From a virus: a stretch of 64,000 bases of DNA. The notes under the pieces are model-generated. The model saw nothing but the letters and a program-made list of their open reading frames with translations, ran no database searches and was not told where the DNA came from. Position numbers and translations under genes: made by a program. Location of the stretch: IMG/VR virus record IMGVR_UViG_3300009081_000012, positions 12,982-76,981 of that record; one strand, written 5' to 3'. Positions within the stretch are counted from its first letter, which is position 1, and the number at the start of each line of letters is the position of its first letter. Below are positions 1-64,000 of this stretch, piece by piece.

Positions 1-8129: not shown

Positions 8130-8369
8130 ATGACTATAGAACACGTATCTCAGGTAGGAATAGCTGTTCTAACAGTGTGGTCTCTATTTTCCTTAGCTCA
8201 TAAACAATATAGGTTAGGGTTTATTCTTGGTTTGTTGTCTGAACCATTTTGGTTATATTCAACATATACCGGTGCACTGTGGGGTATGTTTATAGTGGTA
8301 GTATGTACAACTGGCAGTAATATATATGGATTATTAAATCATGGAAAGAAAAACACAATTAAAGGATAG
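8130..8369 (+). CDS. Small 3-TM protein, half-PnuC-like
   Basis: R.GF.LGL.SEPFW.Y...WG.F...N.YG pattern, similar architecture to 2332-2553. Confidence 0.5.
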   Translation: MTIEHVSQVGIAVLTVWSLFSLAHKQYRLGFILGLLSEPFWLYSTYTGALWGMFIVVVCTTGSNIYGLLNHGKKNTIKG

Positions 8370-8445
8370 ACGGTTCTGACAGAGCTCATCAGACTGGAAC
8401 GATTCGTGAAATCCCTTTCCAGTATGCAATAAACGAGGTATAAAA

Positions 8446-9408
8446 ATGAATATTATAGTTAAAACAGTTTTTGGATCGCGGCTTTATGGTACCTCTGGTT
8501 TTGGTAGCGATGAGGATTATAAAGGTGTATATATGCCATCTAAAGAGTTTATATATCTTAATAGAATACAAAAATCGATTCGTTATAACACTAAACAAGA
8601 CGATACACGTAGAAACGATGCTGGAGATGTTGAATTAGAATTCTATTCTCTACATTATTTTTTAACGCTCGCGGGCAAAGGAGAGACAGTCGCTTTGGAT
8701 ATGCTCCATGCTCCCGAAGATATGGTTCTAGTTTCTTCGGATTTATGGAGAAGAATGGTAGCCGAAAGACACAGATTCTATACAAAGAATTTGACTGCCT
8801 TAGTAGGATTTGCCAGAACTCAGGCGACCAGATATGGTGTTAAAGGTGATCGTTTAAATGCAGCTAAAACAGTTTTAGATTATTGTAAAAACATTCCACT
8901 AAACACCAGGTTGCGAGACGTGTGGGACACATTACCTTCTGGAGAACACATAGTGAAACATTCTAAAAATGAAGATGGTATTAGAATGTATGAAGTGTGT
9001 GATAGAAAAATCCATGAAACAGCAGCGGTTAGTTATTTACACGACATGGTCGAAAAAATATATACAGATTATGGTGTACGAGCAACTAAAGCTTCAAGGA
9101 ATGAAGGTATAGACTGGAAGGCTGTTTCTCATGCACTGAAAGCTGCATACCAGGTGAAGGAAATACTGGTAGATAGGAATTTAACATTTCCACTTAAAGA
9201 AGCAGAATTCATTAAAAAAGTTAAGAATGGTAAACTTCATTTCGAAGACGAGGTTAAACCTGTACTGAATAGTTTAATGGACGAAATAGAATTAATGACA
9301 AAAAACAGCGATTTACCAGACCAAGTAGATACCAGGTTTTGGGATGATTTTTTAATTGATGCTGTTGGTTCATACTTAGAGTGCGATATGAGGAGTGTTA
9401 ATAGATGA
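8446..9408 (+). CDS. DNA pol beta-like nucleotidyltransferase (T4 NrdC.11-like)
   Basis: FGSRLYGT...SDEDYKGVY (GS-x10-DxD) and DWKA.SHA motif. Confidence 0.85.
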   Translation: MNIIVKTVFGSRLYGTSGFGSDEDYKGVYMPSKEFIYLNRIQKSIRYNTKQDDTRRNDAGDVELEFYSLHYFLTLAGKGETVALDMLHAPEDMVLVSSDLWRRMVAERHRFYTKNLTALVGFARTQATRYGVKGDRLNAAKTVLDYCKNIPLNTRLRDVWDTLPSGEHIVKHSKNEDGIRMYEVCDRKIHETAAVSYLHDMVEKIYTDYGVRATKASRNEGIDWKAVSHALKAAYQVKEILVDRNLTFPLKEAEFIKKVKNGKLHFEDEVKPVLNSLMDEIELMTKNSDLPDQVDTRFWDDFLIDAVGSYLECDMRSVNR

Positions 9409-9555
9409 GTACTGTTACTATTTCAGAAATAGCATTAGTGTTTTTATTAACTAATCTGCTTTCGTTTTTTGTTGGTTATCTTGTCCGTAAAAGGAAATGT
9501 AAAATTGAGATGAGAGAACTATCTGAGAAATTAAGAGCAGATTTCATAGAAGAAT

Positions 9556-10302
9556 ATGACAACGACGGTGGATGGTAAAATGGAAATATTAAAAACAGAA
9601 AAACGCGATATAATAGTAATAGAAGCCTATGTGTGTAATAGTTGTAAAAAACGCATAGATGATCTAATAGAAATGCAAGAGATGATGAGGTGGAGAACAG
9701 TGTGTGGTTATGGTTCTATATTTGGAGATGGTGTAAAATTAAGCATGGATTTATGTCAGAACTGCATAAATAAACATTTAGGTGATTTTATAACCATAGA
9801 GGAAGAAACAACACTTTATACGTTATAGGAGAATAAAATGATGGAAGAATTTAAATCAAAATTTGGAAATAAGGTTACACACATGAACGGATGGGATTCT
9901 CCCGGAATCGACACCTCTATATGGTACAACATTATGTGTGATTGTTGTGACGATAGTCACGATACGGCAATAGAATTTGAATACGATAAAGAATGTAATA
10001 TGTTGTTTCTTAATTTTTATAGAAAAATTAACTATTCAAAACAATTCGGATTTAGGTGTGATGACGATACACTGGTAGATTTAATAAAAGACAGAATAAA
10101 AATAATATGGAACAGATTCAAAGATGCTACTAAGTTGTTGTTTACTGGTTATATTGAAATGCACAGTGAATTTATTTTAAAAGACAAACAACATATACAG
10201 GATTTTATAGATGCTCTGATAGAGGGAAGAGATTATTGTTTACGTACAAGAGATTTACCAACCGAAGATAAATCAACAATAGATGATGAACCAGGATGTT
10301 AA
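9556..10302 (+). CDS. Two hypothetical proteins (9556-9828, 9838-10302)
   Basis: Cys-containing ORFs in an operon. Confidence 0.65.
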
Positions 10303-10312
10303 GGAGGTTATT

Positions 10313-10735
10313 ATGAGCAGTTATGGAAACGTAACAGAGTTTATGCATGAACATGTACAACAGCTTGATATAGCTGGTGTGTGTTATGAAGCATTACGTC
10401 AGTATATGAAAACACAAGGATTAACAGAGGTTGTGGTTCCATGGGAAAACGCCTCAGCCCATACAAAAGCAACCATGGTTAAAATGATTAATGATCGTAA
10501 CGAGGCAAGAACTATGACAGATGCAAAAAAAATAACATTTGAACAAGCACATAATGATCGTGTCATTAAGCGCGCGGGGGATGGCTGGGTATATGGTCCT
10601 GTTTATGATGCTGAAAAATTAACAGATCCAAACATGTGTTCTTATGACGAACTGCCGGTACACATGAAGGTTGCTGATGCACTAGTCGGGGCTATTTTAG
10701 ATGTGTTGACAGACCCAAAATACAAAACTGTATAA
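10313..10735 (+). CDS. RyR-domain protein
   Basis: EQAHND...DGWVYGPVYDAEKLTDPNMCSYDELP...K..D RyR repeat signature; start after AAGGAGG. Confidence 0.8.
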   Translation: MSSYGNVTEFMHEHVQQLDIAGVCYEALRQYMKTQGLTEVVVPWENASAHTKATMVKMINDRNEARTMTDAKKITFEQAHNDRVIKRAGDGWVYGPVYDAEKLTDPNMCSYDELPVHMKVADALVGAILDVLTDPKYKTV

Positions 10736-10751
10736 TAGGAGGTATATTACT

Positions 10752-10985
10752 GTGTATTTTTCAATTGGCAAAAAAGTTAGAAGACAGTTTGGTGGGGAAG
10801 TTGAAATAATATATTTAGTAAAAAACGGTATAATACAAAAATGCCCTGAAGGTGGAAGTGAAGGATGTTCAGATGTTTGTCCATTTTTTACGTTTGACAA
10901 TCAAACAAAAAAATTAAGAATTTCATGCAGACCAAAAACTATGGATATTAAAATAGATAATTTCTATGAAGCTAATGAGTGTTGA
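10752..10985 (+). CDS. Hypothetical protein
   Basis: AGGAGG SD, GTG start. Confidence 0.6.
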   Translation: MYFSIGKKVRRQFGGEVEIIYLVKNGIIQKCPEGGSEGCSDVCPFFTFDNQTKKLRISCRPKTMDIKIDNFYEANEC

Positions 10986-10996
10986 TGGAGAATAAT

Positions 10997-11438
10997 ATGA
11001 AAATAGTTATAGTTAGCGGTTATTTTAATCCACTACATAGGACATATTGAGATGTTGAAATCAGCCAAAGCTATGGGTGGCTTGGTTTGTGTGATTGTTA
11101 ACAACGATATTCAACAAATTCTAAAAAAAGGCAAAATAATAATGAATGAAGAAGAACGTGTTAATATAGTTAAAGCTATAAAATACGTAGACATGGTGTA
11201 TCTATCTAAGGATGAGGACAGGACTGTCTGTAAAACAGTAACAAAAATAGCAGAACAGTTTTCTAACAACGGGTATGAATTAATATTTGCAAACGGCGGT
11301 GATAGAAATTGTTCAACGAGAGTTCCAGAAACAAATATATGTGAACGTTATGGTGTGAAAATGATCTTTGATTGTGGTGGTACCGAAAAGTTAAATTCAA
11401 GTTCTAACATTAATAAGCTATTAGGTAAAGAGGAGTGA
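10997..11438 (+). pseudogene. HIGH-family cytidylyl/adenylyltransferase, frameshifted at ~11039
   Basis: MKIVIVSGYFNPLH from ATG 10997, then cat-a-gga-cat continues in the 11052 frame (VNND, ERV.IV, FANGGDR, NSSS); 2 nt missing from HxGH. Confidence 0.8.
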
Positions 11439-11447
11439 TTAATAATT

Positions 11448-11642
11448 ATGCAAAACTTTGTACAGGATATAGTGTTTAGATGTTGTTTTACTTGCACATA
11501 TTCACGTCTAACATTAAGTAAAATAGAAGACGTTCGTTATGGTGAGTGTGATAATTGGTCACCAGTAGATAGACCCGACAATGTAATATATAATATGTTT
11601 ACATCAGCATGTGATGATTATATAGCTAAATCGCAAGAATAA
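11448..11642 (+). CDS. Small Cys-rich hypothetical protein
   Basis: GAGGAG SD. Confidence 0.6.
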   Translation: MQNFVQDIVFRCCFTCTYSRLTLSKIEDVRYGECDNWSPVDRPDNVIYNMFTSACDDYIAKSQE

Positions 11643-11659
11643 ACAAGGAGTTATATTTT

Positions 11660-12316
11660 ATGTTAAATCCTATGACGATAACAGCACGAGATTTACCTGA
11701 TGCCTGGTTTCAATGTCTTTATGCAGTTTTAACTTATGGTGGTAAATATGTAATAGATAGGGGCAGCTTTGAAGGACAACAAAGGCTTGAGTTTGATTAC
11801 GTTACTGTTCACATCAGATATCCAGGAACCCGTCCACTACTGCCTGACATTCCAGCACATTTTAATATACCAAATCCTGTTGCTGAAGGATATCTTGAAG
11901 AGTATTTACCATATCTGATGACCTCCGCAAAAAGCCCTAATGAAGATTATACCTACGGGCAGTACCTGGAAAGTCAGATTGCCGAGGTTATAAGGATGTA
12001 TAAGGAAGATGGGTACGGAACAAACCAGGCCTATATGACCGTTGGAGATCCATCAACCATTTATCTTGGAGATCCACCGTGTTTAAGAGGTATAGATACC
12101 AGAATAAGAGATGGAAAATTACATTTTATGGTATATTTTAGATCTTGGGATTTATATAATGGATTTCCTGCAAATCTAGGTGCAATACAAATGTTAAAGG
12201 AATATATGGCCGCTGAGATAGGTGTTGAGGATGGAGAAATAATAGCTGCAAGCAAAGGCCTTCATTTGTATGATTATGTTTGGGAGTTGGCTAAAATAAG
12301 AACACAGTTAATATAA
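11660..12316 (+). CDS. thyA: Thymidylate synthase (ThyA family, short type)
   Basis: YTYG, DPPCL catalytic Cys, FRSWD...G.PAN (Asn gives dUMP specificity), HLY. Confidence 0.85.
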   Translation: MLNPMTITARDLPDAWFQCLYAVLTYGGKYVIDRGSFEGQQRLEFDYVTVHIRYPGTRPLLPDIPAHFNIPNPVAEGYLEEYLPYLMTSAKSPNEDYTYGQYLESQIAEVIRMYKEDGYGTNQAYMTVGDPSTIYLGDPPCLRGIDTRIRDGKLHFMVYFRSWDLYNGFPANLGAIQMLKEYMAAEIGVEDGEIIAASKGLHLYDYVWELAKIRTQLI

Positions 12317-12328
12317 GGAGTAAATTTA

Positions 12329-12720
12329 GTGGAAAACAATATACAAGATTTAATAACTGGATTTAAAGAACCAATGGTGCTGTTTTATAATATATGTTCA
12401 AACATTAATTATAAATTTATAGGTGAATTTTTATTTATGGCGAGTTGTATTGCTTTGTTCTATTTGTTTTGTTACTGTTGGGTTTTGTTCTGTATAAAAA
12501 TAACACCTAATACAATAAATGAGGAGAAAAAAATAAACAAATGGATAGCACGGAAATAAAAAATTTAAAATACAGAAGTCAAGCCGAAATACTTAACATA
12601 TTAAGAAACTTTGAAAAGTTAACTGACTGTTCAGTATACGATGTAAACATATTAGTAGAAACATCACTTGGCAATGAAAACGGCACTGTTGTAGATGTGT
12701 CTTTAAAGGTTCAAATTTAA
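12329..12720 (+). CDS. Two small hypothetical ORFs (12329-12559; 12541-12720)
   Basis: SD-preceded ORFs; the second was translated manually (MDSTEIKNLKY..., 59 aa). Confidence 0.55.
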
Positions 12721-12744
12721 TTATTAATATAATACGGAGTTAAA

Positions 12745-13263
12745 ATGGCAACGATAACAATAATTTTATATACGTTGGTTATGTTAGCTATAGGTTTAGT
12801 AGCAGGGGCTAAATTATATAAACGAAATGAAATAAAAAACAATGTAACAAATAATGTGGTAAAAAAACCGTGGGGAGGATACACAGTAGTTGATTATGGA
12901 AAATCATACAAAATTAAATTATTAGGAATAATCAAAGGACATCGTTTATCACTACAATATCATCATCAACGTGAAGAACTTTGGGTTGTGCTAAAAGGTA
13001 CTGCTACGATACGGCTTGGTGAAAAAATGTATACGCTGAAACCTAAAAATTCATTTTTCGTGGCAAAAAGAGCATTACACAGAATAGAGAACAGACACGA
13101 TGAGCTGTTGATTATATTAGAAATTCAAATAGGTGATTATTTAGAGGAAGACGATATAGTAAGAGTACAGGACGATTATGAAAGAGATAGTAAAACAAAT
13201 GAAGAGAAGACATCAACAAAAAAGGAAAAACTGAATACCGTAGTACCAATCGATTTAATTTAA
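12745..13263 (+). CDS. Cupin of the mannose-6-phosphate isomerase type II (ManC C-terminal) family with an N-terminal TM anchor
   Basis: KPWG, LSLQYHHQREELW, HRIEN, EIQ.G.YLEEDDIVR.QDDY.R. Confidence 0.9.
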   Translation: MATITIILYTLVMLAIGLVAGAKLYKRNEIKNNVTNNVVKKPWGGYTVVDYGKSYKIKLLGIIKGHRLSLQYHHQREELWVVLKGTATIRLGEKMYTLKPKNSFFVAKRALHRIENRHDELLIILEIQIGDYLEEDDIVRVQDDYERDSKTNEEKTSTKKEKLNTVVPIDLI

Positions 13264-13438
13264 AGCAACCTATTGTTAAAGAAATCACTGAGTGGTGGTG
13301 GTGTATATCATGGTTGCTTTATGTTTTTATTTGTAATTAAAAAAAAGATTCTTAACTTTAACATTTAACCGGTTTTGCGCGCAATTAAAGTAACCTACTA
13401 ATAATAAGATGGGTTTAATAAAAACAGGAGTTTAATAT

Positions 13439-13957
13439 ATGAGTGTTGATAAGCACATAAAGGATTTTGCAGAAATAGAGCACCAAAAAACTTTAGTTTA
13501 TCAAATTATTAGAGATATTTTTGTGGCTTTTGAAGTTACAGATCCTGAAGATATGAGCAATATAACGAATGCTATATTAGAAAGCTTAGATAATCTAATA
13601 AATTTTAAGACATATCTAACCCACGAAAAAAGTACTTTTATAAATAACACAGCTGAAGAGTTTAATTGGAATAGGGAACATGTAATTAATCTATATTTAA
13701 TGTGTATGTTAATCTATAAAAATTTAATGTTGCAACGAGAGATAAATAATTTAAAGTGAGAGAGGGTTGTGTATATGGAACTTCCAGTAACCAAAAAACA
13801 ACTGAAAACTATTTTAAAGTTATTGTTGAAGTCAAGAAGAACTTTTGAATCTTTAGCAAAAGAAACTGGTATAGACGACAGTATACGATTTCCTTCACAA
13901 TTAAATTATGATCAAGCCGAACTTTTAATAAAAACACATAGTGGTTTTCTTATTTAA
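13439..13957 (+). CDS. Two hypothetical proteins (13439-13759, 13769-13957)
   Basis: SD-preceded ORFs. Confidence 0.6.
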
Positions 13958-13965
13958 AAAAAAAT

Positions 13966-14041
13966 GCTAGAGTAACTCAGTTGGAAGAGTACCTCACTTG
14001 TAATGAGGACGTCGCGGGTTCAATTCCTGCCTCTAGCTCCA
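13966..14041 (+). tRNA. tRNA-Thr(UGU)
   Basis: Acceptor GCTAGAG/CTCTAGC, anticodon arm CCTCA-CTTGTAA-TGAGG, GGTTCAATTCC T-arm, encoded CCA. Confidence 0.95.
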
Positions 14042-14084
14042 AACGTAGATAGATAGTAGATAGAAAGACAGGAGGAACATAGAT

Positions 14085-14460
14085 ATGATATTAAAGGTAA
14101 AGAGATATACAACAAAGTACAACGAACAGAAATGGTATAGATGAATTTATGTGCGGTTATTATGATCATATGAACATGTCACCTGAAACATATAAATTTT
14201 ATCTTAGTAGGCTATATCCAGATCATTTAGTGCCTTTGAATAAAAACTCCGCCGGAGTAGAAGTATATCTACCTTATTTAAATGATTCATTAATAGATGT
14301 TTATAAACAAATTCCACTATTTAAAAAAGTATCTAAAATAGATAGAAAAATAATCATGAAGGAATTAGGCAGAAAACTTAAAATACCAAACGAAATTATT
14401 GATCGAAATAAATATGGTTTTTGTGATGCGTTTTTAGACAAAAACAAGGAATCTGTATGA
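14085..14460 (+). pseudogene. Remnant of an asparagine-synthase-like (AsnB C-terminal) gene
   Basis: G-I-D-E-F-M-C-G-Y, LPYL, K.I.K...IP.EIIDR.K.GF; ATP-binding N-terminus absent and ATG 14085 is out of frame. Confidence 0.65.
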
Positions 14461-14660
14461 GTAAAAAATTAGGTAGATTAAATTTAGCAAGACAAACAGC
14501 AACCGCTTCTGGCTGGTTATTACATTATGATTTAGTAAAGACAAGAGAAGAAGGTATTAAATATGTCAATAGAGGTAGAGTTAGAATTAATGATATGATA
14601 GCTAGACCAAATGTGGGTTATTGTAAAGTAAAAAAGGAGGATATAAAGATTATAAATTAA
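14457..14660 (+). CDS. Small S4-like domain protein
   Basis: LV.TREEG..YV.RGRVRIND resembles the S4 motif. Confidence 0.45.
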   Translation: MSKKLGRLNLARQTATASGWLLHYDLVKTREEGIKYVNRGRVRINDMIARPNVGYCKVKKEDIKIIN

Positions 14661-14928
14661 TTTTGTTTTCTTATAACATCATCATTTAGATTGATCTTTT
14701 TAAAATACTGTACGTGGGGGAGTTTAAGAATGGTGAGAAAGATGTGTCTAAAACAGTGGATACGACCAACTATGTATACACCACCAGTACCAGGAGAAGG
14801 GGATTGTACAACATGTGTGGCGGATGAGGAAAACAAAAAATGTATAGGATATTGTGAAATAACAGTAACGGAATTCGAGGTGGTCAACTAGTTGTATTTT
14901 AAATTCTAACAAAAGGAGAATTAATACA

Positions 14929-15567
14929 ATGAGTGACGAAGAAGATGAGAAAAAAAGAGAGCTTTTGTGGCGTTCTAAATTTACAATTCATCCGATAATC
15001 TATAAAGCACAAGATAATTGTAGAAGAGATGTAAGAACATTTATTTTTGATAAGAGTTACATTTTAGAAAGATATATAGATCATTTTCATTTAAGAGCGT
15101 ACACCGATACAGATATAATGTATAAAATATTGATGTGGGTTATAGATAGCTTACAATACGTAGGTGACGAGAAAACAAGAAGACAACACGAATATTGGCA
15201 AAATCCAGAGGAAACTTTATGTACGCTGCTTGGTGATTGTGAAGATGGAAGTTTATTAATAAAATCATTATCTTTAATAGCAGGAGTTCCTGACTGGAAA
15301 GTAAAAATAGTAGCTGGAAAAGTTGCAGAGGGAGGTCACGCTTATTGTACGTACATTAGGGATGATGATACACAAGTTATTTTAGATTGGTGCTATTGGG
15401 CAAACCGTTTGCCTATAAACGAGAGACTTCCAATTGAAAAAGAAACTAACTATAAAGAAATTTGGTTTTCATTTGACAAAGAAAACGGATATGCATCAAA
15501 ACCAACAGAATACGGTGCAGGAAAAGTAGGGACTACTGGTGTTGAGGTTAAAGAATTTTTTGACTAA
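14929..15567 (+). CDS. Transglutaminase-like cysteine protease
   Basis: YWQ.PEETL...GDCED, GHAY, ILD (Cys-His-Asp triad). Confidence 0.85.
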   Translation: MSDEEDEKKRELLWRSKFTIHPIIYKAQDNCRRDVRTFIFDKSYILERYIDHFHLRAYTDTDIMYKILMWVIDSLQYVGDEKTRRQHEYWQNPEETLCTLLGDCEDGSLLIKSLSLIAGVPDWKVKIVAGKVAEGGHAYCTYIRDDDTQVILDWCYWANRLPINERLPIEKETNYKEIWFSFDKENGYASKPTEYGAGKVGTTGVEVKEFFD

Positions 15568-15582
15568 ATTGATGAGTTTATA

Positions 15583-15610
15583 TTGACAATTTCAAAAAAG
15601 TGCTTATTAT
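15583..15610 (+). promoter_or_regulatory. sigma70-type promoter of the glycosylation operon
   Basis: TTGACA-N16-TATTAT. Confidence 0.7.
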
Positions 15611-15642
15611 AAAATGTATAATAACAGTATAGGAGATAACAC

Positions 15643-16146
15643 TTGAACAAATTATGTTTAAATGTAGGATGTGGGGAAAAAACATATGCTTTTTATCCTA
15701 ACGAAGAATACAAATGTATTAATCTAGACAACAGGGCTCTTTCTAATGTTCAGATTGTAGGGGATGTTAGAAAGTTGGATTTTCCAAACGAACATTTTGA
15801 TTATATTTTAGCAAGCGATATAATCGAACATTTTCCAATTAGTAAAACAGAAAGTTTGCTTAATGAATGGGCAAGGGTTTTAAAGGTTGGTGGTATTATG
15901 GAAATAAGAACACCTAACATTGAGTGGATGGTTGTACATTATGCTCAAACAAGAGACTGTAAGTTTGTATCGTGGCATATTTTTGGCGGGCAAGATTATC
16001 CAGGAAATTACCACTATGTTATATTTGATAGATCTTTATTAAATGAGTTTTGTAATAAAGTAGGTTTGTATGAAGTTGAGTATGAAAATCTTGATTCTAA
16101 CTTCACACTAAAAGTAATTAAACAAGGTTATTTAAACGAGGCGTAG
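15643..16146 (+). CDS. Class I SAM-dependent methyltransferase
   Basis: LNVGCG, FD.I.AS.IIEH, RVLK.GG. Confidence 0.9.
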   Translation: MNKLCLNVGCGEKTYAFYPNEEYKCINLDNRALSNVQIVGDVRKLDFPNEHFDYILASDIIEHFPISKTESLLNEWARVLKVGGIMEIRTPNIEWMVVHYAQTRDCKFVSWHIFGGQDYPGNYHYVIFDRSLLNEFCNKVGLYEVEYENLDSNFTLKVIKQGYLNEA

Positions 16147-16149
16147 AAA

Positions 16150-17028
16150 ATGAATGTTATAGTTAGACCGGTATTCAACAGACCTGAAATGCTTTATCTT
16201 GCTCTTAAATATGAACAAAAAGCCAGAGAACATTTTGATGATGATTATTATACTATATTTGCAATTGATCATGGGACTTGTGATAAATGTTTTGATATAA
16301 TAAAAGATTACAAATACAAGCATGTTGTTGTAGCCCGCCCAACAAGATACAAAGTATGTGCTAATATTATGGAGGCTTTAAAACAAGCATGCACGATGGA
16401 CACAGAGTATGTTATAAACATGGAGGACGATCTTGTTTTACATAAATCATATTTTGAATTTGTTAATAAAGCGCATAACTTAGTAAAAGATAGAAAGTAT
16501 TCAGTTATCACCACGTGGGGTTATAAAGATTTTGGGGATCCAACTATACTTAAACAAACTGATTTTTCATGTGGTCCTGGTACTGTAATAAGCAAAGAGT
16601 TTTTTATAAAACACATGCTACAGTATGCTAATGCTGGATATTATAACAATTGGGTATCAACAATACAGAAAGTTAACGCGTTAAATAAAAATAACCCCAA
16701 TGCAAAATATACTGAAAAAAATGCTTTTACTCACTTAGATTGGGATGGTCTAATGAATAGAATGGTTGACTATGCCTCATACAGTAATGAGATATATGGT
16801 TATTCGTCTTTATGTTATAGATTGTTACATGTAGGATTTTATGGATTTAATAGACAGGGTGGAAAATTTCCGCCCGAATTAAAAACATTTGAAGAAAGAG
16901 TTGATTTTCTTGAACAAGGTATTTATAATCCAGATGTTTTAGCTCAATTAGATGGTGTTTATAAAGACTATTCTATATTTGATCCAAAATTAGATACTTG
17001 GGATGGTAATTTAATTTTAGAAAATTAA
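16150..17028 (+). CDS. GT-A glycosyltransferase (GT2/GT13-like)
   Basis: FNRPEML, NMEDDL (ExD), R..H.G..G.N. Confidence 0.75.
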   Translation: MNVIVRPVFNRPEMLYLALKYEQKAREHFDDDYYTIFAIDHGTCDKCFDIIKDYKYKHVVVARPTRYKVCANIMEALKQACTMDTEYVINMEDDLVLHKSYFEFVNKAHNLVKDRKYSVITTWGYKDFGDPTILKQTDFSCGPGTVISKEFFIKHMLQYANAGYYNNWVSTIQKVNALNKNNPNAKYTEKNAFTHLDWDGLMNRMVDYASYSNEIYGYSSLCYRLLHVGFYGFNRQGGKFPPELKTFEERVDFLEQGIYNPDVLAQLDGVYKDYSIFDPKLDTWDGNLILEN

Positions 17029-17040
17029 AGAAGGAGAAGG

Positions 17041-17874
17041 ATGCCGAAAATATCTATAGTTTCGTCCTATTTTAATCGTAAAAACGAATTATGGCGAACA
17101 TTAAAAGTAATGGACAAATCTTCATTTAAAGACTTTGAATATGTGATAGTTGATGATGGTAGTGATTATAGGCAGAGGATAGAAGATTTGGCTGAAGAAT
17201 TTAAATTTGTAAAACTAAAAAGAATCGAGCCGGCCGATAAACACCACATAAACCCTTGTATACCTTTCAACATGGGTATAGCTATGGCTGAAGGGGACAT
17301 AATAATACTACAAAGCCCAGAATGTATGCACATGGGAGATGTATTAAACTTCGTAGCAAACAATTCAAAAGACAATCAATATTTAGTATTCTCGTGTTAC
17401 TCATTAAGTCGCACATCGTCTAACAATCTGGAAAACATTAACTTTAATTTAACTTTACAAGATATAGAGAACAACACAACAAAAGCCATAGGTGGTTTTT
17501 CAAACAAGAGTTGTGATAGTGGTGGACGTTATGATACGTGGTTTGCTCACCCAACATATCGGCGTTGTTTAAATAATTTTTTGGTATCCATGCCAATGAA
17601 GGACATGCGCGACTTAGGAGGTTTCGATGAGCGGTTTGCTGATGGTTTTGCGTTTGATGATACTGATTTTGCGGTGAGAATCATGAAAAAGAAAATGGAA
17701 GTTAAATTTATAGAAAAGCCGTTTTGTTTACACCAATTTCATGAATCGGTACTAGAACATATATCTGATTTAAGAGTAAAAGAAGCTAAAAATAAAAAAT
17801 TATATGAGAAACTTTGTACATTACCTAATTATAAGATTAAAAACAGCTTTATACCCATCAAGGATAATTTATAA
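17041..17874 (+). CDS. GT2 glycosyltransferase
   Basis: ISIV..YFNR, IVDDGS, GGFDERF..G...DD.DF, HQ.H. Confidence 0.9.
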   Translation: MPKISIVSSYFNRKNELWRTLKVMDKSSFKDFEYVIVDDGSDYRQRIEDLAEEFKFVKLKRIEPADKHHINPCIPFNMGIAMAEGDIIILQSPECMHMGDVLNFVANNSKDNQYLVFSCYSLSRTSSNNLENINFNLTLQDIENNTTKAIGGFSNKSCDSGGRYDTWFAHPTYRRCLNNFLVSMPMKDMRDLGGFDERFADGFAFDDTDFAVRIMKKKMEVKFIEKPFCLHQFHESVLEHISDLRVKEAKNKKLYEKLCTLPNYKIKNSFIPIKDNL

Positions 17875-18729
17875 ATGATACCTAAACGGATGTATTTCTT
17901 TTGGAGCGGATCAGTATTATCATGGATGCGCTATATGACGTTATACTCATTTAGAAAACTCAATCCAGATTGGGAGATGGTCTTATGTTTATCTAAAAAT
18001 ACGATTACAGAGAAAAGCTGGGCCACTCCAGAAGTACAGGATTTTTTTAATTACAGTGGAAACAATTATTTAGACAAAATTTCAGAACTGTCTATACAAA
18101 CAGAGACGGTGGAATTCCCTGTTGATTTTAAAGCAAACATAGTTTCTCCTATCCATGAAAGCGATCTTTATAGATATTATAAATTATATAACGATGGTGG
18201 TTTTTACTCTGATATGGACATTCTATATTTTAGACCGATTAACGATTTTTATAGTTCGTTGTGTGATAACAATACCAACACTGTATTATACCATTGTGGT
18301 GGTTATGCGGCTATAGGATTTTTAGGAGCAGAAAAAGATAATATATTTTACAAAGATTTATTTAATTATGCTACAAACCTAACAGCAGTAAGTTCTTATC
18401 AGGCTTTTGGTGTTGGGCTTATTTATCAATTTTGTGAAATAGAAAAGAACAAAAAATCTATAAATAGCATAAGTGAGATATTAAAAAGTAAATACACCAA
18501 TTTAAATATTTGCTCAATACCAAGTTTTCTGGTTTATCAATACGACTGGAATAATATTAAAAATACCTTCGAACATGGGTACGCTGTTGATAGTTTTAAT
18601 TCAAAATCAATAGGCTATCATTGGTATGCCGGTTCTGCTATAGCACAAAAATACAACAATTTATTAAATGAAGGTAATTATACTAAGTATAAAACTACTT
18701 TTTCTGAACTGGTGAAAAGTGTTATATGA
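17875..18729 (+). CDS. GT32-like DxD glycosyltransferase, paralog 1
   Basis: MIPK..YFFW, SD..RY..LY..GG.YSDMD, YHWY. Confidence 0.85.
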   Translation: MIPKRMYFFWSGSVLSWMRYMTLYSFRKLNPDWEMVLCLSKNTITEKSWATPEVQDFFNYSGNNYLDKISELSIQTETVEFPVDFKANIVSPIHESDLYRYYKLYNDGGFYSDMDILYFRPINDFYSSLCDNNTNTVLYHCGGYAAIGFLGAEKDNIFYKDLFNYATNLTAVSSYQAFGVGLIYQFCEIEKNKKSINSISEILKSKYTNLNICSIPSFLVYQYDWNNIKNTFEHGYAVDSFNSKSIGYHWYAGSAIAQKYNNLLNEGNYTKYKTTFSELVKSVI

Positions 18730-20163
18730 AAATAATGACTGTTGTTGGCACACGCCCGGAATTAATTCGTCTTTGTATTATAATAGACAAACTTGACAAA
18801 CTTGTAGATCACAAACTTATATATACAAATCAGAACTATGATTATAATTTGAGTGGTAAATTTTTTGACGAACTAAAAATAAGAAAACCAGATTACACAT
18901 TTGAAATGGCCGGGAGCTCATTTGGTAATTTTCTTGGTAACGCTTTAATTGAATTTGAAAAAATATTGATGACAGAAAAACCAGACAAGGTCTTAATATT
19001 AGGCGATACTAATTCTGGATTGGTTTCCATCATAGCGGAACGGTATAAAATTCATGTGTATCATATGGAGGCTGGAAATAGATGTTATGATAAGAGAGTA
19101 CCGGAAGAAACCAATCGTCGTGTTATTGATCATCTTTCTACTTATAATCTTCCTTATACGGAGAACAGTAAATATAATCTTTTGAGCGAAGGTTTTCACA
19201 AGAATAATGTTTTTAAAACAGGTAATCCTATTTACGAGGTTTTAAAGTTTTATGAACACAACATAAACGAAAGTAATATTTTAAATGCATTGGGTTTAAT
19301 AGAAAAAGAATTCGTGTTAGTAACTGCACACAGGGCGGAGAATGTTGATAATTTAGATTCATTGTCTGATATAATAAAAGCTATAAATGAGATATCAAAA
19401 CAATTTAAAGTTGTATTTTCTTTACACCCGCGCACTAAAGACAAGTTAATTAAATTTAATGTAGATATGTCAGATGATATTATGTTTAGTGAGCCTTTTG
19501 GATTCTTCGATTTTGTTAAACTTGAAAAAAACGCTAAACTTATTATTAGTGATAGTGGTACCGTGACAGAGGAATCCTGTATTTTTGGGGTTCCGGTCAT
19601 AACCATCAGAAACACAACCGAAAGACAGGAAACTATAGAGTGTGGATCTAACATATTGTCAGGCATTAAGTGTGAGAATATTATGGGTGCGTTTAACGTA
19701 ATGTTAAAAAGAAATAACACGTGGACACCACCAAACGATTATATGGTAGATGGTGTGTCAGATGTAGTTATAAATATATTGTTAGGAACAAATTAATTAT
19801 GATACCAAAAAGAATATTTTTCTATTGGGACAGACCTTATATGTCTTGGATGCGTTTTATGACATTATATTCATTTAGGAAAATGAATCCAGATTGGGAA
19901 ATGATTTTATGTGTGTCATCTAATAAAGAATGGGATATTCAAAAAGACGACCAACGAGATTTTGCAAGCTATAAAGGGTATAACTATTTCGATAGAATAG
20001 TGGAACTAAATGTTTCAATTGAGAACGTTGGATACATGGATGGTATTGAATCTAAAGTTAGCGCAATTACTCCTATCCATGAAAGCGATCTTTATAGATA
20101 TTATAAATTATATAACGATGGTGGTTTTTACTCTGATATGGACATTCTATATTTTAGACCGAT
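18146..20163 (+). repeat. 94-bp perfect direct repeat (18146-18239 and 20070-20163)
   Basis: Base-by-base identity ctcctatccatgaaagc...ttttagaccgat inside the two GT32-like paralogs. Confidence 0.95.
18726..19796 (+). CDS. wecB: UDP-GlcNAc 2-epimerase family (FnlC/WbvD-like clade)
   Basis: VGTRPELIRL, LGDTNS, HMEAGNRC.D..VPEE.NR, HR.EN, SDSGT..EE, TER.E. Confidence 0.92.
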   Translation: MKIMTVVGTRPELIRLCIIIDKLDKLVDHKLIYTNQNYDYNLSGKFFDELKIRKPDYTFEMAGSSFGNFLGNALIEFEKILMTEKPDKVLILGDTNSGLVSIIAERYKIHVYHMEAGNRCYDKRVPEETNRRVIDHLSTYNLPYTENSKYNLLSEGFHKNNVFKTGNPIYEVLKFYEHNINESNILNALGLIEKEFVLVTAHRAENVDNLDSLSDIIKAINEISKQFKVVFSLHPRTKDKLIKFNVDMSDDIMFSEPFGFFDFVKLEKNAKLIISDSGTVTEESCIFGVPVITIRNTTERQETIECGSNILSGIKCENIMGAFNVMLKRNNTWTPPNDYMVDGVSDVVINILLGTN

Positions 20164-20653
20164 AGATAATTTTTATAGTCAAATAACACAAAGTGGGGCT
20201 GGAACTATTATATACGCCTGCAAAAAATACGCAGCTGTTGGATTTTTGGGGGCTGAAAAAGGCAATCCATTCTATATAGATTTATTAAAATCCGTGATTG
20301 GTTGGAATCATAATAATGAATGGGAAGCTTATGGTGAAATGCTACTTTATAGTTTCTTTGGTATAAAAAACAACCCGCTTGCGCTCATTGAAAATATAAA
20401 TAAAAAATACAAAGAAGCAAAAGCATATAACATACCAAAAGAATTAGTATATTGCTACGATTGTTTTGATATACAATCAGTTTACGATACACCGGTTGGC
20501 ATAAACAAATTTGATCCTGTGTCTATAGGCTACCATTGGTATGGCGGTCATCAACTTTCCAAAAAGCATAATAATGTTTTGGATGAAAATAATTATAGAA
20601 ATTACAAAATAACTTTTTCTGAAATAGTTAAAGAATTACAGGAGATGAACTAG
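19799..20653 (+). CDS. GT32-like DxD glycosyltransferase, paralog 2
   Basis: Same motifs as 17875; start reassigned to MIPKRIFFYW. Confidence 0.85.
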   Translation: MIPKRIFFYWDRPYMSWMRFMTLYSFRKMNPDWEMILCVSSNKEWDIQKDDQRDFASYKGYNYFDRIVELNVSIENVGYMDGIESKVSAITPIHESDLYRYYKLYNDGGFYSDMDILYFRPIDNFYSQITQSGAGTIIYACKKYAAVGFLGAEKGNPFYIDLLKSVIGWNHNNEWEAYGEMLLYSFFGIKNNPLALIENINKKYKEAKAYNIPKELVYCYDCFDIQSVYDTPVGINKFDPVSIGYHWYGGHQLSKKHNNVLDENNYRNYKITFSEIVKELQEMN

Positions 20654-21396
20654 TGGATAATAGATTTATAGTAGTGGTTCCGGTATTTAATTCAGAAAAA
20701 TATATTAAAAAATGTATAGAGTCGATTCTTTTTCAAAATTATTCTAATTATAAATTGGTTGTAATGGACGATTGTTCCACCGACAACACATATAATAATA
20801 TAAATAACATTCAGGATACAAATAACTATAATTTTGTTGTTTGTAAAAACCATTATCGTGTTGGCTCGGCTTTAGCCAACATAGTTAAAGGAATAGAGCT
20901 TTTTTCCCACAACCCAGAAGACGTCATAGTAACTGTTGATGGTGATGATTTTTTATACAACAATACAGTGTTAACATATTTAAATGGTGTATACCAAGAT
21001 GAAAATATTTATATGACATATGGCCAGTTCATACCACTAAGCGGCTCTTATGGTAAGTTTTGTAGACCTATTGCTGACACACGCAAATACAGAAAGGCAG
21101 AATGGTGTGCCAGTCATTTAAGGACCTTTAAAAATAAATTATGGTATAGAATTAATGACGCTGACTTAAGAGATAAAAATGGAGAATATTTTAAAGTTAC
21201 AGGAGACGCCGCCTATTTATATCCGTTGTTGGAAATGTGTGGGGCAAAGCATCATAAATTTGTAGATGAGATATTATACGTCTATAACGACATAAATCCG
21301 GCCAACGATATGAAGATTAACGTAACAGAACAAAAAAGAACTGCAACACACATCATAAACAAGACTCCGTATAATGAAATAGAGGGTGTTATATAA
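20653..21396 (+). CDS. GT2 glycosyltransferase
   Basis: VVVPVFN.EKYI.KCI.S, DDCSTD, VDGDD. Confidence 0.9.
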   Translation: MDNRFIVVVPVFNSEKYIKKCIESILFQNYSNYKLVVMDDCSTDNTYNNINNIQDTNNYNFVVCKNHYRVGSALANIVKGIELFSHNPEDVIVTVDGDDFLYNNTVLTYLNGVYQDENIYMTYGQFIPLSGSYGKFCRPIADTRKYRKAEWCASHLRTFKNKLWYRINDADLRDKNGEYFKVTGDAAYLYPLLEMCGAKHHKFVDEILYVYNDINPANDMKINVTEQKRTATHIINKTPYNEIEGVI

Positions 21397-22298
21397 TGAT
21401 AATCAACAGAGGTGTAGAAAATATAGATCTGCGTTGTAAAGATGAATTTGGTTATCTTTCACGGAAATATTCAAACGTGGCTTTTAATGTTGTTGACTGG
21501 AATAACAATAGCAACGATCGAAGGCGTGGTAAGAATATATTATTTACTACTGAGGGGGTTATAACAATACCAAAGAATTATGATCCTGAATATATAAAAA
21601 AATATGATGCTATGATTACTTTTAATTCTAAATTTAAAAAACTGCATCCTGAATTGAATGTTTATTTAATTAAAGGGGTGACTAATTGGTGTGATTATTT
21701 TTGGTTGGAATCTTTTCTTTCTTATGAAGAAAAAATAAAAGGAATATGCTCAATACAAACAGTGTATAATATGAAAATGCAGCATTATGGTGAAATTAAT
21801 CATTTGAAACACGACGTGATGTGTGGATTAACAACAGAACCGTTTTTAATTTTACACACCTATAGTAAAACAACCCCATTTGGTAAACCAAAATCTCGTC
21901 AAACACCTTTATCATTTAATCCAGGACATTATGAAAATTTAAAGAAAATCAATGAATATTTGTTCTGTTGGTGTCCTGAAAGTACGTATCATGAATTATG
22001 GAGCTATGATCATATTACAGAAAGATTATTTAATTGTTTTAAAGCTAAAACAGTAGCTATTTATTATGGATGTTACAATATAGAGGAACTTGTACCAAAA
22101 GAACTATTTATTGATTTTAGAGATTTTAATAACGATTTAAAGAATTTGTCAGCTTTTCTTATAGAATTGTCAAACGACAAAGAAAGATATAATTCCATGA
22201 TTAACTCTGCCTACAAATGGAATTTAACTAACGAAATAGGCGATATTGGAAAAGCTGAAGAAGTTATTAAGCATTGTGTAGAAAAATATAAATTTTAA
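21396..22298 (+). CDS. GT10 (fucosyltransferase-like) glycosyltransferase
   Basis: Y.F..C.ES...DHITERLF.CF.A.TV.IYYG...FID.RDF. Confidence 0.75.
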   Translation: MIINRGVENIDLRCKDEFGYLSRKYSNVAFNVVDWNNNSNDRRRGKNILFTTEGVITIPKNYDPEYIKKYDAMITFNSKFKKLHPELNVYLIKGVTNWCDYFWLESFLSYEEKIKGICSIQTVYNMKMQHYGEINHLKHDVMCGLTTEPFLILHTYSKTTPFGKPKSRQTPLSFNPGHYENLKKINEYLFCWCPESTYHELWSYDHITERLFNCFKAKTVAIYYGCYNIEELVPKELFIDFRDFNNDLKNLSAFLIELSNDKERYNSMINSAYKWNLTNEIGDIGKAEEVIKHCVEKYKF

Positions 22299-22315
22299 TT
22301 TAATGGGGTGTTATT

Positions 22316-22906
22316 GTGAAAATTTATATACAGATAGGTGCAAATATAGGAAATGATTCCTTTCAAAAAATGGTTGAACATATAGATGAAAAAATAAAAA
22401 TATTATTAATAGAACCAAATGCTGAGTTATTAGAAGAACTTTCAAACAATTATGAAAAATTAAGAAATAATCACGAAGTAATAATTGTTCCACATGGTAT
22501 ATCATTAATTAACGGAGACGCTGTTATGTACTTGTATCCAGAATCTGGACACTCTACACTGATAAATAGAAAAACAAGACCTTCTGAAGATAAGGCTTTT
22601 AAAAAAGTATCAATTACGACATTCAATACTTTGTGCGAAAAATTTTTTATAACCGATATAGAATATTTGTACATAGATACGGAAGGTTTGGATTATGAAA
22701 TATTGAATTCTATAGATTTATCAAAAATAAATATTAAAACCATAGTTTTTGAGAAATGGCCAATTGAGGATGACGACTTGTCTCAAAATTATAGAACTGG
22801 TACTATGTTTTTAAATAATTTTATTAAGCCTAAATTTAAAGATTATAGATTCGACGATATAGTAGTGGATGGTATGCCTAGTTATAAACTTACTAAAATG
22901 AAATGA
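22316..22906 (+). CDS. FkbM-family methyltransferase
   Basis: QIGANIG, LIEPN, L.IDTEG.D..IL, I.FE. Confidence 0.88.
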   Translation: MKIYIQIGANIGNDSFQKMVEHIDEKIKILLIEPNAELLEELSNNYEKLRNNHEVIIVPHGISLINGDAVMYLYPESGHSTLINRKTRPSEDKAFKKVSITTFNTLCEKFFITDIEYLYIDTEGLDYEILNSIDLSKINIKTIVFEKWPIEDDDLSQNYRTGTMFLNNFIKPKFKDYRFDDIVVDGMPSYKLTKMK

Positions 22907-22924
22907 TATAGGAGTAATAACATT

Positions 22925-23764
22925 ATGTACAATGAACTTACTGATGTTATAATTTATACTAAAGATAGGGCCTGTCAGTTGGATTTACTTTTAAGAAGTA
23001 TAAAGGATAATTTTATGAATACTCATAAAATATCCATACTAGAGGACTGGTCTAATGAAGAATTTAAACATGGGTACGATAAAATAAAAAGTACAGAGTA
23101 TGGTTTGGAACTAGAATTTATAAAACAGGATAGAGGTATTTTCTACAATGTTTTAAAACAAACCGCTGAGGCAAGTACAACAGAACATATACTGCCTCTC
23201 TGTGATGACGACGTCTTCATAAGACATACAGACATTACAGATGTTTCCAAATATGTGGATGCTGATGTAGTAGGCATTCATTTTAGATTTTCAAGTGATC
23301 TTACCATCAGTTATCATCATGGGGTTGTTTTACCTCAGCCCGATTTTATTTATATCGGTGATTATTTAAAATGGAATTGGACTACTTATAACATACCTGG
23401 TCGCTGGGGTTATCCATACCAAGCCGGTGGAATGGTTTATAAAACAGAATTTTTAAGACATATGATACATAATATTAAATTCGATTTACCAAATTATCTT
23501 GAATCTGCAATGATGACTAATAGGTATAAATGGAACAAACAACACATTGTAGCGTTTAAACATTCACCGATAGTTAATATTTCAATTAACAGAGTCCAGC
23601 AGGATGTCCCAAATCGAGGAGGCCGTGATGTTAATTATACACCTGTCGAACTAAATAATATTTTTCTAAGTGAAAAAATTATAGACACTGCTGATTTATA
23701 TGGTATGGTTAATAACTGTGAATTTATTGAAGTACCGCTTAAGTTTATGGAGGACACAAGATGA
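22925..23764 (+). CDS. GT-A glycosyltransferase
   Basis: TKDRA.QLD.LL.S, CDDDVF. Confidence 0.75.
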   Translation: MYNELTDVIIYTKDRACQLDLLLRSIKDNFMNTHKISILEDWSNEEFKHGYDKIKSTEYGLELEFIKQDRGIFYNVLKQTAEASTTEHILPLCDDDVFIRHTDITDVSKYVDADVVGIHFRFSSDLTISYHHGVVLPQPDFIYIGDYLKWNWTTYNIPGRWGYPYQAGGMVYKTEFLRHMIHNIKFDLPNYLESAMMTNRYKWNKQHIVAFKHSPIVNISINRVQQDVPNRGGRDVNYTPVELNNIFLSEKIIDTADLYGMVNNCEFIEVPLKFMEDTR

Positions 23765-24462
23765 AAGTAGGTGTATTGGGTGCGAATGGTTTTCTTGGAA
23801 GTGAGATGGTCAGAGTACTTGGTGAAGATCATACGGTGGTTTCTTTAACCAGGGATAATTATTTACAATATAAAGGAACTTCATTTGATGTGTTTATTAA
23901 TATGGCCGGCAACAATAAGAATTATTGGGCAAATAAATTTCCCCAAGAAGACTTTAAAGGTTCGGCCTTGTTGGTTTATGACAATCTTTTCGATTTTAAA
24001 ATAGATAAATATGTTTTTATGTCATCCATTGCAACATATGACATAAACAGTCATTATGGTTTTAATAAAACTTTAGCGGAAGAAATAATAAGAAGACATT
24101 CAAACAATTATTTAATTTTTAGATGTTCTGCCACTATTGACAGATGTATGAAAATAGGCATTTTAAATGATATTTTAAAAGGCATCCCTCTTTTTATATC
24201 TGGTGATAGTCAAATTCAATTCATAACCAGAAATGCCGTAGCTAACATAATAAAAGACCTGATGTCTACAGATGTGTACAATAGAACATTTAATATGGGT
24301 GGAGTTGGTGCAGTTACAATTAGTAGTATCGAATCCATTGTTGGGCATTCTATTATCTACGACAGTGCAGCAAAAAAAAGACATTATGAGATGGATGTAT
24401 GTGAATTAAATGAATTGTTCAAATTGAAAACATCTTATGAATATGTTGAGGATATAGTATGA
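23761..24462 (+). CDS. NAD-dependent epimerase/dehydratase (extended SDR)
   Basis: GANGFLG, SS, YGFNK (YxxxK). Confidence 0.88.
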   Translation: MKVGVLGANGFLGSEMVRVLGEDHTVVSLTRDNYLQYKGTSFDVFINMAGNNKNYWANKFPQEDFKGSALLVYDNLFDFKIDKYVFMSSIATYDINSHYGFNKTLAEEIIRRHSNNYLIFRCSATIDRCMKIGILNDILKGIPLFISGDSQIQFITRNAVANIIKDLMSTDVYNRTFNMGGVGAVTISSIESIVGHSIIYDSAAKKRHYEMDVCELNELFKLKTSYEYVEDIV

Positions 24463-24989
24463 TTTATGGCTCACTTGCTGAATTTGTGCAACTAAATGCT
24501 GATAGAAACGACAGTGCTTTAGATATAGGCTGTGGTATTGGGGCATACTCAAATGTTCTTAAAGAATACGTTAGATGTAAAAAGGTTGTTACTATAGATG
24601 CTTGGGATAAAGTCAATCCGGATATTTTGATAGATTTAGAAAAAGAAGACATACCTTTCGAAGACAATACCTTTGATATTATATTGATGATGGATTTTAT
24701 AGAACATTTAACTAAAGACCGAGGCATTAAAATATTAAAACAGGCTATGGGGATAGTAAAAAAAAGAATTTTGTTATTAACACCTTTATGGTGGACAGAC
24801 AATTCTGACAATGTCAATGATCCTACTTTATGGTGTTACACAAATGTGTATGATTTACATAAATCGTTGTGGTTGCTGGATGATTTTGTGGAATGGTCCA
24901 GAGTAACTATCAATGATTTCGATGTGTCTGGTGTTTCAAATGATTATTTTGTTGGTATTTGGACAAAAAATCATAATTATAAACAGTAA
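24459..24989 (+). CDS. Class I SAM-dependent methyltransferase
   Basis: LDIGCGIG, FD.I...D.IEHL, H.S.W. Confidence 0.88.
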   Translation: MIYGSLAEFVQLNADRNDSALDIGCGIGAYSNVLKEYVRCKKVVTIDAWDKVNPDILIDLEKEDIPFEDNTFDIILMMDFIEHLTKDRGIKILKQAMGIVKKRILLLTPLWWTDNSDNVNDPTLWCYTNVYDLHKSLWLLDDFVEWSRVTINDFDVSGVSNDYFVGIWTKNHNYKQ

Positions 24990-24992
24990 CAT

Positions 24993-26009
24993 ATGGAGGA
25001 GTTTGTGGAAGAAATGATGTTCAAAAATAAATCAATTTTAATTACTGGAGCAACTGGGTCTTGGGGGCAGGAACTTACAAAACAGCTCATTACTATGGAG
25101 CCAAAGAAAATTATCCTATTTTCCAGAGGAGAGCTGGCTCAGGTAAATATGGAAAGAAAGTTTATGAGCGATAAGTTAGAGTTCGTTATAGGAGACGTGC
25201 GGGACACCAACGCGGTAGATAGATTATTTAACAATAAACAAATCGACTGTGTCTTCCATTTGGCAGCCCTAAAACACGTACCAGTGTGTGAAAATCAACC
25301 ACAGGAAGCTATAAAAACAAACATTATAGGAACAACCAACCTGGTCAACTCAGCGGTGAAATACAAGGTAAAGAAGTTTGTAGATGTATCCACCGATAAA
25401 GCAGTATCCCCCACTAACCTGTATGGGTTCACCAAAGCAGTAGGTGAGAAGATAGTTATTCAAGCCAACAATCTAACAAACCGTACAGACTTTGTTTGTG
25501 TAAGGGGAGGAAATGTTTTAGGTTCTAATGGTAGCGTTGTTCCTTTGTTCATTGACCAGATAAAGAAATTTAATAAGATTACACTTACATGTGGAGAAAT
25601 GACTAGATTTTTCTTAACGCTTTCGGAAGCCATCTCATTACTTTTCCAGGCTGCTGAATTTAGTGTGGGCGGGGAAACGTTTGTTATGAATATGCCATCG
25701 TTTAATATATCTGATGTAGCAGAAGCACTTATAGATCACTATGGAGACGCAGATACAACTATAGAAGAAATTGGTATAAGAGAAGGAGAGAAGATACATG
25801 AGGTGTTAGTGTCTGAACATGAGTCTTCAAGATCTTATGTTTTCAACAATGATTATTATGTCATTATGCCCGAACTAAAAATTTCAAGAGATTATAGTCA
25901 TATAAAGAATATGAACAAGGTTTCCTTCGATAGATTTTCGTCAGACACTAATATTAAAGATCAGGAATATTTAACAGGGCTTCTTAATAAGGGAGGATTT
26001 TTGGTATGA
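24993..26009 (+). CDS. UDP-GlcNAc 4,6-dehydratase (FnlA/WbvB/PseB family)
   Basis: ITGATGSWG, FSR.E, HLAALKHVP.CE, STDKAV.P.N.YG.TKA, GNV.GS.GSV.PLF, MTRF, GEK.HE. Confidence 0.92.
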   Translation: MEEFVEEMMFKNKSILITGATGSWGQELTKQLITMEPKKIILFSRGELAQVNMERKFMSDKLEFVIGDVRDTNAVDRLFNNKQIDCVFHLAALKHVPVCENQPQEAIKTNIIGTTNLVNSAVKYKVKKFVDVSTDKAVSPTNLYGFTKAVGEKIVIQANNLTNRTDFVCVRGGNVLGSNGSVVPLFIDQIKKFNKITLTCGEMTRFFLTLSEAISLLFQAAEFSVGGETFVMNMPSFNISDVAEALIDHYGDADTTIEEIGIREGEKIHEVLVSEHESSRSYVFNNDYYVIMPELKISRDYSHIKNMNKVSFDRFSSDTNIKDQEYLTGLLNKGGFLV

Positions 26010-26824
26010 AAGTTTTTGTATTAGGTCACAAAGGAATGCTAGGTAGGTATGTTTATACCTATTTGAAATCAAAAAACTATGATGTTGTAGGATTATCTCG
26101 TTCTGAAATAGATGCCTCATGTATTTCCAGTGTCGAATTAAAATCTAAATTATTAGATGTAGATTTTAATGAAGGAGATGTGGTTATAAATTGTATAGGC
26201 ATAATCAAAAGAAACGATGTTCCAAAAAAAGACTTCACTGCGGTTAACACTGTTTTTCCACACACACTTGCTTATGTTTGTGAACGTGTTGGAGCAGAAC
26301 TTATACACGTTAGTACAGATTGTGTTTATGATGGTCTTGAAGGAAATTATAATGAGAATCATGTACATACTGCAAAAGATTTGTATGGTATAAGTAAATC
26401 AGAAGGAGAAATAGGTAATATCACAATAATACGAACATCTCTTATTGGTGAGGAGCTTGATCAACAACGTTCTTTAATAGAATGGATTAAATCCAACAAA
26501 AACAACACAGTTTCTGGTTATACTAATCATGTGTGGAACGGTATTACATGTTTACAGTTTGCCAAACTGTGTGATGAGATTATGGAAGAAGAACTTTTTT
26601 GGCGCGGAGTAAAACACATTACATCTCCATCTAAAATAACCAAACACGATTTGGTTAAACTTGTATCAGAGATTTATGAATTAAATGTCACTGTTATTCC
26701 TCATGAAACTGAAACAAAATGTGATAGGTCTTTATCCAGTGTTCGCGGAGAAATAGTGTTCAAGATTCCTGAGTTACGAGAACAACTAATAGAAATGAAA
26801 TCTTTTACACTTGACAAATACTAA
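26006..26824 (+). CDS. RmlD-like NDP-4-keto-6-deoxy sugar reductase (WbvR-like)
   Basis: G..GMLG, INCIG, STDCV.DG, DLYG.SK..GE, RTS.IG. Confidence 0.88.
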   Translation: MKVFVLGHKGMLGRYVYTYLKSKNYDVVGLSRSEIDASCISSVELKSKLLDVDFNEGDVVINCIGIIKRNDVPKKDFTAVNTVFPHTLAYVCERVGAELIHVSTDCVYDGLEGNYNENHVHTAKDLYGISKSEGEIGNITIIRTSLIGEELDQQRSLIEWIKSNKNNTVSGYTNHVWNGITCLQFAKLCDEIMEEELFWRGVKHITSPSKITKHDLVKLVSEIYELNVTVIPHETETKCDRSLSSVRGEIVFKIPELREQLIEMKSFTLDKY

Positions 26825-26838
26825 AAAGGTATTATAAT
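26811..26838 (+). promoter_or_regulatory. sigma70-type promoter for dam
   Basis: TTGACA-N16-TATAAT. Confidence 0.8.
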
Positions 26839-26844
26839 TAGTAA

Positions 26845-27663
26845 ATGATAAAATCATTTTTAAAATGGGCTGGCGGAAAAAGTAAAAGCGCTCCGCTAAT
26901 AAGCGAAACCATTGGTGTTTTGAATGGAAGACTAATAGAACCATTTGTTGGGTCTGGTGTGGTATTTGTAAATATACCAGCACTCAGTTATATTATAGGG
27001 GATTGTAATAGTCATCTAATTAACGTATTTAAAGAGCTTAAAAATAATGGCGACTATTTTGTAAAAAAAACGGAAGAGCTATTCAAACCAGAATTCAACA
27101 ACAAGGAAACTTTTTACAAATTTAGAGAACAGTTCAATAAAACTGACGACGCTTTTGAAAAAGCATGTCTGTTTGTTTATTTGAACAAACATTGTTTTAA
27201 TGGTCTCTGTAGATATAATAAAAAAGACGAATTCAATGTTCCGTTTGGAAAATATAATTCTATACAATTTCCAAAAAAAGAAATGTTAATTTTTATAGAG
27301 AAACTTAAAGTTTGTGATATTTATTGTCAGGATTTCGAACAAACTATACAAATGGCAAAACCCGGTGATGTTATATATGCAGATCCTCCATACACACCGT
27401 TAACAGCTACAGCCCAATTTACAGATTATAGTGCCGAAGGATTTGGAGCGGAGCAACACATTAGATTAACAAAACTGGCGGAAGAAAGCTGTTGTAGGTT
27501 TCTGATATCAAATCATGATACAAAAGAAACTAGGGAATTATATAATAACGCAGACAGAATAATAACTAAAAATGTTAATAGATTTATTAGTGGAAAAGGA
27601 GAAGGTCGCAAACCAGTAGTTGAGTTGTTAGCTATTTATGAAAAAGGAAAAGGGAGAGTTTAG
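26845..27663 (+). CDS. dam: Dam-family DNA adenine methyltransferase
   Basis: LKWAGGK, EPFVGSG, FNGLCRYN...FNVPFG, DPPY. Confidence 0.93.
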   Translation: MIKSFLKWAGGKSKSAPLISETIGVLNGRLIEPFVGSGVVFVNIPALSYIIGDCNSHLINVFKELKNNGDYFVKKTEELFKPEFNNKETFYKFREQFNKTDDAFEKACLFVYLNKHCFNGLCRYNKKDEFNVPFGKYNSIQFPKKEMLIFIEKLKVCDIYCQDFEQTIQMAKPGDVIYADPPYTPLTATAQFTDYSAEGFGAEQHIRLTKLAEESCCRFLISNHDTKETRELYNNADRIITKNVNRFISGKGEGRKPVVELLAIYEKGKGRV

Positions 27664-27664
27664 A

Positions 27665-28219
27665 ATGAGTTATGCATGCACCATTTTTGGTAATATTTTT
27701 GAACATAAAACAACACAAGGCGGTAATGCTAATTTATCCGGTAAGAAGTTGGAGGATGATGTTGAACAACTGATTTTAGAAAAAAATATAAAAGTCATGG
27801 ATGATTGTGGCCGTGAAGACTATTCCGATTATTGTGTAAATGGTGGTTATGAAGGGCTTCTTGTGAGACAGGTTACGAAAAAAAGATGGCATGGTGGAAA
27901 TGGAAAATATGATTTCTGGTTTTGTATTAATGGTAGAGAACCTATAAGAATAGAGTGTAGAAGACAAAACGTTTCTGGATCTGTTGATGATAAACTACTG
28001 GCTCTGTTTTATGATTCGTTGGTCGGGAAGGAAAAATATATTATCATTATCATAGATGGAAACGGTTGTAATCCTGACGCACTTGACTGTCTTAAAGAGC
28101 TGTGTGAAAAAACTACGGATAAGATAATCAAAGTGATGACGTTACCTGAATTTAAGAACTGGTTAGATTCTGAATTTATGGAGGTATTTAAAGAGGTGTC
28201 AATAAATGAAAGTTATTAA
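27665..28219 (+). CDS. PD-(D/E)XK-superfamily nuclease
   Basis: G..LE..V, YDF, IECRRQ..SGSVD.KL, IIIIDG.G; start after AAGGGAG. Confidence 0.65.
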   Translation: MSYACTIFGNIFEHKTTQGGNANLSGKKLEDDVEQLILEKNIKVMDDCGREDYSDYCVNGGYEGLLVRQVTKKRWHGGNGKYDFWFCINGREPIRIECRRQNVSGSVDDKLLALFYDSLVGKEKYIIIIIDGNGCNPDALDCLKELCEKTTDKIIKVMTLPEFKNWLDSEFMEVFKEVSINESY

Positions 28220-28760
28220 TTTATTTGGAGCCCCAGGCGCCGGTAAGTCGACAACCGCAGCCGGATTATTTTTTTTAATGAAACTACATAGCGATATAAT
28301 AGATAGTGTAGAAATTGTGACCGAGTTTGCCAAAGATCTTGTGTATGCTGGGCGCACAAAAGAATTGGCAGGGGATAATCAAATATACATATCATCTAAA
28401 CAATATGGAAGATTACATAGATTAAGAGGACAGGTAGATTATGCCGTAACAGATTCCCCAATTCTCCTTAGTTCAATATACGCTTCAGATGATTATTTTC
28501 CATCCTTTAAGCAACTGATTAAAGAAATGTTCGATTCGTTTGAAAATATTAATTTTTATATACACAGGACAAAACCATATCATGGATACGGCAGAGTACA
28601 AACTGAAGATGAAGCGTCTGTAATAAACAGCAGGATCTTAGACATATTAAAAGAATACAACATCAATTATACAAACGTGGATGGTGATACCGAAGCCCCA
28701 AAGAAAATTTTTAATACAATTAAAGAGATGGGAGGTTTTAATGATTGTAGAAAAAAATAG
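28206..28760 (+). CDS. P-loop ATPase/kinase (NadR/AAA_28-like)
   Basis: GAPGAGKST, EFAKD, TDSP, GR.Q. Confidence 0.8.
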   Translation: MKVINLFGAPGAGKSTTAAGLFFLMKLHSDIIDSVEIVTEFAKDLVYAGRTKELAGDNQIYISSKQYGRLHRLRGQVDYAVTDSPILLSSIYASDDYFPSFKQLIKEMFDSFENINFYIHRTKPYHGYGRVQTEDEASVINSRILDILKEYNINYTNVDGDTEAPKKIFNTIKEMGGFNDCRKK

Positions 28761-28971
28761 TAGTCTATTGAATTGCTTTAACGGTGATCATAATTTAATA
28801 GAAATTTATAGACAGGTTATAGACGATAGTGAAGAAAATGTGATTAGATGGTGTAATATATGTGGGTCTGTTGTAGTGGATGGTGAATATGATGGAATAA
28901 CCCATCCAGGAAAAATTCTTAAGATGTTAAGCCCACAAACAATAAATATGTTAAAACCATCAGACTATTAA
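28741..28971 (+). CDS. Small Zn-binding hypothetical protein
   Basis: C..G.H...RWC..CG. Confidence 0.6.
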   Translation: MIVEKNSSLLNCFNGDHNLIEIYRQVIDDSEENVIRWCNICGSVVVDGEYDGITHPGKILKMLSPQTINMLKPSDY

Positions 28972-28991
28972 TCTAACCGCCTATTAGATAG
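28971..28991 (+). promoter_or_regulatory. Candidate phage-specific promoter AW[C/G]TAACC-N9-ATAG (also TAACC at 44018, 51296, 55524; variants at 13391, 38687, 59137)
   Basis: Four exact TAACC-N9-ATAG copies with an AWS prefix, mostly just upstream of genes lacking TTGACA promoters. Confidence 0.5.
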
Positions 28992-29024
28992 AACACTATA
29001 CAAAATTTAATAAAGGTGATTATT

Positions 29025-29600
29025 ATGAAAAATAAACTACATTTAGCGCATGAGTTTGTGCTTAAAAAGCATGCTAATCAAACAAGACGTTTTACTGGTG
29101 AACCATATGTAAAACATTTGGAGGAAACTGCCCAGTTGTTATGGGAGGCATCTCCAAATTCAACAGAGGACGACTTTATAGCCGCTGTTTTGCATGACAC
29201 GGTTGAGGACACAGATACAAGTATAGACGAAATAGGGCAGTTGTTTGGTTGTTATGTTATGAAAATTGTTGCTGAACTTACAAGTAATAGTTCTGAAAAA
29301 GACAAGTTCGGCGCAGATATTTATATGACCAATAAAATAAACAACATGTCAAACAAAGCATTTAGTATAAAATTGTGCGATAGATTAAGTAATGTAATAG
29401 GATTGAAGCATCCAAAAGTTCCAGATTCTTTTGTTAAATATTATTGGAACAACTCTAATTTTATCATTAGCAACATAGAGAGAGAATTGGATGATACACA
29501 AAAACAGCTTATTGACAGAATTAGTAGCATGTTGATTTATTTAAAGATGACTCGAAACATATCGTTATACGATATGGATATTTCAGTAAATTCTAATTAG
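29025..29600 (+). CDS. Small alarmone hydrolase (Mesh1/SpoT HD domain)
   Basis: H..Q.R..TGEPY..H, AAVLHDTVEDT, KLCDRLSN. Confidence 0.88.
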   Translation: MKNKLHLAHEFVLKKHANQTRRFTGEPYVKHLEETAQLLWEASPNSTEDDFIAAVLHDTVEDTDTSIDEIGQLFGCYVMKIVAELTSNSSEKDKFGADIYMTNKINNMSNKAFSIKLCDRLSNVIGLKHPKVPDSFVKYYWNNSNFIISNIERELDDTQKQLIDRISSMLIYLKMTRNISLYDMDISVNSN

Positions 29601-29614
29601 GAGGTGCATATAAT

Positions 29615-29749
29615 ATGATATATTCTATTATATTTTTTATAGTAGGTCTTTTAGTAGGCTGGAATCTTTTCCCCCAGCCGGTGTTTGTTAAAAATCTATG
29701 GGACAAGATTAAAGCTAAACTTACTAAAAAAGACACAAAGACTGTTTAA
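29615..29749 (+). CDS. Small membrane protein (44 aa)
   Basis: Manual translation MIYSIIFFIVGLLVGWNLFPQP...; AGGAGGTG SD. Confidence 0.7.
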   Translation: MIYSIIFFIVGLLVGWNLFPQPVFVKNLWDKIKAKLTKKDTKTV

Positions 29750-29776
29750 TAAAAACACAACATTGGGGGATTACAC

Positions 29777-30034
29777 ATGGCACAACAACATAGAGTGGTT
29801 TTCTTAACAAAAGGGCAAATGGCTCCTGAAAATTCAACAGGTATTGCGTTGGCTAATGGTAGTATTGTTTGGATAGGTGAAGAAGGTACATTCCCTGTTA
29901 CGGCTTCGTTGGGAACACATTTGGAAACAGATCCTGAATTTCTAACAACATATGATAATAGAGAAGCAACTGTTGAAGAAATAGCAGAGTATGATTATAT
30001 ACTCGCTAATCCATCACAACCACCAAATCCATAA
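29777..30034 (+). CDS. Hypothetical protein
   Basis: GGGGG SD; first gene of the propeller module. Confidence 0.7.
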   Translation: MAQQHRVVFLTKGQMAPENSTGIALANGSIVWIGEEGTFPVTASLGTHLETDPEFLTTYDNREATVEEIAEYDYILANPSQPPNP

Positions 30035-30083
30035 AATAAAATAACTACAATTAAAATAAAAGAAGGAAAAGGAGATTTATATA

Positions 30084-31139
30084 ATGGATCAAGATAATAG
30101 TCTGGATTTAATTATTAGGAATGGTTTAGATCTTACTGATAAAGCTAATACACATTTAACATCGTTACTTGATAAAACAAATGTGTTTAATCAGATAACA
30201 ACGAGAGCTGTAGAGGGAATGGATCTGATACCAAAATTTCATGTTTTTGATGAAGGTAAATTAGCAATCATAGCCGAAAGAATGCCAGAAATCAACAGAG
30301 CCACGCGCGCATTAGGTAGGAAAAACACACAAACAACAAACAGATTAATGACTCTTACTATGTTGAACGGTATTTCACCTATGAGAATAGTGCGTCAGTG
30401 TTTGTCAGAAATAGAAAATCGTAGACAGGCTATAAAAGAAAATAGATTTAAAATAGCAGAAAACTATGTTAAACTTAACAAAATAAAATATGAAATAAAT
30501 AAAGTAGAAAACAAACTTAATGTGGTAGCCACATCTATATTAGAAGCCGAACAAAACAACAAAACACAGGAATTGGTTGAGTTTAAAGATACACAAACTA
30601 ACTTGTTGTTTGATTTGGATCTTAAAAAAATAAAAATGGAAAAGCTTATTACCACGATACACGATTCAATGTTGTATCTAGAAGGAGCTCTGAAAGATGT
30701 TGCTTCTTTTCAAGCATCTTATTTACAGATATGCAAGAATAAAAATATACCTGAAAACTGGGATGAAAGAGATTTAGAAGAGGCAGAAGTTAGGCATCAT
30801 GTACAAATGGGTTTTCTGCTTCTACTAAGAGATTTGTTGACCGGCGGGCGAATAGGAATGGCTACTGCCGAATATTTACAACAGTTTGGAATTCATCCAA
30901 TGATGGCAAGTGATTTAACAGCTGAATATATTCAAAAATGTTCAGGAAAATTAGCAGAATTAAGAAGTAAAGAGGAAGTTTATTTAGATGAGTTATTAAG
31001 TATAGACAGCCTTCATGAGTTTTTGGAAGATATAAGTGATAAGTTTAAAGATGAATATAAAAAGGTATTGAAACAGATAGGTATAGAAGATTTACACGAA
31101 GACTGGTATATGTATAAAGATCACTATAAAGGGGACTGA
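30084..31139 (+). CDS. Coiled-coil protein of unknown function
   Basis: Long central heptad-rich helix; AAGGAG SD. Confidence 0.8.
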   Translation: MDQDNSLDLIIRNGLDLTDKANTHLTSLLDKTNVFNQITTRAVEGMDLIPKFHVFDEGKLAIIAERMPEINRATRALGRKNTQTTNRLMTLTMLNGISPMRIVRQCLSEIENRRQAIKENRFKIAENYVKLNKIKYEINKVENKLNVVATSILEAEQNNKTQELVEFKDTQTNLLFDLDLKKIKMEKLITTIHDSMLYLEGALKDVASFQASYLQICKNKNIPENWDERDLEEAEVRHHVQMGFLLLLRDLLTGGRIGMATAEYLQQFGIHPMMASDLTAEYIQKCSGKLAELRSKEEVYLDELLSIDSLHEFLEDISDKFKDEYKKVLKQIGIEDLHEDWYMYKDHYKGD

Positions 31140-31143
31140 TTAA

Positions 31144-32223
31144 ATGCCTTATAAAATTTCTGGAACAAAAAATGACACAGCTACACTTTATGTAATTAAT
31201 GAGGCTGATGACATATTAGAAAAATACGTTGTAATAAGTGGAACTGGTGCTTATGAAATAGATTCACTATCAGAAGGAAAAAAGTTAATTATCGCTAAAA
31301 AATCAGATGGAGAGACTCTCGCGTTTGGATATGTGGATCCAATTAGCTATTCTTTTTCAGTTGATAGGGGTGTTTTTGCTGGTGGTTATGATGGGATGGG
31401 TGCTGGTACTGTTGTAAATACTGTAGATTATATAACTATCTCAACTACAGGAAACGCGTCTGATTTTGGTGATACACTTGCTCTAAAAGTCGCAACCGGG
31501 GCTTGTGCTAGTGATACCCGTGGTCTTTTCGGTGGTGGCGCTGATTTTGAATGGATGGCCACAAATGTAATTGAGTGTATAACAATAGCCACAGTTGGAA
31601 ATACGACTGATTTTGGTGATTTGACTATTGGTAGATATTATTTAGGATCCTGTTCAAATAATACAAGGGGTCTTTTTGCAGGCGGTGATACAGACTCTGA
31701 TGTAGTAGACACAATTGATTATGTGACAATAGCTTCATTAGGTAACGCTACTACGTTTGGATCATTACTTACAACTAAAACAGGCGTTGGAGCATGTGCT
31801 AGTAGTGTTAGAGGCGTTTTTGCTGGTGGTTCTGCAGGTGTTATAGAATATGTGACCATAGACACAACTGGTAATTCTGTGGATTTTGGTGACTTAGTTG
31901 GGGCAAGACAGTATGTAGCAGCATGCGCTAGTTCAACTAGAGGCGTGTTTGGTGGTAATGGTCCAACAACATCTAACGTTATAGACTACATAACAATAGC
32001 TACACTTGGAAATGCTATTGATTTTGGAGATTTAACTACTAGTAGAGCGTTTGTTGGTGCGTGTTCTAATAGTGTTCGAGGTGTTTTTGCCGGTAGCGAT
32101 CTTAGTAATGTCATTGACTATATAACCATTGCCACTGTTGGTAATGCGGTTGGTTTTGGAGATTTAACACTAGCAAGGGATGAGATAGCCGGATGTTCAG
32201 ACTGTCATGGAGGTTTAGTATAA
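31144..32223 (+). CDS. Six-repeat Kelch-like beta-propeller protein, probably virion or fibre
   Basis: 6x RG[VL]F[AG]G...IDY[IV]TI...GN..DFGDL; C-terminal SDCHGGL. Confidence 0.8.
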   Translation: MPYKISGTKNDTATLYVINEADDILEKYVVISGTGAYEIDSLSEGKKLIIAKKSDGETLAFGYVDPISYSFSVDRGVFAGGYDGMGAGTVVNTVDYITISTTGNASDFGDTLALKVATGACASDTRGLFGGGADFEWMATNVIECITIATVGNTTDFGDLTIGRYYLGSCSNNTRGLFAGGDTDSDVVDTIDYVTIASLGNATTFGSLLTTKTGVGACASSVRGVFAGGSAGVIEYVTIDTTGNSVDFGDLVGARQYVAACASSTRGVFGGNGPTTSNVIDYITIATLGNAIDFGDLTTSRAFVGACSNSVRGVFAGSDLSNVIDYITIATVGNAVGFGDLTLARDEIAGCSDCHGGLV

Positions 32224-32254
32224 TTCTTTAAAATAGGAAAAGGAGATTTTTATA

Positions 32255-33007
32255 ATGGAATTAAATTTAATGATAGCTACACCAGCTTATGGGGGCATGG
32301 TACATATAGATTATTTGGATTCAATGATAGCTCTTGTAAGAGGTGGAATGGAGCACGGTGTAGGAGTTGAAATAGTAACTATAGGGAATAACTCGTTGGT
32401 ACCGAAAGCAAGGGACACTTTAATTTCTTATTTTAATGAAAACAAGTCGTACACACATTTAATTTATATAGATGCTGATATCAAATTATCAAACGATACT
32501 ATTCCAGCACTATTAAAAAGAAATGTGGATGTTATAGGTTGTCCAGTACCTCTTAAAGGATACGACGAACAAGGACTTCCGGTCTTAAATGTTGGTAAAG
32601 TTTTTTCATTTGACGAAACCGGTTTGGCTGATGTTGAACATATAGGTAATGCTGTTTTAATGTTATCTAGAAAAGCCGTTACAGATATAATTTCTGTCTC
32701 AGAAAAATATGAGCACAATCCTCGTTTTTCGCGGGGAGAAAAATTAGTACAGACTAATTATGAGGTTTTTAAAATAGGTGTTGTAAATGGTAATTACTTA
32801 CCAGAAGATTATTATCTGTGTTATCGATTAAGACAGCTTGGTTACAAGATATATGCCGACTATTCAAAAATACCAAGACATAACGGTATGTATGGTTTTG
32901 AAGTTAATAATAATCAATTAAATGGTTTATTTAATAAATACCTCAATAAACCAATTGTTCCAAAAGTGGTGTCGTTACTAGATAAACTAAATAAAGTTAA
33001 AAAATAA
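32255..33007 (+). CDS. GT-A glycosyltransferase
   Basis: IATPAYGG, SLV..AR, IDADI (DxD), EDY..C.R. Confidence 0.8.
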   Translation: MELNLMIATPAYGGMVHIDYLDSMIALVRGGMEHGVGVEIVTIGNNSLVPKARDTLISYFNENKSYTHLIYIDADIKLSNDTIPALLKRNVDVIGCPVPLKGYDEQGLPVLNVGKVFSFDETGLADVEHIGNAVLMLSRKAVTDIISVSEKYEHNPRFSRGEKLVQTNYEVFKIGVVNGNYLPEDYYLCYRLRQLGYKIYADYSKIPRHNGMYGFEVNNNQLNGLFNKYLNKPIVPKVVSLLDKLNKVKK

Positions 33008-33047
33008 AGCGTGTGTGTAAAGACTTGAATAAGGGAGATCAAAACAA

Positions 33048-34439
33048 ATGCCTTATAAAATTTCTGGAACAAAAAATCAGACAGCAATACTTTATGTAAT
33101 TGACGAACTTAATAACACATTAGAGAAACATACTACAATAAGTGGAGCAGGGTCGTACGAAGTAAATGATCTTTCAGGAGGAAGAAAGTTAATTTTAGCT
33201 AGAAAAATAGACGGCGAAACTCTTGGTTATGGATATGTAGATCCAATTAGTTATGTTGTGTTATCAACAGTAACTACTCAGGCAGTTTCATCTATAACTA
33301 GTTCCAGTTTTATTGGTAATGGTAATATAACAGATACGGGCGGCGCCAACTGTACCAGACGTGGTTTCTGTTATATGCTTGGTACTTCAGGTGATCCAAC
33401 CACAGCAAACTCAACGGCTTACGATGATGGTAGTTTTGGAACAGGCCCTTACACAAAAACAGTAGAGGGTTTATTAAGTTCAACTAGTTATAGAGTTAGG
33501 GCTTATGCGGTTAACACCATTGGAACTTCCTATGGAACAACCGTTCAGGCCGAAACTGCTGCCGAAGAAGCAGCAGGAATAGATAGGGGAGTGTTTGCTG
33601 GAGGATGGACCGGATCAAATCAAAACTATATAGATTATATAACAATATCTACCACAGCAAATGCCACAGATTTTGGGGATCTGTCACTAACAAGGTATGG
33701 TCAGGCAGGATGTGCTTCTTCTACAAGAGGAATATTTGGCGGAGGTTGGACAACAGCATCTGTTAATACTATAGATTATATAACAATTGCTACGATTGGA
33801 AATGCTATAGATTTTAGTGATTTAAGTGTTAAAAGAAACTATATCGCGGCTTGTTCAAATAATACCATAGGGGTGTTTGGTGGTGGTACACTAACCGCCA
33901 ACGTTAATACTATTGATTACATTACAATAGCCTCTCCATCAAACGCAACCGATTTTGGAGATCTAACTGCTACAACAAGAGCTATGGCTGGATGTGCTTC
34001 ACCAACAAGAGGATTGTTTGGAGGAGGTACTGTTATTGGTGTTACTGATAAAGTGGAGTATATTACTATATCCACCCCAGGCAATGCTTCAGTATTTGGT
34101 TATTTAACTGCAGCCAGAACTGCCATATGCTCATGTTCCTCATCAACAAGAGGCGTTTTCGCTGGTGGAAGCTCGACATCTAATATCATAGACTATGTAA
34201 CCATAAATTCAACAGGAAATGCTGCTGATTTTGGTGATTTAACAATAGCACGATATAACGGAGCTGCTTGCACAAATAGCACTAGAGGGGTGTTTGGTGG
34301 AGGATATAATTCGTCTAATAATAACACTATTGATTATATCACTATTGCAACCGTTGGAAATGCTACAGACTTTGGTGATATGTCATTCCTCAGATCACGA
34401 TATGGTGGTTGTTCAGATTGCCATGGTGGTTTATCTTAA
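33048..34439 (+). CDS. Beta-propeller paralog with an inserted FN3-like domain
   Basis: Same N-domain and six repeats as 31144; insert TVTT...GL...TSYRVRAYAVN..GTSYG. Confidence 0.8.
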   Translation: MPYKISGTKNQTAILYVIDELNNTLEKHTTISGAGSYEVNDLSGGRKLILARKIDGETLGYGYVDPISYVVLSTVTTQAVSSITSSSFIGNGNITDTGGANCTRRGFCYMLGTSGDPTTANSTAYDDGSFGTGPYTKTVEGLLSSTSYRVRAYAVNTIGTSYGTTVQAETAAEEAAGIDRGVFAGGWTGSNQNYIDYITISTTANATDFGDLSLTRYGQAGCASSTRGIFGGGWTTASVNTIDYITIATIGNAIDFSDLSVKRNYIAACSNNTIGVFGGGTLTANVNTIDYITIASPSNATDFGDLTATTRAMAGCASPTRGLFGGGTVIGVTDKVEYITISTPGNASVFGYLTAARTAICSCSSSTRGVFAGGSSTSNIIDYVTINSTGNAADFGDLTIARYNGAACTNSTRGVFGGGYNSSNNNTIDYITIATVGNATDFGDMSFLRSRYGGCSDCHGGLS

Positions 34440-34493
34440 ATTTTTTAGATGATGTGTTAATTAAAAAAAATTAAATAAAGGGAGAAAATAAAA

Positions 34494-35756
34494 ATGGCAG
34501 ATATTTCAAAAATCATGTCTCTGCTTATAGACAACGTAAATAAAGTATTGGCTATTAACATAGACTTTATAGATACTATGGTACGTATAAAACGTTATGT
34601 ACATAGTTTCATGTATTATTCTCCGCCTGCTGGAAATGCTGTAAGTTTTGCTTTTGCCGGTGGTTATTCACCACCATCTGGTGATGCTATTGATTACCCT
34701 TTTATATATGATTTACCACCAGAAGAACAGGCGTCTTTACATACTGCTCGTTTCTTTAGCAATCCTAGTAATGATAGCCAAATTTGGAACAATGCTGCAA
34801 CTTTTTCAGCTGCGCGTGATGCCACCACAGGCACTGAGTTATTTAGTTCACAAGCCAATGGTATAGCACAGGCTTCATATACTGGATATGGTGGAGATAA
34901 TGAATATGGTGTTGCTCGTACTTTTTCTGAATTTGATTTATCATCTTTTACAACGGAAGGTAGAACTGTTCAATCGGTTACACTTGGTGTTGGAGGATAT
35001 GGATATTCAGACACCTCTGTAGCTTTATTTACTGGTACCCAAAGCAGCCCACCCACCATGAGTGATTTTGATTCCTATGGATCTTCTTTATCAAATGATA
35101 CTCTTGCCTGGGTACAGTTTGATGGTGATGGATCGGTACATATAAACACATTTACATTTAATAGTGGTGGTATTTCTTATCTAATTAGTAAAATGGGAGA
35201 TGTGCCTAAAGTGTGCTTCAGAGAAGCAGCTTATGATGTAGCAAACGCAACACCAACAACAACTAGAAGAGACGGTATGTACTTTGGTAATGCCCAAATA
35301 ATGTCTAACAATACAACCGGTGAATACTATAATGTAGGACCAATGTTGTTTGTAAATTATCTGAAAATACCAGTATGGACATCTGTGTTAAATGATACCA
35401 AATGGATGCCAGCAAATAGTAATCCAGCTAATGCTGTTTGGACTGGATCTGCTTGGACTGCTGGAACATCTGGGGATTTGTTCTTATCAGTAAAAACCGG
35501 CTCAACGTGGGCAAATGGATATAGACCATCTAAAATGAGAATAACATTTACTGGTACTATTAATACTCTTTTTTGGTTATATCTCACCACACAAATAGGC
35601 AGTCATGCGTTTATTGGAGATATATCTGGAATTACAATAACTTCTGGACAAGTAATAGATTTACCATGGTATTATCCAGAAAGTGTTACTTTTAAAGAAA
35701 TGTTTTTTAATAATACTTCTATAGTTGTTACTAACATTGAGTTTTTAGAAAGATAG
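34494..35756 (+). CDS. Putative virion or receptor-binding protein
   Basis: Gly/Ser/Thr-rich beta-type sequence, YSPP.G.A repeat. Confidence 0.55.
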   Translation: MADISKIMSLLIDNVNKVLAINIDFIDTMVRIKRYVHSFMYYSPPAGNAVSFAFAGGYSPPSGDAIDYPFIYDLPPEEQASLHTARFFSNPSNDSQIWNNAATFSAARDATTGTELFSSQANGIAQASYTGYGGDNEYGVARTFSEFDLSSFTTEGRTVQSVTLGVGGYGYSDTSVALFTGTQSSPPTMSDFDSYGSSLSNDTLAWVQFDGDGSVHINTFTFNSGGISYLISKMGDVPKVCFREAAYDVANATPTTTRRDGMYFGNAQIMSNNTTGEYYNVGPMLFVNYLKIPVWTSVLNDTKWMPANSNPANAVWTGSAWTAGTSGDLFLSVKTGSTWANGYRPSKMRITFTGTINTLFWLYLTTQIGSHAFIGDISGITITSGQVIDLPWYYPESVTFKEMFFNNTSIVVTNIEFLER

Positions 35757-35784
35757 TTCTAATTGTCATTGGAGGTAATAAATT

Positions 35785-36216
35785 ATGACGAATATAGTTT
35801 GGAACGATTCCTGGAATTCTAATTACGAACTTATAGATGAGCAACATCACAGATTAATAGATATAGTTAATAGTATAAATACAGATAGTAGTGTATTGAC
35901 AATTTTGGAATCACTGATAGATTATTCAGCTACTCATTTTTCTGATGAAGAAGAGCTAATGATGTCCGTTGAATATCCGTTATCAAAATACACAGAACAT
36001 AAAGAGGAACATAGTTTACTTAAACACGCTTTACTTGATTTTAGTTTTCTGTTATCGTATTTTTCCGGAGATTCAAAAAAATTTAAGTTACAAGTAAACG
36101 TGTTTAAACAATTCATGACACTTTGGTTTTCAAATCATTTTTTATTGATTGACAAAGAATTTACAGACTGGTTAAACAATAAAAATAACAATGGGGGTGC
36201 TAATACAAGTTCTTAA
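35785..36216 (+). CDS. Bacteriohemerythrin
   Basis: W...IDEQH, HFSDEE.LM..YP...H..EH, W..NH....DK. Confidence 0.92.
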   Translation: MTNIVWNDSWNSNYELIDEQHHRLIDIVNSINTDSSVLTILESLIDYSATHFSDEEELMMSVEYPLSKYTEHKEEHSLLKHALLDFSFLLSYFSGDSKKFKLQVNVFKQFMTLWFSNHFLLIDKEFTDWLNNKNNNGGANTSS

Positions 36217-36267
36217 AAATAAAATATATACATTAAATCATTCTACATTCTATAAGGAGAGATAATT

Positions 36268-37578
36268 ATGGACAAAACAGTCCTTATTGATACAAATTTG
36301 TATTTGGATGATGCCGAAATAATTTATAAGTTGTCTAGAAGTTATGATAAAATTTTAATACCAATAACCGTTTTAAAAGAACTTGATAAGCACAAATTTA
36401 ATAGGGATTTAGCATATAGTGCCAGAAATGCAATACGCTCAATTCTTAAATTTTTAGAAGAACACCCTAAAAAGGTTTTATTTGATACTGACGAGAATAG
36501 GCTTAAGCCGAACGATGAAGCAATACTTGATATAGCAACCAAGCATAACGCAACAGTTATGACCAAAGACGTATCTATGTCTATTATCGGTCATTCAAGA
36601 GGCATAAACACCAAACTTCACGACGTCGTTTTAAATAATCTGTTTAAACCTTATGTATACATTCACATGGATGATCTTCAAACCAAATCGTCTGATGATG
36701 TCTTCGCATACAATCAGACATATGATGAAGATGCATATGAAGATGTATTAACACTATTTTCAAAGTTTGCCGGTAGAGAACTACATGAAGATTCTTGGTT
36801 CTTTGTTATTATTGATATTAATAAAATCAAACCTGTGATTTATGCTAATAATCCTATGACACATGTATGTGAGAGAATAGACAATTGTAAGCAATATAGG
36901 GAAATTAATGTAGATAACACTATAATAAAAGCACGTGATTGTTATCAAGTGTGTGCTCTATATTCACTATCAAACGCACCACACACATTGATTACAGGAA
37001 GGTGGGGATCAGGTAAAACATTGCTAGCAACTGCACACGCTCTGGCAAACAACAGAAAGAAAATTTTTATCACGCGCGCCCCAATAGGTATAAGTGATAA
37101 ATATGATATAGGCCTGTTGCCTGGTGATACCAGAGAAAAAATGCTAAACTGGCTACAAGGTTTTATGAGTTCGTTGTATTACATTTATGCCAACACGAGG
37201 AATAGTGGTGAGAAAGACGGAAGTTCATACGATTTTGTTAAAGAAGAAGTATTTCCAACAAAATTTGAAACACTGGCTTTAAATTCAATACAAGGATTAT
37301 CGTTATTAGATAACGATGTTATGATAATAGACGAAGTTCAGTTGATTAATGTTTCATATATGAGTATGTTGTTAAGTAGACCAAGCGAAAGCGGAAAACT
37401 AATATTGTTGGGCGATATTAAACAAACTTATGATGTAGTAAAACCATCAGAATCTGGTTTATTAAAACTATTAAGAGTGTTACCACATAAATATTTGGCG
37501 TATGTTGAATTACAAAATTCATATAGAAGTCCACTTCTGGAGGTGGCGGATAAGCTACAGGATTCTACCATTTTTTAA
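36268..37578 (+). CDS. phoH: PIN plus PhoH-family ATPase
   Basis: IDTN..., VL.ELD, D..IL, TKD; GRWGSGKT, G.LPG...EK, IDEVQ, LGD..Q, RS. Confidence 0.88.
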   Translation: MDKTVLIDTNLYLDDAEIIYKLSRSYDKILIPITVLKELDKHKFNRDLAYSARNAIRSILKFLEEHPKKVLFDTDENRLKPNDEAILDIATKHNATVMTKDVSMSIIGHSRGINTKLHDVVLNNLFKPYVYIHMDDLQTKSSDDVFAYNQTYDEDAYEDVLTLFSKFAGRELHEDSWFFVIIDINKIKPVIYANNPMTHVCERIDNCKQYREINVDNTIIKARDCYQVCALYSLSNAPHTLITGRWGSGKTLLATAHALANNRKKIFITRAPIGISDKYDIGLLPGDTREKMLNWLQGFMSSLYYIYANTRNSGEKDGSSYDFVKEEVFPTKFETLALNSIQGLSLLDNDVMIIDEVQLINVSYMSMLLSRPSESGKLILLGDIKQTYDVVKPSESGLLKLLRVLPHKYLAYVELQNSYRSPLLEVADKLQDSTIF

Positions 37579-37596
37579 TTTGCGGGGTAAAAAGTT

Positions 37597-38689
37597 ATGG
37601 ACACATATGTTTCATCGGAAGATTTAAATTTTATATTAGAACATGCTGAATTAGAAAACGAAACATGCCATCTAAAACATAGTAAAGAAGATCCAGCAGA
37701 AAACCACGAAGCGGTTGAATATTTATGTCAACATTTAGGAGATAAAAACACGGACGCAGTATACCAAGAAATAAGGGTTCCAGTGTGCCTAGAATGCGCT
37801 GAGGCGCTACTTAATCCAAAATGGATACTGATGTACTGTGTTTTTTGTTTTAGGTCTCAGTGGGTCTACAGACCGTTAGCTAAATATAATTATCCGCCAG
37901 GCAATTTGGTATACTGGCTAGACGTATGCCCGTTTTGTGCTGAAATTGTAAACGAAGCCAAGGAATAGGAGTGAAAGGAACCGTATGGACACTATTAGTA
38001 TGTGGAATGAACTAAAGAATGAAATTGAAACAAATTTGAAAAGTTTAATAGAAGACGAAAACAAAGGAAAAGAGTTAAAGGAAGTATTCACTTTGATGTT
38101 ATCTATGTTGAATACAATTAAAATAAAACAACCGAATAATGAGGTGATTTATGACAGGAAAACGAGTTTGGAAACACAGTGAAGAAAAAATATTAATAGA
38201 TCAATATGATACTAAAACAATAAAAGAACTAATGATTATACTTGGAAAGAGTCAAGAAAGTATTAATTGCAAAATAAAGAGACTTAAATCCGCCGGAAAA
38301 ATAAAAGGCGGGAAAGAAGAAGATACAATAAAAAGAGCATATATACAAAGGGGTGATGGTGATAAGTTAAAGACAAATGTGGATGAATAGGAGGTATTAT
38401 GGCACACGATGGAGACAGAATAATACACGCAGACGAATTCCCTATAGAGGACACCTTATGTAAAGATTGTGAGCACAGAATGTCAAAACTTGTGGTACCC
38501 ATAGATCTTGAAACTTTCGGCATTGAAGAAGACGAATATGATTTGGAAGAGGACGAAGAACTACAGGTTGAAATTCATACTTGTTTAGTACTTGGACAAG
38601 ATATGGACTTTGTTGTAAGAGACTGTAGTCATTATAAATCTATAGAAGACGGTAATGTGTTTTTTATGAGCAATCCGTATCAAGTATAA
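37597..38689 (+). CDS. Four small ORFs (37597-37968 Zn-finger-like; 37985-38182; 38151-38390 Myb/HTH-like; 38399-38689)
   Basis: CxxC clusters; W...EE..L...I.EL...LG.S..SI..K..RL in 38151. Confidence 0.65.
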
Positions 38690-38694
38690 CCTTT

Positions 38695-39441
38695 ATGATT
38701 ATATTAAAAACATCTGATCAGATAAAGAGAATTGGAGATAGTTGTAAAATAGTTAGCAGTGTTTTATCACACTTATACAACATTTCAGAAATAGGCATCT
38801 CTACACACGAGTTAAACAAAGAAGCCGAAGAAATAGTTAAAAAACATAAAGCAACCCCTGTTTTTAACGGTTATAAGGGATTTCCATATTCTATTTGTGC
38901 ATCAATCAATGATTATATTGTTCATGGTTTTCCTAATGATATTAAACTTAAAGATGGAGATGTGTTAAGTATTGATTTTGGCGTTTTATACAAAGGATGG
39001 TGTGGAGATTCTGCATTTACAAAGATTATAGGAAATGCTTCTGAGGATATAAAAACACTGGTTAGAGTGACGGAGGAGTGTTTGTACGCTGGAATAAAGA
39101 AAGCCGTGGCTCGTAGCAGGGTTGGAGATATATCAAACACCATTCAAACACATGCTATGAAATATGGTTTTGGAGTAGTTGAGAAATTTGGTGGTCACGG
39201 TATAGGTAGGAATTTACATGAAGATCCTTTTATCTCAAATGTCGGCGAAAAAAATAAAGGTTATTTGTTAAAACCAGGAGTGGTAATAGCTATAGAACCG
39301 ATGTTAACAGCAGGAAAAGCAGATATAGAAAGAATGAGTAATGGATGGACTATAAAAACAAAAGATGGAAAAGTAGCGGCTCACTTTGAACATACAGTAG
39401 CCATAACAAACGAAGGACCAATAATTTTAACAGGAAGATAA
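38695..39441 (+). CDS. map: Type I methionine aminopeptidase
   Basis: C.S.N..IVHG.P, D.G, GDSA.T, GHGIG..LHE.P, IEPM, AHFEHT. Confidence 0.96.
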   Translation: MIILKTSDQIKRIGDSCKIVSSVLSHLYNISEIGISTHELNKEAEEIVKKHKATPVFNGYKGFPYSICASINDYIVHGFPNDIKLKDGDVLSIDFGVLYKGWCGDSAFTKIIGNASEDIKTLVRVTEECLYAGIKKAVARSRVGDISNTIQTHAMKYGFGVVEKFGGHGIGRNLHEDPFISNVGEKNKGYLLKPGVVIAIEPMLTAGKADIERMSNGWTIKTKDGKVAAHFEHTVAITNEGPIILTGR

Positions 39442-39465
39442 TAGGTAAAGGAGATTAAAAAATTT

Positions 39466-39993
39466 ATGCAAAAAGTTTATGATTTTGTTGAGGAACGTTC
39501 TGAAGAAGATAAGGAATATGAAGAATTTATATTGAAAGCTGTACCAATAGAGTATCAAGCGCCATTTTGGAAAGTAACATATCCATTTTTAAGAAGTAAT
39601 GTGTTTACACAATGGATAACACAATCAAAAGCACAAAGTTGGATGAGGCTATTTAGTTGTACTATCAGAGCAGACATGAACAACAAAATAGCTTCATTTT
39701 TATATAAAAAATATTATTTAGGCAAACACAAAATAGTGGCGAGATTTACTCAAGACGGTTTAGCTCAGTCTCTTGGATATAAAGATAGAAGAGGCGTAAA
39801 TAATCACATAGTTAAACTTGAAAAGGAAGGCGTAATAAAAGTCATACCAGAAAAATGGAATAATAGATATATAAGGGTGTATGATTTTGGAACCTGGTAC
39901 GAAGTCGATAATACAAAAATAGAACGCTTGTATTTTGACTCGGTAATGAGAAAAAATATAGGTGAATCTGTACTAAAAGAGTTAGAAGGATAG
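39466..39993 (+). CDS. Winged-helix DNA-binding protein, possibly a replication initiator
   Basis: TQDGLAQSLG...R.V..HI..LE.EG.I.V HTH pattern. Confidence 0.6.
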   Translation: MQKVYDFVEERSEEDKEYEEFILKAVPIEYQAPFWKVTYPFLRSNVFTQWITQSKAQSWMRLFSCTIRADMNNKIASFLYKKYYLGKHKIVARFTQDGLAQSLGYKDRRGVNNHIVKLEKEGVIKVIPEKWNNRYIRVYDFGTWYEVDNTKIERLYFDSVMRKNIGESVLKELEG

Positions 39994-40009
39994 GTGTCAA
40001 AAATAAGCC

Positions 40010-40054
40010 ATGTCCACAAAATTTGGACATCGATGTCCACAAAATTTGGACATC
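40010..40054. repeat. Tandem pair of a 22-bp palindromic site
   Basis: ATGTCCA-CAAAATT-TGGACAT(C) twice, period 23 bp, followed by an AT-rich tract. Confidence 0.9.
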
Positions 40055-40433
40055 CTATATAATAGAATAGATAACACTAGAGAATAGAAAACAGTATACT
40101 AAAGTATACAGAAATTTCTTTTTTAATAAAATAATAAAGAAAGCTTTAACAGAAAAATTTGGAGTGAGAAAAACGATGGTTAGTGATATTGACATTTATG
40201 TTGCCAAAAGAAAAATGAGACTTAAAAATTCAAACTACTGTTTGAGCTTTATTTCAACCTTATGGAAAGGTGAGGTTGTTATGTGCTCTTTTGACAATTT
40301 ACAGAACAAAATTAGTAGTTTATTTAGTATCCAAACATTTGATGAAGAAAGTTTTTTACAATTAGAAAATGTCATAAAAGAATTTATCGATGAATTGTCA
40401 TATAACAATACACAAAAAAATTAATAAAACTAC

Positions 40434-40461
40434 TTGACATAGAAAATAAAATGATTATATT
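40434..40461 (+). promoter_or_regulatory. sigma70-type promoter
   Basis: TTGACA-N16-TATATT. Confidence 0.75.
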
Positions 40462-40517
40462 TGTATTTATGAACGAGTAGTGTAGTGTGATTCTATAATA
40501 ACAACAGGATAAAATGA

Positions 40518-41708
40518 ATGAAAAAATTTTTTTTACAATTTTATAGAGATGAACCTTATTTATATAGCAATGATATGACTACAAATTTTCTTAATGGTTT
40601 GTCATTTGTATGGAATAAAATAAAGAACGATGGTGAAATGGTTTGGAAGCATGTAGATGATGAAACACCGTTTACCACTGATGGTATCATATATGCGTCT
40701 GTGTGGTATACAAAGAGTTTAAAGCTTATGCATTCATGGGCAAAACAATTTCCAGAGTTAGAGATAAATGTTGGAGGTCCTGCTGTTTTGCATTATGATC
40801 CAACCATAGGTAAAGAGCTTCCAAATTTCCATTTTACACGCGAAAAGGCTGAAGATTTGTTTTGTGATGGAATAGTTTCAGATTGGAATATAGAGGTTCC
40901 AAGTACCACTAAACCGATAGGGTACAGTGTAGCCATAATAGATGGTTATGGTTGTTATTGGGGAAGATGTCGTTATTGTAAAAGAACAAACAATGTTAAA
41001 TATAGAAATATAGACAAAGTTCCAGTAATAAATAATCCAAATATAAAATACATATGGATGCATGCTTACTCTATGTCTCCTAATTTAATAAAGAAACTAT
41101 ATCCAACATTCGAGAACAGAGATGATGTTAATTACGCCACATATATTAGGGGCGACAAAGAAGTGACTAAAGCCTTGGCAGACACTATACCTAAAATGTC
41201 ATTGGATACAAAACATTTAGGTTTTGATGTTGGAATAGAATTTCCGTCTGATAAAATATTACAATATATGGACAAAGGAATAACTGTTAATGAATATTTG
41301 GATTTTATAAAACTAGCTTCCGAAAATAATATAAGACTCCATTTTAATTTTATAGTTGGTTGGAGACATACTGGTGCAGATGATGTAAGAAGTGTGGATT
41401 ATTTTCTAAATAGCTTGTCAAAAATTTCTAAACCAAACACCATATCTGCAAATATATATCCATTGTCAATAGTTCAAGGTAGAAAAATAATGGAAGACTA
41501 TACCACAGACGAATTAGAAGAGATACAAACCATTTTTAATACATTTGTAGGAATGCCAAAATTTAATAAAGAACAAATTGTTTTAGATCAAGAAATTATA
41601 AATTTATACAACTCTTTTCCATTTTTAAAAGTGTATGACTTTGCTACAACACGTGCCAAATGGCGTGAAAACAATAAGAATGAGCGTCTTTTTGTAGGAG
41701 CTATATAA
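40518..41708 (+). CDS. Radical SAM protein (B12-binding class-like)
   Basis: VGGP, GCYWGRCRYC (CxxxCxxC), GIE...D.IL..M.KG. Confidence 0.85.
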   Translation: MKKFFLQFYRDEPYLYSNDMTTNFLNGLSFVWNKIKNDGEMVWKHVDDETPFTTDGIIYASVWYTKSLKLMHSWAKQFPELEINVGGPAVLHYDPTIGKELPNFHFTREKAEDLFCDGIVSDWNIEVPSTTKPIGYSVAIIDGYGCYWGRCRYCKRTNNVKYRNIDKVPVINNPNIKYIWMHAYSMSPNLIKKLYPTFENRDDVNYATYIRGDKEVTKALADTIPKMSLDTKHLGFDVGIEFPSDKILQYMDKGITVNEYLDFIKLASENNIRLHFNFIVGWRHTGADDVRSVDYFLNSLSKISKPNTISANIYPLSIVQGRKIMEDYTTDELEEIQTIFNTFVGMPKFNKEQIVLDQEIINLYNSFPFLKVYDFATTRAKWRENNKNERLFVGAI

Positions 41709-41771
41709 AGCTAACAATATAAATAACAGTATTAACACTAATAACAATAAGAAAAGTAAAAGGAGAATTAA

Positions 41772-42356
41772 ATGAGCGTACCGTATGTTATAGAAAAGGG
41801 AAAGGATAATCAGGAACGTGTTTATGATCTTTATTCGAGAATGCTTAAAGATAGAATTATCTTTATTAGAGGTCATTTTGACGCTGATATGGCTGATGCT
41901 GTAGTTGCACAGCTTTTATTTTTGGAATCCGTTGACAACTCTGCTGATATTTTCATGTATATAAATAGCCCTGGTGGCGAAGTAACTGCCATGTATGCCA
42001 TCTACGATGTTATGACATATATCAAACCTGATGTTGTTACGGTTGGTTTTGGTGTTTGTGCTTCGGCAGGTTCTTTTATTTTAGCTGCCGGCACCAAAGG
42101 TAAAAGACATGCATTACCAAACTGTGAGGTAATGTTGCATGAATTATCCGGAGGTTCTGGTGGTAAATTTAATGATATAAAAGTAGGTTATGAACACACA
42201 GTAAAGATTTATGAAAGAATGATAAACGATTATTCTAAATTTACAGGACAAGAAGTTGAAAAAGTTAAAAAAGATTTAGAAAGAGATTTTTATATGTCTT
42301 CTGAAGAAGCTAAAGCATACGGTTTGATTGATGCTGTGCATATAAATAGAGGTTAG
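41772..42356 (+). CDS. clpP: ClpP protease subunit
   Basis: YDLYSR.LKDRII, QLLFLE, YINSPGG, ASAGS (Ser), MLH, ERD. Confidence 0.96.
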   Translation: MSVPYVIEKGKDNQERVYDLYSRMLKDRIIFIRGHFDADMADAVVAQLLFLESVDNSADIFMYINSPGGEVTAMYAIYDVMTYIKPDVVTVGFGVCASAGSFILAAGTKGKRHALPNCEVMLHELSGGSGGKFNDIKVGYEHTVKIYERMINDYSKFTGQEVEKVKKDLERDFYMSSEEAKAYGLIDAVHINRG

Positions 42357-42967
42357 TGGTGATATATAATAAAAATATTCCTAATAAAAAGAATAGATTA
42401 CTAACACCAAACGGTCCTAGAGATATACAAAGAAGACAGATGCTTGATGCACAGTCTGATATTGTAGAAGGTCTTAAATCGCAAGTAGTTTTATTACAGG
42501 AACAAGTTAACAAAAGTTTATCATCAGTCAATTCTGATGGACGTTATACTGCGGAACAGGTTAATGAGGCTGTTATTAATGCAGTTAAGTCAGAAGTAGA
42601 TGCTTTAAAAGCTAAATACGAATCAACAATAAGAGAATTAACAAATGAAAATAAAATATTAAAAGAAACAAATCTTAGGCTCACTAGTAATGTAGCTGGT
42701 AACAGCAACATAACAGACGAACAGCTACAAAAAATGTTATCTACGGCTGTAGCTCAGCTTACTGAAAATAAAAAAGCCGATGTTGTTGTTGAAAACAGCA
42801 GACCAAAAATAGAAACTGTTTTTATAGATCCTTCAGATCATAAATCTGCTAACGGAGTAGAAACACACATAATTGTTAAAGAGGATTCATCCGCTAAGGA
42901 AAACATGAACAATAAAATTAATAAACTAAAGGGTATTTTAGGGTCGTTACCCAAACAAAAAATATAA
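42356..42967 (+). CDS. Coiled-coil protein, candidate actin adaptor
   Basis: Heptad-rich middle, RP..E.VFIDP, C-terminal amphipathic KINKLKGILG; directly upstream of the actin gene. Confidence 0.6.
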   Translation: MVIYNKNIPNKKNRLLTPNGPRDIQRRQMLDAQSDIVEGLKSQVVLLQEQVNKSLSSVNSDGRYTAEQVNEAVINAVKSEVDALKAKYESTIRELTNENKILKETNLRLTSNVAGNSNITDEQLQKMLSTAVAQLTENKKADVVVENSRPKIETVFIDPSDHKSANGVETHIIVKEDSSAKENMNNKINKLKGILGSLPKQKI

Positions 42968-43017
42968 GGCAATAGGAAGATACTATGGATGCTTTGTGGT
43001 TCAAAGGAGGAACACAA

Positions 43018-44016
43018 ATGGGAAAAAGAATAGGAATCGATATAGGTACAAATATGATTGTAGCTGCTTATGCTGATGAAAATGAAACACCAATATTTAA
43101 AATGCAAAGGGATGCTTTTTATAGAATTATCCCAAAGACTGAGGTTAATAGAAACAGTATAAGAATTTCATTGGATAAAAGAGGCGCCAGTTATATTGTA
43201 GACACCGATGGTTCGTTTATAATTGTAGGCGAGGATGCGCTTGAGATAGCTATAGAAAGAAACGATAAGGCACAAAGACCTATGCAAAGAGGAGTGATTT
43301 CACCAAAGGAAAAAGCTTCTTTACCTATGTTAAAACTCATTATAGAGAATCTTATAGGACTTGGTTCTGAAGGTGATGTGTGTATATATTCAGTTCCAGG
43401 AAAACCGATAGATGCCTCATTTGATATTTCATATCATACAGAAATGATGGGTTTATATCTTAAACAGATGGGCTATAATGCACAGCCCATAAACGAAGCT
43501 TTTGCAATAGCTTTATCAGAACTTTTAGATGATGGTTTAACAGGGGTGTGTATATCATACGGTGCTGGTATGACAAATGTGGTAGTAGTGCATGAAGGAG
43601 ATCCGTTGGTTGAATTTAGTGTCACCAGAGCTGGTGATTTTATAGATTTTTCAGTAGGTAATGCTCTTGATGTATCTCCAAGTTTAGTACAGATGGAGAA
43701 AGAAGCCGGTACGGATTTGTTCAATCCTACTTCTAAAATAATGGAAGCGGTGTCAGTATATTACACGTCTGTGATTAATTACACATTACAGAATATAGCG
43801 TATGAACTAAAACAACGTGAGAAAACACTTCCTATATTTAGAAATCAAGTTCCTATAGTAGTATCGGGCGGATTAACGTTGGCAGAAGGTTTTGTAAAGA
43901 AAGTTGAAGAATCATTATTAAATGTTGAGCTGCCATTTAGGATTAGTAGTGTAAGACGTGCAGCAGAGCCTATGAAAGCTGTGGCTCATGGTTGTCTTCT
44001 TGCAGCAAGTATTTAA
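43018..44016 (+). CDS. Actin-fold ATPase, volactin-like
   Basis: GIDIGT, GEDAL, RPMQRG, INEA.A, S.GAG.TN, KE, VSGG, VA.G; start after AAGGAGG. Confidence 0.88.
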   Translation: MGKRIGIDIGTNMIVAAYADENETPIFKMQRDAFYRIIPKTEVNRNSIRISLDKRGASYIVDTDGSFIIVGEDALEIAIERNDKAQRPMQRGVISPKEKASLPMLKLIIENLIGLGSEGDVCIYSVPGKPIDASFDISYHTEMMGLYLKQMGYNAQPINEAFAIALSELLDDGLTGVCISYGAGMTNVVVVHEGDPLVEFSVTRAGDFIDFSVGNALDVSPSLVQMEKEAGTDLFNPTSKIMEAVSVYYTSVINYTLQNIAYELKQREKTLPIFRNQVPIVVSGGLTLAEGFVKKVEESLLNVELPFRISSVRRAAEPMKAVAHGCLLAASI

Positions 44017-44057
44017 CTAACCTATACAATTATAGAAGTGCTTTTTATGGAGGATTT

Positions 44058-44639
44058 ATGGCAAATTTTACAGAAGCTTACAACATAACAATGAAAAATG
44101 AAGGTGGGTGGGTAAATGATCCTACTGATGTAGGTGGGGAAACATACAAGGGGATTTCTCGTAGATATCATCCTTCTTGGATTGGTTGGAAAATTGTAGA
44201 TGAATATAAAACTAAACCAGACTTTCCAAACACAGCTTATAATGATGATAATTTAAATTCTAAAGTAAAAGAATTCTACAAGTCTACTTTTTGGGATGTG
44301 AATCTTCTAGATGAAGTAGCTTCTCAGAAAATAGCAAATGAGATGTTCGACACAGGCGTTAATATGGGTGTTGGTAGAGCTGGAAAATTTTTACAGCGCG
44401 CACTTAATTTATTAAACAAGAGTGGTACTGTTTATCCTGACATAGTTGAAGATGGTCAGGTAGGACAAAACACACTTAAAGCTTTAAACAGTTATTTAGC
44501 TTATAAGGATGAATCGTTTGTCTATAAACTTATGAATATTTTACAAGGAATGCACTACATAGAATATATGACACAGAGCCCAACACAAGAAAAATTTGCG
44601 TTTGGGTGGTTAGAACGTGTCGAATTCATAAAAAAATAA
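44058..44639 (+). CDS. Endolysin, glycoside hydrolase 108 plus peptidoglycan-binding domain
   Basis: EGG.VN...D.GGET..GI, FD..VN.G, LQ..LN, DG..G..T, GWL.RV. Confidence 0.92.
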   Translation: MANFTEAYNITMKNEGGWVNDPTDVGGETYKGISRRYHPSWIGWKIVDEYKTKPDFPNTAYNDDNLNSKVKEFYKSTFWDVNLLDEVASQKIANEMFDTGVNMGVGRAGKFLQRALNLLNKSGTVYPDIVEDGQVGQNTLKALNSYLAYKDESFVYKLMNILQGMHYIEYMTQSPTQEKFAFGWLERVEFIKK

Positions 44640-44713
44640 ATAGAGGTATTAAATCCAGCAGAACTTAAACAAATAGGCCTTTGTTCTGCGGGCCGTAAAA
44701 AGGAGATTGAAAA

Positions 44714-45502
44714 ATGATGTATAAAAACAATTTTGTAGCAGTAATAAAACATGAAGGTAGAATATTAAGAGAACGTGATGGTGGAAGTGTGTATTTACCG
44801 TTTGGAAGTGAATACTCAATTCTGTTAAAAAACAAAGACTGTAGAAAAGCGTTGGTTGAAATAGAGGTTGATGGTATTAATGTTCTAAATGGTAATAAAC
44901 TTATTCTTGGTGGTAATGAAGAACAAGAAATAAATGGTTTTATGCGTGATATGAATAAAACAAACAGATTTAAATTTATTCATAAAACAAAAGAAATACA
45001 GAATCATAGGGGTGATAGGATAGACGATGGTTTGGTTAGAGTATCTTATCAATTTGAAAGCGTCCAAAAACCGATAATTTATAAAGATCCAAATACATAT
45101 CAGTATCCTTATCCATGGACTTTTACAGCCTATTATAGTGCTCCTAATATAGGAGCCGGTGGTAGTTATAATACCAATTCAATAGCTTGTGGTGATGTGT
45201 ATGGTGGTGTGTATTCTGATTCTGTTTGTGAGTCCAAACTTAACTGCTGTTCTGTACCATGTAAAGATGAAGGGATCACCGTGAAGGGTTCTGAAGTTAA
45301 TAGTAATTATGTTTATGGTCATATTGGAACATTGGATTGTGATATTAACACAATAGTTATTCATTTGAGAGGTATGTCTGGTTCAAAGAAAACTATATCA
45401 AAACCATTAACGGTTAGAACCAAAATTGGATGTTCTACTTGTGGTAGAAAGAACAGATCTTCAAATAAATTTTGTTATAATTGTGGTACATTTTTAAACT
45501 AA
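44714..45502 (+). CDS. Conserved hypothetical protein with a C-terminal Zn ribbon
   Basis: LPFGSEYSI.LKN, C.TCG...KFC..CGT. Confidence 0.75.
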   Translation: MMYKNNFVAVIKHEGRILRERDGGSVYLPFGSEYSILLKNKDCRKALVEIEVDGINVLNGNKLILGGNEEQEINGFMRDMNKTNRFKFIHKTKEIQNHRGDRIDDGLVRVSYQFESVQKPIIYKDPNTYQYPYPWTFTAYYSAPNIGAGGSYNTNSIACGDVYGGVYSDSVCESKLNCCSVPCKDEGITVKGSEVNSNYVYGHIGTLDCDINTIVIHLRGMSGSKKTISKPLTVRTKIGCSTCGRKNRSSNKFCYNCGTFLN

Positions 45503-45518
45503 ACTATACGGTTAAAAT

Positions 45519-45908
45519 ATGCATTTAAAAGAATTGATTTATGAAAAAATAATGTTAGATGAAAAAATAGCCGAATTGGAATCTATTTTACATTATAGTG
45601 CTACTGATGTTATAACCAAAGCATTGTTAGACGCCATAGATTTGAGACAAAACAAATTATTAAGTATACATTCTGTCAACAATAAAAGTAAAATAAATAT
45701 AGGTGACACTAAAGTAGATATCAATACGGCTATAATCATACGAAATACTATACAGCAGAAGATGGATATTTTAACTAATTTAATAAATGATAACAACTGT
45801 GCTTTAGATAAACTTGAATTAATGGCTCAAAGAGATTCATATTACGAACAGGTTGTTCTTTTAAACATTGGTATTTTAAAGAATGATTTATCAATAGAGA
45901 TAGGATAA
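45519..45908 (+). CDS. Coiled-coil hypothetical protein
   Basis: M.LKEL...KI.ELE helical pattern. Confidence 0.65.
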   Translation: MHLKELIYEKIMLDEKIAELESILHYSATDVITKALLDAIDLRQNKLLSIHSVNNKSKINIGDTKVDINTAIIIRNTIQQKMDILTNLINDNNCALDKLELMAQRDSYYEQVVLLNIGILKNDLSIEIG

Positions 45909-45921
45909 GGAGATTATAAAA

Positions 45922-46590
45922 ATGCTTGTAGGCGTGGTAGGTAAGGCCAGATCTGGAAAGGATACTTTTGCTGTAATGTTGGCTGAAGAACTGTATGGTA
46001 TTTTAAGATCAAAATTTATTCTTATGGCCTATGCAACGGATCTTAAGGATAGGGTTCAACAGGATTTTGATTTACATTACGATCAGTTGTGGGGCGATGA
46101 TAAAGAAGTTGAGGATAAAAGATACATTAAAAGCAAAAATAGAAAAGGAATTTTGCCATATTGTGCAGGTAATAGAGACGATGGTAAAGGTTTAGAGGTT
46201 CTTGAAGAAGTACAGTATTGGACAGGCAGGGAAATATTACAGGCATATGGTCAGTTTTTTAGAACAATAGATCATGATTATTGGGTGAAGAGTTTATTTA
46301 GAACTATAGACTATAAAGAATATAAAAATGTTATAATAACAGATATTAGACATCCAAATGAAGCAGATGCTGTTGTAAATAGGGGCGGGTTTTTAATAAA
46401 AATAGTACGTAATGTTGATAATAATATCCATGGCTCAAATCATATTTCAGAAGTAGCCATGGATAATTATGACAAAATGGACTTTGTTTTGACAAATGAT
46501 GGTACAGTAGATGATCTTAGGGTTGTAGCCAAAGATACTGCAAAATTATTGGTTGCTACTCAAAAAATTAAACGAGCTAACGTTAATTAA
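45922..46590 (+). CDS. Deoxynucleoside monophosphate kinase
   Basis: G.ARSGKDT.A, A..LK, RE.LQ..G, W, ITD.R..NE, H.SE, NDGT. Confidence 0.9.
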   Translation: MLVGVVGKARSGKDTFAVMLAEELYGILRSKFILMAYATDLKDRVQQDFDLHYDQLWGDDKEVEDKRYIKSKNRKGILPYCAGNRDDGKGLEVLEEVQYWTGREILQAYGQFFRTIDHDYWVKSLFRTIDYKEYKNVIITDIRHPNEADAVVNRGGFLIKIVRNVDNNIHGSNHISEVAMDNYDKMDFVLTNDGTVDDLRVVAKDTAKLLVATQKIKRANVN

Positions 46591-46610
46591 AAATAGGAGG
46601 AATTATTAAA

Positions 46611-46970
46611 ATGCCTAAAAACAGTTCAAAAGGTTTTAATGTAGCGATTGATCCAGCTAATGTAATGTATACAAACATTAGTACATCGAAAGATGGCTAC
46701 AACTCAGCCAACGTTATTGTCAAAGTTGGAGAAAAAGAATATTTGAGAGTATCGTGTGAGTGGGAAGGAGACAACATTCCAGGTTTTGCAATGGATCTTA
46801 TGGCTTTTATGAAAAGCAATAAAATGGAAAAATCAGGCGTGTGGACCGGTAAAGAAGAAGCTTATGCTGAATTTTCTGCTAAGAAAGCCAAGAAAGAGGA
46901 CAAGAAGAAAGAAGAAATGTGTTCAGAGTGTAATAAACCTATGTCTGAATGTACATGTGATGAAGAATAA
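46611..46970 (+). CDS. Hypothetical protein with a C-terminal Cys cluster
   Basis: AGGAGG SD; CSEC...ECTC. Confidence 0.7.
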   Translation: MPKNSSKGFNVAIDPANVMYTNISTSKDGYNSANVIVKVGEKEYLRVSCEWEGDNIPGFAMDLMAFMKSNKMEKSGVWTGKEEAYAEFSAKKAKKEDKKKEEMCSECNKPMSECTCDEE

Positions 46971-47016
46971 TTGTTGTAAGTTATTCTAAAAACTTGAATA
47001 AAAGGAGGTGCTTATT

Positions 47017-47073
47017 ATGGCCAAAAAGGGTAGTAAAGGTGGTAAAGGCGGTAAAGGTGGTTGTGGTAAATAG
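47017..47073 (+). CDS. 18-aa Lys/Gly micropeptide MAKKGSKGGKGGKGGCGK
   Basis: Perfect AAGGAGGTG SD, manual translation. Confidence 0.6.
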   Translation: MAKKGSKGGKGGKGGCGK

Positions 47074-47077
47074 TTTA

Positions 47078-47105
47078 TTGACAAATAGTATTTAATGATT
47101 ATTAT
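47078..47105 (+). promoter_or_regulatory. sigma70-type promoter
   Basis: TTGACA-N16-TATTAT. Confidence 0.7.
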
Positions 47106-47164
47106 ATATAATACACCGACGTGGTGTTAAGTATTTCATAAATGTTTGCAGGGGGTGACCACAG

Positions 47165-47245
47165 TTGGCCAAAAAGGGCAAAAAGGATAAGAAGGACAAA
47201 GAACCTAAGAAAGAGGAAAAAGACAAAGGTAAGAAAAAGAAGTAA
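47165..47245 (+). CDS. 26-aa Lys-rich micropeptide MAKKGKKDKKDKEPKKEEKDKGKKKK
   Basis: GGGGGTG SD, TTG start, between a promoter and a terminator. Confidence 0.55.
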   Translation: MAKKGKKDKKDKEPKKEEKDKGKKKK

Positions 47246-47275
47246 AAAGTAGTTGTACATTATGTTTGCTATTAA

Positions 47276-47334
47276 GATAAGAGTTCATCGTAAATTAGAT
47301 GAACTCTTATCGAAAAGTTTTTGTTTGTTGTTTT
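47276..47334 (+). terminator. Intrinsic terminator
   Basis: 14-bp inverted repeat GATAAGAGTTCATC/GATGAACTCTTATC plus T-rich tail. Confidence 0.75.
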
Positions 47335-47360
47335 ATATTTACAAAAATTAGTACATAGGG

Positions 47361-47615
47361 GTGATTATCATGCCGATACCAATAGAAGACTTTCAATTAC
47401 CATCTTTTATAAAATTACAGGAAAAGTATCCACTTTCTTACGACAAAAATGCCAAGTATAATGAATTTTGTCCACGTGATTTTGTAGGTAGATATAATCA
47501 CGATGAGGGTTATGAAGGAGTGTTTAAACAGGCCGGATATAATCCGAATCATCAATCAACAAGGGTTGAAAGAATACAGTTAAGATCTGAAACTATAACA
47601 TTAAAACCATATTAA
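47361..47615 (+). CDS. Hypothetical protein
   Basis: ORF after the terminator. Confidence 0.65.
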   Translation: MIIMPIPIEDFQLPSFIKLQEKYPLSYDKNAKYNEFCPRDFVGRYNHDEGYEGVFKQAGYNPNHQSTRVERIQLRSETITLKPY

Positions 47616-47627
47616 AGGGAGAAAATT

Positions 47628-48200
47628 ATGCGTGTTTTGTCGGACGAGGAAAAGGTTGACTTATTCAGTAATGAATTAAAATTGATTTACGATCCAATTA
47701 TAAAAGAATTTACAAGACTTTGTTTATTACACTGCCCTGATTATTTTTTTCTTGATTGTCCAGCAAGCTCTAGTGGTAAATATCACAGTATAGACGAACT
47801 TTCTGGTGATGGTACTGTAATCCATACAAAAAGAGTTTTTACTGTTGCTTATGATTTATGTGTAGGTTTGGGTTGTGATAAAAGCAGAGACTTGATTTTA
47901 TCAGCATGTATAATACACGATCTGGTTAAACAAGGGAGAGTTAAAACAGGGCATACGGTTAAGAATCATCCAGCTCTTGCAGCAGAATTAATAAATCAAA
48001 TACAAGAGGCTACGCAGCTTTTAAACGAAAGGGACTATAACATTATTCGTAATTGTGTTGGATACCATTATGGACTGTGGAGTACTTCTCCGTGGTCTAA
48101 ATCCTTAAACGAATATACACAAGAAGAGCTGTGTGTTTATATGTCTGATTATATTGCATCAAAAAAATGTGTTTCAGTAAACTATGTACGAGAGGGTTAA
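47628..48200 (+). CDS. HD-domain phosphohydrolase
   Basis: PASSSGKYH, G...HT, IIHD..K, H.G.W, SDY.AS. Confidence 0.85.
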   Translation: MRVLSDEEKVDLFSNELKLIYDPIIKEFTRLCLLHCPDYFFLDCPASSSGKYHSIDELSGDGTVIHTKRVFTVAYDLCVGLGCDKSRDLILSACIIHDLVKQGRVKTGHTVKNHPALAAELINQIQEATQLLNERDYNIIRNCVGYHYGLWSTSPWSKSLNEYTQEELCVYMSDYIASKKCVSVNYVREG

Positions 48201-48205
48201 TTTTA

Positions 48206-48529
48206 ATGAATACAGAATTTGTAAAAAATTTATCAAAAACAATATTGAATACGCCTATTAATCAAGAACTTACACCTGGTTCTGTAGATAGACGGTACGA
48301 GCCAGCCAGTGGCATTAAAAAACACAGAGAAAGAATTCACAACGAAAGTAAAAGTGCTGATAATAAAAATTTACCGTTTACTTTTAGGAAACCAATTAAA
48401 CCTAGGAGTCGTGCTACTTATTTACGTTGTAATAATTGTGGCCACATAGTTTCTGCCTCGTTGAATACTGTTGGTATTATATGTAACAACTGTAAAAAAT
48501 ATTCAAGTGTTACGGAGGTAGAAAGTTGA
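48206..48529 (+). CDS. Zn-ribbon protein
   Basis: CNNCG...CNNC. Confidence 0.65.
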   Translation: MNTEFVKNLSKTILNTPINQELTPGSVDRRYEPASGIKKHRERIHNESKSADNKNLPFTFRKPIKPRSRATYLRCNNCGHIVSASLNTVGIICNNCKKYSSVTEVES

Positions 48530-48948
48530 CTGGTAGTGGAAGTGGTAAAAGGGGTCGTCCATTAGGATTTAAGTTAAGTGAGTTCAGCAGGCGCTCTATT
48601 AGTATGTCCAAAAAAGGACAAAGACACAAGCCTGAAACAATAGAAAAAATATCAAGATCACTGACAATGTTTTTTAGAAGGCGTGATCCACTATCTGAAG
48701 AAATTACAATTAAGTATTGTAAGTTAGAAGATGATAGAGAATTTGTAGATTGGATGGATGATGCACACGACGAGCTCGATGCTGATGAAGCAATTCTGAC
48801 AGAGAAATCTATGCGTAATAGAGAAAAGACAGAAATAGCGTGTGGACATAATATTGAATATTTTAGTCATAGTATAACGCCTGAATTTTTATTGTTACTA
48901 AAGGAAGAGGTTTTAGCTTGTGGAGAATCCTTATATGATCTATATTAA
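48526..48948 (+). CDS. Putative DNA-binding protein (AT-hook and NUMOD3-like motifs)
   Basis: KRGRP; KG..HKPETIEKIS. Confidence 0.55.
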   Translation: MTGSGSGKRGRPLGFKLSEFSRRSISMSKKGQRHKPETIEKISRSLTMFFRRRDPLSEEITIKYCKLEDDREFVDWMDDAHDELDADEAILTEKSMRNREKTEIACGHNIEYFSHSITPEFLLLLKEEVLACGESLYDLY

Positions 48949-48965
48949 CCGGGGGAATAATTAAA

Positions 48966-49505
48966 ATGGGTGGTTCTGGAAGTGGTAGACCAAGAAATGC
49001 TCCGTCACCAAAAAAAATGTTGAAAGAGATATTTCCAATAGGTGATATTTTTGATACTGATGAGATAAGCATGTACAATGATTTAATAGATGTTTATTTA
49101 TCTGATTTTGATAAAGATGAACTAACATCAAGTGATATGGACGATATAATGGATTTGGCTAAAAACAGAATTCTTGAATTTAGACTTCTTAAAGAAAGTA
49201 AAGGCAGTTCAGATAAACAAATAGATGTGGCAGCTACCATAGAAAAAATGTCAAAGAAGAATGAAAAAATAAAAGAAAGTTTGTCATCCCGCCGTAAAGA
49301 TAGAATAAATCCAAACGAATTCAAAGGGTTTTCAATAGTTGATTTAGCAGTGGCCTATGATCAATCAAAGAAACAAGATCTTAACGAAAGGGTTTCTAAA
49401 CTTAGACACGAAGAAACACTTTTGTTAGAGAGTAGAAAAGACTACAAAGGCAATAGTGAAGATGCAGACAGATCTTCTATAAAAAGTGAAGACGTTGAAC
49501 AATAA
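48966..49505 (+). CDS. Candidate terminase small subunit
   Basis: GSGRP N-terminus, helical, overlaps the TerL start; positional inference. Confidence 0.5.
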   Translation: MGGSGSGRPRNAPSPKKMLKEIFPIGDIFDTDEISMYNDLIDVYLSDFDKDELTSSDMDDIMDLAKNRILEFRLLKESKGSSDKQIDVAATIEKMSKKNEKIKESLSSRRKDRINPNEFKGFSIVDLAVAYDQSKKQDLNERVSKLRHEETLLLESRKDYKGNSEDADRSSIKSEDVEQ

Positions 49506-51237
49506 CAAAAAATTAAGCAAAAACTATGATGAAGTATTAAATAATGGTGTTGAACTAATAAAATTTTATCATGACAATCCATGTATAGCCGTCCACGATT
49601 TATTAGGAGTTGATCTTGCACCAATACAGCGTGTTGTTTTTGAAGATATGTGGTTTAAAAATTTTATTATTACTGTGGCTACTCGTGGATTTGGAAAAAC
49701 TTTTATGTTAGGTACTTTAGCCACGCTAAGCTGTTTGCTTAAACCAGGCTATCGTGTTGGATTAATTGGAAAAGTTTTCAGACAAAGTAAAATGATCTTT
49801 TCAGAAGTTGAAAAACTATATCAACAGTCGTCAATTTTACGCGAAGCGTGTTCTAAACCACCAACCAGGGGCTCCGATTCTTGTTATCTTAAATTCAAAT
49901 CAGTGGGTGGTATGACCCCGTCATACATTGAAGCTTTGCCTTTAGGTGATGATGGTAGCAAAATAAGAGGATCTCGTTTTTATTTGGTGCTTATAGATGA
50001 GTTGGCTCAAATTCCAAATCAGATATTAGACATGGTTATTAGGCCTATGGGCGCTACATCTTTAGCTCCTATGGAAAGAGTAAGGCGTTTAGAACAGAAA
50101 AACAAACTTATAGAAAAAGGATTAGCCGTAGAATCTGATTTTGATACAGAAACTGTAAATAAGATGGTTATGACGTCGTCAGGTTATTATAAATTTAATC
50201 ATATGTGGAGACGTATGAATGACTATTGGCGTCAGATAGAGATAGCAAAAAAAACTAGCACACAATCACAATTCGCCGTGTGGCAAATACCGCATTGGGA
50301 TTTACCTGAAGGTTTTCTTGATAAAAATAATATTGATGAAGCACGTCGTGTTATGTCCCATTCTGAATTTAGAATGGAATACGAAGCGGCTATGGTGTCT
50401 GATTCTGAAGGATTTTTTAAAGCGTCATTATTAGAGGCTTGCACTCTTGGTAATAATTTTGGATTAGAAACATCAGGTGATACCTCTAGTCAATATGTGC
50501 TTGGAATAGATCCAAACCAGGGTGGTAGAGCAAGTTGTGGTTTAGTGGTTGTTAAATTAGGTTTATCAAATAAAATTGTAGTCGTGTCTGAATTAAAAAA
50601 TCAAACCACACAGCAAATGACACAAGCTATACAAGATGTTTGTGAATCGTTTAACATTGTAAGAGTGTTTATGGATAGAGGTGGTGGTGGTAAAGCGATT
50701 TGTGATTTACTGGAAGACGGCTATAACAATAAAACACCATTAATAGACAGAACAAATGAAGAACATAAACATATGCAGGGCAGACATGTTTTGGAGATGG
50801 TTAATTTTAATCCAAGTTGGATAGCTGATGCTAATTTTACGACTAAAGCCATGTTCGAAGAAAAAAAATTATTGTTTCCAGAACTATCATTGAATACTAC
50901 ACAGGACTACGAAGTTTTAAACTATGAGAGCGTTAATACATTAAAATCTCAATTATTAAATATAATAGTAACACCAACATCTACTGGATTACTACATTTC
51001 GACACACCCCAAAAAGGACAAAATAAGGACTTATATTCAGCTCTAATATTAGCTGCACACGGAGCAAGAATTTTAGGCAAAGAAATGGAAGAGGAACAGG
51101 ATCCTATATTATTTAATACTGGTGGATTGGTACGTATGCATAAACCAGGATCAAGTTTTGATATTCTGAACAGAGCGGACAGCGTGTCTGTTCATTCTCC
51201 AATTTCAGCAGCAGTGTTAAAGAAAAAATTTAAATAA
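49486..51237 (+). CDS. terL: Terminase large subunit
   Basis: Q motif, ATRGFGKT, RG.R, LIDE, F.MEY.A, GIDP, KDLYSA. Confidence 0.92.
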   Translation: MKTLNNNKKLSKNYDEVLNNGVELIKFYHDNPCIAVHDLLGVDLAPIQRVVFEDMWFKNFIITVATRGFGKTFMLGTLATLSCLLKPGYRVGLIGKVFRQSKMIFSEVEKLYQQSSILREACSKPPTRGSDSCYLKFKSVGGMTPSYIEALPLGDDGSKIRGSRFYLVLIDELAQIPNQILDMVIRPMGATSLAPMERVRRLEQKNKLIEKGLAVESDFDTETVNKMVMTSSGYYKFNHMWRRMNDYWRQIEIAKKTSTQSQFAVWQIPHWDLPEGFLDKNNIDEARRVMSHSEFRMEYEAAMVSDSEGFFKASLLEACTLGNNFGLETSGDTSSQYVLGIDPNQGGRASCGLVVVKLGLSNKIVVVSELKNQTTQQMTQAIQDVCESFNIVRVFMDRGGGGKAICDLLEDGYNNKTPLIDRTNEEHKHMQGRHVLEMVNFNPSWIADANFTTKAMFEEKKLLFPELSLNTTQDYEVLNYESVNTLKSQLLNIIVTPTSTGLLHFDTPQKGQNKDLYSALILAAHGARILGKEMEEEQDPILFNTGGLVRMHKPGSSFDILNRADSVSVHSPISAAVLKKKFK

Positions 51238-51325
51238 TATCTATGTTGTAATGGAAAAGGATGGCTTTGATTGTTAAGTAAGTAAACAAATAAACTAACC
51301 TTTATTACAATAGGAGGTACTATTT

Positions 51326-51634
51326 ATGGCAATTGACCAAAATATGTGTCCTTACACCACAATTACCATCTACAATAAATCGTTTTGGGATTTGTGGATT
51401 CAAAAAGTATTTCGTAATCTTGCATCAATGAAATGTCAATTTTTATGGGCATTTTTTTGGACGGTAATATATGGAATGTACATTGGTACGGATACGACTG
51501 GACAAAATTATATCAGTCCAACTCTTGGTTTGGGCTTTTTATCTGGTGGTTTTATAACTTTAGTAACAGCTAAATTAGCCGTTAAGACGTCGTTGTTTGA
51601 AAGCCCATCAGATCCGTTGGATTCTGATAATTAG
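51326..51634 (+). CDS. Two-TM protein, holin-like
   Basis: Two hydrophobic segments, ~100 aa. Confidence 0.45.
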   Translation: MAIDQNMCPYTTITIYNKSFWDLWIQKVFRNLASMKCQFLWAFFWTVIYGMYIGTDTTGQNYISPTLGLGFLSGGFITLVTAKLAVKTSLFESPSDPLDSDN

Positions 51635-51648
51635 AAAAGGATGGTTTT

Positions 51649-52623
51649 ATGAGATCTACAATATTCGATGTTACTAAAAGTATAGTTTTAATTGCTGTGA
51701 TTGGTTTAGGCTGGTATTATGGCAACGCGTTTTTTAAGAAACACGTGGATGAGCCTATAGTTCCTCCAACCAAAATAGAGATAGAAAACGCAGTTAAATT
51801 GGCAGCAATAACAGCAAGTAATTCTGCTGTAGAACAATTAAGAAAAGAATTCGCTGCCGAGAGAAGCAAAATATTAGAAGCTTACGAAAGAGATAGAAAA
51901 TATACTAAAGAAGCTTTAATAGAACTTGGTGAAATAAAAGCAGAACTTAAGCAAACACGTGATCTAGTAGATAGAAAATCAGACGTAGTTTATAAACCAA
52001 AAGACCAAGAAAAATCAAAAGATACTTACGAATTTAAAAAAATATATACTAAAGATGCTGAAGACAAAGAATTTCCAATCGCTTGGTCTATGTTTTACCC
52101 AAATCAAACACCGGATAAATTTTGGAAAACAGGAACATATCCATTAGAATATAACGTAAGAGTGTTAGAAACAGAAACTCCTGATGGTAAATTTAATAGA
52201 TACGCAGAAGTATTTGCAATGAACAATCAAATGAAAGAAACAAAGGGAATGGAGTTTAAACTAAAGGTTACAGACATTAAGTGGGCTGTAGTTGAGCGTA
52301 AGGAAAAACGTTTTTTTATGTTTAATCCAAGAGTGGCGTTTGGTGGAATTGCTAACTCAGACGGTATCAGTACTGGTCTTAATGTAAGTACCACAAGCTA
52401 TGGTAGAACAAAAACAGATATGGATTGGCGGTTTTTTACTTTTGGTTTGGGTGCTATTAAAGACGATAACGGTTCCTGGCACGGAATGGCTTCGTTTGAA
52501 CCAGTGTCGTTTAATATAGGTACAAAACTACCACTTATAAACAATTTATTTATAGGTCTGGCAGGAACAATAACAACAGACAACACTACTAATGTTGGAG
52601 TGCAGGTTTCCATCCCATTTTAA
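51649..52623 (+). CDS. Membrane-anchored coiled-coil protein with a beta-rich C-terminus ending in Phe (spanin-like?)
   Basis: N-terminal TM, coiled coil, amphipathic beta strands ending GVQVSIPF. Confidence 0.45.
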   Translation: MRSTIFDVTKSIVLIAVIGLGWYYGNAFFKKHVDEPIVPPTKIEIENAVKLAAITASNSAVEQLRKEFAAERSKILEAYERDRKYTKEALIELGEIKAELKQTRDLVDRKSDVVYKPKDQEKSKDTYEFKKIYTKDAEDKEFPIAWSMFYPNQTPDKFWKTGTYPLEYNVRVLETETPDGKFNRYAEVFAMNNQMKETKGMEFKLKVTDIKWAVVERKEKRFFMFNPRVAFGGIANSDGISTGLNVSTTSYGRTKTDMDWRFFTFGLGAIKDDNGSWHGMASFEPVSFNIGTKLPLINNLFIGLAGTITTDNTTNVGVQVSIPF

Positions 52624-52634
52624 GGAGGTCATAA

Positions 52635-52826
52635 ATGAGTGATATAGATATTACAACACCACCGTGGTGGATAGGTCCTGTTACAGATGACTACACAAGA
52701 TCAAGATCTGCCGGAGCTACATATAATGCAGAAGATTTGATAGGGAGAAGGGACTATATAAAATATAAACTGGTTACCAGTGATCCGACCACCGTGTCAG
52801 GTGTTCCTGGAACTGTGTTAATATAA
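52635..52826 (+). CDS. Small putative virion protein
   Basis: AAGGAGG SD, upstream of the portal; TTVSG motif. Confidence 0.6.
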   Translation: MSDIDITTPPWWIGPVTDDYTRSRSAGATYNAEDLIGRRDYIKYKLVTSDPTTVSGVPGTVLI

Positions 52827-52842
52827 TTAGGGGGTTTTACTA

Positions 52843-54711
52843 ATGGAAAAAGAAACCTTGGAAAAGGTAACTAATGATATAAAGGAGAAATATCCAGAGA
52901 TTGGTATTAAATCTATAGAAGTAAATAACTCTACTGGACAATCTACTTTTTATATCGAACCTACTAAAAAAAGTTTAGCTTTTTTGGATGCCGGTAAAGG
53001 AGGAGTTACACCAAGAATATTCAATGAGCGTGCTTCTGTGATAACCAGAGACTATGTTCAAAGGCAAAATTTAGATTTAATAAGCAAAGACGCATATACA
53101 GAAGAGCCAAAAGAATCTTTCAAGCGAGCAATAAGATATTATTATATAGATCCTTTGGTAGGTGCTTCTACAAATATTTTTGCTAATCTCTCCAGAAAAG
53201 GGTTTGAGAATGACATAGATGATGAAAATATAAAACAGTTTTATGATGTTTGGGCACAAGATGTCGGATTTGACGAGGTGCTTGAGTGGATATTTTTAGA
53301 TTTCTTTAAGGTTGGGCATGTTACAACCTACAAAGTATTATCTAAATATGAACCAAGAGTATCATATTTGTCTCCTGTTCCAGGAAAGAAACTAAAAACT
53401 AACAAAGCAAAAGGTGAAGAAACAGGTGCTAAAAAGAATACGTGGTCGAAGGGATATTTACCTGTTGCATACACAGTATTAAATCCGTTGTTGGTTAGTG
53501 TTACTGGTAATTTATTATTTGATAAATCATCGGTATCACTGGTCCCACCGCCGGAATTAAAAGAATTATTAAAAAAGAAAAGTTCTGATTTGTCGCAGGC
53601 AGAAAAGGATCTTATTAAAGCCCTTCCGGCGGAATTGAAAAAAGCTGCTGAAAATAATAAAGAGTATATATTAGATTCTTCACTTGTTGGACAAATAACT
53701 TATAGAAAACAACCATATGAGCGTTATGCAAAACCAAGATCTACACGGATATTTGAATCTATAGAATATAAAAATTCATTAAAACAAGCTGATTTAAGTA
53801 CACTAGATGGTATAACTAATTATATTCTAAAGATAACTATAGGTAATGATGAGTATCCTGTTGTATCACAGACTGAATTAGAAGCAGCTGCAAAGTTGTT
53901 TGATACGCCAAGTAAATCGTTTGATGTTGTTTGGAACCACACACTGCAGGTAGAAAAAATAGTTTCTCCTGAAATAGATAAAATACTTGGTAAAGGTAAA
54001 TATGAGCAAGTTAATAACGATATGACCACTGGTTTAGCCATGACTAGGGCTATTATTGATGGTGGTGGAGATAGTGTTAACGCTTCTGTTATTGAATTAC
54101 TAATAAAAGGATTGATGGAAGAAATAAACTATGCTCGTAGACAGGTTACTAGATGGATTTATAAAGAGTATCAACAGATAGCAGAAGCTATGGGATTTGA
54201 ACGTTATCCAAAGGTAAGATGGGATGACGGTGTGTTGTTAGATACCATACTTCATATAAACACCCTCTCCCAGCTCGTGGATCGCAGGATGCTCAGTTAT
54301 AGAACAGCTCTTGAAGGGCTGGGGTATGATTATCCAAACGAACTAAAGAACATGGAAGAAGAACTCCCTCTTGTAAAGGCTGGCACTTTTGGAATTTTGG
54401 GTTCTCCGTTTCAAAAAGCAGCAAACAGTGGTCCAGTACCAACAGGTACTCCTTCTTCAGGACCACCAAAAGGACAGGTAAAAGACAAAAATTTAGAGCC
54501 AAAGACAGTTAAAAAATCAGATGTATCGCCAAATCAAAATAAAAAGAATAAATTAGTTAAACAGGCAGCCTCTCTTGATATAGATTCTATCAAAAACATG
54601 ACTGCTTCTGAATATGCTGTTTTTTTAGATAGTGCTAAAAATAATTTATCAGACAAAGAATATGCTGAATTTTTAGATACTGTTGGTAAAATTAGATATG
54701 GTGAGCAGTAA
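52843..54711 (+). CDS. Portal protein
   Basis: Position between TerL and the protease; size; helical body with a low-complexity C-terminus. Confidence 0.75.
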   Translation: MEKETLEKVTNDIKEKYPEIGIKSIEVNNSTGQSTFYIEPTKKSLAFLDAGKGGVTPRIFNERASVITRDYVQRQNLDLISKDAYTEEPKESFKRAIRYYYIDPLVGASTNIFANLSRKGFENDIDDENIKQFYDVWAQDVGFDEVLEWIFLDFFKVGHVTTYKVLSKYEPRVSYLSPVPGKKLKTNKAKGEETGAKKNTWSKGYLPVAYTVLNPLLVSVTGNLLFDKSSVSLVPPPELKELLKKKSSDLSQAEKDLIKALPAELKKAAENNKEYILDSSLVGQITYRKQPYERYAKPRSTRIFESIEYKNSLKQADLSTLDGITNYILKITIGNDEYPVVSQTELEAAAKLFDTPSKSFDVVWNHTLQVEKIVSPEIDKILGKGKYEQVNNDMTTGLAMTRAIIDGGGDSVNASVIELLIKGLMEEINYARRQVTRWIYKEYQQIAEAMGFERYPKVRWDDGVLLDTILHINTLSQLVDRRMLSYRTALEGLGYDYPNELKNMEEELPLVKAGTFGILGSPFQKAANSGPVPTGTPSSGPPKGQVKDKNLEPKTVKKSDVSPNQNKKNKLVKQAASLDIDSIKNMTASEYAVFLDSAKNNLSDKEYAEFLDTVGKIRYGEQ

Positions 54712-54745
54712 ACAAAACAGCTAAATAAACTAACGGAGATTACAA

Positions 54746-55861
54746 ATGAACGACAATAAAAATAAATTTTATTTAACGGCTAATATTAAATTAGAAAAAG
54801 AAACAGCTTTATTGAAAGAAAAAGCGACACAGGCTATAAAATTACCAAGCGGTGCAGAAAAACAGCCAGATCTTTTATATTTTTCAGCTATTTTTGTGTC
54901 ATCTGGAGAAAATTTGAATCATGCTTATTTCATGGGTTCTGAGTTGGTGGCTGCTGAAGGTACTATAATTAATAAAGCTCTGGATGTAGAACACGAAGAG
55001 CAGAACATAATAGGTGCTATTTATGACAGAGCTTTTTTGGACAAAGATGGTAATAGGATAGAAATATCTGAATTAGCATCGCATGATGTGGCTGGTTTGG
55101 ACAGTAAAGAGTTGCACATAGCTATAGCAGGTGTGGTGTATAAAAACAGATTTCCAAATGTAGCTAAAGAAGTAGCTGAAAACAAGTGGTGTGTATCGAT
55201 GGAATGTTATTTTCAGGACTTTGATGTTAAAGTAGGTAATGTGGTTATAAGCCGTAAAGAAGCAGAGGCTTTAGGTATAGCTTCTATAGAATCTGTAATA
55301 GGCAAATTAGCCAAAGTTGTAAAAAACGGCAAAGAAATAGCTGCTGATGTTTTAACTCGTGTATTAAGAGGAATTTGTTTTTCAGGCTGTGGAATAGTAA
55401 AGAATCCAGCCAACCCTGGTTCAATAATATTAGAAACAGCTAAAATTAAAAATGAAGATAAAGACGACGACAATGTTGTTATTTTTGATTATGACAAATT
55501 AAACATAAATGAAAATAATAATGTAACCTCTGATACAATAGAGGGAATTTCTAAAGATCAGGGTAGGGATGGCAGGTTTGATGACGCTGTGGGTATATGT
55601 GTTAGTTATAAACGCAGTGTTTCAGATAAACAAGGCAACATCATACAAAATGATTGGTGTAGTCGTTATGATAAAAGTTGTACATCTTTTTCTAGAGACA
55701 CGACTGACCCTGATTGTTTATATGTTAAAGACGTTCAACAAGTTGCTAAAGCACGAATAGATGTTTTACTTAAGGAAAAAGCTGCCAAGGACAAACGCGT
55801 TGAACTTCTAAATGAAGTACAAGCTGCTTTGCGTGAGGCAGTAAAAACTCAATCACGATAG
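54746..55861 (+). CDS. Prohead protease-like protein
   Basis: N.N...F...EL, D.EH...IG.I, VSMEC, F.G.G.V..PA. Confidence 0.75.
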   Translation: MNDNKNKFYLTANIKLEKETALLKEKATQAIKLPSGAEKQPDLLYFSAIFVSSGENLNHAYFMGSELVAAEGTIINKALDVEHEEQNIIGAIYDRAFLDKDGNRIEISELASHDVAGLDSKELHIAIAGVVYKNRFPNVAKEVAENKWCVSMECYFQDFDVKVGNVVISRKEAEALGIASIESVIGKLAKVVKNGKEIAADVLTRVLRGICFSGCGIVKNPANPGSIILETAKIKNEDKDDDNVVIFDYDKLNINENNNVTSDTIEGISKDQGRDGRFDDAVGICVSYKRSVSDKQGNIIQNDWCSRYDKSCTSFSRDTTDPDCLYVKDVQQVAKARIDVLLKEKAAKDKRVELLNEVQAALREAVKTQSR

Positions 55862-55873
55862 GAGGGTTAAAAA

Positions 55874-56293
55874 ATGCCGCAATTAAATGTGGGACAAACA
55901 GGAAGTTTAAAGAGCATTCCTAAACTTACAAAGATTAATGGAGATGACAACGCTAAAGCCATTTATCGTAATTTAGGAAATAACCATGCTTATCCATTTT
56001 TATGGGCAAGTGAGATTACTATTAGTGGTACGGAAGTTGTAGTTGCTAGTGGTATAAAATGGCATGGTTATGATTTGGCTACCTATGCTAATGTAACGAT
56101 TACTCCGTTAGCTGATCCTGGTGCTAATCGTTTATGGGTAGACAAAGACACAGCTACAAATGTTATTAAGATAAAAAGCTCAGCATCACAAAACAATTTA
56201 AAAATAGATGTTAAGTTCATGCTGGGTGAAGAGCTTGAGATAGTCGGTTTATATTGTAGAGGTAACAATGGTGCTACTCCAAGCTTGCCGTAA
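55874..56293 (+). CDS. Putative virion protein
   Basis: Beta-rich, in the head operon. Confidence 0.6.
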   Translation: MPQLNVGQTGSLKSIPKLTKINGDDNAKAIYRNLGNNHAYPFLWASEITISGTEVVVASGIKWHGYDLATYANVTITPLADPGANRLWVDKDTATNVIKIKSSASQNNLKIDVKFMLGEELEIVGLYCRGNNGATPSLP

Positions 56294-56444
56294 GTAGTAG
56301 TGTTTTAGTTGTTAGTAATCGAAAAACTAATTAAGGTTATGGAAAAGGGTTTTGTATTAAACTTTTGCTATTAATCGATATTCAGGTCGGTTAGGTTTTG
56401 GGTTACTTGTGATACATAAAATTTACAAGGAGGAAACTTAACTT

Positions 56445-57224
56445 ATGGAAGACAAAGATTTAAAGACACAGGTTGTTAAGATTGTTGACGGCCTGCTTAG
56501 TGACAAAGAAGAGGCTGAAATTCGTAAAAGAACTGAAATAGCTTTAAAGGAATCCGCCGATACGATTACAAATCTCACTACTGCTCTTGAAGAAAAGAAT
56601 GCAGAAGTGAGTGAGTTTGAAGGCAAAATTTCTGAAAAAGAAGCTACAATCCAGAAGCTTACACTAGAGCTTGAGGCGGCTCGAAAAGAACTGGAAGTTT
56701 CTAATACTAGTTTAGCCGAATCCAAAAATGAATTAGAAAAATTTATGAAGGACAGGGCTGCTGAAAAACGAATGGCAGAATTAATAGATGCTGGCGTTGC
56801 TCGTTCTGACAGAGAAAACCAGATGAACAAAGTAAGGGACTTAAGTGATGAAGACTTTGCATCTTATAAGGAAGAACTGGTATCTCTCAGAGAAGCCGTA
56901 AAAGCAGAGCTTGAAAAAGCTCGTTTAGAAGCAGAAAGTAACGCAAAGGCAGAGGCAGAAGCTATAGCTAAGGCTGCTGAAGAAAAAGTAGCCAAGGATG
57001 CTGCAGAAAAAGCAGCCGCAGAAAAAGCGGCAGCTGATAAAGAAGCTGCAGATAAACCCGCTGGACAAACTGCAGACACAGACACAGTAGTACAACCTGC
57101 ACAAATAACTCCAGGTCAGGCTATGATGGCTTCTTTGAATGTTGAACTTGTTCCTAAACCCGTTACAGCTAAATATGTAGAACTAGGTCAAGCTATGGCT
57201 GCTAAATGGAAGAAAAATAAATAA
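56445..57224 (+). CDS. Capsid scaffolding protein
   Basis: Long E/K/A coiled coil upstream of the capsid genes. Confidence 0.7.
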   Translation: MEDKDLKTQVVKIVDGLLSDKEEAEIRKRTEIALKESADTITNLTTALEEKNAEVSEFEGKISEKEATIQKLTLELEAARKELEVSNTSLAESKNELEKFMKDRAAEKRMAELIDAGVARSDRENQMNKVRDLSDEDFASYKEELVSLREAVKAELEKARLEAESNAKAEAEAIAKAAEEKVAKDAAEKAAAEKAAADKEAADKPAGQTADTDTVVQPAQITPGQAMMASLNVELVPKPVTAKYVELGQAMAAKWKKNK

Positions 57225-57258
57225 TGTTGATAAATAAGAATTAAGGAGGAAAAAGGAT

Positions 57259-57894
57259 ATGTTTATTCCAAGACATCCTGTTGTGGAAAATCAATTTTGT
57301 AGTTATGCTGCGGAAGCTGGTGGATCTGCTGGTATAGGTGGAGTTGTTGCTTATGCTGGTTCTGTTGTCTATCTTGATACTGATGCAGCTAATGAAGAGC
57401 CTATTGTAAAAAAGATGACATACGCTGCTGGTACTACTGGTAGTAAACCTGCGTTTGGTTTCTTAATGCAGAAGGTTAAAACAGGCTATCATCAGGTTCA
57501 TCCTGCTGGTTTCGTTATGCCTGGTGATCAAGGATCAAGTGATGTTATAGCTCAGCCTGCATATAATTCTTCAGGTGTTATTACTGGAACAAAAGCGGCT
57601 CCTGTTGGTGTAGCACATCTTGGTATTTGGGACACAGTTCACTACACATGTACATCTGTAGCAAGTGTGCCTACAGTTAAAATGTCACCTGGTGATTCGT
57701 TGTATGCTGCTGTAGATCAGGCAAAAGTAACAAACAATGTTACTGTTGCTGCAAATGATGCAGATCTTACCACAGGTGAAAATGCTGTTGCCACAGTTGT
57801 AGCACGCGTTATGAAAGGTGCAAGCCTTGCTAAATGTATTGCTAACGTTGCTAACACAACGCTGTATCCGATCAGAATTAAACTTTTGATTTAA
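57259..57894 (+). CDS. Head decoration or minor capsid protein
   Basis: Ala/Gly/Val-rich, directly before the major capsid gene. Confidence 0.6.
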   Translation: MFIPRHPVVENQFCSYAAEAGGSAGIGGVVAYAGSVVYLDTDAANEEPIVKKMTYAAGTTGSKPAFGFLMQKVKTGYHQVHPAGFVMPGDQGSSDVIAQPAYNSSGVITGTKAAPVGVAHLGIWDTVHYTCTSVASVPTVKMSPGDSLYAAVDQAKVTNNVTVAANDADLTTGENAVATVVARVMKGASLAKCIANVANTTLYPIRIKLLI

Positions 57895-57965
57895 ATTTAA
57901 AACTTTTGGATTAAAGCACGTATGTTTTTGTGCTTCCAATACTATGGATAGGAGGAGTTGTTAAA

Positions 57966-59035
57966 ATGGATCTTAATGAAATGCAAGCGCTGTTTAAAGA
58001 AACAGCTAATATTCACACACCTGAAGGACTAGCGGCTTATCGTGCTTTTGCTGCCGCGTTGACAGCTCCAATTTTGCAGAAAATAGAACTGGAATCAATT
58101 ATGAGACAGTTGTTTACTGTTGAGCGTTTGGCGCCCGGTGCACAGGCTGTTTATCCAGTTGCTGAAGATTTTGAGATCCCAGTTTGGGTTTTACCTGGAC
58201 TTGGTTATGTTGCTCAGAATTTTATTGAAGGTATCGGAGAAGAGGTTTACATTCCTACTTTCACTATAGATGCTTCTGCAGATTGGAAGATTTCGTACGC
58301 TAGAGATTCACGTATAGATATTGCACAGAGAGCGGCTGCCCGCGCTGCTAAAGATCTTGCTAATTATGAGGAAGAATGCGGTTGGCGTGTAGTTATGCCT
58401 GCTGTAACATCTTCATTTACTGGTAAAGGTCTTCTTGGCTCTCGTCCTGCACCTATATATGAGATTGTACCAAGCACAACCGGTGCTGGGTACCTTTCTA
58501 AGGAACTTATTAATAAAATGATTGTTGGTTTCAAGAGAATTGGTCGTACACTGACCGATCTTTATGTATCACCTGAAGATGCTGCTGATATCAGAGAGTG
58601 GACAGATACAGATATCGATCCAGTAACCCGAAGAGAAATTTTCCAGGCTTCCGGTATGGGATCTGTTTGGAATGTAAAACTTCACGAAATTCAGCATCTT
58701 GGAGCTACAGGTCTTTATAATATCAATGGTTACACATCGTCTTATGGAAAATTCATTGCTGATAGTGGAACAACTATAATGCATATTCCATTGACAATCC
58801 TAATCTTACCAATGCTGATGGTACTGTTGGTACACTTGGTGAAACCCAGGTTCTAGGATTTGATATGACAGACACAAGCTCTCTCGTGATGCCTATTCGT
58901 AAAGAATATGAAGCACACGATGATCCTACTCTACTTCGTGTTCAGAAACAGGGATTTTTTGGCTGGGCTGAACTAGGTTTTGGTTGTCTTGATAGTAGAA
59001 TGTTAGGAATGGGTGTTATTGATCGTTCTCTATAA
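57966..59035 (+). CDS. Major capsid protein (HK97 fold) with a 1-nt frameshift at ~58767-58771
   Basis: ATG 57966 after AGGAGG; the -1 frame from ~58769 reads NNYNAYSIDNP...MPIRK...GFFGWAELGFGCLDSR to TAA 59035 (~356 aa restored), then a terminator. Confidence 0.85.
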
Positions 59036-59047
59036 GAATTAACTAAT

Positions 59048-59095
59048 GGTATCTTACATTCCTTTTATGTCTGGAATGTAAGATACCTAGTTTTT
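59048..59095 (+). terminator. Intrinsic terminator after the capsid gene
   Basis: 15-bp inverted repeat GGTATCTTACATTCC/GGAATGTAAGATACC plus TTTTT. Confidence 0.85.
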
Positions 59096-59120
59096 AATTT
59101 AAAAAATTGGATATTGTTTA

Positions 59121-59465
59121 ATGTTTTTTAATAATCTAACTTGTATAATTATAGCGGTGGTAATTACAGAAGCTATAACAGAAATAGTGGTAAAGTCTGA
59201 ATTATTCATCCCGCTAAAAGCGAAAATGTTTGAACTTGGTAGGAATAATAGATTTTTTGAACGAGTCCATTATTTGCTTGATTGTGGTTATTGTTTTTCT
59301 GTCTGGGCAGGTATGCTTATGTCCATATTACTGTTAAACAATATAAATCTTGTTAACAAATATGTAGACTGGTTTTTGTTAGGTATTCTGGTACATAGAT
59401 TAGCAAATTTATTTCACAACATAATGGATAGAGTTCACAATATAGATAACGTTGGTAAAGGATAA
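59121..59465 (+). CDS. DUF1360-like membrane protein
   Basis: S..F.PL, LL.C.YC.SVW. Confidence 0.7.
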   Translation: MFFNNLTCIIIAVVITEAITEIVVKSELFIPLKAKMFELGRNNRFFERVHYLLDCGYCFSVWAGMLMSILLLNNINLVNKYVDWFLLGILVHRLANLFHNIMDRVHNIDNVGKG

Positions 59466-59505
59466 GGTACGTTTAAATAAAAGAAAATGACAAGGAGAAT
59501 ATAAT

Positions 59506-60009
59506 ATGAACGGCTATGTAATAAATATTAGTAAAACCTGGATGAACGCTATGAAACGAGCTGTAGGTCCAGGTGCAAAAATTCCTTTAAATGAATTATA
59601 TGAACAGTATGGTAAAAAACATAATTTGTCAGAAGGAACTGAATTTGTAGAATGGTTAAAAAATGTTAAACTTAAAGATCATGAAAGATGGAATATTGTA
59701 GTAAATGAACCATTACAAGAAAGTAAAGAATTAAGTAATGTTGTAGATACTAGTTCAGAAGACGCAACAACAAAGACAGAAAGCAGTACAAGTTTAAAAC
59801 CAACCAACGTGGTGCCCATGGTTCAACAAAAGATGAACGTGGCAGATCTGGTCGGATTATCAGTAAGACAGGCTAAGGCTATTTTACCAGACATAAAGGA
59901 TTTAAATCTTCTGAAGTACTCATTACAGGAAGCCAATCAGCTTACAGGAAAGGACAGTCTTTGTATATTAATAAGAAAAAGAATAAAAGAGATTCAAATC
60001 GCGCGATAG
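59506..60009 (+). CDS. Hypothetical protein
   Basis: AAGGAG SD; two domains with a linker. Confidence 0.7.
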   Translation: MNGYVINISKTWMNAMKRAVGPGAKIPLNELYEQYGKKHNLSEGTEFVEWLKNVKLKDHERWNIVVNEPLQESKELSNVVDTSSEDATTKTESSTSLKPTNVVPMVQQKMNVADLVGLSVRQAKAILPDIKDLNLLKYSLQEANQLTGKDSLCILIRKRIKEIQIAR

Positions 60010-60045
60010 ACTGTTTTAAATACTTGAAGTACGGAGGTATAGACA

Positions 60046-61623
60046 ATGTCTAGAAGTTTACTAAGACAACTAGAACAAATCAGGCGGGCAGAAATATACG
60101 ATGATGCTGTTGTAGATTTTAACACGTCTGCTGTAGCTGAACCTGTTATATCCGGTTCTCTAGAAGAAGATATGAACGTAATGCGTTCATTACTTAAGCA
60201 AGTTAAAGGTGGCACCAATTGGTTTGATGATCCTGGTAAATATTTTGATCCATCCAACACAACTAGTGGTGGCGCTGAGACTAAGCAGTTAAATTTAGCC
60301 AACATCAAGAATAACACACTTGATTCTAAAACGGTTTTAATTGCGGCTACTAATGATAATGCAGGTGTTGGTTTTACGGTATCAGGAACATCCACAGGTG
60401 TACTATTAGTTCCTTTTGATACTCGTTATGCTGATCCTGTTAACCGTGTTGGTTTGCCTATTTTCAAGAGTGTTGCAAATGCAGGCACATATTTTGATGA
60501 GGGTGGTACAGATAATGTTTGCCGTGTTGATGTTCTAAACAAAGCCACAGGTGTTGAGATGTCAAAAGTAACTGGTGGCTATACAGTTTATGGTAAATTA
60601 CACGACGCCGCAGATCATAGTGGTACTGGTGAAGGTGTTGATGTATTTATCAAGTTTTACGCTAATGGTGTAGAAACTGATCTGTCTGACATAGATGGTG
60701 GGGCTCCTACTGAAGTAGTTTTTGTACATCCATTCCGTAGAAAAATGTCTGACATGCTTGAGTATGAGTGGATGAGGACAGACTTTGTTAGCTCATGGCA
60801 GGGAGATATCGTTCTTATTGATGATATATCAAATTTGTGGAGTTATACTGGTGCCACAAACGATGCAACTAATCCAAGTCCGTGGACCAACGAAACTGCT
60901 TCTTATATTCTAAGTTCTTCTCCTGATTCGTTAAGAGCAGCTATAGACTTAATTAATACGGAAGTAGGTAGTAGGATATACACAGAGCACAATTATGCTG
61001 ATAGTGGTGACACTATTACAGATGCCATAGATGATTTAGACATGGCTTTGAAAGACGCTAATGATGCTATAGGCGGTCTTGATACACGTTTAGGTACAGC
61101 TGAAGGTGCTATAAGTACTCTTCAGGGCGATGTTAGTACATTACAAGGTGATGTTAGTACATTACAAGGCGAGATGTCGACAGTTCAGGGTGACATATCC
61201 GACATTTATGGTGAACTTAACACTATAAGTGGTACAATGATAGGTGATCTGATTTTCACCAACAATGATTTCTTCAGTGATGGTGATAGCATTACAAACA
61301 TATTTGAAGCTGTAGCTGATGCTTTAACAACTATATCTGGTGCTCTTGATGTGGCTGCTCCTGAAAAATATGTTGAATCTGTTTCTGTAGCCATAGATAA
61401 AAACACAGCACATAATACACCTGCTGCATATACACCAAGTTCAACCGCTAATAGAGAGGGTATGAATATGGATGTTTACGTTGATGGTCAGTTGCTTGCT
61501 GCAGATACTGGAGTTGATGGTGTAAACGCTGATAGAGACTATGCTGAAACTAGCACTACACAGATTACATTTAGATTCAATATTCAGGCAGGAAGAAACA
61601 TTACTTACGTTATTCGTCAATAA
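60046..61623 (+). CDS. Fibre or fibritin-like virion protein with a trimeric coiled coil
   Basis: Heptads ISTLQGD-VSTLQGD-VSTLQGE-MSTVQGD (21-bp DNA repeat at 61129-61169); C-terminal VYVDGQ...DY.E...ITF domain. Confidence 0.7.
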   Translation: MSRSLLRQLEQIRRAEIYDDAVVDFNTSAVAEPVISGSLEEDMNVMRSLLKQVKGGTNWFDDPGKYFDPSNTTSGGAETKQLNLANIKNNTLDSKTVLIAATNDNAGVGFTVSGTSTGVLLVPFDTRYADPVNRVGLPIFKSVANAGTYFDEGGTDNVCRVDVLNKATGVEMSKVTGGYTVYGKLHDAADHSGTGEGVDVFIKFYANGVETDLSDIDGGAPTEVVFVHPFRRKMSDMLEYEWMRTDFVSSWQGDIVLIDDISNLWSYTGATNDATNPSPWTNETASYILSSSPDSLRAAIDLINTEVGSRIYTEHNYADSGDTITDAIDDLDMALKDANDAIGGLDTRLGTAEGAISTLQGDVSTLQGDVSTLQGEMSTVQGDISDIYGELNTISGTMIGDLIFTNNDFFSDGDSITNIFEAVADALTTISGALDVAAPEKYVESVSVAIDKNTAHNTPAAYTPSSTANREGMNMDVYVDGQLLAADTGVDGVNADRDYAETSTTQITFRFNIQAGRNITYVIRQ

Positions 61624-61649
61624 TAAGTAATATTTTTATTATAAATAAC

Positions 61650-61678
61650 TTGAGGGCCGGAATTTTTCCGGCCCTTAA
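61650..61678. terminator. GC-rich hairpin terminator
   Basis: TTGAGGGCCGGAA-TTT-TTCCGGCCCTTAA. Confidence 0.7.
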
Positions 61679-61712
61679 ATTAATAAATTAAAAGGAAAAG
61701 GAGATATAAATA

Positions 61713-62060
61713 ATGAGTGCATTAGAATTAAACGAAAGAGAAGAAAGAAATAATTTGAGAAGTGTTGTAATGAAAGCAGAAAGCAACAAATTAATATCAA
61801 AAGATGAAGTTAATTTAGTTGTTATGTTAGTTGAAAGATTTAGAACAGAAGCCGAGAAGAAGATGAGACAATTATATACACTTCAAGGTGAAGTTGCTCA
61901 ATTAAGAACAAATGAACAGGTTGTAATTAATTTGATAGAAAATATTATAGCTGCTGCAGAGAGAGATGTTGCGCGACAGGAAACTTTTTCCCAGATTAAA
62001 GAGACAAGGGAAGCAATAGCATCGAATAAGGAAGCAACACCTACTGAACAGACTAATTAG
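61713..62060 (+). CDS. Coiled-coil hypothetical protein
   Basis: AAGGAG SD. Confidence 0.7.
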   Translation: MSALELNEREERNNLRSVVMKAESNKLISKDEVNLVVMLVERFRTEAEKKMRQLYTLQGEVAQLRTNEQVVINLIENIIAAAERDVARQETFSQIKETREAIASNKEATPTEQTN

Positions 62061-62221
62061 TATCGATAAATGGATGAGAACATTATAGATTAAATACAAA
62101 CATAAAAGGATTTAATTAACATGGTTGAGACACCATCTCGAATTATAACTGTAATCAGTTGTCCTGCTGATAAAAGGTATAAATGCGTGGTGTTTCAGCC
62201 ATTTTTTTTGTTATAGGATAG

Positions 62222-62488
62222 TTGAGTATGATAATATTAAGAAAACTAAGTAAGGGTGCTACAAATATAGTTCTATCTGGTGTATTGATAGGTGCTACAA
62301 ACGCCTCTAACAAAGTATTTAATACAGAATATAATTATAAACCTGGTAAAATAACAGTTAATTACAACGGTCAGGAATTAGTAAGCCAAGAAGATTTTTA
62401 TGAAACTGGCACTAATGAAATAACACTTATTTATATAGCACCACTTGAAATAGATGTATTAAATGCAACATATGAGAGAGAGGCATAA
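62222..62488 (+). CDS. Small virion protein sharing the V..NGQ...DF.E...IT domain with 60046
   Basis: Motif similarity to the 60046 C-terminus. Confidence 0.6.
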   Translation: MSMIILRKLSKGATNIVLSGVLIGATNASNKVFNTEYNYKPGKITVNYNGQELVSQEDFYETGTNEITLIYIAPLEIDVLNATYEREA

Positions 62489-62493
62489 AGCAA

Positions 62494-62838
62494 ATGGGTA
62501 GAAGCGTTCTTAGAGAAGAGCAGGTATTAGATACCGAATTTGTATCTCCAGAAGAGCACGAAGCTTTACACGATTATGATAAATATATAGAAATAATAAG
62601 AGAAGGTAATAAAGTAGTTGCTATCAATGAATGGAGAGATTCCACAAAAACATTTATGATTTCATCTACAGCAATTGAACGAACAGGTGCTAAAGTGTCT
62701 AAAACAATAAAAACAATTTATGATTATTACGATGGTGTTTCTGTGGTAGCTACCGTAACTGGAACTATATACAGACAAGAAGGCAATAGCGTATCGAGTA
62801 TAGAATTTATACGAGATGTAGATATGGAGGGTATTTAA
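62494..62838 (+). CDS. Putative virion protein
   Basis: Beta-rich, in a structural operon. Confidence 0.6.
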   Translation: MGRSVLREEQVLDTEFVSPEEHEALHDYDKYIEIIREGNKVVAINEWRDSTKTFMISSTAIERTGAKVSKTIKTIYDYYDGVSVVATVTGTIYRQEGNSVSSIEFIRDVDMEGI

Positions 62839-62840
62839 CA

Positions 62841-64000
62841 ATGTTCAATATAGTGGAAGGTGAAATACAATTAGTTGATAAAAATGGTGTTTCTCTTGCA
62901 ACAGTTAGTGGGGCTAACGGACCTATGTTGGAAGTATCTTCTGCTATATCTGTGGATGCTACAATTTCGGGTATAGAAGGAGAAGTTAAAGTACGGGAAC
63001 AGAATTTAGACATCGATGGTTATATAAGAAATTCAGCACACAATTATGGTCAGTATGAAGGAACATGGACTCCGTTTGCTGTAGATTCAGAGGGGCGCCA
63101 AAGATTAGTTATTGATACAGCAGTAACTCCTCACGCTATAAATGGAACACAACATACAGGTATATTGGATGATTTTCAAATTCCTTCTAATATAACAAGA
63201 GACGAAGAATTAAATACAGTTTCTGGATCGTTACAAGAACAAATAGATAACATGTCTGTTGGAATAGTAGCGCACTCTAGTTTAACAAATTTAGATTATG
63301 CTTCATCTGGGCATACTGGTTTTCAGCCTGCTGGTAGTTATGCCACTACAGAAGATTTAGCTACTACAAGTGGAGCATTGCAGGATCAGATAGATAGTTT
63401 TTCTGGTATGGAAGATCATGGTAATGAATGGCATAATGTAGATTTTATAACAGATGTTGAATTCACAACAGCTTCTGGTGTATTACAAGATCAAATTGAT
63501 GCTATAGTTATTCCAACTGATTTTTATTCGCGCGTGGAAGTTGATACTATTATTTCAACTACTTCTGGCACACTACAAGATGAAATAGATGCTATCCCAG
63601 CAGGTATAACAGCACATTCTGATTTATCTGAATTAGATTACGTTTCTGCTGGCCACACAGGATTTCAACCAGCTGGTGATTATACAACATATGCGGAATT
63701 AACATCTGTATCAGGCGCACTACAAGATCAGATAGACAGTTTTGAAGGAATGGGAATGCATGGAAATGAATGGCATTCTACTGCTTTTACTACAGAAAAT
63801 TATGTTGATAGTGTTTCTGGTACTCTACAAAATCAAATAGATTCTATACCAACACATCATAACAATCTGTATGGATTACAGGGTGGTATTTCAAACGAGT
63901 ACTATCATTTAACTGACGCACAGTACACAAACATATCTGGTGGAAATCCTGTATTTAATTCAATCACTGCCACACACTATGGTGATGGTTCATATTTGAC
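62841..64000 (+). CDS. Repeat-containing fibre protein (runs off window end)
   Basis: Manual translation open to the end; repeats T.SG.LQ.QID (6x), HS.L..LDY.S.GHTGFQPAG (2x), HGNEWH (2x), GLQGG...EYYHLT. Confidence 0.8.
   Translation, partial: MFNIVEGEIQLVDKNGVSLATVSGANGPMLEVSSAISVDATISGIEGEVKVREQNLDIDGYIRNSAHNYGQYEGTWTPFAVDSEGRQRLVIDTAVTPHAINGTQHTGILDDFQIPSNITRDEELNTVSGSLQEQIDNMSVGIVAHSSLTNLDYASSGHTGFQPAGSYATTEDLATTSGALQDQIDSFSGMEDHGNEWHNVDFITDVEFTTASGVLQDQIDAIVIPTDFYSRVEVDTIISTTSGTLQDEIDAIPAGITAHSDLSELDYVSAGHTGFQPAGDYTTYAELTSVSGALQDQIDSFEGMGMHGNEWHSTAFTTENYVDSVSGTLQNQIDSIPTHHNNLYGLQGGISNEYYHLTDAQYTNISGGNPVFNSITATHYGDGSYL

What the first reader, a model, noticed from the sequence alone, without database searches (positions are those of the whole stretch)
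15583..26824. Self-contained 14-gene phage glycosylation operon with a rare-sugar pathway
Seen: one promoter, seven glycosyltransferases (GT2 x2, GT32-like x2, GT10-like, two other GT-A), three methyltransferases and four nucleotide-sugar enzymes, with no flippase or polymerase in the window. Known: a 4,6-dehydratase, an RmlD-like reductase and an FnlC-clade 2-epimerase are the WbvB/WbvR/WbvD set that makes UDP-L-RhaNAc and then UDP-L-QuiNAc. Inference: cytoplasmic assembly of a multi-residue O-methylated glycan on virion proteins, as in giant-virus fibrils, rather than O-antigen conversion.
Basis: partly seen in the sequence, partly recalled or inferred. Interest (0 to 1): 0.75.

Follow-up and report, generated by a model that had tools for sequence, protein, structure and literature searches.

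The report
Giant-phage rare-sugar glycan operon
A fragment of a very large uncultured soil and sediment phage carries 14 tightly packed genes that should make a rare bacterial-type amino sugar and build a methylated sugar chain from it inside the infected cell. What the chain is attached to (the phage particle, the host surface or the phage DNA) is still unknown.

Summary
Fourteen co-directional, almost gap-free genes (15643-26824) sit between two near-consensus sigma-70-type promoters. They encode seven glycosyltransferases, three SAM methyltransferases and four nucleotide-sugar enzymes. No membrane or export protein is present.

The sugar pathway needs one correction. The reductase belongs to a Cys-bearing RmlD-like family that sits in three-gene cassettes in bacteria. 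The 4,6-dehydratase, however, keeps the catalytic Tyr (PseB/FlaA1/Mg534 type). It lacks the Met of FnlA/CapE, which all 25 bacterial cassette dehydratases readable at that motif have. The closest studied counterpart is therefore Megavirus Mg534/535/536 (UDP-L-RhaNAc to UDP-L-QuiNAc), not strictly WbvB/R/D.

Related islands occur in huge phages (200-640 kb) with a mosaic transferase content. Two complete genomes among them gave no hit to the Wzx, Wzy/ligase or priming-transferase models searched.

The target is not resolved. My estimates are phage proteins about 0.4, host envelope glycan about 0.3 and DNA about 0.12. A divergent thymidylate-synthase homologue 3.3 kb upstream makes the DNA reading worth testing, but it is not co-inherited with the island.

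The scan has noted similar phage glycan islands on other DNA several times.

The parts
15583..15610 (+). Sigma-70-type promoter-like site, TTGACA-16-TATTAT (11/12)
   Evidence: It is one of five such sites in the window, all on the coding strand. It lies in the 75-bp gap before the first gene.
15643..16146 (+). g01, SAM methyltransferase (Methyltransf_11), TTG start after AGGAG
   Evidence: (43 bits). Homologues at 50-53% identity in L003, L009 and L051.
16150..17028 (+). g02, GT2-family glycosyltransferase (weak match)
   Evidence: 24.7 bits, cut-off 23.3. No homologue in related islands apart from a 28% match in L054.
17041..17874 (+). g03, GT-A transferase (GT2 plus Glyco_transf_7C); candidate 6-deoxy-L-HexNAc transferase
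   Evidence: AF2 pLDDT 95. Foldseek best matches are K4CP and PmHS2, then ppGalNAc-T2 and TarP. Present in 8 related islands. Its homologues and those of g14 list the same longest-contig lengths, which suggests shared contigs; this was not checked by contig name.
17875..18729 (+). g04, GT32-like retaining GT-A (Gly_transf_sug, DXD), paralogue a
   Evidence: AF2 pLDDT 84. Foldseek best matches by E-value are SetA, YeGT and PaTox, with glycogenin, Skp1 GalT and LgtC also listed.
18726..19796 (+). g05, non-hydrolysing 2-epimerase of the CapG/FnlC/WbvD clade
   Evidence: 301 bits; wecB, 280 bits. CapG 7YA2 scores 334 bits against 123 for E. coli WecB. 63-73% identical in 11 viral loci.
19799..20653 (+). 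g06, GT32-like paralogue b (the ORF opens at GTG 19721; likely start is ATG 19799)
   Evidence: 48% identical to g04 from MIPKR onward; a 134-nt stretch 90% identical, 1924 nt apart.
20653..21396 (+). g07, GT2 glycosyltransferase (module B)
   Evidence: 68 bits. Conserved next to g08 and g10 homologues in L014-L018.
21396..22298 (+). g08, GT10-like (fucosyltransferase-family) transferase (module B)
   Evidence: 41.7 bits. (fucosyltransferase 7YRO). 32-60% identical in L014-L018.
22316..22906 (+). g09, FkbM-family methyltransferase
   Evidence: 58 bits; TIGR01444, 62 bits.
22925..23764 (+). g10, probable GT-A-like transferase of a large, mostly phage family without a Pfam model (module B)
   Evidence: sub-threshold. 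Atlas cluster of 1278 members, 86% viral; TM 0.85 to part of proteins that carry a GT-D domain..
23761..24462 (+). g11, compact 233-aa SDR (GANGFLG, YGFNK); second nucleotide-sugar reductase or epimerase, specificity unknown
   Evidence: Atlas pLDDT 0.91, NAD-dependent epimerase/dehydratase clusters, many of them viral.
24459..24989 (+). g12, SAM methyltransferase (Methyltransf_11)
   Evidence: 40.6 bits. 52% identical homologue next to the dehydratase in L006 and L007.
24993..26009 (+). [quoted passage not shown]
   Evidence: 334 bits. PseB 311 bits against FnlA 237; the motif PTNLYGFTK.
26006..26824 (+). g14, RmlD-like 272-aa reductase (STDC, YGISK); predicted 3-epimerase/4-reductase like Mg535, or 4-reductase like WbvR
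26811..26838 (+). Next promoter-like site, TTGACA-16-TATAAT (12/12); marks the downstream boundary (Dam, PD-(D/E)XK, AAA_28, HD genes follow)

Best explanation
What it is (confidence about 0.9). The stretch is one transcription unit of a giant tailed phage. It encodes only soluble enzymes and works in the host cytoplasm.

Sugar pathway. g13 converts host UDP-GlcNAc to the 4-keto-6-deoxy-L intermediate. g14 epimerises and reduces it to a UDP-6-deoxy-L-HexNAc, most likely UDP-L-RhaNAc. g05 inverts C2, most likely giving UDP-L-QuiNAc. g11 may make a second C4 epimer.

Glycan assembly. Seven transferases then build an oligosaccharide. g03 is the best candidate to use the rare sugar. Three methyltransferases O-methylate the chain.

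Target (inferred, confidence about 0.4). The glycan is most likely put directly onto phage-encoded proteins, probably outer virion parts such as fibres. This would resemble Megavirinae fibrils and mycobacteriophage capsids, and differ from a lipid-carrier route for export.
For: Composition and tight coupling.

Pathway.
- The epimerase is closest to CapG.
- The dehydratase has Tyr-x3-Lys like FlaA1 and Pen and like Mg534 (PMC9614988).
- The reductase is the same size as Mg535 and carries STDC where solved RmlDs have STDY.
- Its bacterial homologues lie next to a 4,6-dehydratase and a 2-epimerase in 24 of 30 loci, with partial cassettes in four more.
- The triad recurs in 7 of 11 phage loci seeded with the epimerase.
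- Megavirus fibrils carry L-RhaNAc, 4-O-methyl-L-RhaNAc and L-QuiNAc.

No export route.
- No multi-pass membrane ORF in the record or in the related loci.
- No Wzy_C, Polysacc_synt, Bac_transf or Glycos_transf_4 in five island-bearing genomes, two of them complete, while the control genomes did give hits.

Leads towards a protein acceptor.
- The best Foldseek E-values for the GT32 model are cytoplasmic protein-glycosylating enzymes.
- Islands that share module B also carry MptE-like/Maf and CMP-sugar synthetase domains.
- The transferase content is mosaic between relatives, as expected for a surface glycan under selection.
- T-[VILT]-S-G occurs 10 times in late proteins against 0.5 expected.
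Against: No sugar has been seen on anything.
- The operon is not in the structural module. It lies between nucleotide-metabolism-type genes, 23 kb upstream of the terminase. In the closest relative (L007) it lies beside nuclease, methylase and clamp-loader genes.
- The T-x-S-G motif sits inside a longer fibre repeat, T-x-SG-x-LQ-[DE]-QID, so it may be purely structural.
- The g03 model matches polysaccharide polymerases best, which does not single out a protein-initiating enzyme.
- Structural matches for the GT32 model are modest (TM 0.4-0.58) and include the lipo-oligosaccharide enzyme LgtC.
- The stereochemistry of g14 and g11 cannot be read from sequence, so L-FucNAc or L-PneNAc remain possible.
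- Only 28% of the genome is in hand.
Confidence: 0.4

Rival explanations
1. Host-envelope remodelling. The soluble phage transferases act on the host's own undecaprenyl-linked O-antigen, capsule or teichoic-acid intermediates. The host's priming enzyme and transporter export the altered glycan. This changes the cell surface during a long infection, for example to block superinfection or to stop progeny re-adsorbing.
For: The enzyme families are those of bacterial surface-polysaccharide loci. The g14 homologues sit in bacterial cassettes. g03 is closest in fold to capsule polymerases K4CP and PmHS2 and resembles the prophage teichoic-acid transferase TarP. The closest relative's island holds a methyltransferase followed by a RIO/protein-kinase-like gene; from my own knowledge this recalls the WbdD chain terminator of ABC-transporter-dependent O-antigens. 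The lack of a phage flippase does not argue against this, because TarP-type enzymes need none.
Against: Seven transferases would make a wholly new chain. Host Wzx, Wzy or ABC transporters and ligases are often structure-specific (established knowledge, not tested here). No initiating transferase, GtrA/B/C-type set, flippase or ligase was found in two complete island-bearing genomes. Known phage serotype conversion uses one to three genes and is typical of temperate phages. No integrase or lysogeny gene was noticed in the part of the window I annotated.
Confidence: 0.3
2. DNA hyper-glycosylation. The short ThyA-like enzyme at 11660-12316 makes a C5-hydroxymethyl (or similar) dUMP. The AAA_28 and HD genes downstream handle the nucleotide pool. 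Some of the operon's transferases then attach sugars to that base in phage DNA to defeat restriction.
For: The ThyA homologue keeps the catalytic Cys and the Asn that specifies uracil. It has Asp where E. coli ThyA has Leu143, and it lacks about 45 C-terminal residues. This pattern holds in all 18 family members: the Leu143 position is D, N, H or T and never Leu. According to PMC13326640 a polar or acidic residue there correlates with non-methyl products. That paper also shows ThyA homologues lying next to sugar-nucleotide genes and transferases that poly-glycosylate DNA. Pyle et al. found GT-A and GT-B enzymes near ThyS that put up to three sugars on DNA, with TarP as the top PDB match, as for g03. 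Genes near ThyA-like family members include GT4 'conflict' transferases, PolA and dUTPase. In L051 the ThyA-like gene is followed directly by an AAA_28 homologue.
Against: The two features are not co-inherited. No ThyA-like homologue was found in five island-bearing genomes, including the closest relative (87% complete) and two complete ones, which have ordinary Leu143 ThyA far from the island. No 2-epimerase was found in five genomes bearing the ThyA-like gene, one of them complete. No ThyA-like gene lies within 10 kb of the island in L003-L018. Known DNA glycans have one to three sugars from one to three transferases; here there are seven transferases and three methyltransferases. No Tet/JBP hit was found, but that search had no positive control.
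Confidence: 0.12
3. The product is not attached to virion, envelope or DNA. It would be a free or lipid- or small-molecule-linked cytoplasmic methylated oligosaccharide, for example a storage, chaperone-like or decoy glycan. Alternatively it is a glycan on a non-virion phage or host protein.
For: All 14 products are soluble enzymes and no acceptor gene lies in the operon. From my own knowledge, cytoplasmic polymethylated polysaccharides made by soluble transferases and methyltransferases exist in mycobacteria.
Against: No precedent in phages. The rapid turnover of transferase content between relatives fits a surface-exposed, selected glycan better.
Confidence: 0.1

Closest known systems
Megavirus chilensis fibril glycosylation cluster mg534-mg539 (Piacente et al. 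2014; reviewed in PMC9614988 and PMC10117803)
   Same: Both are virus-encoded and cytoplasmic. [quoted passage not shown] The Megavirus glycan includes O-methylated L-RhaNAc. Neither has a flippase.
   Different: The host here is a bacterium and the virus is a tailed phage. The dehydratase is no closer to Mg534 (154 bits) than to bacterial PseB, Pen or FnlA (about 228 bits), so the likeness is in function and not in recent ancestry. This operon has seven single-domain transferases and three methyltransferases and no pyruvyltransferase. The acceptor here is unknown.
Vibrio cholerae O37 WbvB/WbvR/WbvD and similar bacterial cassettes (UDP-L-RhaNAc to UDP-L-QuiNAc)
   Same: Three enzymes of the same superfamilies. 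Homologues of g14 sit beside a 4,6-dehydratase and a 2-epimerase in 24 of 30 bacterial loci examined.
   Different: All 25 bacterial cassette dehydratases readable at the motif have Met in the catalytic Tyr position, like FnlA and CapE. The phage enzymes have Tyr. I take it from the literature that WbvB is FnlA-like; I did not test its sequence.
Mycobacteriophage virion O-glycosylation (Freeman et al. 2023, Cell Host Microbe; known to me from citations in PMC12619734, paper not held)
   Same: Phage-encoded transferases, in some phages with a methyltransferase, decorate the phage's own capsid and tail-tube proteins in the cytoplasm.
   Different: Those systems have few genes, lie beside structural genes and use host nucleotide sugars. 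This operon has 14 genes including a rare-sugar pathway, and it lies outside the structural module.
Phage DNA glycosylation gene clusters (Pyle et al., bioRxiv 10.1101/2023.12.21.572611; Lee et al. 2026, PMC13326640)
   Same: Transferases with LPS- or teichoic-acid-like folds, sometimes with sugar-nucleotide genes, lie near a ThyA homologue among DNA-metabolism genes.
   Different: Those clusters have one to three transferases and give mono- to tri-saccharides. Their base-modifying enzyme is co-inherited with the transferases, which is not the case here.

Membership tests
Mg534/Mg535/Mg536-type UDP-L-RhaNAc / UDP-L-QuiNAc pathway | [quoted passage not shown] | tested here: met
   g13 has PTNLYGFTK, aligned to the Tyr of FlaA1 and Pen. 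Mg534 Tyr140-x3-Lys144 is described in PMC9614988. PseB HMM 311 bits against FnlA 237.
Mg534/Mg535/Mg536-type UDP-L-RhaNAc / UDP-L-QuiNAc pathway | RmlD-like NADPH enzyme of about 270 aa that 3-epimerises and 4-reduces, with a catalytic Cys | tested here: inconclusive
   272 aa, RmlD_sub_bind fold, YGISK, and Cys in STDC where solved RmlDs have Tyr. I could not check that this is the Cys of Mg535. Stereochemistry cannot be read from sequence.
Mg534/Mg535/Mg536-type UDP-L-RhaNAc / UDP-L-QuiNAc pathway | 2-epimerase of the WbvD/WbjD/CapG clade rather than WecB proper | tested here: met
   CapG 7YA2 scores 334 bits against 123 for E. coli WecB.
Mg534/Mg535/Mg536-type UDP-L-RhaNAc / UDP-L-QuiNAc pathway | Products are UDP-L-RhaNAc and UDP-L-QuiNAc | not testable with these tools
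   Needs enzyme assays with NMR or MS.
WbvB/WbvR/WbvD or FnlA-led bacterial cassette | FnlA/CapE-type trifunctional dehydratase with Met replacing the catalytic Tyr | tested here: not met
   g13 and all seven readable phage-island homologues have Tyr. FnlA (4J2O), CapE and 25 bacterial cassette enzymes have Met.
FnlA/FnlB/FnlC (UDP-L-FucNAc) | FnlB/CapF/WbjC-type reductase of about 370 aa | tested here: not met
   g14 has 272 aa and no hit to NF047837. g11 has only a 20-bit N-terminal hit against a cut-off of 500.
Pseudaminic acid pathway (PseB-led) | PseC aminotransferase, PseH, PseG, PseI and PseF alongside PseB | tested here: not met
   None of the 14 genes or their neighbours has an aminotransferase, NeuB-like or CMP-synthetase domain. 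PseB score is 311 bits, below the cut-off of 408.
Wzx/Wzy- or ABC-transporter-dependent surface polysaccharide locus | Initiating phosphoglycosyl transferase, flippase or ABC transporter, polymerase or ligase | tested here: not met
   No multi-pass ORF. PF04932, PF01943, PF02397 and PF00953 are absent from five island-bearing genomes while controls gave hits. ABC2_membrane was not searched.
Phage DNA glycosylation gene cluster | A base-hydroxylating or hydroxymethylating enzyme (ThyA homologue or 5mYOX) genetically linked to the transferases | tested here: inconclusive
   A ThyA-like gene with Leu143 replaced by Asp lies 3.3 kb upstream. It is absent from five island-bearing genomes, and the epimerase is absent from five genomes that carry the ThyA-like gene.
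Mycobacteriophage-type virion glycosylation | Transferase genes beside capsid or tail genes; glycans on virion proteins | tested here: inconclusive
   Position not met: 23 kb from the terminase, among nucleotide-metabolism genes. Glycans on virions cannot be tested with these tools.

The most novel reading that the evidence does not exclude
The phage replaces thymine with a hydroxymethyl-uracil-type base made by its short ThyA-like enzyme. It then decorates its DNA with a complex, O-methylated glycan containing 6-deoxy-L-HexNAc. That would be far larger and chemically richer than any DNA glycan known.
Probability: 0.12. Interest if true: 0.85.

Novelty: new variant of a known kind. Interest (0 to 1): 0.5.

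Why it matters
Virus-encoded glycan factories are established for giant eukaryotic viruses and, in a small form, for mycobacteriophages. This operon and its relatives show that huge tailed phages of soil and sediment carry the same functional type of rare-sugar route as Megavirus, joined to a swappable set of transferases.

If the glycan coats the particle, that would bear on phage adsorption, stability and recognition in the environment, and on phage engineering. If it goes onto DNA, it would widen the chemistry of anti-restriction modifications.

The Tyr-versus-Met split between phage and bacterial dehydratases gives a simple marker. It can sort such islands in metagenomes and help choose enzymes for making UDP-L-RhaNAc and UDP-L-QuiNAc.

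Tried and rejected
- Megablast of the operon against 50,697 phage records: no match.
- The search for related loci in genome contigs with g14 alone: one marginal locus only. Replaced by a phylum-wide genome search.
- Idea that g03 (GT2 plus 7C) is a ppGalNAc-T-like protein-initiating enzyme: not supported. Polysaccharide polymerases match better.
- Idea that a Cys-versus-Tyr difference in the reductase covaries with dehydratase type: rejected. STDC occurs in both phage and bacterial homologues.
- T-x-S-G as a glycosylation sequon: the enrichment is real, but the motif is part of a longer fibre repeat. I treat it as a weak lead only.
- Ser/Thr-rich tags: only two short stretches, at 33048-34439 and 59506-60009. 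Not informative.
- Neighbours of the island in L007 have no homologue in this record (empty BLAST output).
- Tet_JBP search: no hit, but the controls also gave none, so it is uninformative.
- Sequencing runs: no RNA holder listed. Laid contigs gave single-contig joints at the GT32 repeat (17910 to 19842 in X6; 20069 back to 18146 in X4). These are too weak to call variants.
- Complex prediction was not used, because no specific enzyme-acceptor pair could be proposed.

Full report
**Setting.** The window is bases 12982-76981 of a 76,981-bp IMG/VR record that CheckV rates 28% complete. G+C is about 32% and nearly all genes lie on one strand. The window encodes a large terminase, a portal-like protein, PhoH, a volactin and fibre-like proteins. 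The terminase is only 26-28% identical to those of cultured Bacillus phages and Microcystis phage MaeS. It is therefore a fragment of a very large uncultured tailed phage. The same operon sequence, with 0-3 differences per contig, occurs in soil metagenomes of a separate study, as well as in the freshwater-sediment sample that may be its source.

**Observation.** Fourteen ORFs run from 15643 to 26824, separated by -4 to +18 bp.
- *Transferases.* Pfam and NCBIfam give seven glycosyltransferase-like proteins: 16150, 17041, 17875, 19799, 20653, 21396 and 22925.
- *Methyltransferases.* There are three SAM methyltransferases: 15643, 22316 and 24459.
- *Sugar-nucleotide enzymes.* There are four: 18726, 23761, 24993 and 26006.
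- *Weak assignments.* 16150 is just over the GT2 cut-off. 22925 is below it, but the ESM Atlas places it in a large, mostly viral GT-A-like family.
- *The short SDR.* The 233-aa SDR at 23761 has intact GxxGxxG and YxxxK motifs and a confident Atlas model.
- *The GT32 paralogues.* The two GT32-like genes are 48% identical, flank the 2-epimerase and share a 134-nt stretch of 90% identity. The second most likely starts at 19799.
- *Promoters.* A TTGACA-16-TATTAT site lies in the only sizeable gap upstream, followed by AGGAG and a TTG start. It belongs to a set of five near-consensus sites in the window (a sixth lies upstream in the record). All have a 16-bp spacer and all lie on the coding strand. 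The next one, a perfect match at 26811, marks the downstream edge.
- *No terminator* follows the operon.
- *No membrane proteins.* No ORF of the whole record has more than three hydrophobic segments.

**The sugar pathway.**
- *Reductase in bacteria.* The reductase has 272 aa and is RmlD-like. In 401 genomes of one bacterial phylum, 34 have a homologue. In 24 of the 30 loci fetched, that homologue lies beside both a 4,6-dehydratase and a 2-epimerase, and four more loci show one of the two. The trio is therefore a real cellular cassette.
- *Reductase motif.* The whole reductase family has Cys in STDC where three solved RmlDs have Tyr.
- *Dehydratase.* Here the phage differs from bacteria. The phage enzyme, and all seven phage-island homologues that could be read, keep the catalytic Tyr (PTNLYGFTK). 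H. pylori FlaA1/PseB and B. thuringiensis Pen have the same Tyr. A. baumannii FnlA, S. aureus CapE and all 25 bacterial cassette enzymes that show the motif have Met there. NCBIfam agrees: PseB 311 bits, FnlA 237.
- *Megavirus parallel.* Published work describes exactly this division of labour in Megavirus chilensis. Mg534 has Tyr140-x3-Lys144 and does only the 4,6-dehydration and C5 inversion. Mg535 (270 aa) is an RmlD-like 3-epimerase/4-reductase. Mg536 is a WbvD-like 2-epimerase. The fibrils carry L-RhaNAc, 4-O-methyl-L-RhaNAc and L-QuiNAc.
- *Conclusion.* I file the pathway as working like Mg534/535/536. It fails one defining feature of the FnlA/WbvB-led cassette. A pseudaminic-acid route is excluded by the lack of an aminotransferase and later enzymes. 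An FnlB/CapF-type reductase is absent. Sequence cannot tell whether the product is L-RhaNAc/L-QuiNAc or the talo/galacto pair.

**Relatives.**
- *Distribution.* The epimerase finds 11 viral loci at 63-73% identity, on contigs of 22-501 kb. The GT10-like gene finds five more, one of them on a complete 640-kb genome.
- *Module A.* Mapping all 14 genes onto these loci shows two modules. Module A is the triad together with GT32-like, GT2+7C and Methyltransf_11 genes.
- *Module B.* Module B is GT2 followed by the GT10-like gene and then the 22925 family. The window joins both modules.
- *Unshared genes.* 22316 (FkbM) and 23761 (short SDR) have no counterpart in the loci fetched, and 16150 has only a 28% match in L054.
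- *Link between g03 and g14.* Homologues of GT2+7C and of the reductase list the same longest-contig lengths, which suggests shared contigs. One relative appears to fuse GT32 and GT2+7C in a single 1,753-aa ORF. GT2+7C is therefore my candidate for the transferase that uses the rare sugar.
- *Closest relative.* It has a terminase 66% identical and is 87% complete. Its island sits beside nuclease, HNH, two GT4 genes, a Dam-like methylase and a clamp loader. Its dehydratase carries an intein.
- *Module-B islands elsewhere.* These also hold GDP-mannose dehydratase, cytidylyltransferase, MptE-like/Maf and radical-SAM/B12 genes.
- *No export genes.* Five island-bearing genomes, two of them complete, have no Wzy_C, Polysacc_synt, Bac_transf or Glycos_transf_4 hit, although the control genomes did give hits.

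**What is the acceptor?** This cannot be settled in silico.
- *For phage proteins.* There is no carrier or export machinery. The transferase content varies between relatives. The best Foldseek E-values for the GT32 model are cytoplasmic protein glycosyltransferases (SetA, YeGT, PaTox), with glycogenin and the Skp1 GalT also listed, though TM-scores are only 0.4-0.58 and LgtC also appears. Sister islands carry Maf-type domains. T-[VILT]-S-G occurs 10 times in 3,419 residues of late proteins against 0.5 expected.
However, nine of the ten copies lie in two fibre-like proteins, and in one of them they sit inside a longer T-x-SG-x-LQ-[DE]-QID repeat. A structural origin is at least as likely as a sequon.
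- *For the host envelope.* The families are those of surface-polysaccharide loci. g03 resembles capsule polymerases and TarP. Soluble phage enzymes can act on host lipid-linked polymers without their own flippase.

**The DNA rival needed real work.**
- *The ThyA homologue.* A 218-aa ThyA homologue lies 3.3 kb upstream. It keeps the catalytic Cys, Asp169 and Asn177. It has Asp where E. coli ThyA has Leu143, Leu in place of His147, and no C-terminal 45 residues. All 18 viral family members show the same pattern.
- *What the literature says.* A 2026 paper links a polar residue at position 143 to non-methyl products. It also shows ThyA homologues clustered with sugar-nucleotide genes and transferases that poly-glycosylate DNA. 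Pyle et al. found GT-A and GT-B enzymes near ThyS that install up to trisaccharides.
- *Neighbourhood.* ThyA-like genes often have GT4 'conflict' transferases, PolA and dUTPase as neighbours. In one relative an AAA_28 homologue follows directly. In the window, AAA_28 and an HD hydrolase lie just downstream of the operon.
- *Against a functional link.* The ThyA-like gene is absent from all five island-bearing genomes, three of which have ordinary Leu143 ThyA far away. The epimerase is absent from five ThyA-like-bearing records, one of them complete. No ThyA-like gene lies within 10 kb of any related island. Seven transferases plus three methyltransferases also far exceed any known DNA glycan. 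I put this rival at about 0.12.

**Verdict.**
The enzymology is well supported and slightly re-assigned. The virion-glycan inference is plausible but unproven.
- *Classification.* This is a new variant of a known kind, virus-encoded autonomous glycosylation clusters.
- *Earlier notes.* Earlier notes of this scan describe comparable phage islands on other DNA, so it is one instance of a recurring feature of large phages.

Noticed in passing
window 11660-12316: Short (218 aa) thymidylate-synthase homologue. Cys146, Asp169 and Asn177 are kept, Leu143 is Asp, His147 is Leu, and the C-terminus is missing. It defines a phage family of at least 18 members with the same pattern. It is a candidate dUMP C5-hydroxymethylase or similar enzyme, so this phage may carry a modified thymine.
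   Followed up: partly
window 3865, 15583, 26811, 40434, 47078 (also 11,109 bases before the window): Family of near-consensus TTGACA-16-TATxxT promoter-like sites, all on the coding strand and all in intergenic gaps. Together with AGGAG ribosome sites, they point to a host with classical sigma-70/sigma-A promoters rather than Bacteroidota.
   Followed up: partly
window 12745-13263 and 11052-11438: A MannoseP_isomer-type cupin with an N-terminal hydrophobic helix, and a small cytidylyltransferase-like protein. These are further sugar-related genes upstream of the operon whose role is unknown.
   Followed up: no
window 13966-14038: A tRNA gene (Rfam 65.5 bits) between the cupin gene and an asparagine-synthase-like fragment (14149-14460). 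A transglutaminase-like cysteine peptidase (14929-15567) directly precedes the operon promoter.
   Followed up: no
window 17875-20653: The two GT32-like paralogues flank the 2-epimerase and share a 134-nt stretch of 90% identity, 1924 nt apart. Single metagenome contigs join across or loop back at this repeat (17910 to 19842 in X6; 20069 back to 18146 in X4). This hints at variants without the epimerase or at assembly ambiguity.
   Followed up: partly
L007 15758-17848, and G004 30883-33810: In the closest relative the 4,6-dehydratase carries an intein with a LAGLIDADG domain (696 aa in total). The terminase gene has an insert of about 1.2 kb within one open frame.
   Followed up: no
L007 12486-13611: A methyltransferase followed by a RIO/protein-kinase-like gene inside the relative's island. 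From my own knowledge this resembles the methyltransferase-kinase chain terminator WbdD of O-antigen synthesis.
   Followed up: no
L008 4746-10004: A single 1,753-aa open frame directly upstream of the epimerase. It appears to fuse GT32-like and GT2+7C-like domains, like the multi-domain transferases of giant viruses. The frame came from a script that extends to the nearest stops; I did not check it with another tool.
   Followed up: no
L014-L018: Islands that share the GT2, GT10-like and 22925-family module are larger. They also hold GDP-mannose dehydratase, cytidylyltransferase, MptE-like/Maf, aminotransferase and radical-SAM/B12-binding genes.
   Followed up: partly
window 60046-61623 and 62841-63998: Fibre-like proteins with a coiled-coil heptad run (STLQGDV repeated) and a recurring T-x-SG-x-LQ-[DE]-QID unit. 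This unit accounts for much of the Thr-x-Ser-Gly enrichment.
   Followed up: partly

Follow-up and report, generated by a model that had tools for sequence, protein, structure and literature searches.

Does this phage encode an actin cytoskeleton of its own, and with what partner would such an actin work? The question arises from three adjacent genes in the window, the whole stretch of 64,000 nucleotides analysed here (positions 12,982 to 76,981 of IMG/VR record IMGVR_UViG_3300009081_000012). The window comes from an uncultured jumbo phage, of which a 77-kb fragment is in hand (about 28% complete), and its identity as a bacteriophage is supported by the IMG/VR virus record and by the TerL, portal-like and major head proteins encoded on the fragment. 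DNA of this phage was found again in freshwater-sediment and soil metagenomes from several studies; none of the sequencing runs listed with it is an RNA run. The genes of interest, together with an endolysin gene, are as follows.

41772 to 42356, plus strand: gene for a cell-type ClpP protease, 194 aa (PF00574, 233 bits, profile positions 2-179 of 182).
42356 to 42967, plus strand: gene for the putative adaptor, here called the partner, an ORF of 203 aa, shortened to 202 aa should translation begin at the second GTG (42359).
43001 to 43008, plus strand: AAAGGAGG, the Shine-Dalgarno sequence of the actin gene, identified by direct reading.
43018 to 44016, plus strand: gene for a volactin-family actin, 332 aa (PF25216 match, AlphaFold2 fold, identity to Haloferax).
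44058 to 44639, plus strand: gene for a GH108 endolysin with a peptidoglycan-binding domain (PF05838, 75.6 bits; PF09374, 50.3 bits; phrog_315 endolysin).

This endolysin shows the host of the phage to be a bacterium. The terminase is no more than 28% identical to that of any cultured phage (Bacillus phages and Microcystis phage MaeS), and no host can therefore be inferred from it. Contigs of another clade of the actin family (clade B, below) were binned into metagenome-assembled genomes of Flavobacteriales, Alphaproteobacteria and Chitinophagia, which are weak host hints and concern a clade other than that of the window. The contig carries lytic-type modules, and neither integrase nor plasmid genes were seen in the approximately 28% of the genome in hand.

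The three ORFs on which the first-pass annotation was built are present, tightly coupled and on the same strand. The ATG of clpP is preceded by the Shine-Dalgarno sequence AAGGAG, its TAG stop codon (42354-42356) overlaps the GTG start of the partner gene at 42356, and a gap of 50 nt separates the partner from the actin gene. Because AAAGGAGG precedes the ATG at 43018, this codon was taken as the actin start rather than the ATG at 42985. No credible terminator was detected between the three genes, the lone plus-strand terminator-like site being located inside clpP; a promoter scan returned 26 sites versus 32 expected from shuffles, and no promoter is claimed. The proposed co-transcription of the genes thus has only indirect support, namely the clpP/partner overlap, the short gap and the lack of a credible terminator. 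A ClpP gene was also located upstream of the partner in loci L002, L003, L004 and L006. This linkage is confined to the clade of the window (clade A), so that the association with ClpP, as originally suggested, stands for that clade and fails elsewhere. The ClpP may double as the prohead protease: its relatives carry the PHROGs label "head maturation protease", and the region from the portal gene to the major head protein gene contains no further recognisable protease.

The product of the third gene is a true member of the volactin family. It matches the Pfam Volactin profile PF25216 with 217.2 bits (E 5e-64; gathering cut-off 35 bits) over profile positions 3-321 of 321, while its scores against the sister families were all under their cut-offs (MreB, 20.1 bits, where the cut-off of PF06723, MreB/Mbl, is 27 bits; Actin, 20.2 bits; Salactin, 16.9 bits). 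The ortholog of Haloferax mucosum, which itself scores 445 bits against PF25216, is 34% identical to the phage protein (E 1e-64), and the sequence segments that the first-pass annotation had named as those of volactin line up with this real ortholog; the family assignment made there was correct. Across all of the phage clades, scores against PF25216 range from 198 to 267 bits. The nucleotide-binding motifs were also rightly read as complete: among 26 diverse phage, bacterial and archaeal members, G10, T11, N159, E160, S180, G182, G184, M185, N187, G284, G285 and G325 are invariant, and D8 nearly so. These residues map to phosphate-1 (D8, G10, T11), connect-1 (N159, E160), phosphate-2 (S180, G182, G184, N187), adenosine (G284, G285) and connect-2 (G325). 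In the whole family, the usual Asp of phosphate-2 is replaced by Ser, within the signature S-x-G-A-G-M-T-N; this change leaves the ATPase chemistry of the phage actin a presumption.

The actin fold was modelled by AlphaFold2 at a pLDDT of 92.3 and a pTM of 0.88. Its best structural matches were MreB/Mbl, MamK and BeeR, all of which form filaments, with TM scores of 0.65-0.70; a sequence search of the PDB gave nothing relevant, no volactin structure exists, and no PHROGs family was found for the actin. Since the nearest solved folds are those of MreB/Mbl and phosphate-2 lacks its canonical Asp, the protein might be regarded as a non-polymerising ATPase, or as a decoy that co-polymerises with or poisons the MreB or FtsA of the host and thereby causes growth arrest or a change of shape; phages are generally known to target the host cytoskeleton. 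The likeness to MreB/Mbl is, however, structural only (TM about 0.65, 16-20% identity), and the sequence similarity to MreB, at about 20 bits, is below the cut-off. Moreover, the dedicated and co-evolving partner gene described below argues for a self-contained system. Finally, the volactin of H. volcanii (VolA), which shares the Ser in phosphate-2, polymerises on its own and forms filaments that are dynamic in vivo (PMC10869688). We thus consider a non-polymerising or decoy protein to be very unlikely.

The family is large: it occurs on no fewer than 315 IMG/VR contigs and forms 1,486 clusters at 50% identity. Among cultured bacteria, Desulfosarcina variabilis has a member on its chromosome, with a small coiled-coil gene upstream of it (locus L019). 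In GTDB, 316 species genomes were matched, and the top matches were almost all from Halobacteria (34-39% identity), such that haloarchaeal volactin orthologs are the nearest cellular relatives of the phage actin. In the phylogenetic tree, the archaeal members form a clade of their own (SH-aLRT 99), and the window actin falls into clade A of the phages (99), whose sister group is phage clade B (91). As archaeal and phage members occupy separate clades, the window protein is a member of the family and not an ortholog of VolA. The basal order was unresolved and rooting failed, the Desulfosarcina MreB outgroup having a branch length of 10. The phage volactins are both more numerous and more diverse than the archaeal ones, and the description of this family as one characterised in archaea, while accurate as to where it was studied, has to be qualified in that sense. 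The direction of transfer remains unresolved, and none is claimed.

The partner, which lies directly upstream, has 16 orthologs in clade A (25-39% identity), and these are always located directly upstream of the actin gene. No Pfam family above cut-off, PHROG, transmembrane helix or DNA-binding family was found in the protein, and the protein atlas contained only generic coiled-coil neighbours, all below 0.9. AlphaFold2 predicts a disordered N-terminus, three long helices (residues 21-56, 66-115 and 121-141), a disordered linker and a C-terminal helix (178-195), in agreement with the earlier description of a coiled coil that ends in an amphipathic helix. Four segments of its gene were distinguished.

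42356 to 42439, plus strand: disordered N-terminal motif, Y-x-K ... GPRD-x-Q (Y4, K6, R14, P21 and R22 invariant or nearly so in the clade-A alignment).
42416 to 42778, plus strand: long helical coiled-coil spacer, residues 21-141 (AlphaFold2 helices; weak Taxilin match, 22 bits).
42797 to 42835, plus strand: motif DRP-x-[MI]-E-x-x-F-[IV]-DP in the disordered linker (R149, P150, F156, D158 and P159 invariant in the clade-A alignment).
42887 to 42949, plus strand: basic amphipathic helix at the C-terminus, residues 178-198, with the core K-I-N-K-L-K-G-I-L-G (conserved in the clade-A alignment; predicted to bind the actin).

Regular secondary structure is lacking in residues 1-20, of which the first ten have a mean pLDDT of 52; the N-terminal motif is a candidate cargo- or regulator-binding peptide. 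The length of the spacer varies widely among the orthologs, with large indels in columns 100-250 of the clade-A alignment. A second clear tail-bearing protein was not found in this phage.

The pairing of the two genes is conserved, recurring in hundreds of phages and beside archaeal volactin. The partner abuts the actin gene in all of the clade-A loci with enough sequence, and the linkage anticipated in the first-pass annotation is thereby established for the clade of the window. Beyond it, a tail-bearing upstream protein was observed in 49 of 56 distinct loci that belong neither to clade A nor to archaea. The tail core, phi-x-[KR]-phi-[KR], is present in the last 18 residues of 46 of the 54 upstream ORFs outside clade A, mostly from clade B (background 3.9%), and of 39 of the 62 haloarchaeal ones (background 2.1%). 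This motif was defined on clade A, and owing to kinship within the clades the Fisher p-values overstate the independence of the loci. In nearly every volactin lineage, a gene directly upstream thus ends in this basic amphipathic motif.

In contrast to their tails, the bodies of the upstream proteins differ. The clade-B partner is a membrane protein of about 100 aa, in whose tail many lysines surround only three to four hydrophobic residues; in locus L008, for example, its gene occupies 4760-5053 and the actin gene 5058-6056. The haloarchaeal partner is a DUF7139/CdpA-like protein with four transmembrane helices (PF23600, 151-160 bits); overall, clade-B and haloarchaeal partners contain one to four such helices. 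In a clade-B variant, a signal peptide is followed by a trypsin-like domain, a transmembrane helix and then the tail, a topology that therefore puts the tail in the cytoplasm, together with the actin. In profile comparisons, the clade-B tail region matched the haloarchaeal tail region with an E-value of 3.2e-4, the best haloarchaeal match being an internal motif, VD-x-x-V-x-G-L-K-x-L-K-G-G, and not the extreme C-terminus, and the clade-A tail matched the clade-B tail with an E-value of 0.005. No similarity was detectable between the clade-A and haloarchaeal partner profiles.

Modelling of the complex of actin and partner places the C-terminal helix in the hydrophobic cleft between subdomains IA and IIA, with ipSAE values of 0.64, 0.64 and 0.67 versus 0.02 for the best control. 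Complex prediction with this helix had been proposed at the outset, and the binding that it yields is a prediction only. In calibration, 58 of 80 solved complexes came up to the mark, as did 2 of 110 mismatched pairs; since our own alignments were used, these counts hold only roughly. At least 61% of the contacts agree between runs, and the pLDDT of the partner is at least 56. The tightest predicted contacts of the partner involve M184, K187, I188, K190, L191, I194 and L195. On the actin, the predicted interface comprises residues 107-112, 166-174, 193-195 and 320-332, which belong to helices of IA, the helix connecting IA and IIA, a hairpin of IIA and the C-terminal helix; L166, L170, L174 and L328 are among the residues of the groove. 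No confident contact involves the DRP motif. Conservation of the predicted groove across the family does not exceed the protein average (89% of random residue sets were as conserved), the score is the model's own confidence, and only one pair was modelled. The complex of ParM with ParR and other actin-peptide complexes have been solved, and part of the score may therefore reflect learned likeness.

A basic and amphipathic motif with a single hydrophobic stripe could alternatively serve as a membrane-targeting helix of the MinD/FtsA type, in which case the partner would meet the actin via another region, or never. The haloarchaeal C-termini (G-phi-x-x-R-L-K-x-x-L-G) appear to resemble the membrane-targeting sequence of MinD, and the partner in the clade of the window, having no transmembrane helix, would depend on such a helix for reaching the membrane. 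In clade-B and haloarchaeal partners, however, which already possess one to four transmembrane helices, a targeting helix would be redundant; the clade-B tail has few hydrophobic residues among its lysines, and the complex model assigns the helix to the actin cleft. Membrane targeting in place of actin binding is thus an unlikely account of the tail, although the two roles are not mutually exclusive.

The cleft between IA and IIA is also the site of ParR on ParM and that of barbed-end binders on eukaryotic actin. This comparison would be compatible with a type II partition system like ParMRC, in which the actin would separate phage (or plasmid-prophage) genomes by pushing, through an adaptor that binds DNA at a centromere. 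Some ten iterons (core CATTATACCGAAATAAT) are indeed present at L172:1879-2104, directly before a 78-aa ORF that encodes a putative RHH protein, about 54 kb upstream. This locus was considered as a ParR/parC equivalent and rejected: the repeats are real, and the gene is not co-conserved, being absent from five related phage records, one of them of 238 kb and 87% complete. Furthermore, the ORF matched no Pfam family. No repeat array or iterons occur beside the actin module (39900-45600), and since no centromere is linked to it, the module is not a ParMRC system. The adjacent partner has neither an RHH nor another DNA-binding family and in other clades is a membrane protein; no ParM/StbA-type Pfam family appeared among the matches of the actin (E <= 0.01), and the lytic-type modules noted above, in what is only a partial genome, likewise do not favour partition. 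Genome segregation by such a mechanism is accordingly given very little credence.

The reading that we prefer, and regard as rather probable but by no means secure, is that the phage actin forms a filament with an end-binding adaptor. During infection, the actin would assemble into dynamic, ATP-dependent filaments inside the cell, like the volactin of H. volcanii, and the upstream protein would be the adaptor, whose coiled coil probably dimerises and provides a spacer of variable length. The hydrophobic face of its tail (M184, I188, L191 and I194/L195) would insert into the IA/IIA cleft, while the N-terminal and DRP motifs would attach an unidentified cargo or regulator. Because the tails of clade B and of the haloarchaea sit on membrane proteins, the ancestral role of the pair was probably to tether filament ends to the envelope; in the clade of the window, a soluble coiled coil, translationally coupled to ClpP, would have taken the place of the membrane anchor. 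The analysis establishes the family, the fold, the gene pairing and the conservation of the tail motif, while the binding of the tail in the cleft is only predicted. That the actin polymerises and the partner dimerises is inferred, as are the cargo and the biological role; neither experiments nor expression data are available for a phage member. The first-pass annotation had envisaged filaments that position phage DNA or capsids, or that reshape the host, for which there is no direct evidence.

Pairs of an actin and an adaptor on mobile elements are an established theme, and nothing has been measured for the phage pair. Like it, ParM/ParR/parC of plasmid R1 combines an actin-like ATPase with a small adjacent adaptor, the C-terminal helix of the phage adaptor being predicted at the same cleft. 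Unlike ParMRC, the phage adaptor is encoded upstream rather than downstream, lacks an RHH domain and an adjacent centromere, and the actin has no ParM-type family match. In Corynebacterium glutamicum, the prophage CGP3 encodes the actin AlpC and the adaptor AlpA, which links the filaments to viral DNA (PMC4446434). That pair belongs to a temperate prophage of an actinobacterium and its actin to a different family, whereas the present phage is a jumbo phage, apparently lytic, whose adaptor has no recognisable DNA-binding domain. MamK/MamJ and MreB/RodZ include the bacterial actins with the closest solved folds, and these also work through adaptor or anchor proteins; the identity is only 16-20%, however, and the adaptors are of another kind, with other binding sites.

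The closest comparison is with VolA itself (HVO_2015), which matches the same PF25216 over its full length, has the same phosphate-2 signature and likewise follows a gene with the basic amphipathic tail motif. In contrast to VolA, the window gene belongs to a phage of bacteria and to a separate and well-supported clade and is linked to ClpP, and its partner is a soluble coiled coil instead of a four-helix DUF7139/CdpA-like protein. The cell-shape role of VolA is unlikely to carry over as such to the phage actin. The tips of volactin filaments touch the membrane, and the factors that bind them are unknown (PMC10869688). HVO_2016, a CdpA-like protein with four transmembrane helices, adjoins volactin, and together with CdpA (HVO_0739) it is counted among the membrane anchors of haloarchaeal cytoskeletal polymers (PMC12126565). 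It corresponds to the DUF7139 protein upstream of haloarchaeal volactin and, like the clade-B partners, has a membrane domain and a cytoplasmic tail; the window partner has no membrane domain, no PF23600 match and no detectable homology outside the short tail.

A broader interpretation, which we offer as a possibility of doubtful standing, is that volactin and a tail-bearing anchor constitute an ancient mobile two-gene cytoskeletal cassette that jumbo phages share with haloarchaea and with a few bacteria. In that case, the short basic helix would be a portable "filament address tag", grafted onto membrane anchors, an envelope-spanning protease and a ClpP-coupled soluble coiled coil. If this were true, the family would reside mainly in phages, the cell-shape actin of haloarchaea might derive from a virus (or the transfer might have run the other way), and HVO_2016 would be the missing membrane anchor of the volactin filament tips. 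The module is tied to a protease twice, through ClpP in one clade and through the fused trypsin-like domain in another, a hint that filaments and proteolysis may be connected.

Among the polymers that jumbo phages encode themselves, only the tubulin PhuZ has, to our knowledge, been studied well. Tubulin (PF00091) was not found in this phage or in four relatives, which is weak evidence, the records being fragments. PhuZ forms the spindle of nucleus-forming jumbo phages (PMC4244570, PMC8314001); as dynamic cytoskeletal polymers encoded by jumbo phages, it and the phage actin would be functional analogues only, one having the tubulin fold and the other the actin fold. An actin system as widespread as that found here, with no tubulin in the records checked, would constitute a second, independent phage cytoskeleton, with which large phages could organise the cell that they infect. 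Volactin was reportedly described in 2024, from one archaeon, and phages are unmentioned in the literature on it that was searched; that phage members outnumber the archaeal ones and exceed them in diversity changes the view of the origin of the family. The tail motif and the predicted cleft contact single out specific residues for mutation in the phage proteins as well as in HVO_2016/HVO_2015, and the motif thus bears on the question raised by the volactin study of what binds volactin and tethers the filament tips to the membrane.

The actin and its partner, a 203-aa coiled-coil protein predicted to be an adaptor, are encoded in a module of three plus-strand ORFs, confirming the ClpP, coiled-coil protein and actin-fold ATPase that had been recognized in the first-pass annotation.

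41772-42356, + strand, ORF of clpP
42356-42967, + strand, 203-aa ORF of the partner gene
42985 or 43018 to 44016, + strand, actin-like ORF, with the start set at 43018 by AAAGGAGG

The TAG of clpP overlaps the GTG of the partner gene, for which a second GTG at 42359 is an alternative start, better fitting the AGAGG spacing and the ortholog alignment. The strong AAAGGAGG lies 7 nt 5' of the ATG at 43018, and the actin was therefore fixed at 332 aa. No credible terminator was found between the clpP, partner and actin genes, and a promoter scan of the region gave a result no better than chance.

The source record is a linear IMG/VR virus of 76,981 bp with a CheckV completeness of 28%; a related phage record of 237,910 bp has a completeness rating of 87%, and the window's phage is therefore inferred to be of jumbo size. 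The window also encodes a large terminase, a portal-like protein and a major head protein. A bacterial host is implied by the gene directly downstream of the actin, which encodes a GH108 endolysin with a peptidoglycan-binding domain. Nearly identical DNA was found in metagenomes of freshwater sediment and soil from several studies. Jumbo-phage tubulins are known, e.g., PhuZ; no tubulin was found in the fragmentary records of the window's phage and four relatives.

Several further features were observed in the same DNA. Downstream of the actin and endolysin genes are encoded a 262-aa protein with a C-terminal zinc ribbon (44714-45502) and a 129-aa protein (45519-45908), which recur downstream in four (39-59% identity) and three (29-52% identity) loci, respectively, of clade A, the phage clade of the window; both might be part of the actin module. 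Directly 5' of clpP, a 396-aa protein (40518-41708) shows a weak radical-SAM match (20 bits, under the cut-off), and its gene is preceded by the region's best sigma-70-like site (40434-40461, 11/12 matches). A 22-nt near-palindrome (ATGTCCACAAAATTTGGACATC) occurs as two perfect tandem copies at 40010-40054, just past a gene ending at 39993, and could serve as an operator or a bidirectional terminator. Positions 1-4000 of the window, with a G+C content of 0.39-0.42 versus about 0.32, reversed GC skew and genes on the minus strand, are a differently oriented module, probably an early one.

The volactin assignment of the first-pass annotation proved correct: the actin matches the Pfam Volactin family (PF25216), covering positions 3-321 of the 321-position profile (217 bits, E 5e-64), whereas the MreB, Actin and Salactin models scored about 17-20 bits each, all under the cut-off. 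The ortholog from Haloferax mucosum, which itself scores 445 bits on PF25216, is 34% identical to the actin over 328 residues (E 1e-64), and the segments that the first-pass annotation had singled out (RPMQ.G..S, P[MI][LI]KLIIE, MGY...PINE and TG..IS.GAGMTN) all align with it. The AlphaFold2 model is confident (pLDDT 92.3, pTM 0.88); its top structural matches are MreB/Mbl, MamK and BeeR (TM 0.65-0.70, 16-20% identity), with eukaryotic actin and Arps ranking next. No sequence-detectable relative with a solved structure was found for the actin. Across 26 diverse family members the nucleotide-binding motifs do not vary, and the family as a whole has Ser (S180) in place of the phosphate-2 Asp.

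A word-indexed search with the actin yielded 705 relatives, among them more than 120 clusters at ≥69% identity, and an exhaustive profile search yielded 1,486 clusters at 50% identity (E ≤ 1e-3), 512 of them with E ≤ 1e-30. At least 315 IMG/VR contigs carry a relative, while a curated phage collection contained only two, both in uncultured huge phages (485 and 595 kb). Relatives occur in 316 GTDB species genomes, nearly all Halobacteria; the other matches are a few short bacterial MAG contigs of phage-like DNA and the chromosome of Desulfosarcina variabilis, a cultured sulfate reducer. The chromosomal gene of the latter (L019:4584-5990, 267 bits) has a 137-aa coiled-coil gene directly upstream, and the pair is surrounded by cellular genes (URO-D-like, DUF3419, methyltransferase) rather than prophage.

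In a quick maximum-likelihood tree, the archaeal members are monophyletic (SH-aLRT 99), the window falls in clade A (99) with a second phage clade, clade B, as its sister (91), and a small third group (88) unites a huge-phage copy with those of Desulfosarcina and a Neomarinimicrobiota MAG. The actin is therefore a member of the volactin family, but not an ortholog of VolA (HVO_2015), the volactin of Haloferax volcanii. The base of the tree is unresolved and the MreB outgroup branch is far too long for rooting; no claim is made on the direction of gene transfer between phages and archaea.

Unusual architectures were also seen. In P0123, a 702-aa phage volactin of clade A, an intein-like insertion of about 370 aa (C...HN-C boundaries) with a homing-endonuclease-like middle part sits exactly within the phosphate-2 motif, between I-S-A-S and G-A-G-M-T-N. 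Among the 150 representatives listed, about 20 are of 680-800 aa, with the match splitting at position 178-206. The representatives P0121, P0143, P0163 and P0128 include a tandem double volactin (729 aa), forms extended at the N-terminus by long acidic or coiled-coil stretches (512 and 908 aa), and one of 384 aa in which a partner-like D-R-V-R-K-L-K-S-K-G precedes the actin domain by about 45 residues within a single polypeptide; this last form may reflect a natural fusion or truncation of the gene by a contig edge. Near the actin of a clade-B-related phage locus, a 754-aa ORF (L007:9410-11674) has Hint/intein-like and homing-endonuclease-like features, identified by eye only.

The proposed linkage to a coiled-coil partner held in the synteny analysis, a homolog directly abutting the 5' side of the actin gene in all clade-A loci with enough sequence. 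These partners show only 25-39% identity at loci whose actins share 62-79%, and have five parts in common:

a disordered, conserved N-terminal motif, Y-x-K ... GPRD-x-Q
three long helices, with total length variable via large indels
a disordered linker
an invariant DRP-x-[MI]-E-x-x-F-[IV]-DP motif inside that linker
a C-terminal helix (the tail, basic and amphipathic), K-[VI]-x-K-L-[KR]-x-[LIM]-[LM]-G

An alternative reading, in which the actin is a non-polymerising ATPase or a decoy of host MreB, is disfavoured by this dedicated partner gene together with the volactin family membership.

In distant phages overall partner similarity is gone, yet the ORF abutting the actin ends in the same kind of motif. 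The clade-B upstream protein, of about 100 aa, has an N-terminal TM helix and the end I-s-s-s-[IV]-N-K-L-K-N-M-K-G. Leaving aside clade A and the archaea, 56 distinct loci (mostly clade B) were compared, and the small tail-bearing form is upstream in 43 of them and a longer one in 6. In one longer form, a signal peptide is followed by a trypsin-like domain with GDSGG, then by a TM helix and the tail, an order that places the tail in the cytoplasm. The haloarchaeal upstream protein (about 300 aa) contains the four-TM Pfam domain DUF7139 (151-160 bits), and its cytoplasmic tail carries an internal V-D-x-x-V-x-G-L-K-x-L-K-G-G and a C-terminal G-phi-x-x-R-phi-[KR]-x-x-L-G.

Clade A alone served to define the core phi-x-[KR]-phi-[KR], which was scanned for in the last 18 residues. 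Among upstream ORFs it was present in 15/17 from clade A, 46/54 from other non-archaeal loci (mostly clade B) and 39/62 from haloarchaea, versus 37/949 and 57/2754 background ORFs of the same loci (Fisher p about 1e-18 to 1e-48, inflated by relatedness within clades). In profile-profile comparisons, the clade-B tail region aligned with the internal motif of the haloarchaeal proteins (E 3.2e-4, probability 39%) and the clade-A tail with that of clade B (E 0.005); no similarity was detected between clade-A and haloarchaeal partners.

A ParMRC-like partition system, with an iteron array as centromere, was also considered. The space ahead of a 78-aa ORF, in the stretch of the same genome preceding the window (L172:1879-2352), is filled by about ten direct repeats (core CATTATACCGAAATAAT) that look like an operator or centromere-like array. 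The array is real, but it lies 54 kb away, no repeats flank the actin module, and the conserved partner lacks a DNA-binding domain. The 78-aa ORF matched no Pfam family, and a search of five related phage records did not detect it.

Binding of the tail to the actin is predicted by complex modelling, run on our own alignments (actin, 26 rows; partner residues 145-203, 16 rows), which placed the C-terminal helix in the actin cleft with ipSAE values of 0.64, 0.64 and 0.67 versus 0.02 for the best control. Scores at this ipSAE mark were obtained for 58 of 80 solved complexes and for 2 of 110 mismatched pairs, a calibration that is only rough because our own alignments were used. At least 61% of contacts agree among the runs, with a partner pLDDT of at least 56. 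The tightest predicted pairs join partner residues M184, K187, I188, K190, L191, I194 and L195 with actin residues 166, 170, 174, 193-194, 328 and 331. On the monomer model, the predicted surface is built from subdomain IA (helix 96-113 and the C-terminal helix 321-331) and subdomain IIA (helix 160-168 and hairpin 193-195); it is the hydrophobic cleft between the two. This cleft is the site of the ParR C-terminal helix on ParM and of barbed-end binders on eukaryotic actin, and part of the score may therefore be learned likeness. Groove residues are fixed within clades and differ between clade A, clade B and archaea (166 L/Y/Y, 170 L/E/A, 174 L/Y/F, 328 L/I/V), paralleling the clade-specific tails, which is suggestive only; family-wide groove conservation is no higher than average. 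A membrane-targeting role of the tail cannot be excluded for the TM-less partner of the window, but would be redundant in TM-anchored partners and is contrary to the complex model.

The best-supported mechanism is thus a phage-encoded volactin filament, for which the partner would act as adaptor, its C-terminal helix binding in the IA/IIA cleft; the polymerisation, this binding and the biological role are inferred and so far unshown. In H. volcanii, volactin forms dynamic filaments that span the cytoplasm and contact the membrane only via their tips; that study called volactin-binding factors unknown, and mentioned neither phages nor the neighbouring gene (PMC10869688). The CdpA-like four-TM protein HVO_2016 adjoins HVO_2015, with a common function hinted at, and volactin was weakly enriched in a CdpA pull-down (PMC12126565). 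None of the 17 papers found to name volactin appears to treat phages. An actin and adaptor pair on a mobile element is an already known kind of system, as in AlpC/AlpA of prophage CGP3, a phage-borne actin with its adaptor (PMC4446434). The present analysis contributes the haloarchaeal DUF7139/CdpA-like connection, the tail-motif statistics, the protease-fused variant and the family-size figures. The interest of the phage volactin pair lies in its abundance, its spread across domains and the specific experiments that it makes possible.

What the first reader, a model, noticed from the sequence alone, without database searches (positions are those of the whole stretch)
52635..64000. Recurring [T/V]-[V/I/T]-S-G motif across unrelated virion proteins: a candidate glycosylation sequon
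Seen: TVSG, TISG, TTSG and VISG-type motifs occur five times in non-repetitive contexts in 60046 (VISG, TTSG, TVSG, TISG, TISG). They occur about nine times in the 62841 fibre (TVSG, TISG, TVSG, TTSG, TASG, TTSG, SVSG, SVSG, NISG), and also in 52635 (TVSG), 55874 (TISG), 62222 (VLSG), 31144 (VISG), 33048 (TISG) and 34494 (ITSG). They are only sporadic in the enzymes and absent from the major capsid and portal proteins. Known: Ser-Gly is an O-glycosylation acceptor in other systems, and some phages glycosylate their virions. Inference: these serines are acceptors for the 15.6-26.8 kb machinery, giving a sequon-directed glycan shield on fibres and decoration proteins.
Basis: inference. Interest (0 to 1): 0.85.

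Follow-up and report, generated by a model that had tools for sequence, protein, structure and literature searches.

The report
Thr-x-Ser-Gly tag on phage fibres
The four-residue motif Thr-(Val/Ile/Leu/Thr)-Ser-Gly is about ten times too frequent in the fibre and outer tail proteins of this uncultured large phage and its relatives. The larger contigs of this lineage all carry sugar-transferase gene islands, so the motif may mark where the phage attaches sugars to its own particle. No sugar has been seen, and a purely structural role is almost as likely.

Summary
In the window, [TV][VIT]SG occurs 16 times against 2.3 expected, and 10 of those are in the fibre-like proteins 60046 and 62841.

The signal is a hallmark of the whole lineage, a group of uncultured phages of roughly 260-280 kb:
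- In 77 de-replicated fibre-region proteins, TISG, TVSG and TLSG are the most over-represented of all tetrapeptides.
- T[VILT]SG occurs 42 times against 3.4 expected.
- The permuted order (…GS) and single substitutions (…TG, …NG, …SA) stay at about 1-2x.
- Codon usage at the motif equals background, so selection acts on the protein.
- Enzymes, capsid and portal are not enriched. Unrelated phage fibres (1.2x) and lambda are not enriched either.

- Six copies in 62841 are one repeated unit (T-x-S-G-x-L-Q-x-Q-I-D), a widespread tail-fibre repeat.
- 31144 and 33048 are paralogues, so their sites count once.

The glycosylation reading is plausible but unproven (about 0.4). The lineage carries glycosyltransferase islands with a conserved methyltransferase plus GT-A pair. 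However, an unrelated complete phage with homologous island genes has no motif, and no relative without an island was available. A structural module signature is the main rival (about 0.35).

Earlier notes of this scan describe analogous clade-specific serine motifs on other phage DNA.

The parts
60046..61623 (+). 525-aa fibre-like virion protein. It has a conserved N-terminal 340 aa, a long coiled coil (about residues 324-397) and a small C-terminal beta domain. Motif sites lie at residues 34, 72, 111, 393 and 429 (nt 60145-60156, 60259-60270, 60376-60387, 61222-61233, 61330-61341).
   Evidence: ORF and motifs. There are more than 300 homologues. Sites 34 and 111 are nearly invariant, the others lineage-specific, and the motif occupies 24 alignment columns across the family. 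AF2 model pLDDT is 67. Fold hits are to tail fibre and tailspike proteins; residues 440-525 resemble CBA120 TSP4 189-250 at Z 8.4.
62841..63998 (+). Fibre protein, cut by the end of the contig after 386 aa. Nine T/S/N-x-S-G sites lie at residues 21, 41, 126, 175, 210, 240, 289, 324 and 364. Six of them (126-324) are the start of one repeated unit, T-x-S-G-x-L-Q-x-Q-I-D, interleaved with an H-S-x-L-x-x-L-D-Y-x-S-x-G-H-T-G-F-Q-P unit.
   Evidence: 92 homologues carry the same repeat (for example E-V-D-T-I-S-G-S-L-Q-T-N-I-D), and some of them hit Pfam PF12789 PTR and PF18454 Mtd_N. The window protein itself has no Pfam hit. The AF2 model is poor, pLDDT 52.
52635..52829 (+). 65-aa ORF between the genes at 51649 and 52843 (portal), with TVSG at residues 53-56.
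   Evidence: A homologue lies at the same place in G002.
55874..56293 (+). 139-aa head-module protein with TISG at residue 49 and VASG at residue 57.
   Evidence: The family carries 8 motifs in 29 homologues.
62222..62488 (+). 88-aa protein with VLSG at residue 17.
   Evidence: The family carries 12 strict motifs in 20 homologues.
31144..34439 (+). Paralogous genes 31144-32223 and 33048-34439 (both phrog_19111, function unknown). Each has [VT]-I-S-G at residue 30 in the same N-terminal context, so this is one event rather than two.
15643..26824 (+). Sugar island. It holds seven GT-A-type glycosyltransferases, three methyltransferases, a PseB/FnlA-like 4,6-dehydratase, an RmlD-like reductase, a WecB-like 2-epimerase and a short SDR. 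It is the proposed writer of the tag. Only its first two genes (methyltransferase 15643, GT-A 16150) are conserved in relatives.
   Evidence: Pfam and NCBIfam. Conservation of 15643 and 16150 in G002, G010, G011, G045 and G046.

Best explanation
T-(V/I/L/T)-S-G is a short linear motif kept by selection on the fibre and outer tail proteins of one lineage of uncultured phages of roughly 260-280 kb. This 77-kb contig is a fragment of one of them. The motif sits mostly where a beta-strand ends in a turn, or just before a helix.

My preferred reading is that it is a tag read in the cytoplasm by a phage enzyme, and that its serine is O-glycosylated by the lineage's glycosyltransferase island. In this reading the conserved methyltransferase plus GT-A pair (15643/16150) acts first, and the variable transferases extend the glycan with N-acetyl-hexosamine-derived deoxy sugars.

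Shown here:
- the motif, its size and its order- and residue-specificity;
- selection at the protein level;
- restriction to fibre-type proteins and to this lineage;
- turnover of sites within one fold;
- the presence of the sugar islands.

Inferred, not shown:
- that any enzyme reads the motif;
- that the serine is modified;
- that the island acts on protein rather than on DNA, lipid or host polysaccharide.
For: (1) An unbiased scan of all exact tetrapeptides in 77 de-replicated fibre-region proteins ranks TISG (16 against 0.8), ISGT, TVSG (12 against 0.8) and TLSG first.

(2) Specificity. T[VILT]SG is 42 against 3.4. Thr, Ala, Asn or Gly in place of Ser give 0.6-2x. Any other residue in place of Gly gives about 1x. 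Ser in place of the first Thr gives 1.8x. The order …GS gives 1.1x.

(3) Shuffles that keep local composition in 10-, 20- and 40-residue windows still give 42 against 3.7-4.8.

(4) Codon usage at the motif equals background, and both the TCN and AGY serine codon families are used, so this is not a DNA motif.

(5) Module- and lineage-specificity.
- G002 structural block 4.2x, rest of the genome 1.0x.
- G003 downstream of the 60046 homologue 7.7x, upstream 1.1x.
- Zero or one motif in all capsid, portal and neighbouring head-gene families.
- G021, G023, G026, G045 and G046, all of the same lineage, 4.5-11x.
- 73 unrelated phage fibre loci 1.2x, lambda 1.2x.

(6) Outside the recognisable repeat modules there are still 39 motifs against 5.2 expected.

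(7) In the 60046 family the motif averages 3 per protein against 0.24 expected. It occupies 24 different alignment columns, some present only in sublineages (column 215 in 41 of 120 sequences, column 503 in 46 of 120). The serine is in coil or turn in 19 of 24 columns, against a 50% baseline.

(8) Every lineage record over 110 kb that was searched holds a GT island with a 16150 homologue.
Against: - No modification has been observed, and no tool here can observe one.
- 200 of 347 motif windows fall into one network of related fibre modules, against 101 of 347 for random windows.
- In the PTR-like repeat, anchored only on its downstream half, Ser and Gly are each 98% and Thr never replaces Ser.
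- Site 34 of 60046 lies inside a run of about 12 nearly invariant residues, which looks like an interface rather than a glycosite.
- The complete, unrelated 145-kb phage G043 shares the island genes (16150 homologue at 33% identity) but has 0 motifs against 2.9 expected.
- Non-virion proteins of the lineage are not depleted of the motif (ratio about 1.0, low counts).
- The island lies among early or middle genes, next to a Dam methylase and a nuclease, and could serve another acceptor.
Confidence: 0.4

Rival explanations
1. Structural signature. T-x-S-G is the strand-end, tight-turn or helix-start element of the small set of modules from which this lineage builds its fibres: T-I-S-G-x-L-Q-x-x-I-D, T-I-S-G-x-L-D-D-H and T-V-S-G-V-x-P-x4-H-L-x-T-K-x-Y-V-D. 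It spread by module duplication, shuffling and divergence. No enzyme reads it.
For: - Six of the nine copies in 62841 are one repeat.
- The same repeat occurs in 92 homologues from many contigs, and some hit Pfam PTR.
- 58% of motif windows form one phmmer network, twice the share for random windows.
- Ser, Gly and the hydrophobic positions of the repeat are equally invariant, with no Ser-to-Thr exchange.
- Sites 34 and 111 of 60046 are conserved like the core of the protein.
- G043 has the island genes but no motif.
- From my own memory, not tested here: adenovirus and reovirus triple beta-spiral shafts have a similar x-T-x-[STA]-G-x-L turn signature.
Against: - Outside the module network the motif is still about 7x enriched, in contexts with no detectable similarity.
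- Spacing is irregular, with no period.
- The usual turn formers N-G and D-G are not enriched behind T-phi.
- Unrelated phage fibres do not show it.
- Within one fold (60046) the motif appears and disappears at many loop positions.
- The local structure after S-G differs between contexts: helix in the repeat, strand elsewhere.
Confidence: 0.35
2. A tag for something other than sugar. For example, a docking motif for a fibre chaperone or assembly factor, or a site for another serine modification such as phospho-form, acyl or cross-link.
For: The features that point to a selected short linear motif apply here too: specificity, protein-level selection, loop location, turnover and restriction to fibre proteins.
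Against: No candidate reader was identified in the window. The only lineage-wide enzyme set with an unexplained acceptor is the sugar island.
Confidence: 0.15
3. No real feature. The excess comes from chance, amino-acid composition, pattern picking after the fact, or an underlying DNA motif.
For: The pattern was defined after seeing the data and was loosened case by case (VLSG, ITSG, NISG). Outside 60046 and 62841 the window alone gives only 6 against 2.05, and two of those six are paralogous.
Against: - The unbiased 4-mer scan ranks the motif first.
- Permuted and substituted controls stay near 1x.
- Local shuffles and Markov expectations do not remove the excess.
- Codon usage equals background.
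- The excess is replicated in eight further records of the lineage.
Confidence: 0.02

Closest known systems
Virion O-glycosylation of mycobacteriophages by phage-encoded glycosyltransferases (Freeman et al. 2023, known to me here only through its summary in PMC12619734)
   Same: A phage carries its own glycosyltransferases, with methyltransferases alongside, and would modify its own virion proteins in the cytoplasm.
   Different: In that system the glycans sit at the C-termini of the capsid and tail-tube subunits. Here the capsid has no motif, and the candidate sites are internal, biased to the N-terminal halves of fibre proteins, and defined by a four-residue motif. No glycan has been shown here.
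Bacterial autotransporter heptosyltransferases (TibC/TibA, AAH/AIDA-I; PMC4358343)
   Same: Cytoplasmic hyper-O-glycosylation of many serines in a repetitive, fibrous beta-structured protein, at short recurring 'heptosylation motifs' in loops.
   Different: The enzyme there is a dodecameric GT-B heptosyltransferase with an iron finger. The window's island contains only GT-A-type families (GT2, GT32-like, GT10-like) and no such enzyme. The substrate here is a phage fibre, not an adhesin.
Pfam PF12789 PTR, 'phage tail repeat like'
   Same: Homologues of 62841 with the same T-I-S-G-x-L-Q-x-x-I-D units score above the PTR cut-off, so this part of the signal is an already catalogued fibre repeat.
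   Different: 62841 itself gives no PTR hit even at E = 10. PTR has no solved structure that I could find by sequence. Most motif copies in the lineage lie outside PTR-like units.
Ser-Gly acceptor sites of eukaryotic xylosyltransferase and EOGT, and atypical sequons of giant-virus glycosylation (chloroviruses, mimiviruses). From my own knowledge, not checked here.
   Same: An acceptor serine followed by glycine, and virus-encoded cytoplasmic glycosylation with virus-specific acceptor motifs and rare N-acetylated deoxy sugars.
   Different: The enzyme families, hosts and sequence contexts are different. These are analogies only.

Membership tests
Enzyme-read sequon (generic criteria) | Over-representation in target proteins beyond composition, local composition and repeats | tested here: met
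   42 against 3.4-4.8 in de-replicated proteins. 39 against 5.2 outside the module network.
Enzyme-read sequon (generic criteria) | Order- and residue-specific motif, selected at the protein level | tested here: met
   Permutations and single substitutions give about 1-2x. Codon usage equals background.
Enzyme-read sequon (generic criteria) | Acceptor exposed on the folded protein | tested here: inconclusive
   The serine is in coil or turn in 19 of 24 motif columns of the 60046 model. The model has pLDDT 67, with residues 1-93 below 50, it is a monomer, and no solvent accessibility could be computed.
Enzyme-read sequon (generic criteria) | Motif and enzyme inherited together; motif decays where the enzyme is absent | tested here: inconclusive
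   All lineage records over 110 kb that were searched hold a 16150 homologue. No island-free complete relative was found. Unrelated G043 has island genes but 0 motifs against 2.9 expected.
Enzyme-read sequon (generic criteria) | Modification observed on the motif residue | not testable with these tools
   Needs mass spectrometry of virions or of co-expressed proteins.
Mycobacteriophage-type virion glycosylation | Phage-encoded glycosyltransferases | tested here: met
   Seven GT-A-type genes plus sugar-nucleotide enzymes at 15.6-26.8 kb.
Mycobacteriophage-type virion glycosylation | Acceptors at the C-termini of the capsid and tail-tube subunits | tested here: not met
   The capsid protein 57930 and its 43 homologues have no motif. 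Motifs are biased to the N-terminal halves of fibre proteins.
Pfam PF12789 PTR (phage tail repeat like) | Score above the curated cut-off of 27 bits | tested here: not met
   62841 has no PTR hit at E up to 10. Its homologues P0123, P0124, P0126 and P0127 score 32-47 bits.
BAHT (TibC/AAH) serine hyper-glycosylation | GT-B heptosyltransferase with iron-finger motif encoded next to its substrate | tested here: not met
   The island proteins match only GT2, GT32-like (Gly_transf_sug) and GT10 families.

The most novel reading that the evidence does not exclude
A whole lineage of uncultured phages of roughly 260-280 kb writes a four-residue O-glycosylation sequon, T-(V/I/L/T)-S-G, into the exposed turns of its fibre and outer tail proteins. 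It reads the sequon with a conserved methyltransferase plus GT-A pair, and a variable set of further transferases extends the product. That would give a strain-variable glycan coat on the host-recognition apparatus. It would be the first sequon-directed protein glycosylation system described in tailed phages.
Probability: 0.38. Interest if true: 0.85.

Novelty: new variant of a known kind. Interest (0 to 1): 0.62.

Why it matters
If the serines are glycosylated, several things follow.
- The receptor-binding organelles of an abundant group of uncultured large phages would be sugar-coated in a way that can be read directly from sequence.
- That would bear on host recognition, on escape from host defences and grazers, and on particle stability.
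- It would suggest an acceptor for one of the many unexplained glycosyltransferase islands of aquatic phages.
- It would provide a four-residue tag for glyco-engineering.

If the motif is structural, it is still the strongest tetrapeptide signature of these fibres and a handle for recognising outer virion proteins in phage 'dark matter'.

Earlier notes of this scan report different short serine motifs in the outer tail proteins of other phage clades. The phenomenon may therefore be general and worth one decisive experiment.

Tried and rejected
- **DNA-level motif:** rejected. Codon usage at the motif equals background.
- **Composition or local-composition artefact:** rejected.
- **Generic beta-turn preference:** not supported. 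T-phi-N-G, T-phi-D-G, T-phi-T-G and T-phi-G-S are near 1x. Unrelated fibres are at 1.2x, lambda 1.2x and MSTV1 1.7x on tiny counts.
- **'Relatives lacking the GT cluster':** tblastn first suggested that G002 lacks 12 of the 14 island genes. Family searches then showed that it has its own island of GT32-like, GT2-like and two GT1 genes. This test is therefore not available.
- **Records with motif-rich fibres and no GT hit** (G023 and others) are fragments, 3-55% complete.
- **MSTV1 as a GT-free carrier of the repeat:** the match was to another part of the fibre, and the motif is absent.
- **The search for related loci with P0127** seeded on other peptides and returned mostly fibres without the motif. 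I used these as controls.
- **A DNA pattern for D-T-I-S-G-x-L-Q-x-x-I-D** gave 12 loci, all from records that are incomplete.
- **Searches that found nothing:**
  - Sequence searches of the PDB with 62841, the 60046 family, P0127 and 16150.
  - The phage collection, which holds no relative of 60046 or of the fibre.
  - A literature search for TVSG/TISG with phage.
- **The AF2 model of 62841** is too poor to use beyond secondary structure (pLDDT 52).
- **Freeman et al. 2023** is not held in the library.
- **Complex prediction** was not used. An enzyme-substrate pair or a fibre trimer score would not show modification.
Full report
**What the window is.** The window is the last 64 kb of a 76,981-bp viral contig that is not closed.
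- Relatives share a syntenic block from about 36 kb to 62 kb of the window (ClpP-like gene, actin-like gene, terminase, portal, capsid, the 60046 gene).
- CheckV estimates attached to those relatives are 234 kb = 89% and 77 kb = 28%. They put the full genome at roughly 260-280 kb.
- No cultured phage in the collection resembles it. TerL is about 26% identical to that of Bacillus phages, and 60046 and the fibre have no match.
- Genes 15643-26824 form a real sugar island. It holds seven GT-A-type glycosyltransferases, three methyltransferases, a PseB/FnlA-like 4,6-dehydratase, an RmlD-like reductase and a WecB-like 2-epimerase.

**The observation in the window.**
- Strict [TV][VIT]SG occurs 16 times in 81 ORFs against 2.3 expected.
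- Markov-1 expectations (0.33 and 0.52) and local shuffles do not change this.
- The other 79 ORFs give 6 against 2.05 (p = 0.016, post hoc). Two of those six are the same site in the paralogues 31144 and 33048.
- Six copies in 62841 are the first four residues of one internal repeat, T-x-S-G-x-L-Q-x-Q-I-D.
- Taken alone, the window supports 'two motif-rich fibre proteins' rather than 'many unrelated proteins'.

**What the two proteins are.**
- 60046 belongs to a very large family, with more than 300 metagenomic homologues, none named. The N-terminal 340 residues are 50-60% identical across the family and the C-terminal part is variable.
- Its AF2 model (pLDDT 67) shows a beta-sandwich at residues 96-240, a long helix at 324-397 and a small beta domain at 440-525.
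- That small domain resembles the attachment domains of podophage fibres and of CBA120 TSP4 (Z 8.4, rmsd 1.6 over 62 residues). This is a moderate match. BFVD hits are tail fibres and tailspikes.
- 62841 is cut by the contig end. Its 92 homologues are built from the same units, for example E-V-D-T-I-S-G-S-L-Q-T-N-I-D.
- Some of these homologues score for Pfam PTR (PF12789) and Mtd_N. 62841 itself does not.

**The lineage-wide signal.** I fetched 53 loci around 60046 homologues and several whole records.
- In the fibre-region ORFs with no homologue in the window, [TV][VIT]SG occurs 205 times against 19.2 expected, or 10.7x.
- The controls in the same proteins are flat:
  - [TV][VIT]GS gives 1.1x.
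  - [TV][VIT]xG with x = T, N, A or G gives 1.3-1.4x.
  - [TV][VIT]Sx with x other than G gives 1.0-1.4x.
- After clustering to 77 representatives (22.6 thousand residues), a scan of all exact tetrapeptides puts TISG, ISGT, TVSG and TLSG at the top.
- The refined motif is T (12x; S only 1.8x) - V/I/L/T/S/A - S (12x; T 2x) - G (12x) - T/V/L.
- Shuffling within 10-, 20- or 40-residue windows leaves 42 against 3.7-4.8.
- Codons at the motif follow background usage, with TCN and AGY serines in normal proportion. Selection is therefore on the peptide.

**Where it is and is not.**
- In G002 the structural block (80-200 kb) is 4.2x enriched and the rest of the genome 1.0x. In G003 the part from the 60046 homologue onward is 7.7x and the upstream part 1.1x.
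- Families of the capsid, portal and neighbouring head genes have 0-1 motifs in 3,000-14,000 residues each.
- G021, G023, G026, G045 and G046 share 21-56 ORFs with G002 or the window. They show 7.7x, 9.5x, 11x, 4.5x and 7.1x.
- In 78 fibre loci of other phages the excess came from five loci, 43 against 2.4. These five carry T-I-S-G fibres and, by their CheckV figures, may be fragments of similarly large genomes (kinship to this lineage was not tested).
- The other 73 loci give 37 against 29.8. Lambda gives 2 against 1.7.
- The motif is therefore not a general property of phage fibres.

**Repeat modules or independent sites?** Both.
- With phmmer on windows of 25 residues either side, 200 of 347 motif windows join one network of related modules:
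  - T-I-S-G-x-L-Q-x-x-I-D;
  - T-I-S-G-x-L-D-D-H;
  - R-G-F-T-x-T-V-S-G-V-x-P-x4-H-L-x-T-K-x-Y-V-D.
  For random windows from the same proteins the figure is 101 of 347.
- Outside that network the representatives still hold 39 motifs against 5.2 expected, in contexts with no detectable similarity.
- Spacing is irregular.
- In the 60046 family the motif averages 3 per protein against 0.24 expected and occupies 24 alignment columns. Occupancy is 110/120 at column 34, 78/120 at 111, 46/120 at 503, 41/120 at 215 and 32/120 at 72, and the rest are sporadic.
- In the model the serine is in coil or turn in 19 of 24 columns, against a 50% baseline, often right after a strand. Half of those sites lie in low-confidence parts of the model.

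**Link to the sugar island.**
  - G002 lacks 12 of the window's 14 island genes. It has its own island next to homologues of 15643 and 16150.
  - G010, G011, G045 and G046 also carry a 16150 homologue.
  - The lineage therefore has a conserved methyltransferase plus GT-A pair with a variable remainder.
- This layout would suit a conserved acceptor with a variable glycan, but it does not identify the acceptor.
- The only independent data point goes the other way.
  - G043 is a complete 145-kb phage with terminal repeats.
  - It shares only island genes with the lineage, including a 16150 homologue at 33% identity.
  - It has 0 motifs against 2.9 expected.
- Non-virion proteins of the lineage are not depleted of the motif, though counts are small.

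**Weighing.**
- For a selected tag:
  - the specificity for S-G behind T-phi;
  - the absence of the usual turn dipeptides;
  - the restriction to one lineage;
  - the excess outside modules;
  - the turnover of sites in loops of one fold.
- For a structural signature:
  - the large share of copies in conserved modules;
  - the equal invariance of Ser and Gly, with no Ser-to-Thr exchange;
  - the embedding of site 34 in a run of 12 invariant residues;
  - the G043 result.
- My estimates are: glycosylation sequon 0.40, structural signature 0.35, another kind of tag 0.15, artefact 0.02.

**Comparison with what is known.**
- Phage-encoded virion glycosylation is known from mycobacteriophages. There it sits at the C-termini of capsid and tail-tube subunits (summary in PMC12619734). 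That defining feature is not met here.
- Cytoplasmic hyper-glycosylation of serines at short motifs in fibrous proteins is known for TibC/AAH autotransporter systems (PMC4358343), but with a different enzyme class.
- Part of the signal is the catalogued PTR fibre repeat.
- Earlier notes of this scan describe other short serine motifs ([ST]-[GAS]-S, D-S-A, D-T-G, phi/T-S-A/G) enriched in the outer tail proteins of other phage clades that carry sugar genes. I did not test those claims, and they are not independent evidence. They suggest the phenomenon may be general.

Noticed in passing
window 15643-17028; G002 65.9-67.3 kb (L057); G010 (L162 9821-10732); G046: Only the first two genes of the 14-gene sugar island (a class I methyltransferase and a GT-A protein with an invariant E-D-D) are conserved across the lineage. 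The rest of the island is replaced in relatives: GT1 genes in G002, G010 and G011, against GT2, GT32 and GT10 genes here. This is a conserved core with a variable periphery, like a serotype locus.
   Followed up: partly
L066-L069 (G003) about 34.0-35.3 kb and 43.8-44.2 kb: In relative G003 the terminase and capsid homologues align only in part. TerL aligns at residues 158-581 and the capsid protein at residues 148-280, and the genes are spread over more DNA than in the window. This suggests insertions (introns, inteins or homing elements) or split genes.
   Followed up: no
L187-L194 (G043, complete 145-kb phage with terminal repeats): One or more proteins contain about 90 copies of a unit holding E-Q-T-P-E-I-C-L-E/A-A (PEIC 90 against 0.1 expected). 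This is an extreme cysteine-containing tandem repeat in a phage that shares only sugar-island genes with this lineage.
   Followed up: no
L059-L061 (G002 119,997-142,853, minus strand): A single open reading frame of 7,619 residues lies in the structural block of the near-complete relative. It is not enriched in the motif (2 against 1.5).
   Followed up: no
   Followed up: partly
window 31144-34439: 31144 and 33048 are paralogues (phrog_19111, function unknown) with near-identical N-terminal 45 residues. Homologues sit in G023 and G026 next to the ClpP and actin-like block. Whether they are virion proteins is unknown.
   Followed up: partly
window 1-4000: The first 4 kb have 40% G+C and negative GC skew, with genes on the minus strand. 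The rest of the window has 30-36% G+C and positive skew. This marks a module or strand-switch boundary.
   Followed up: no
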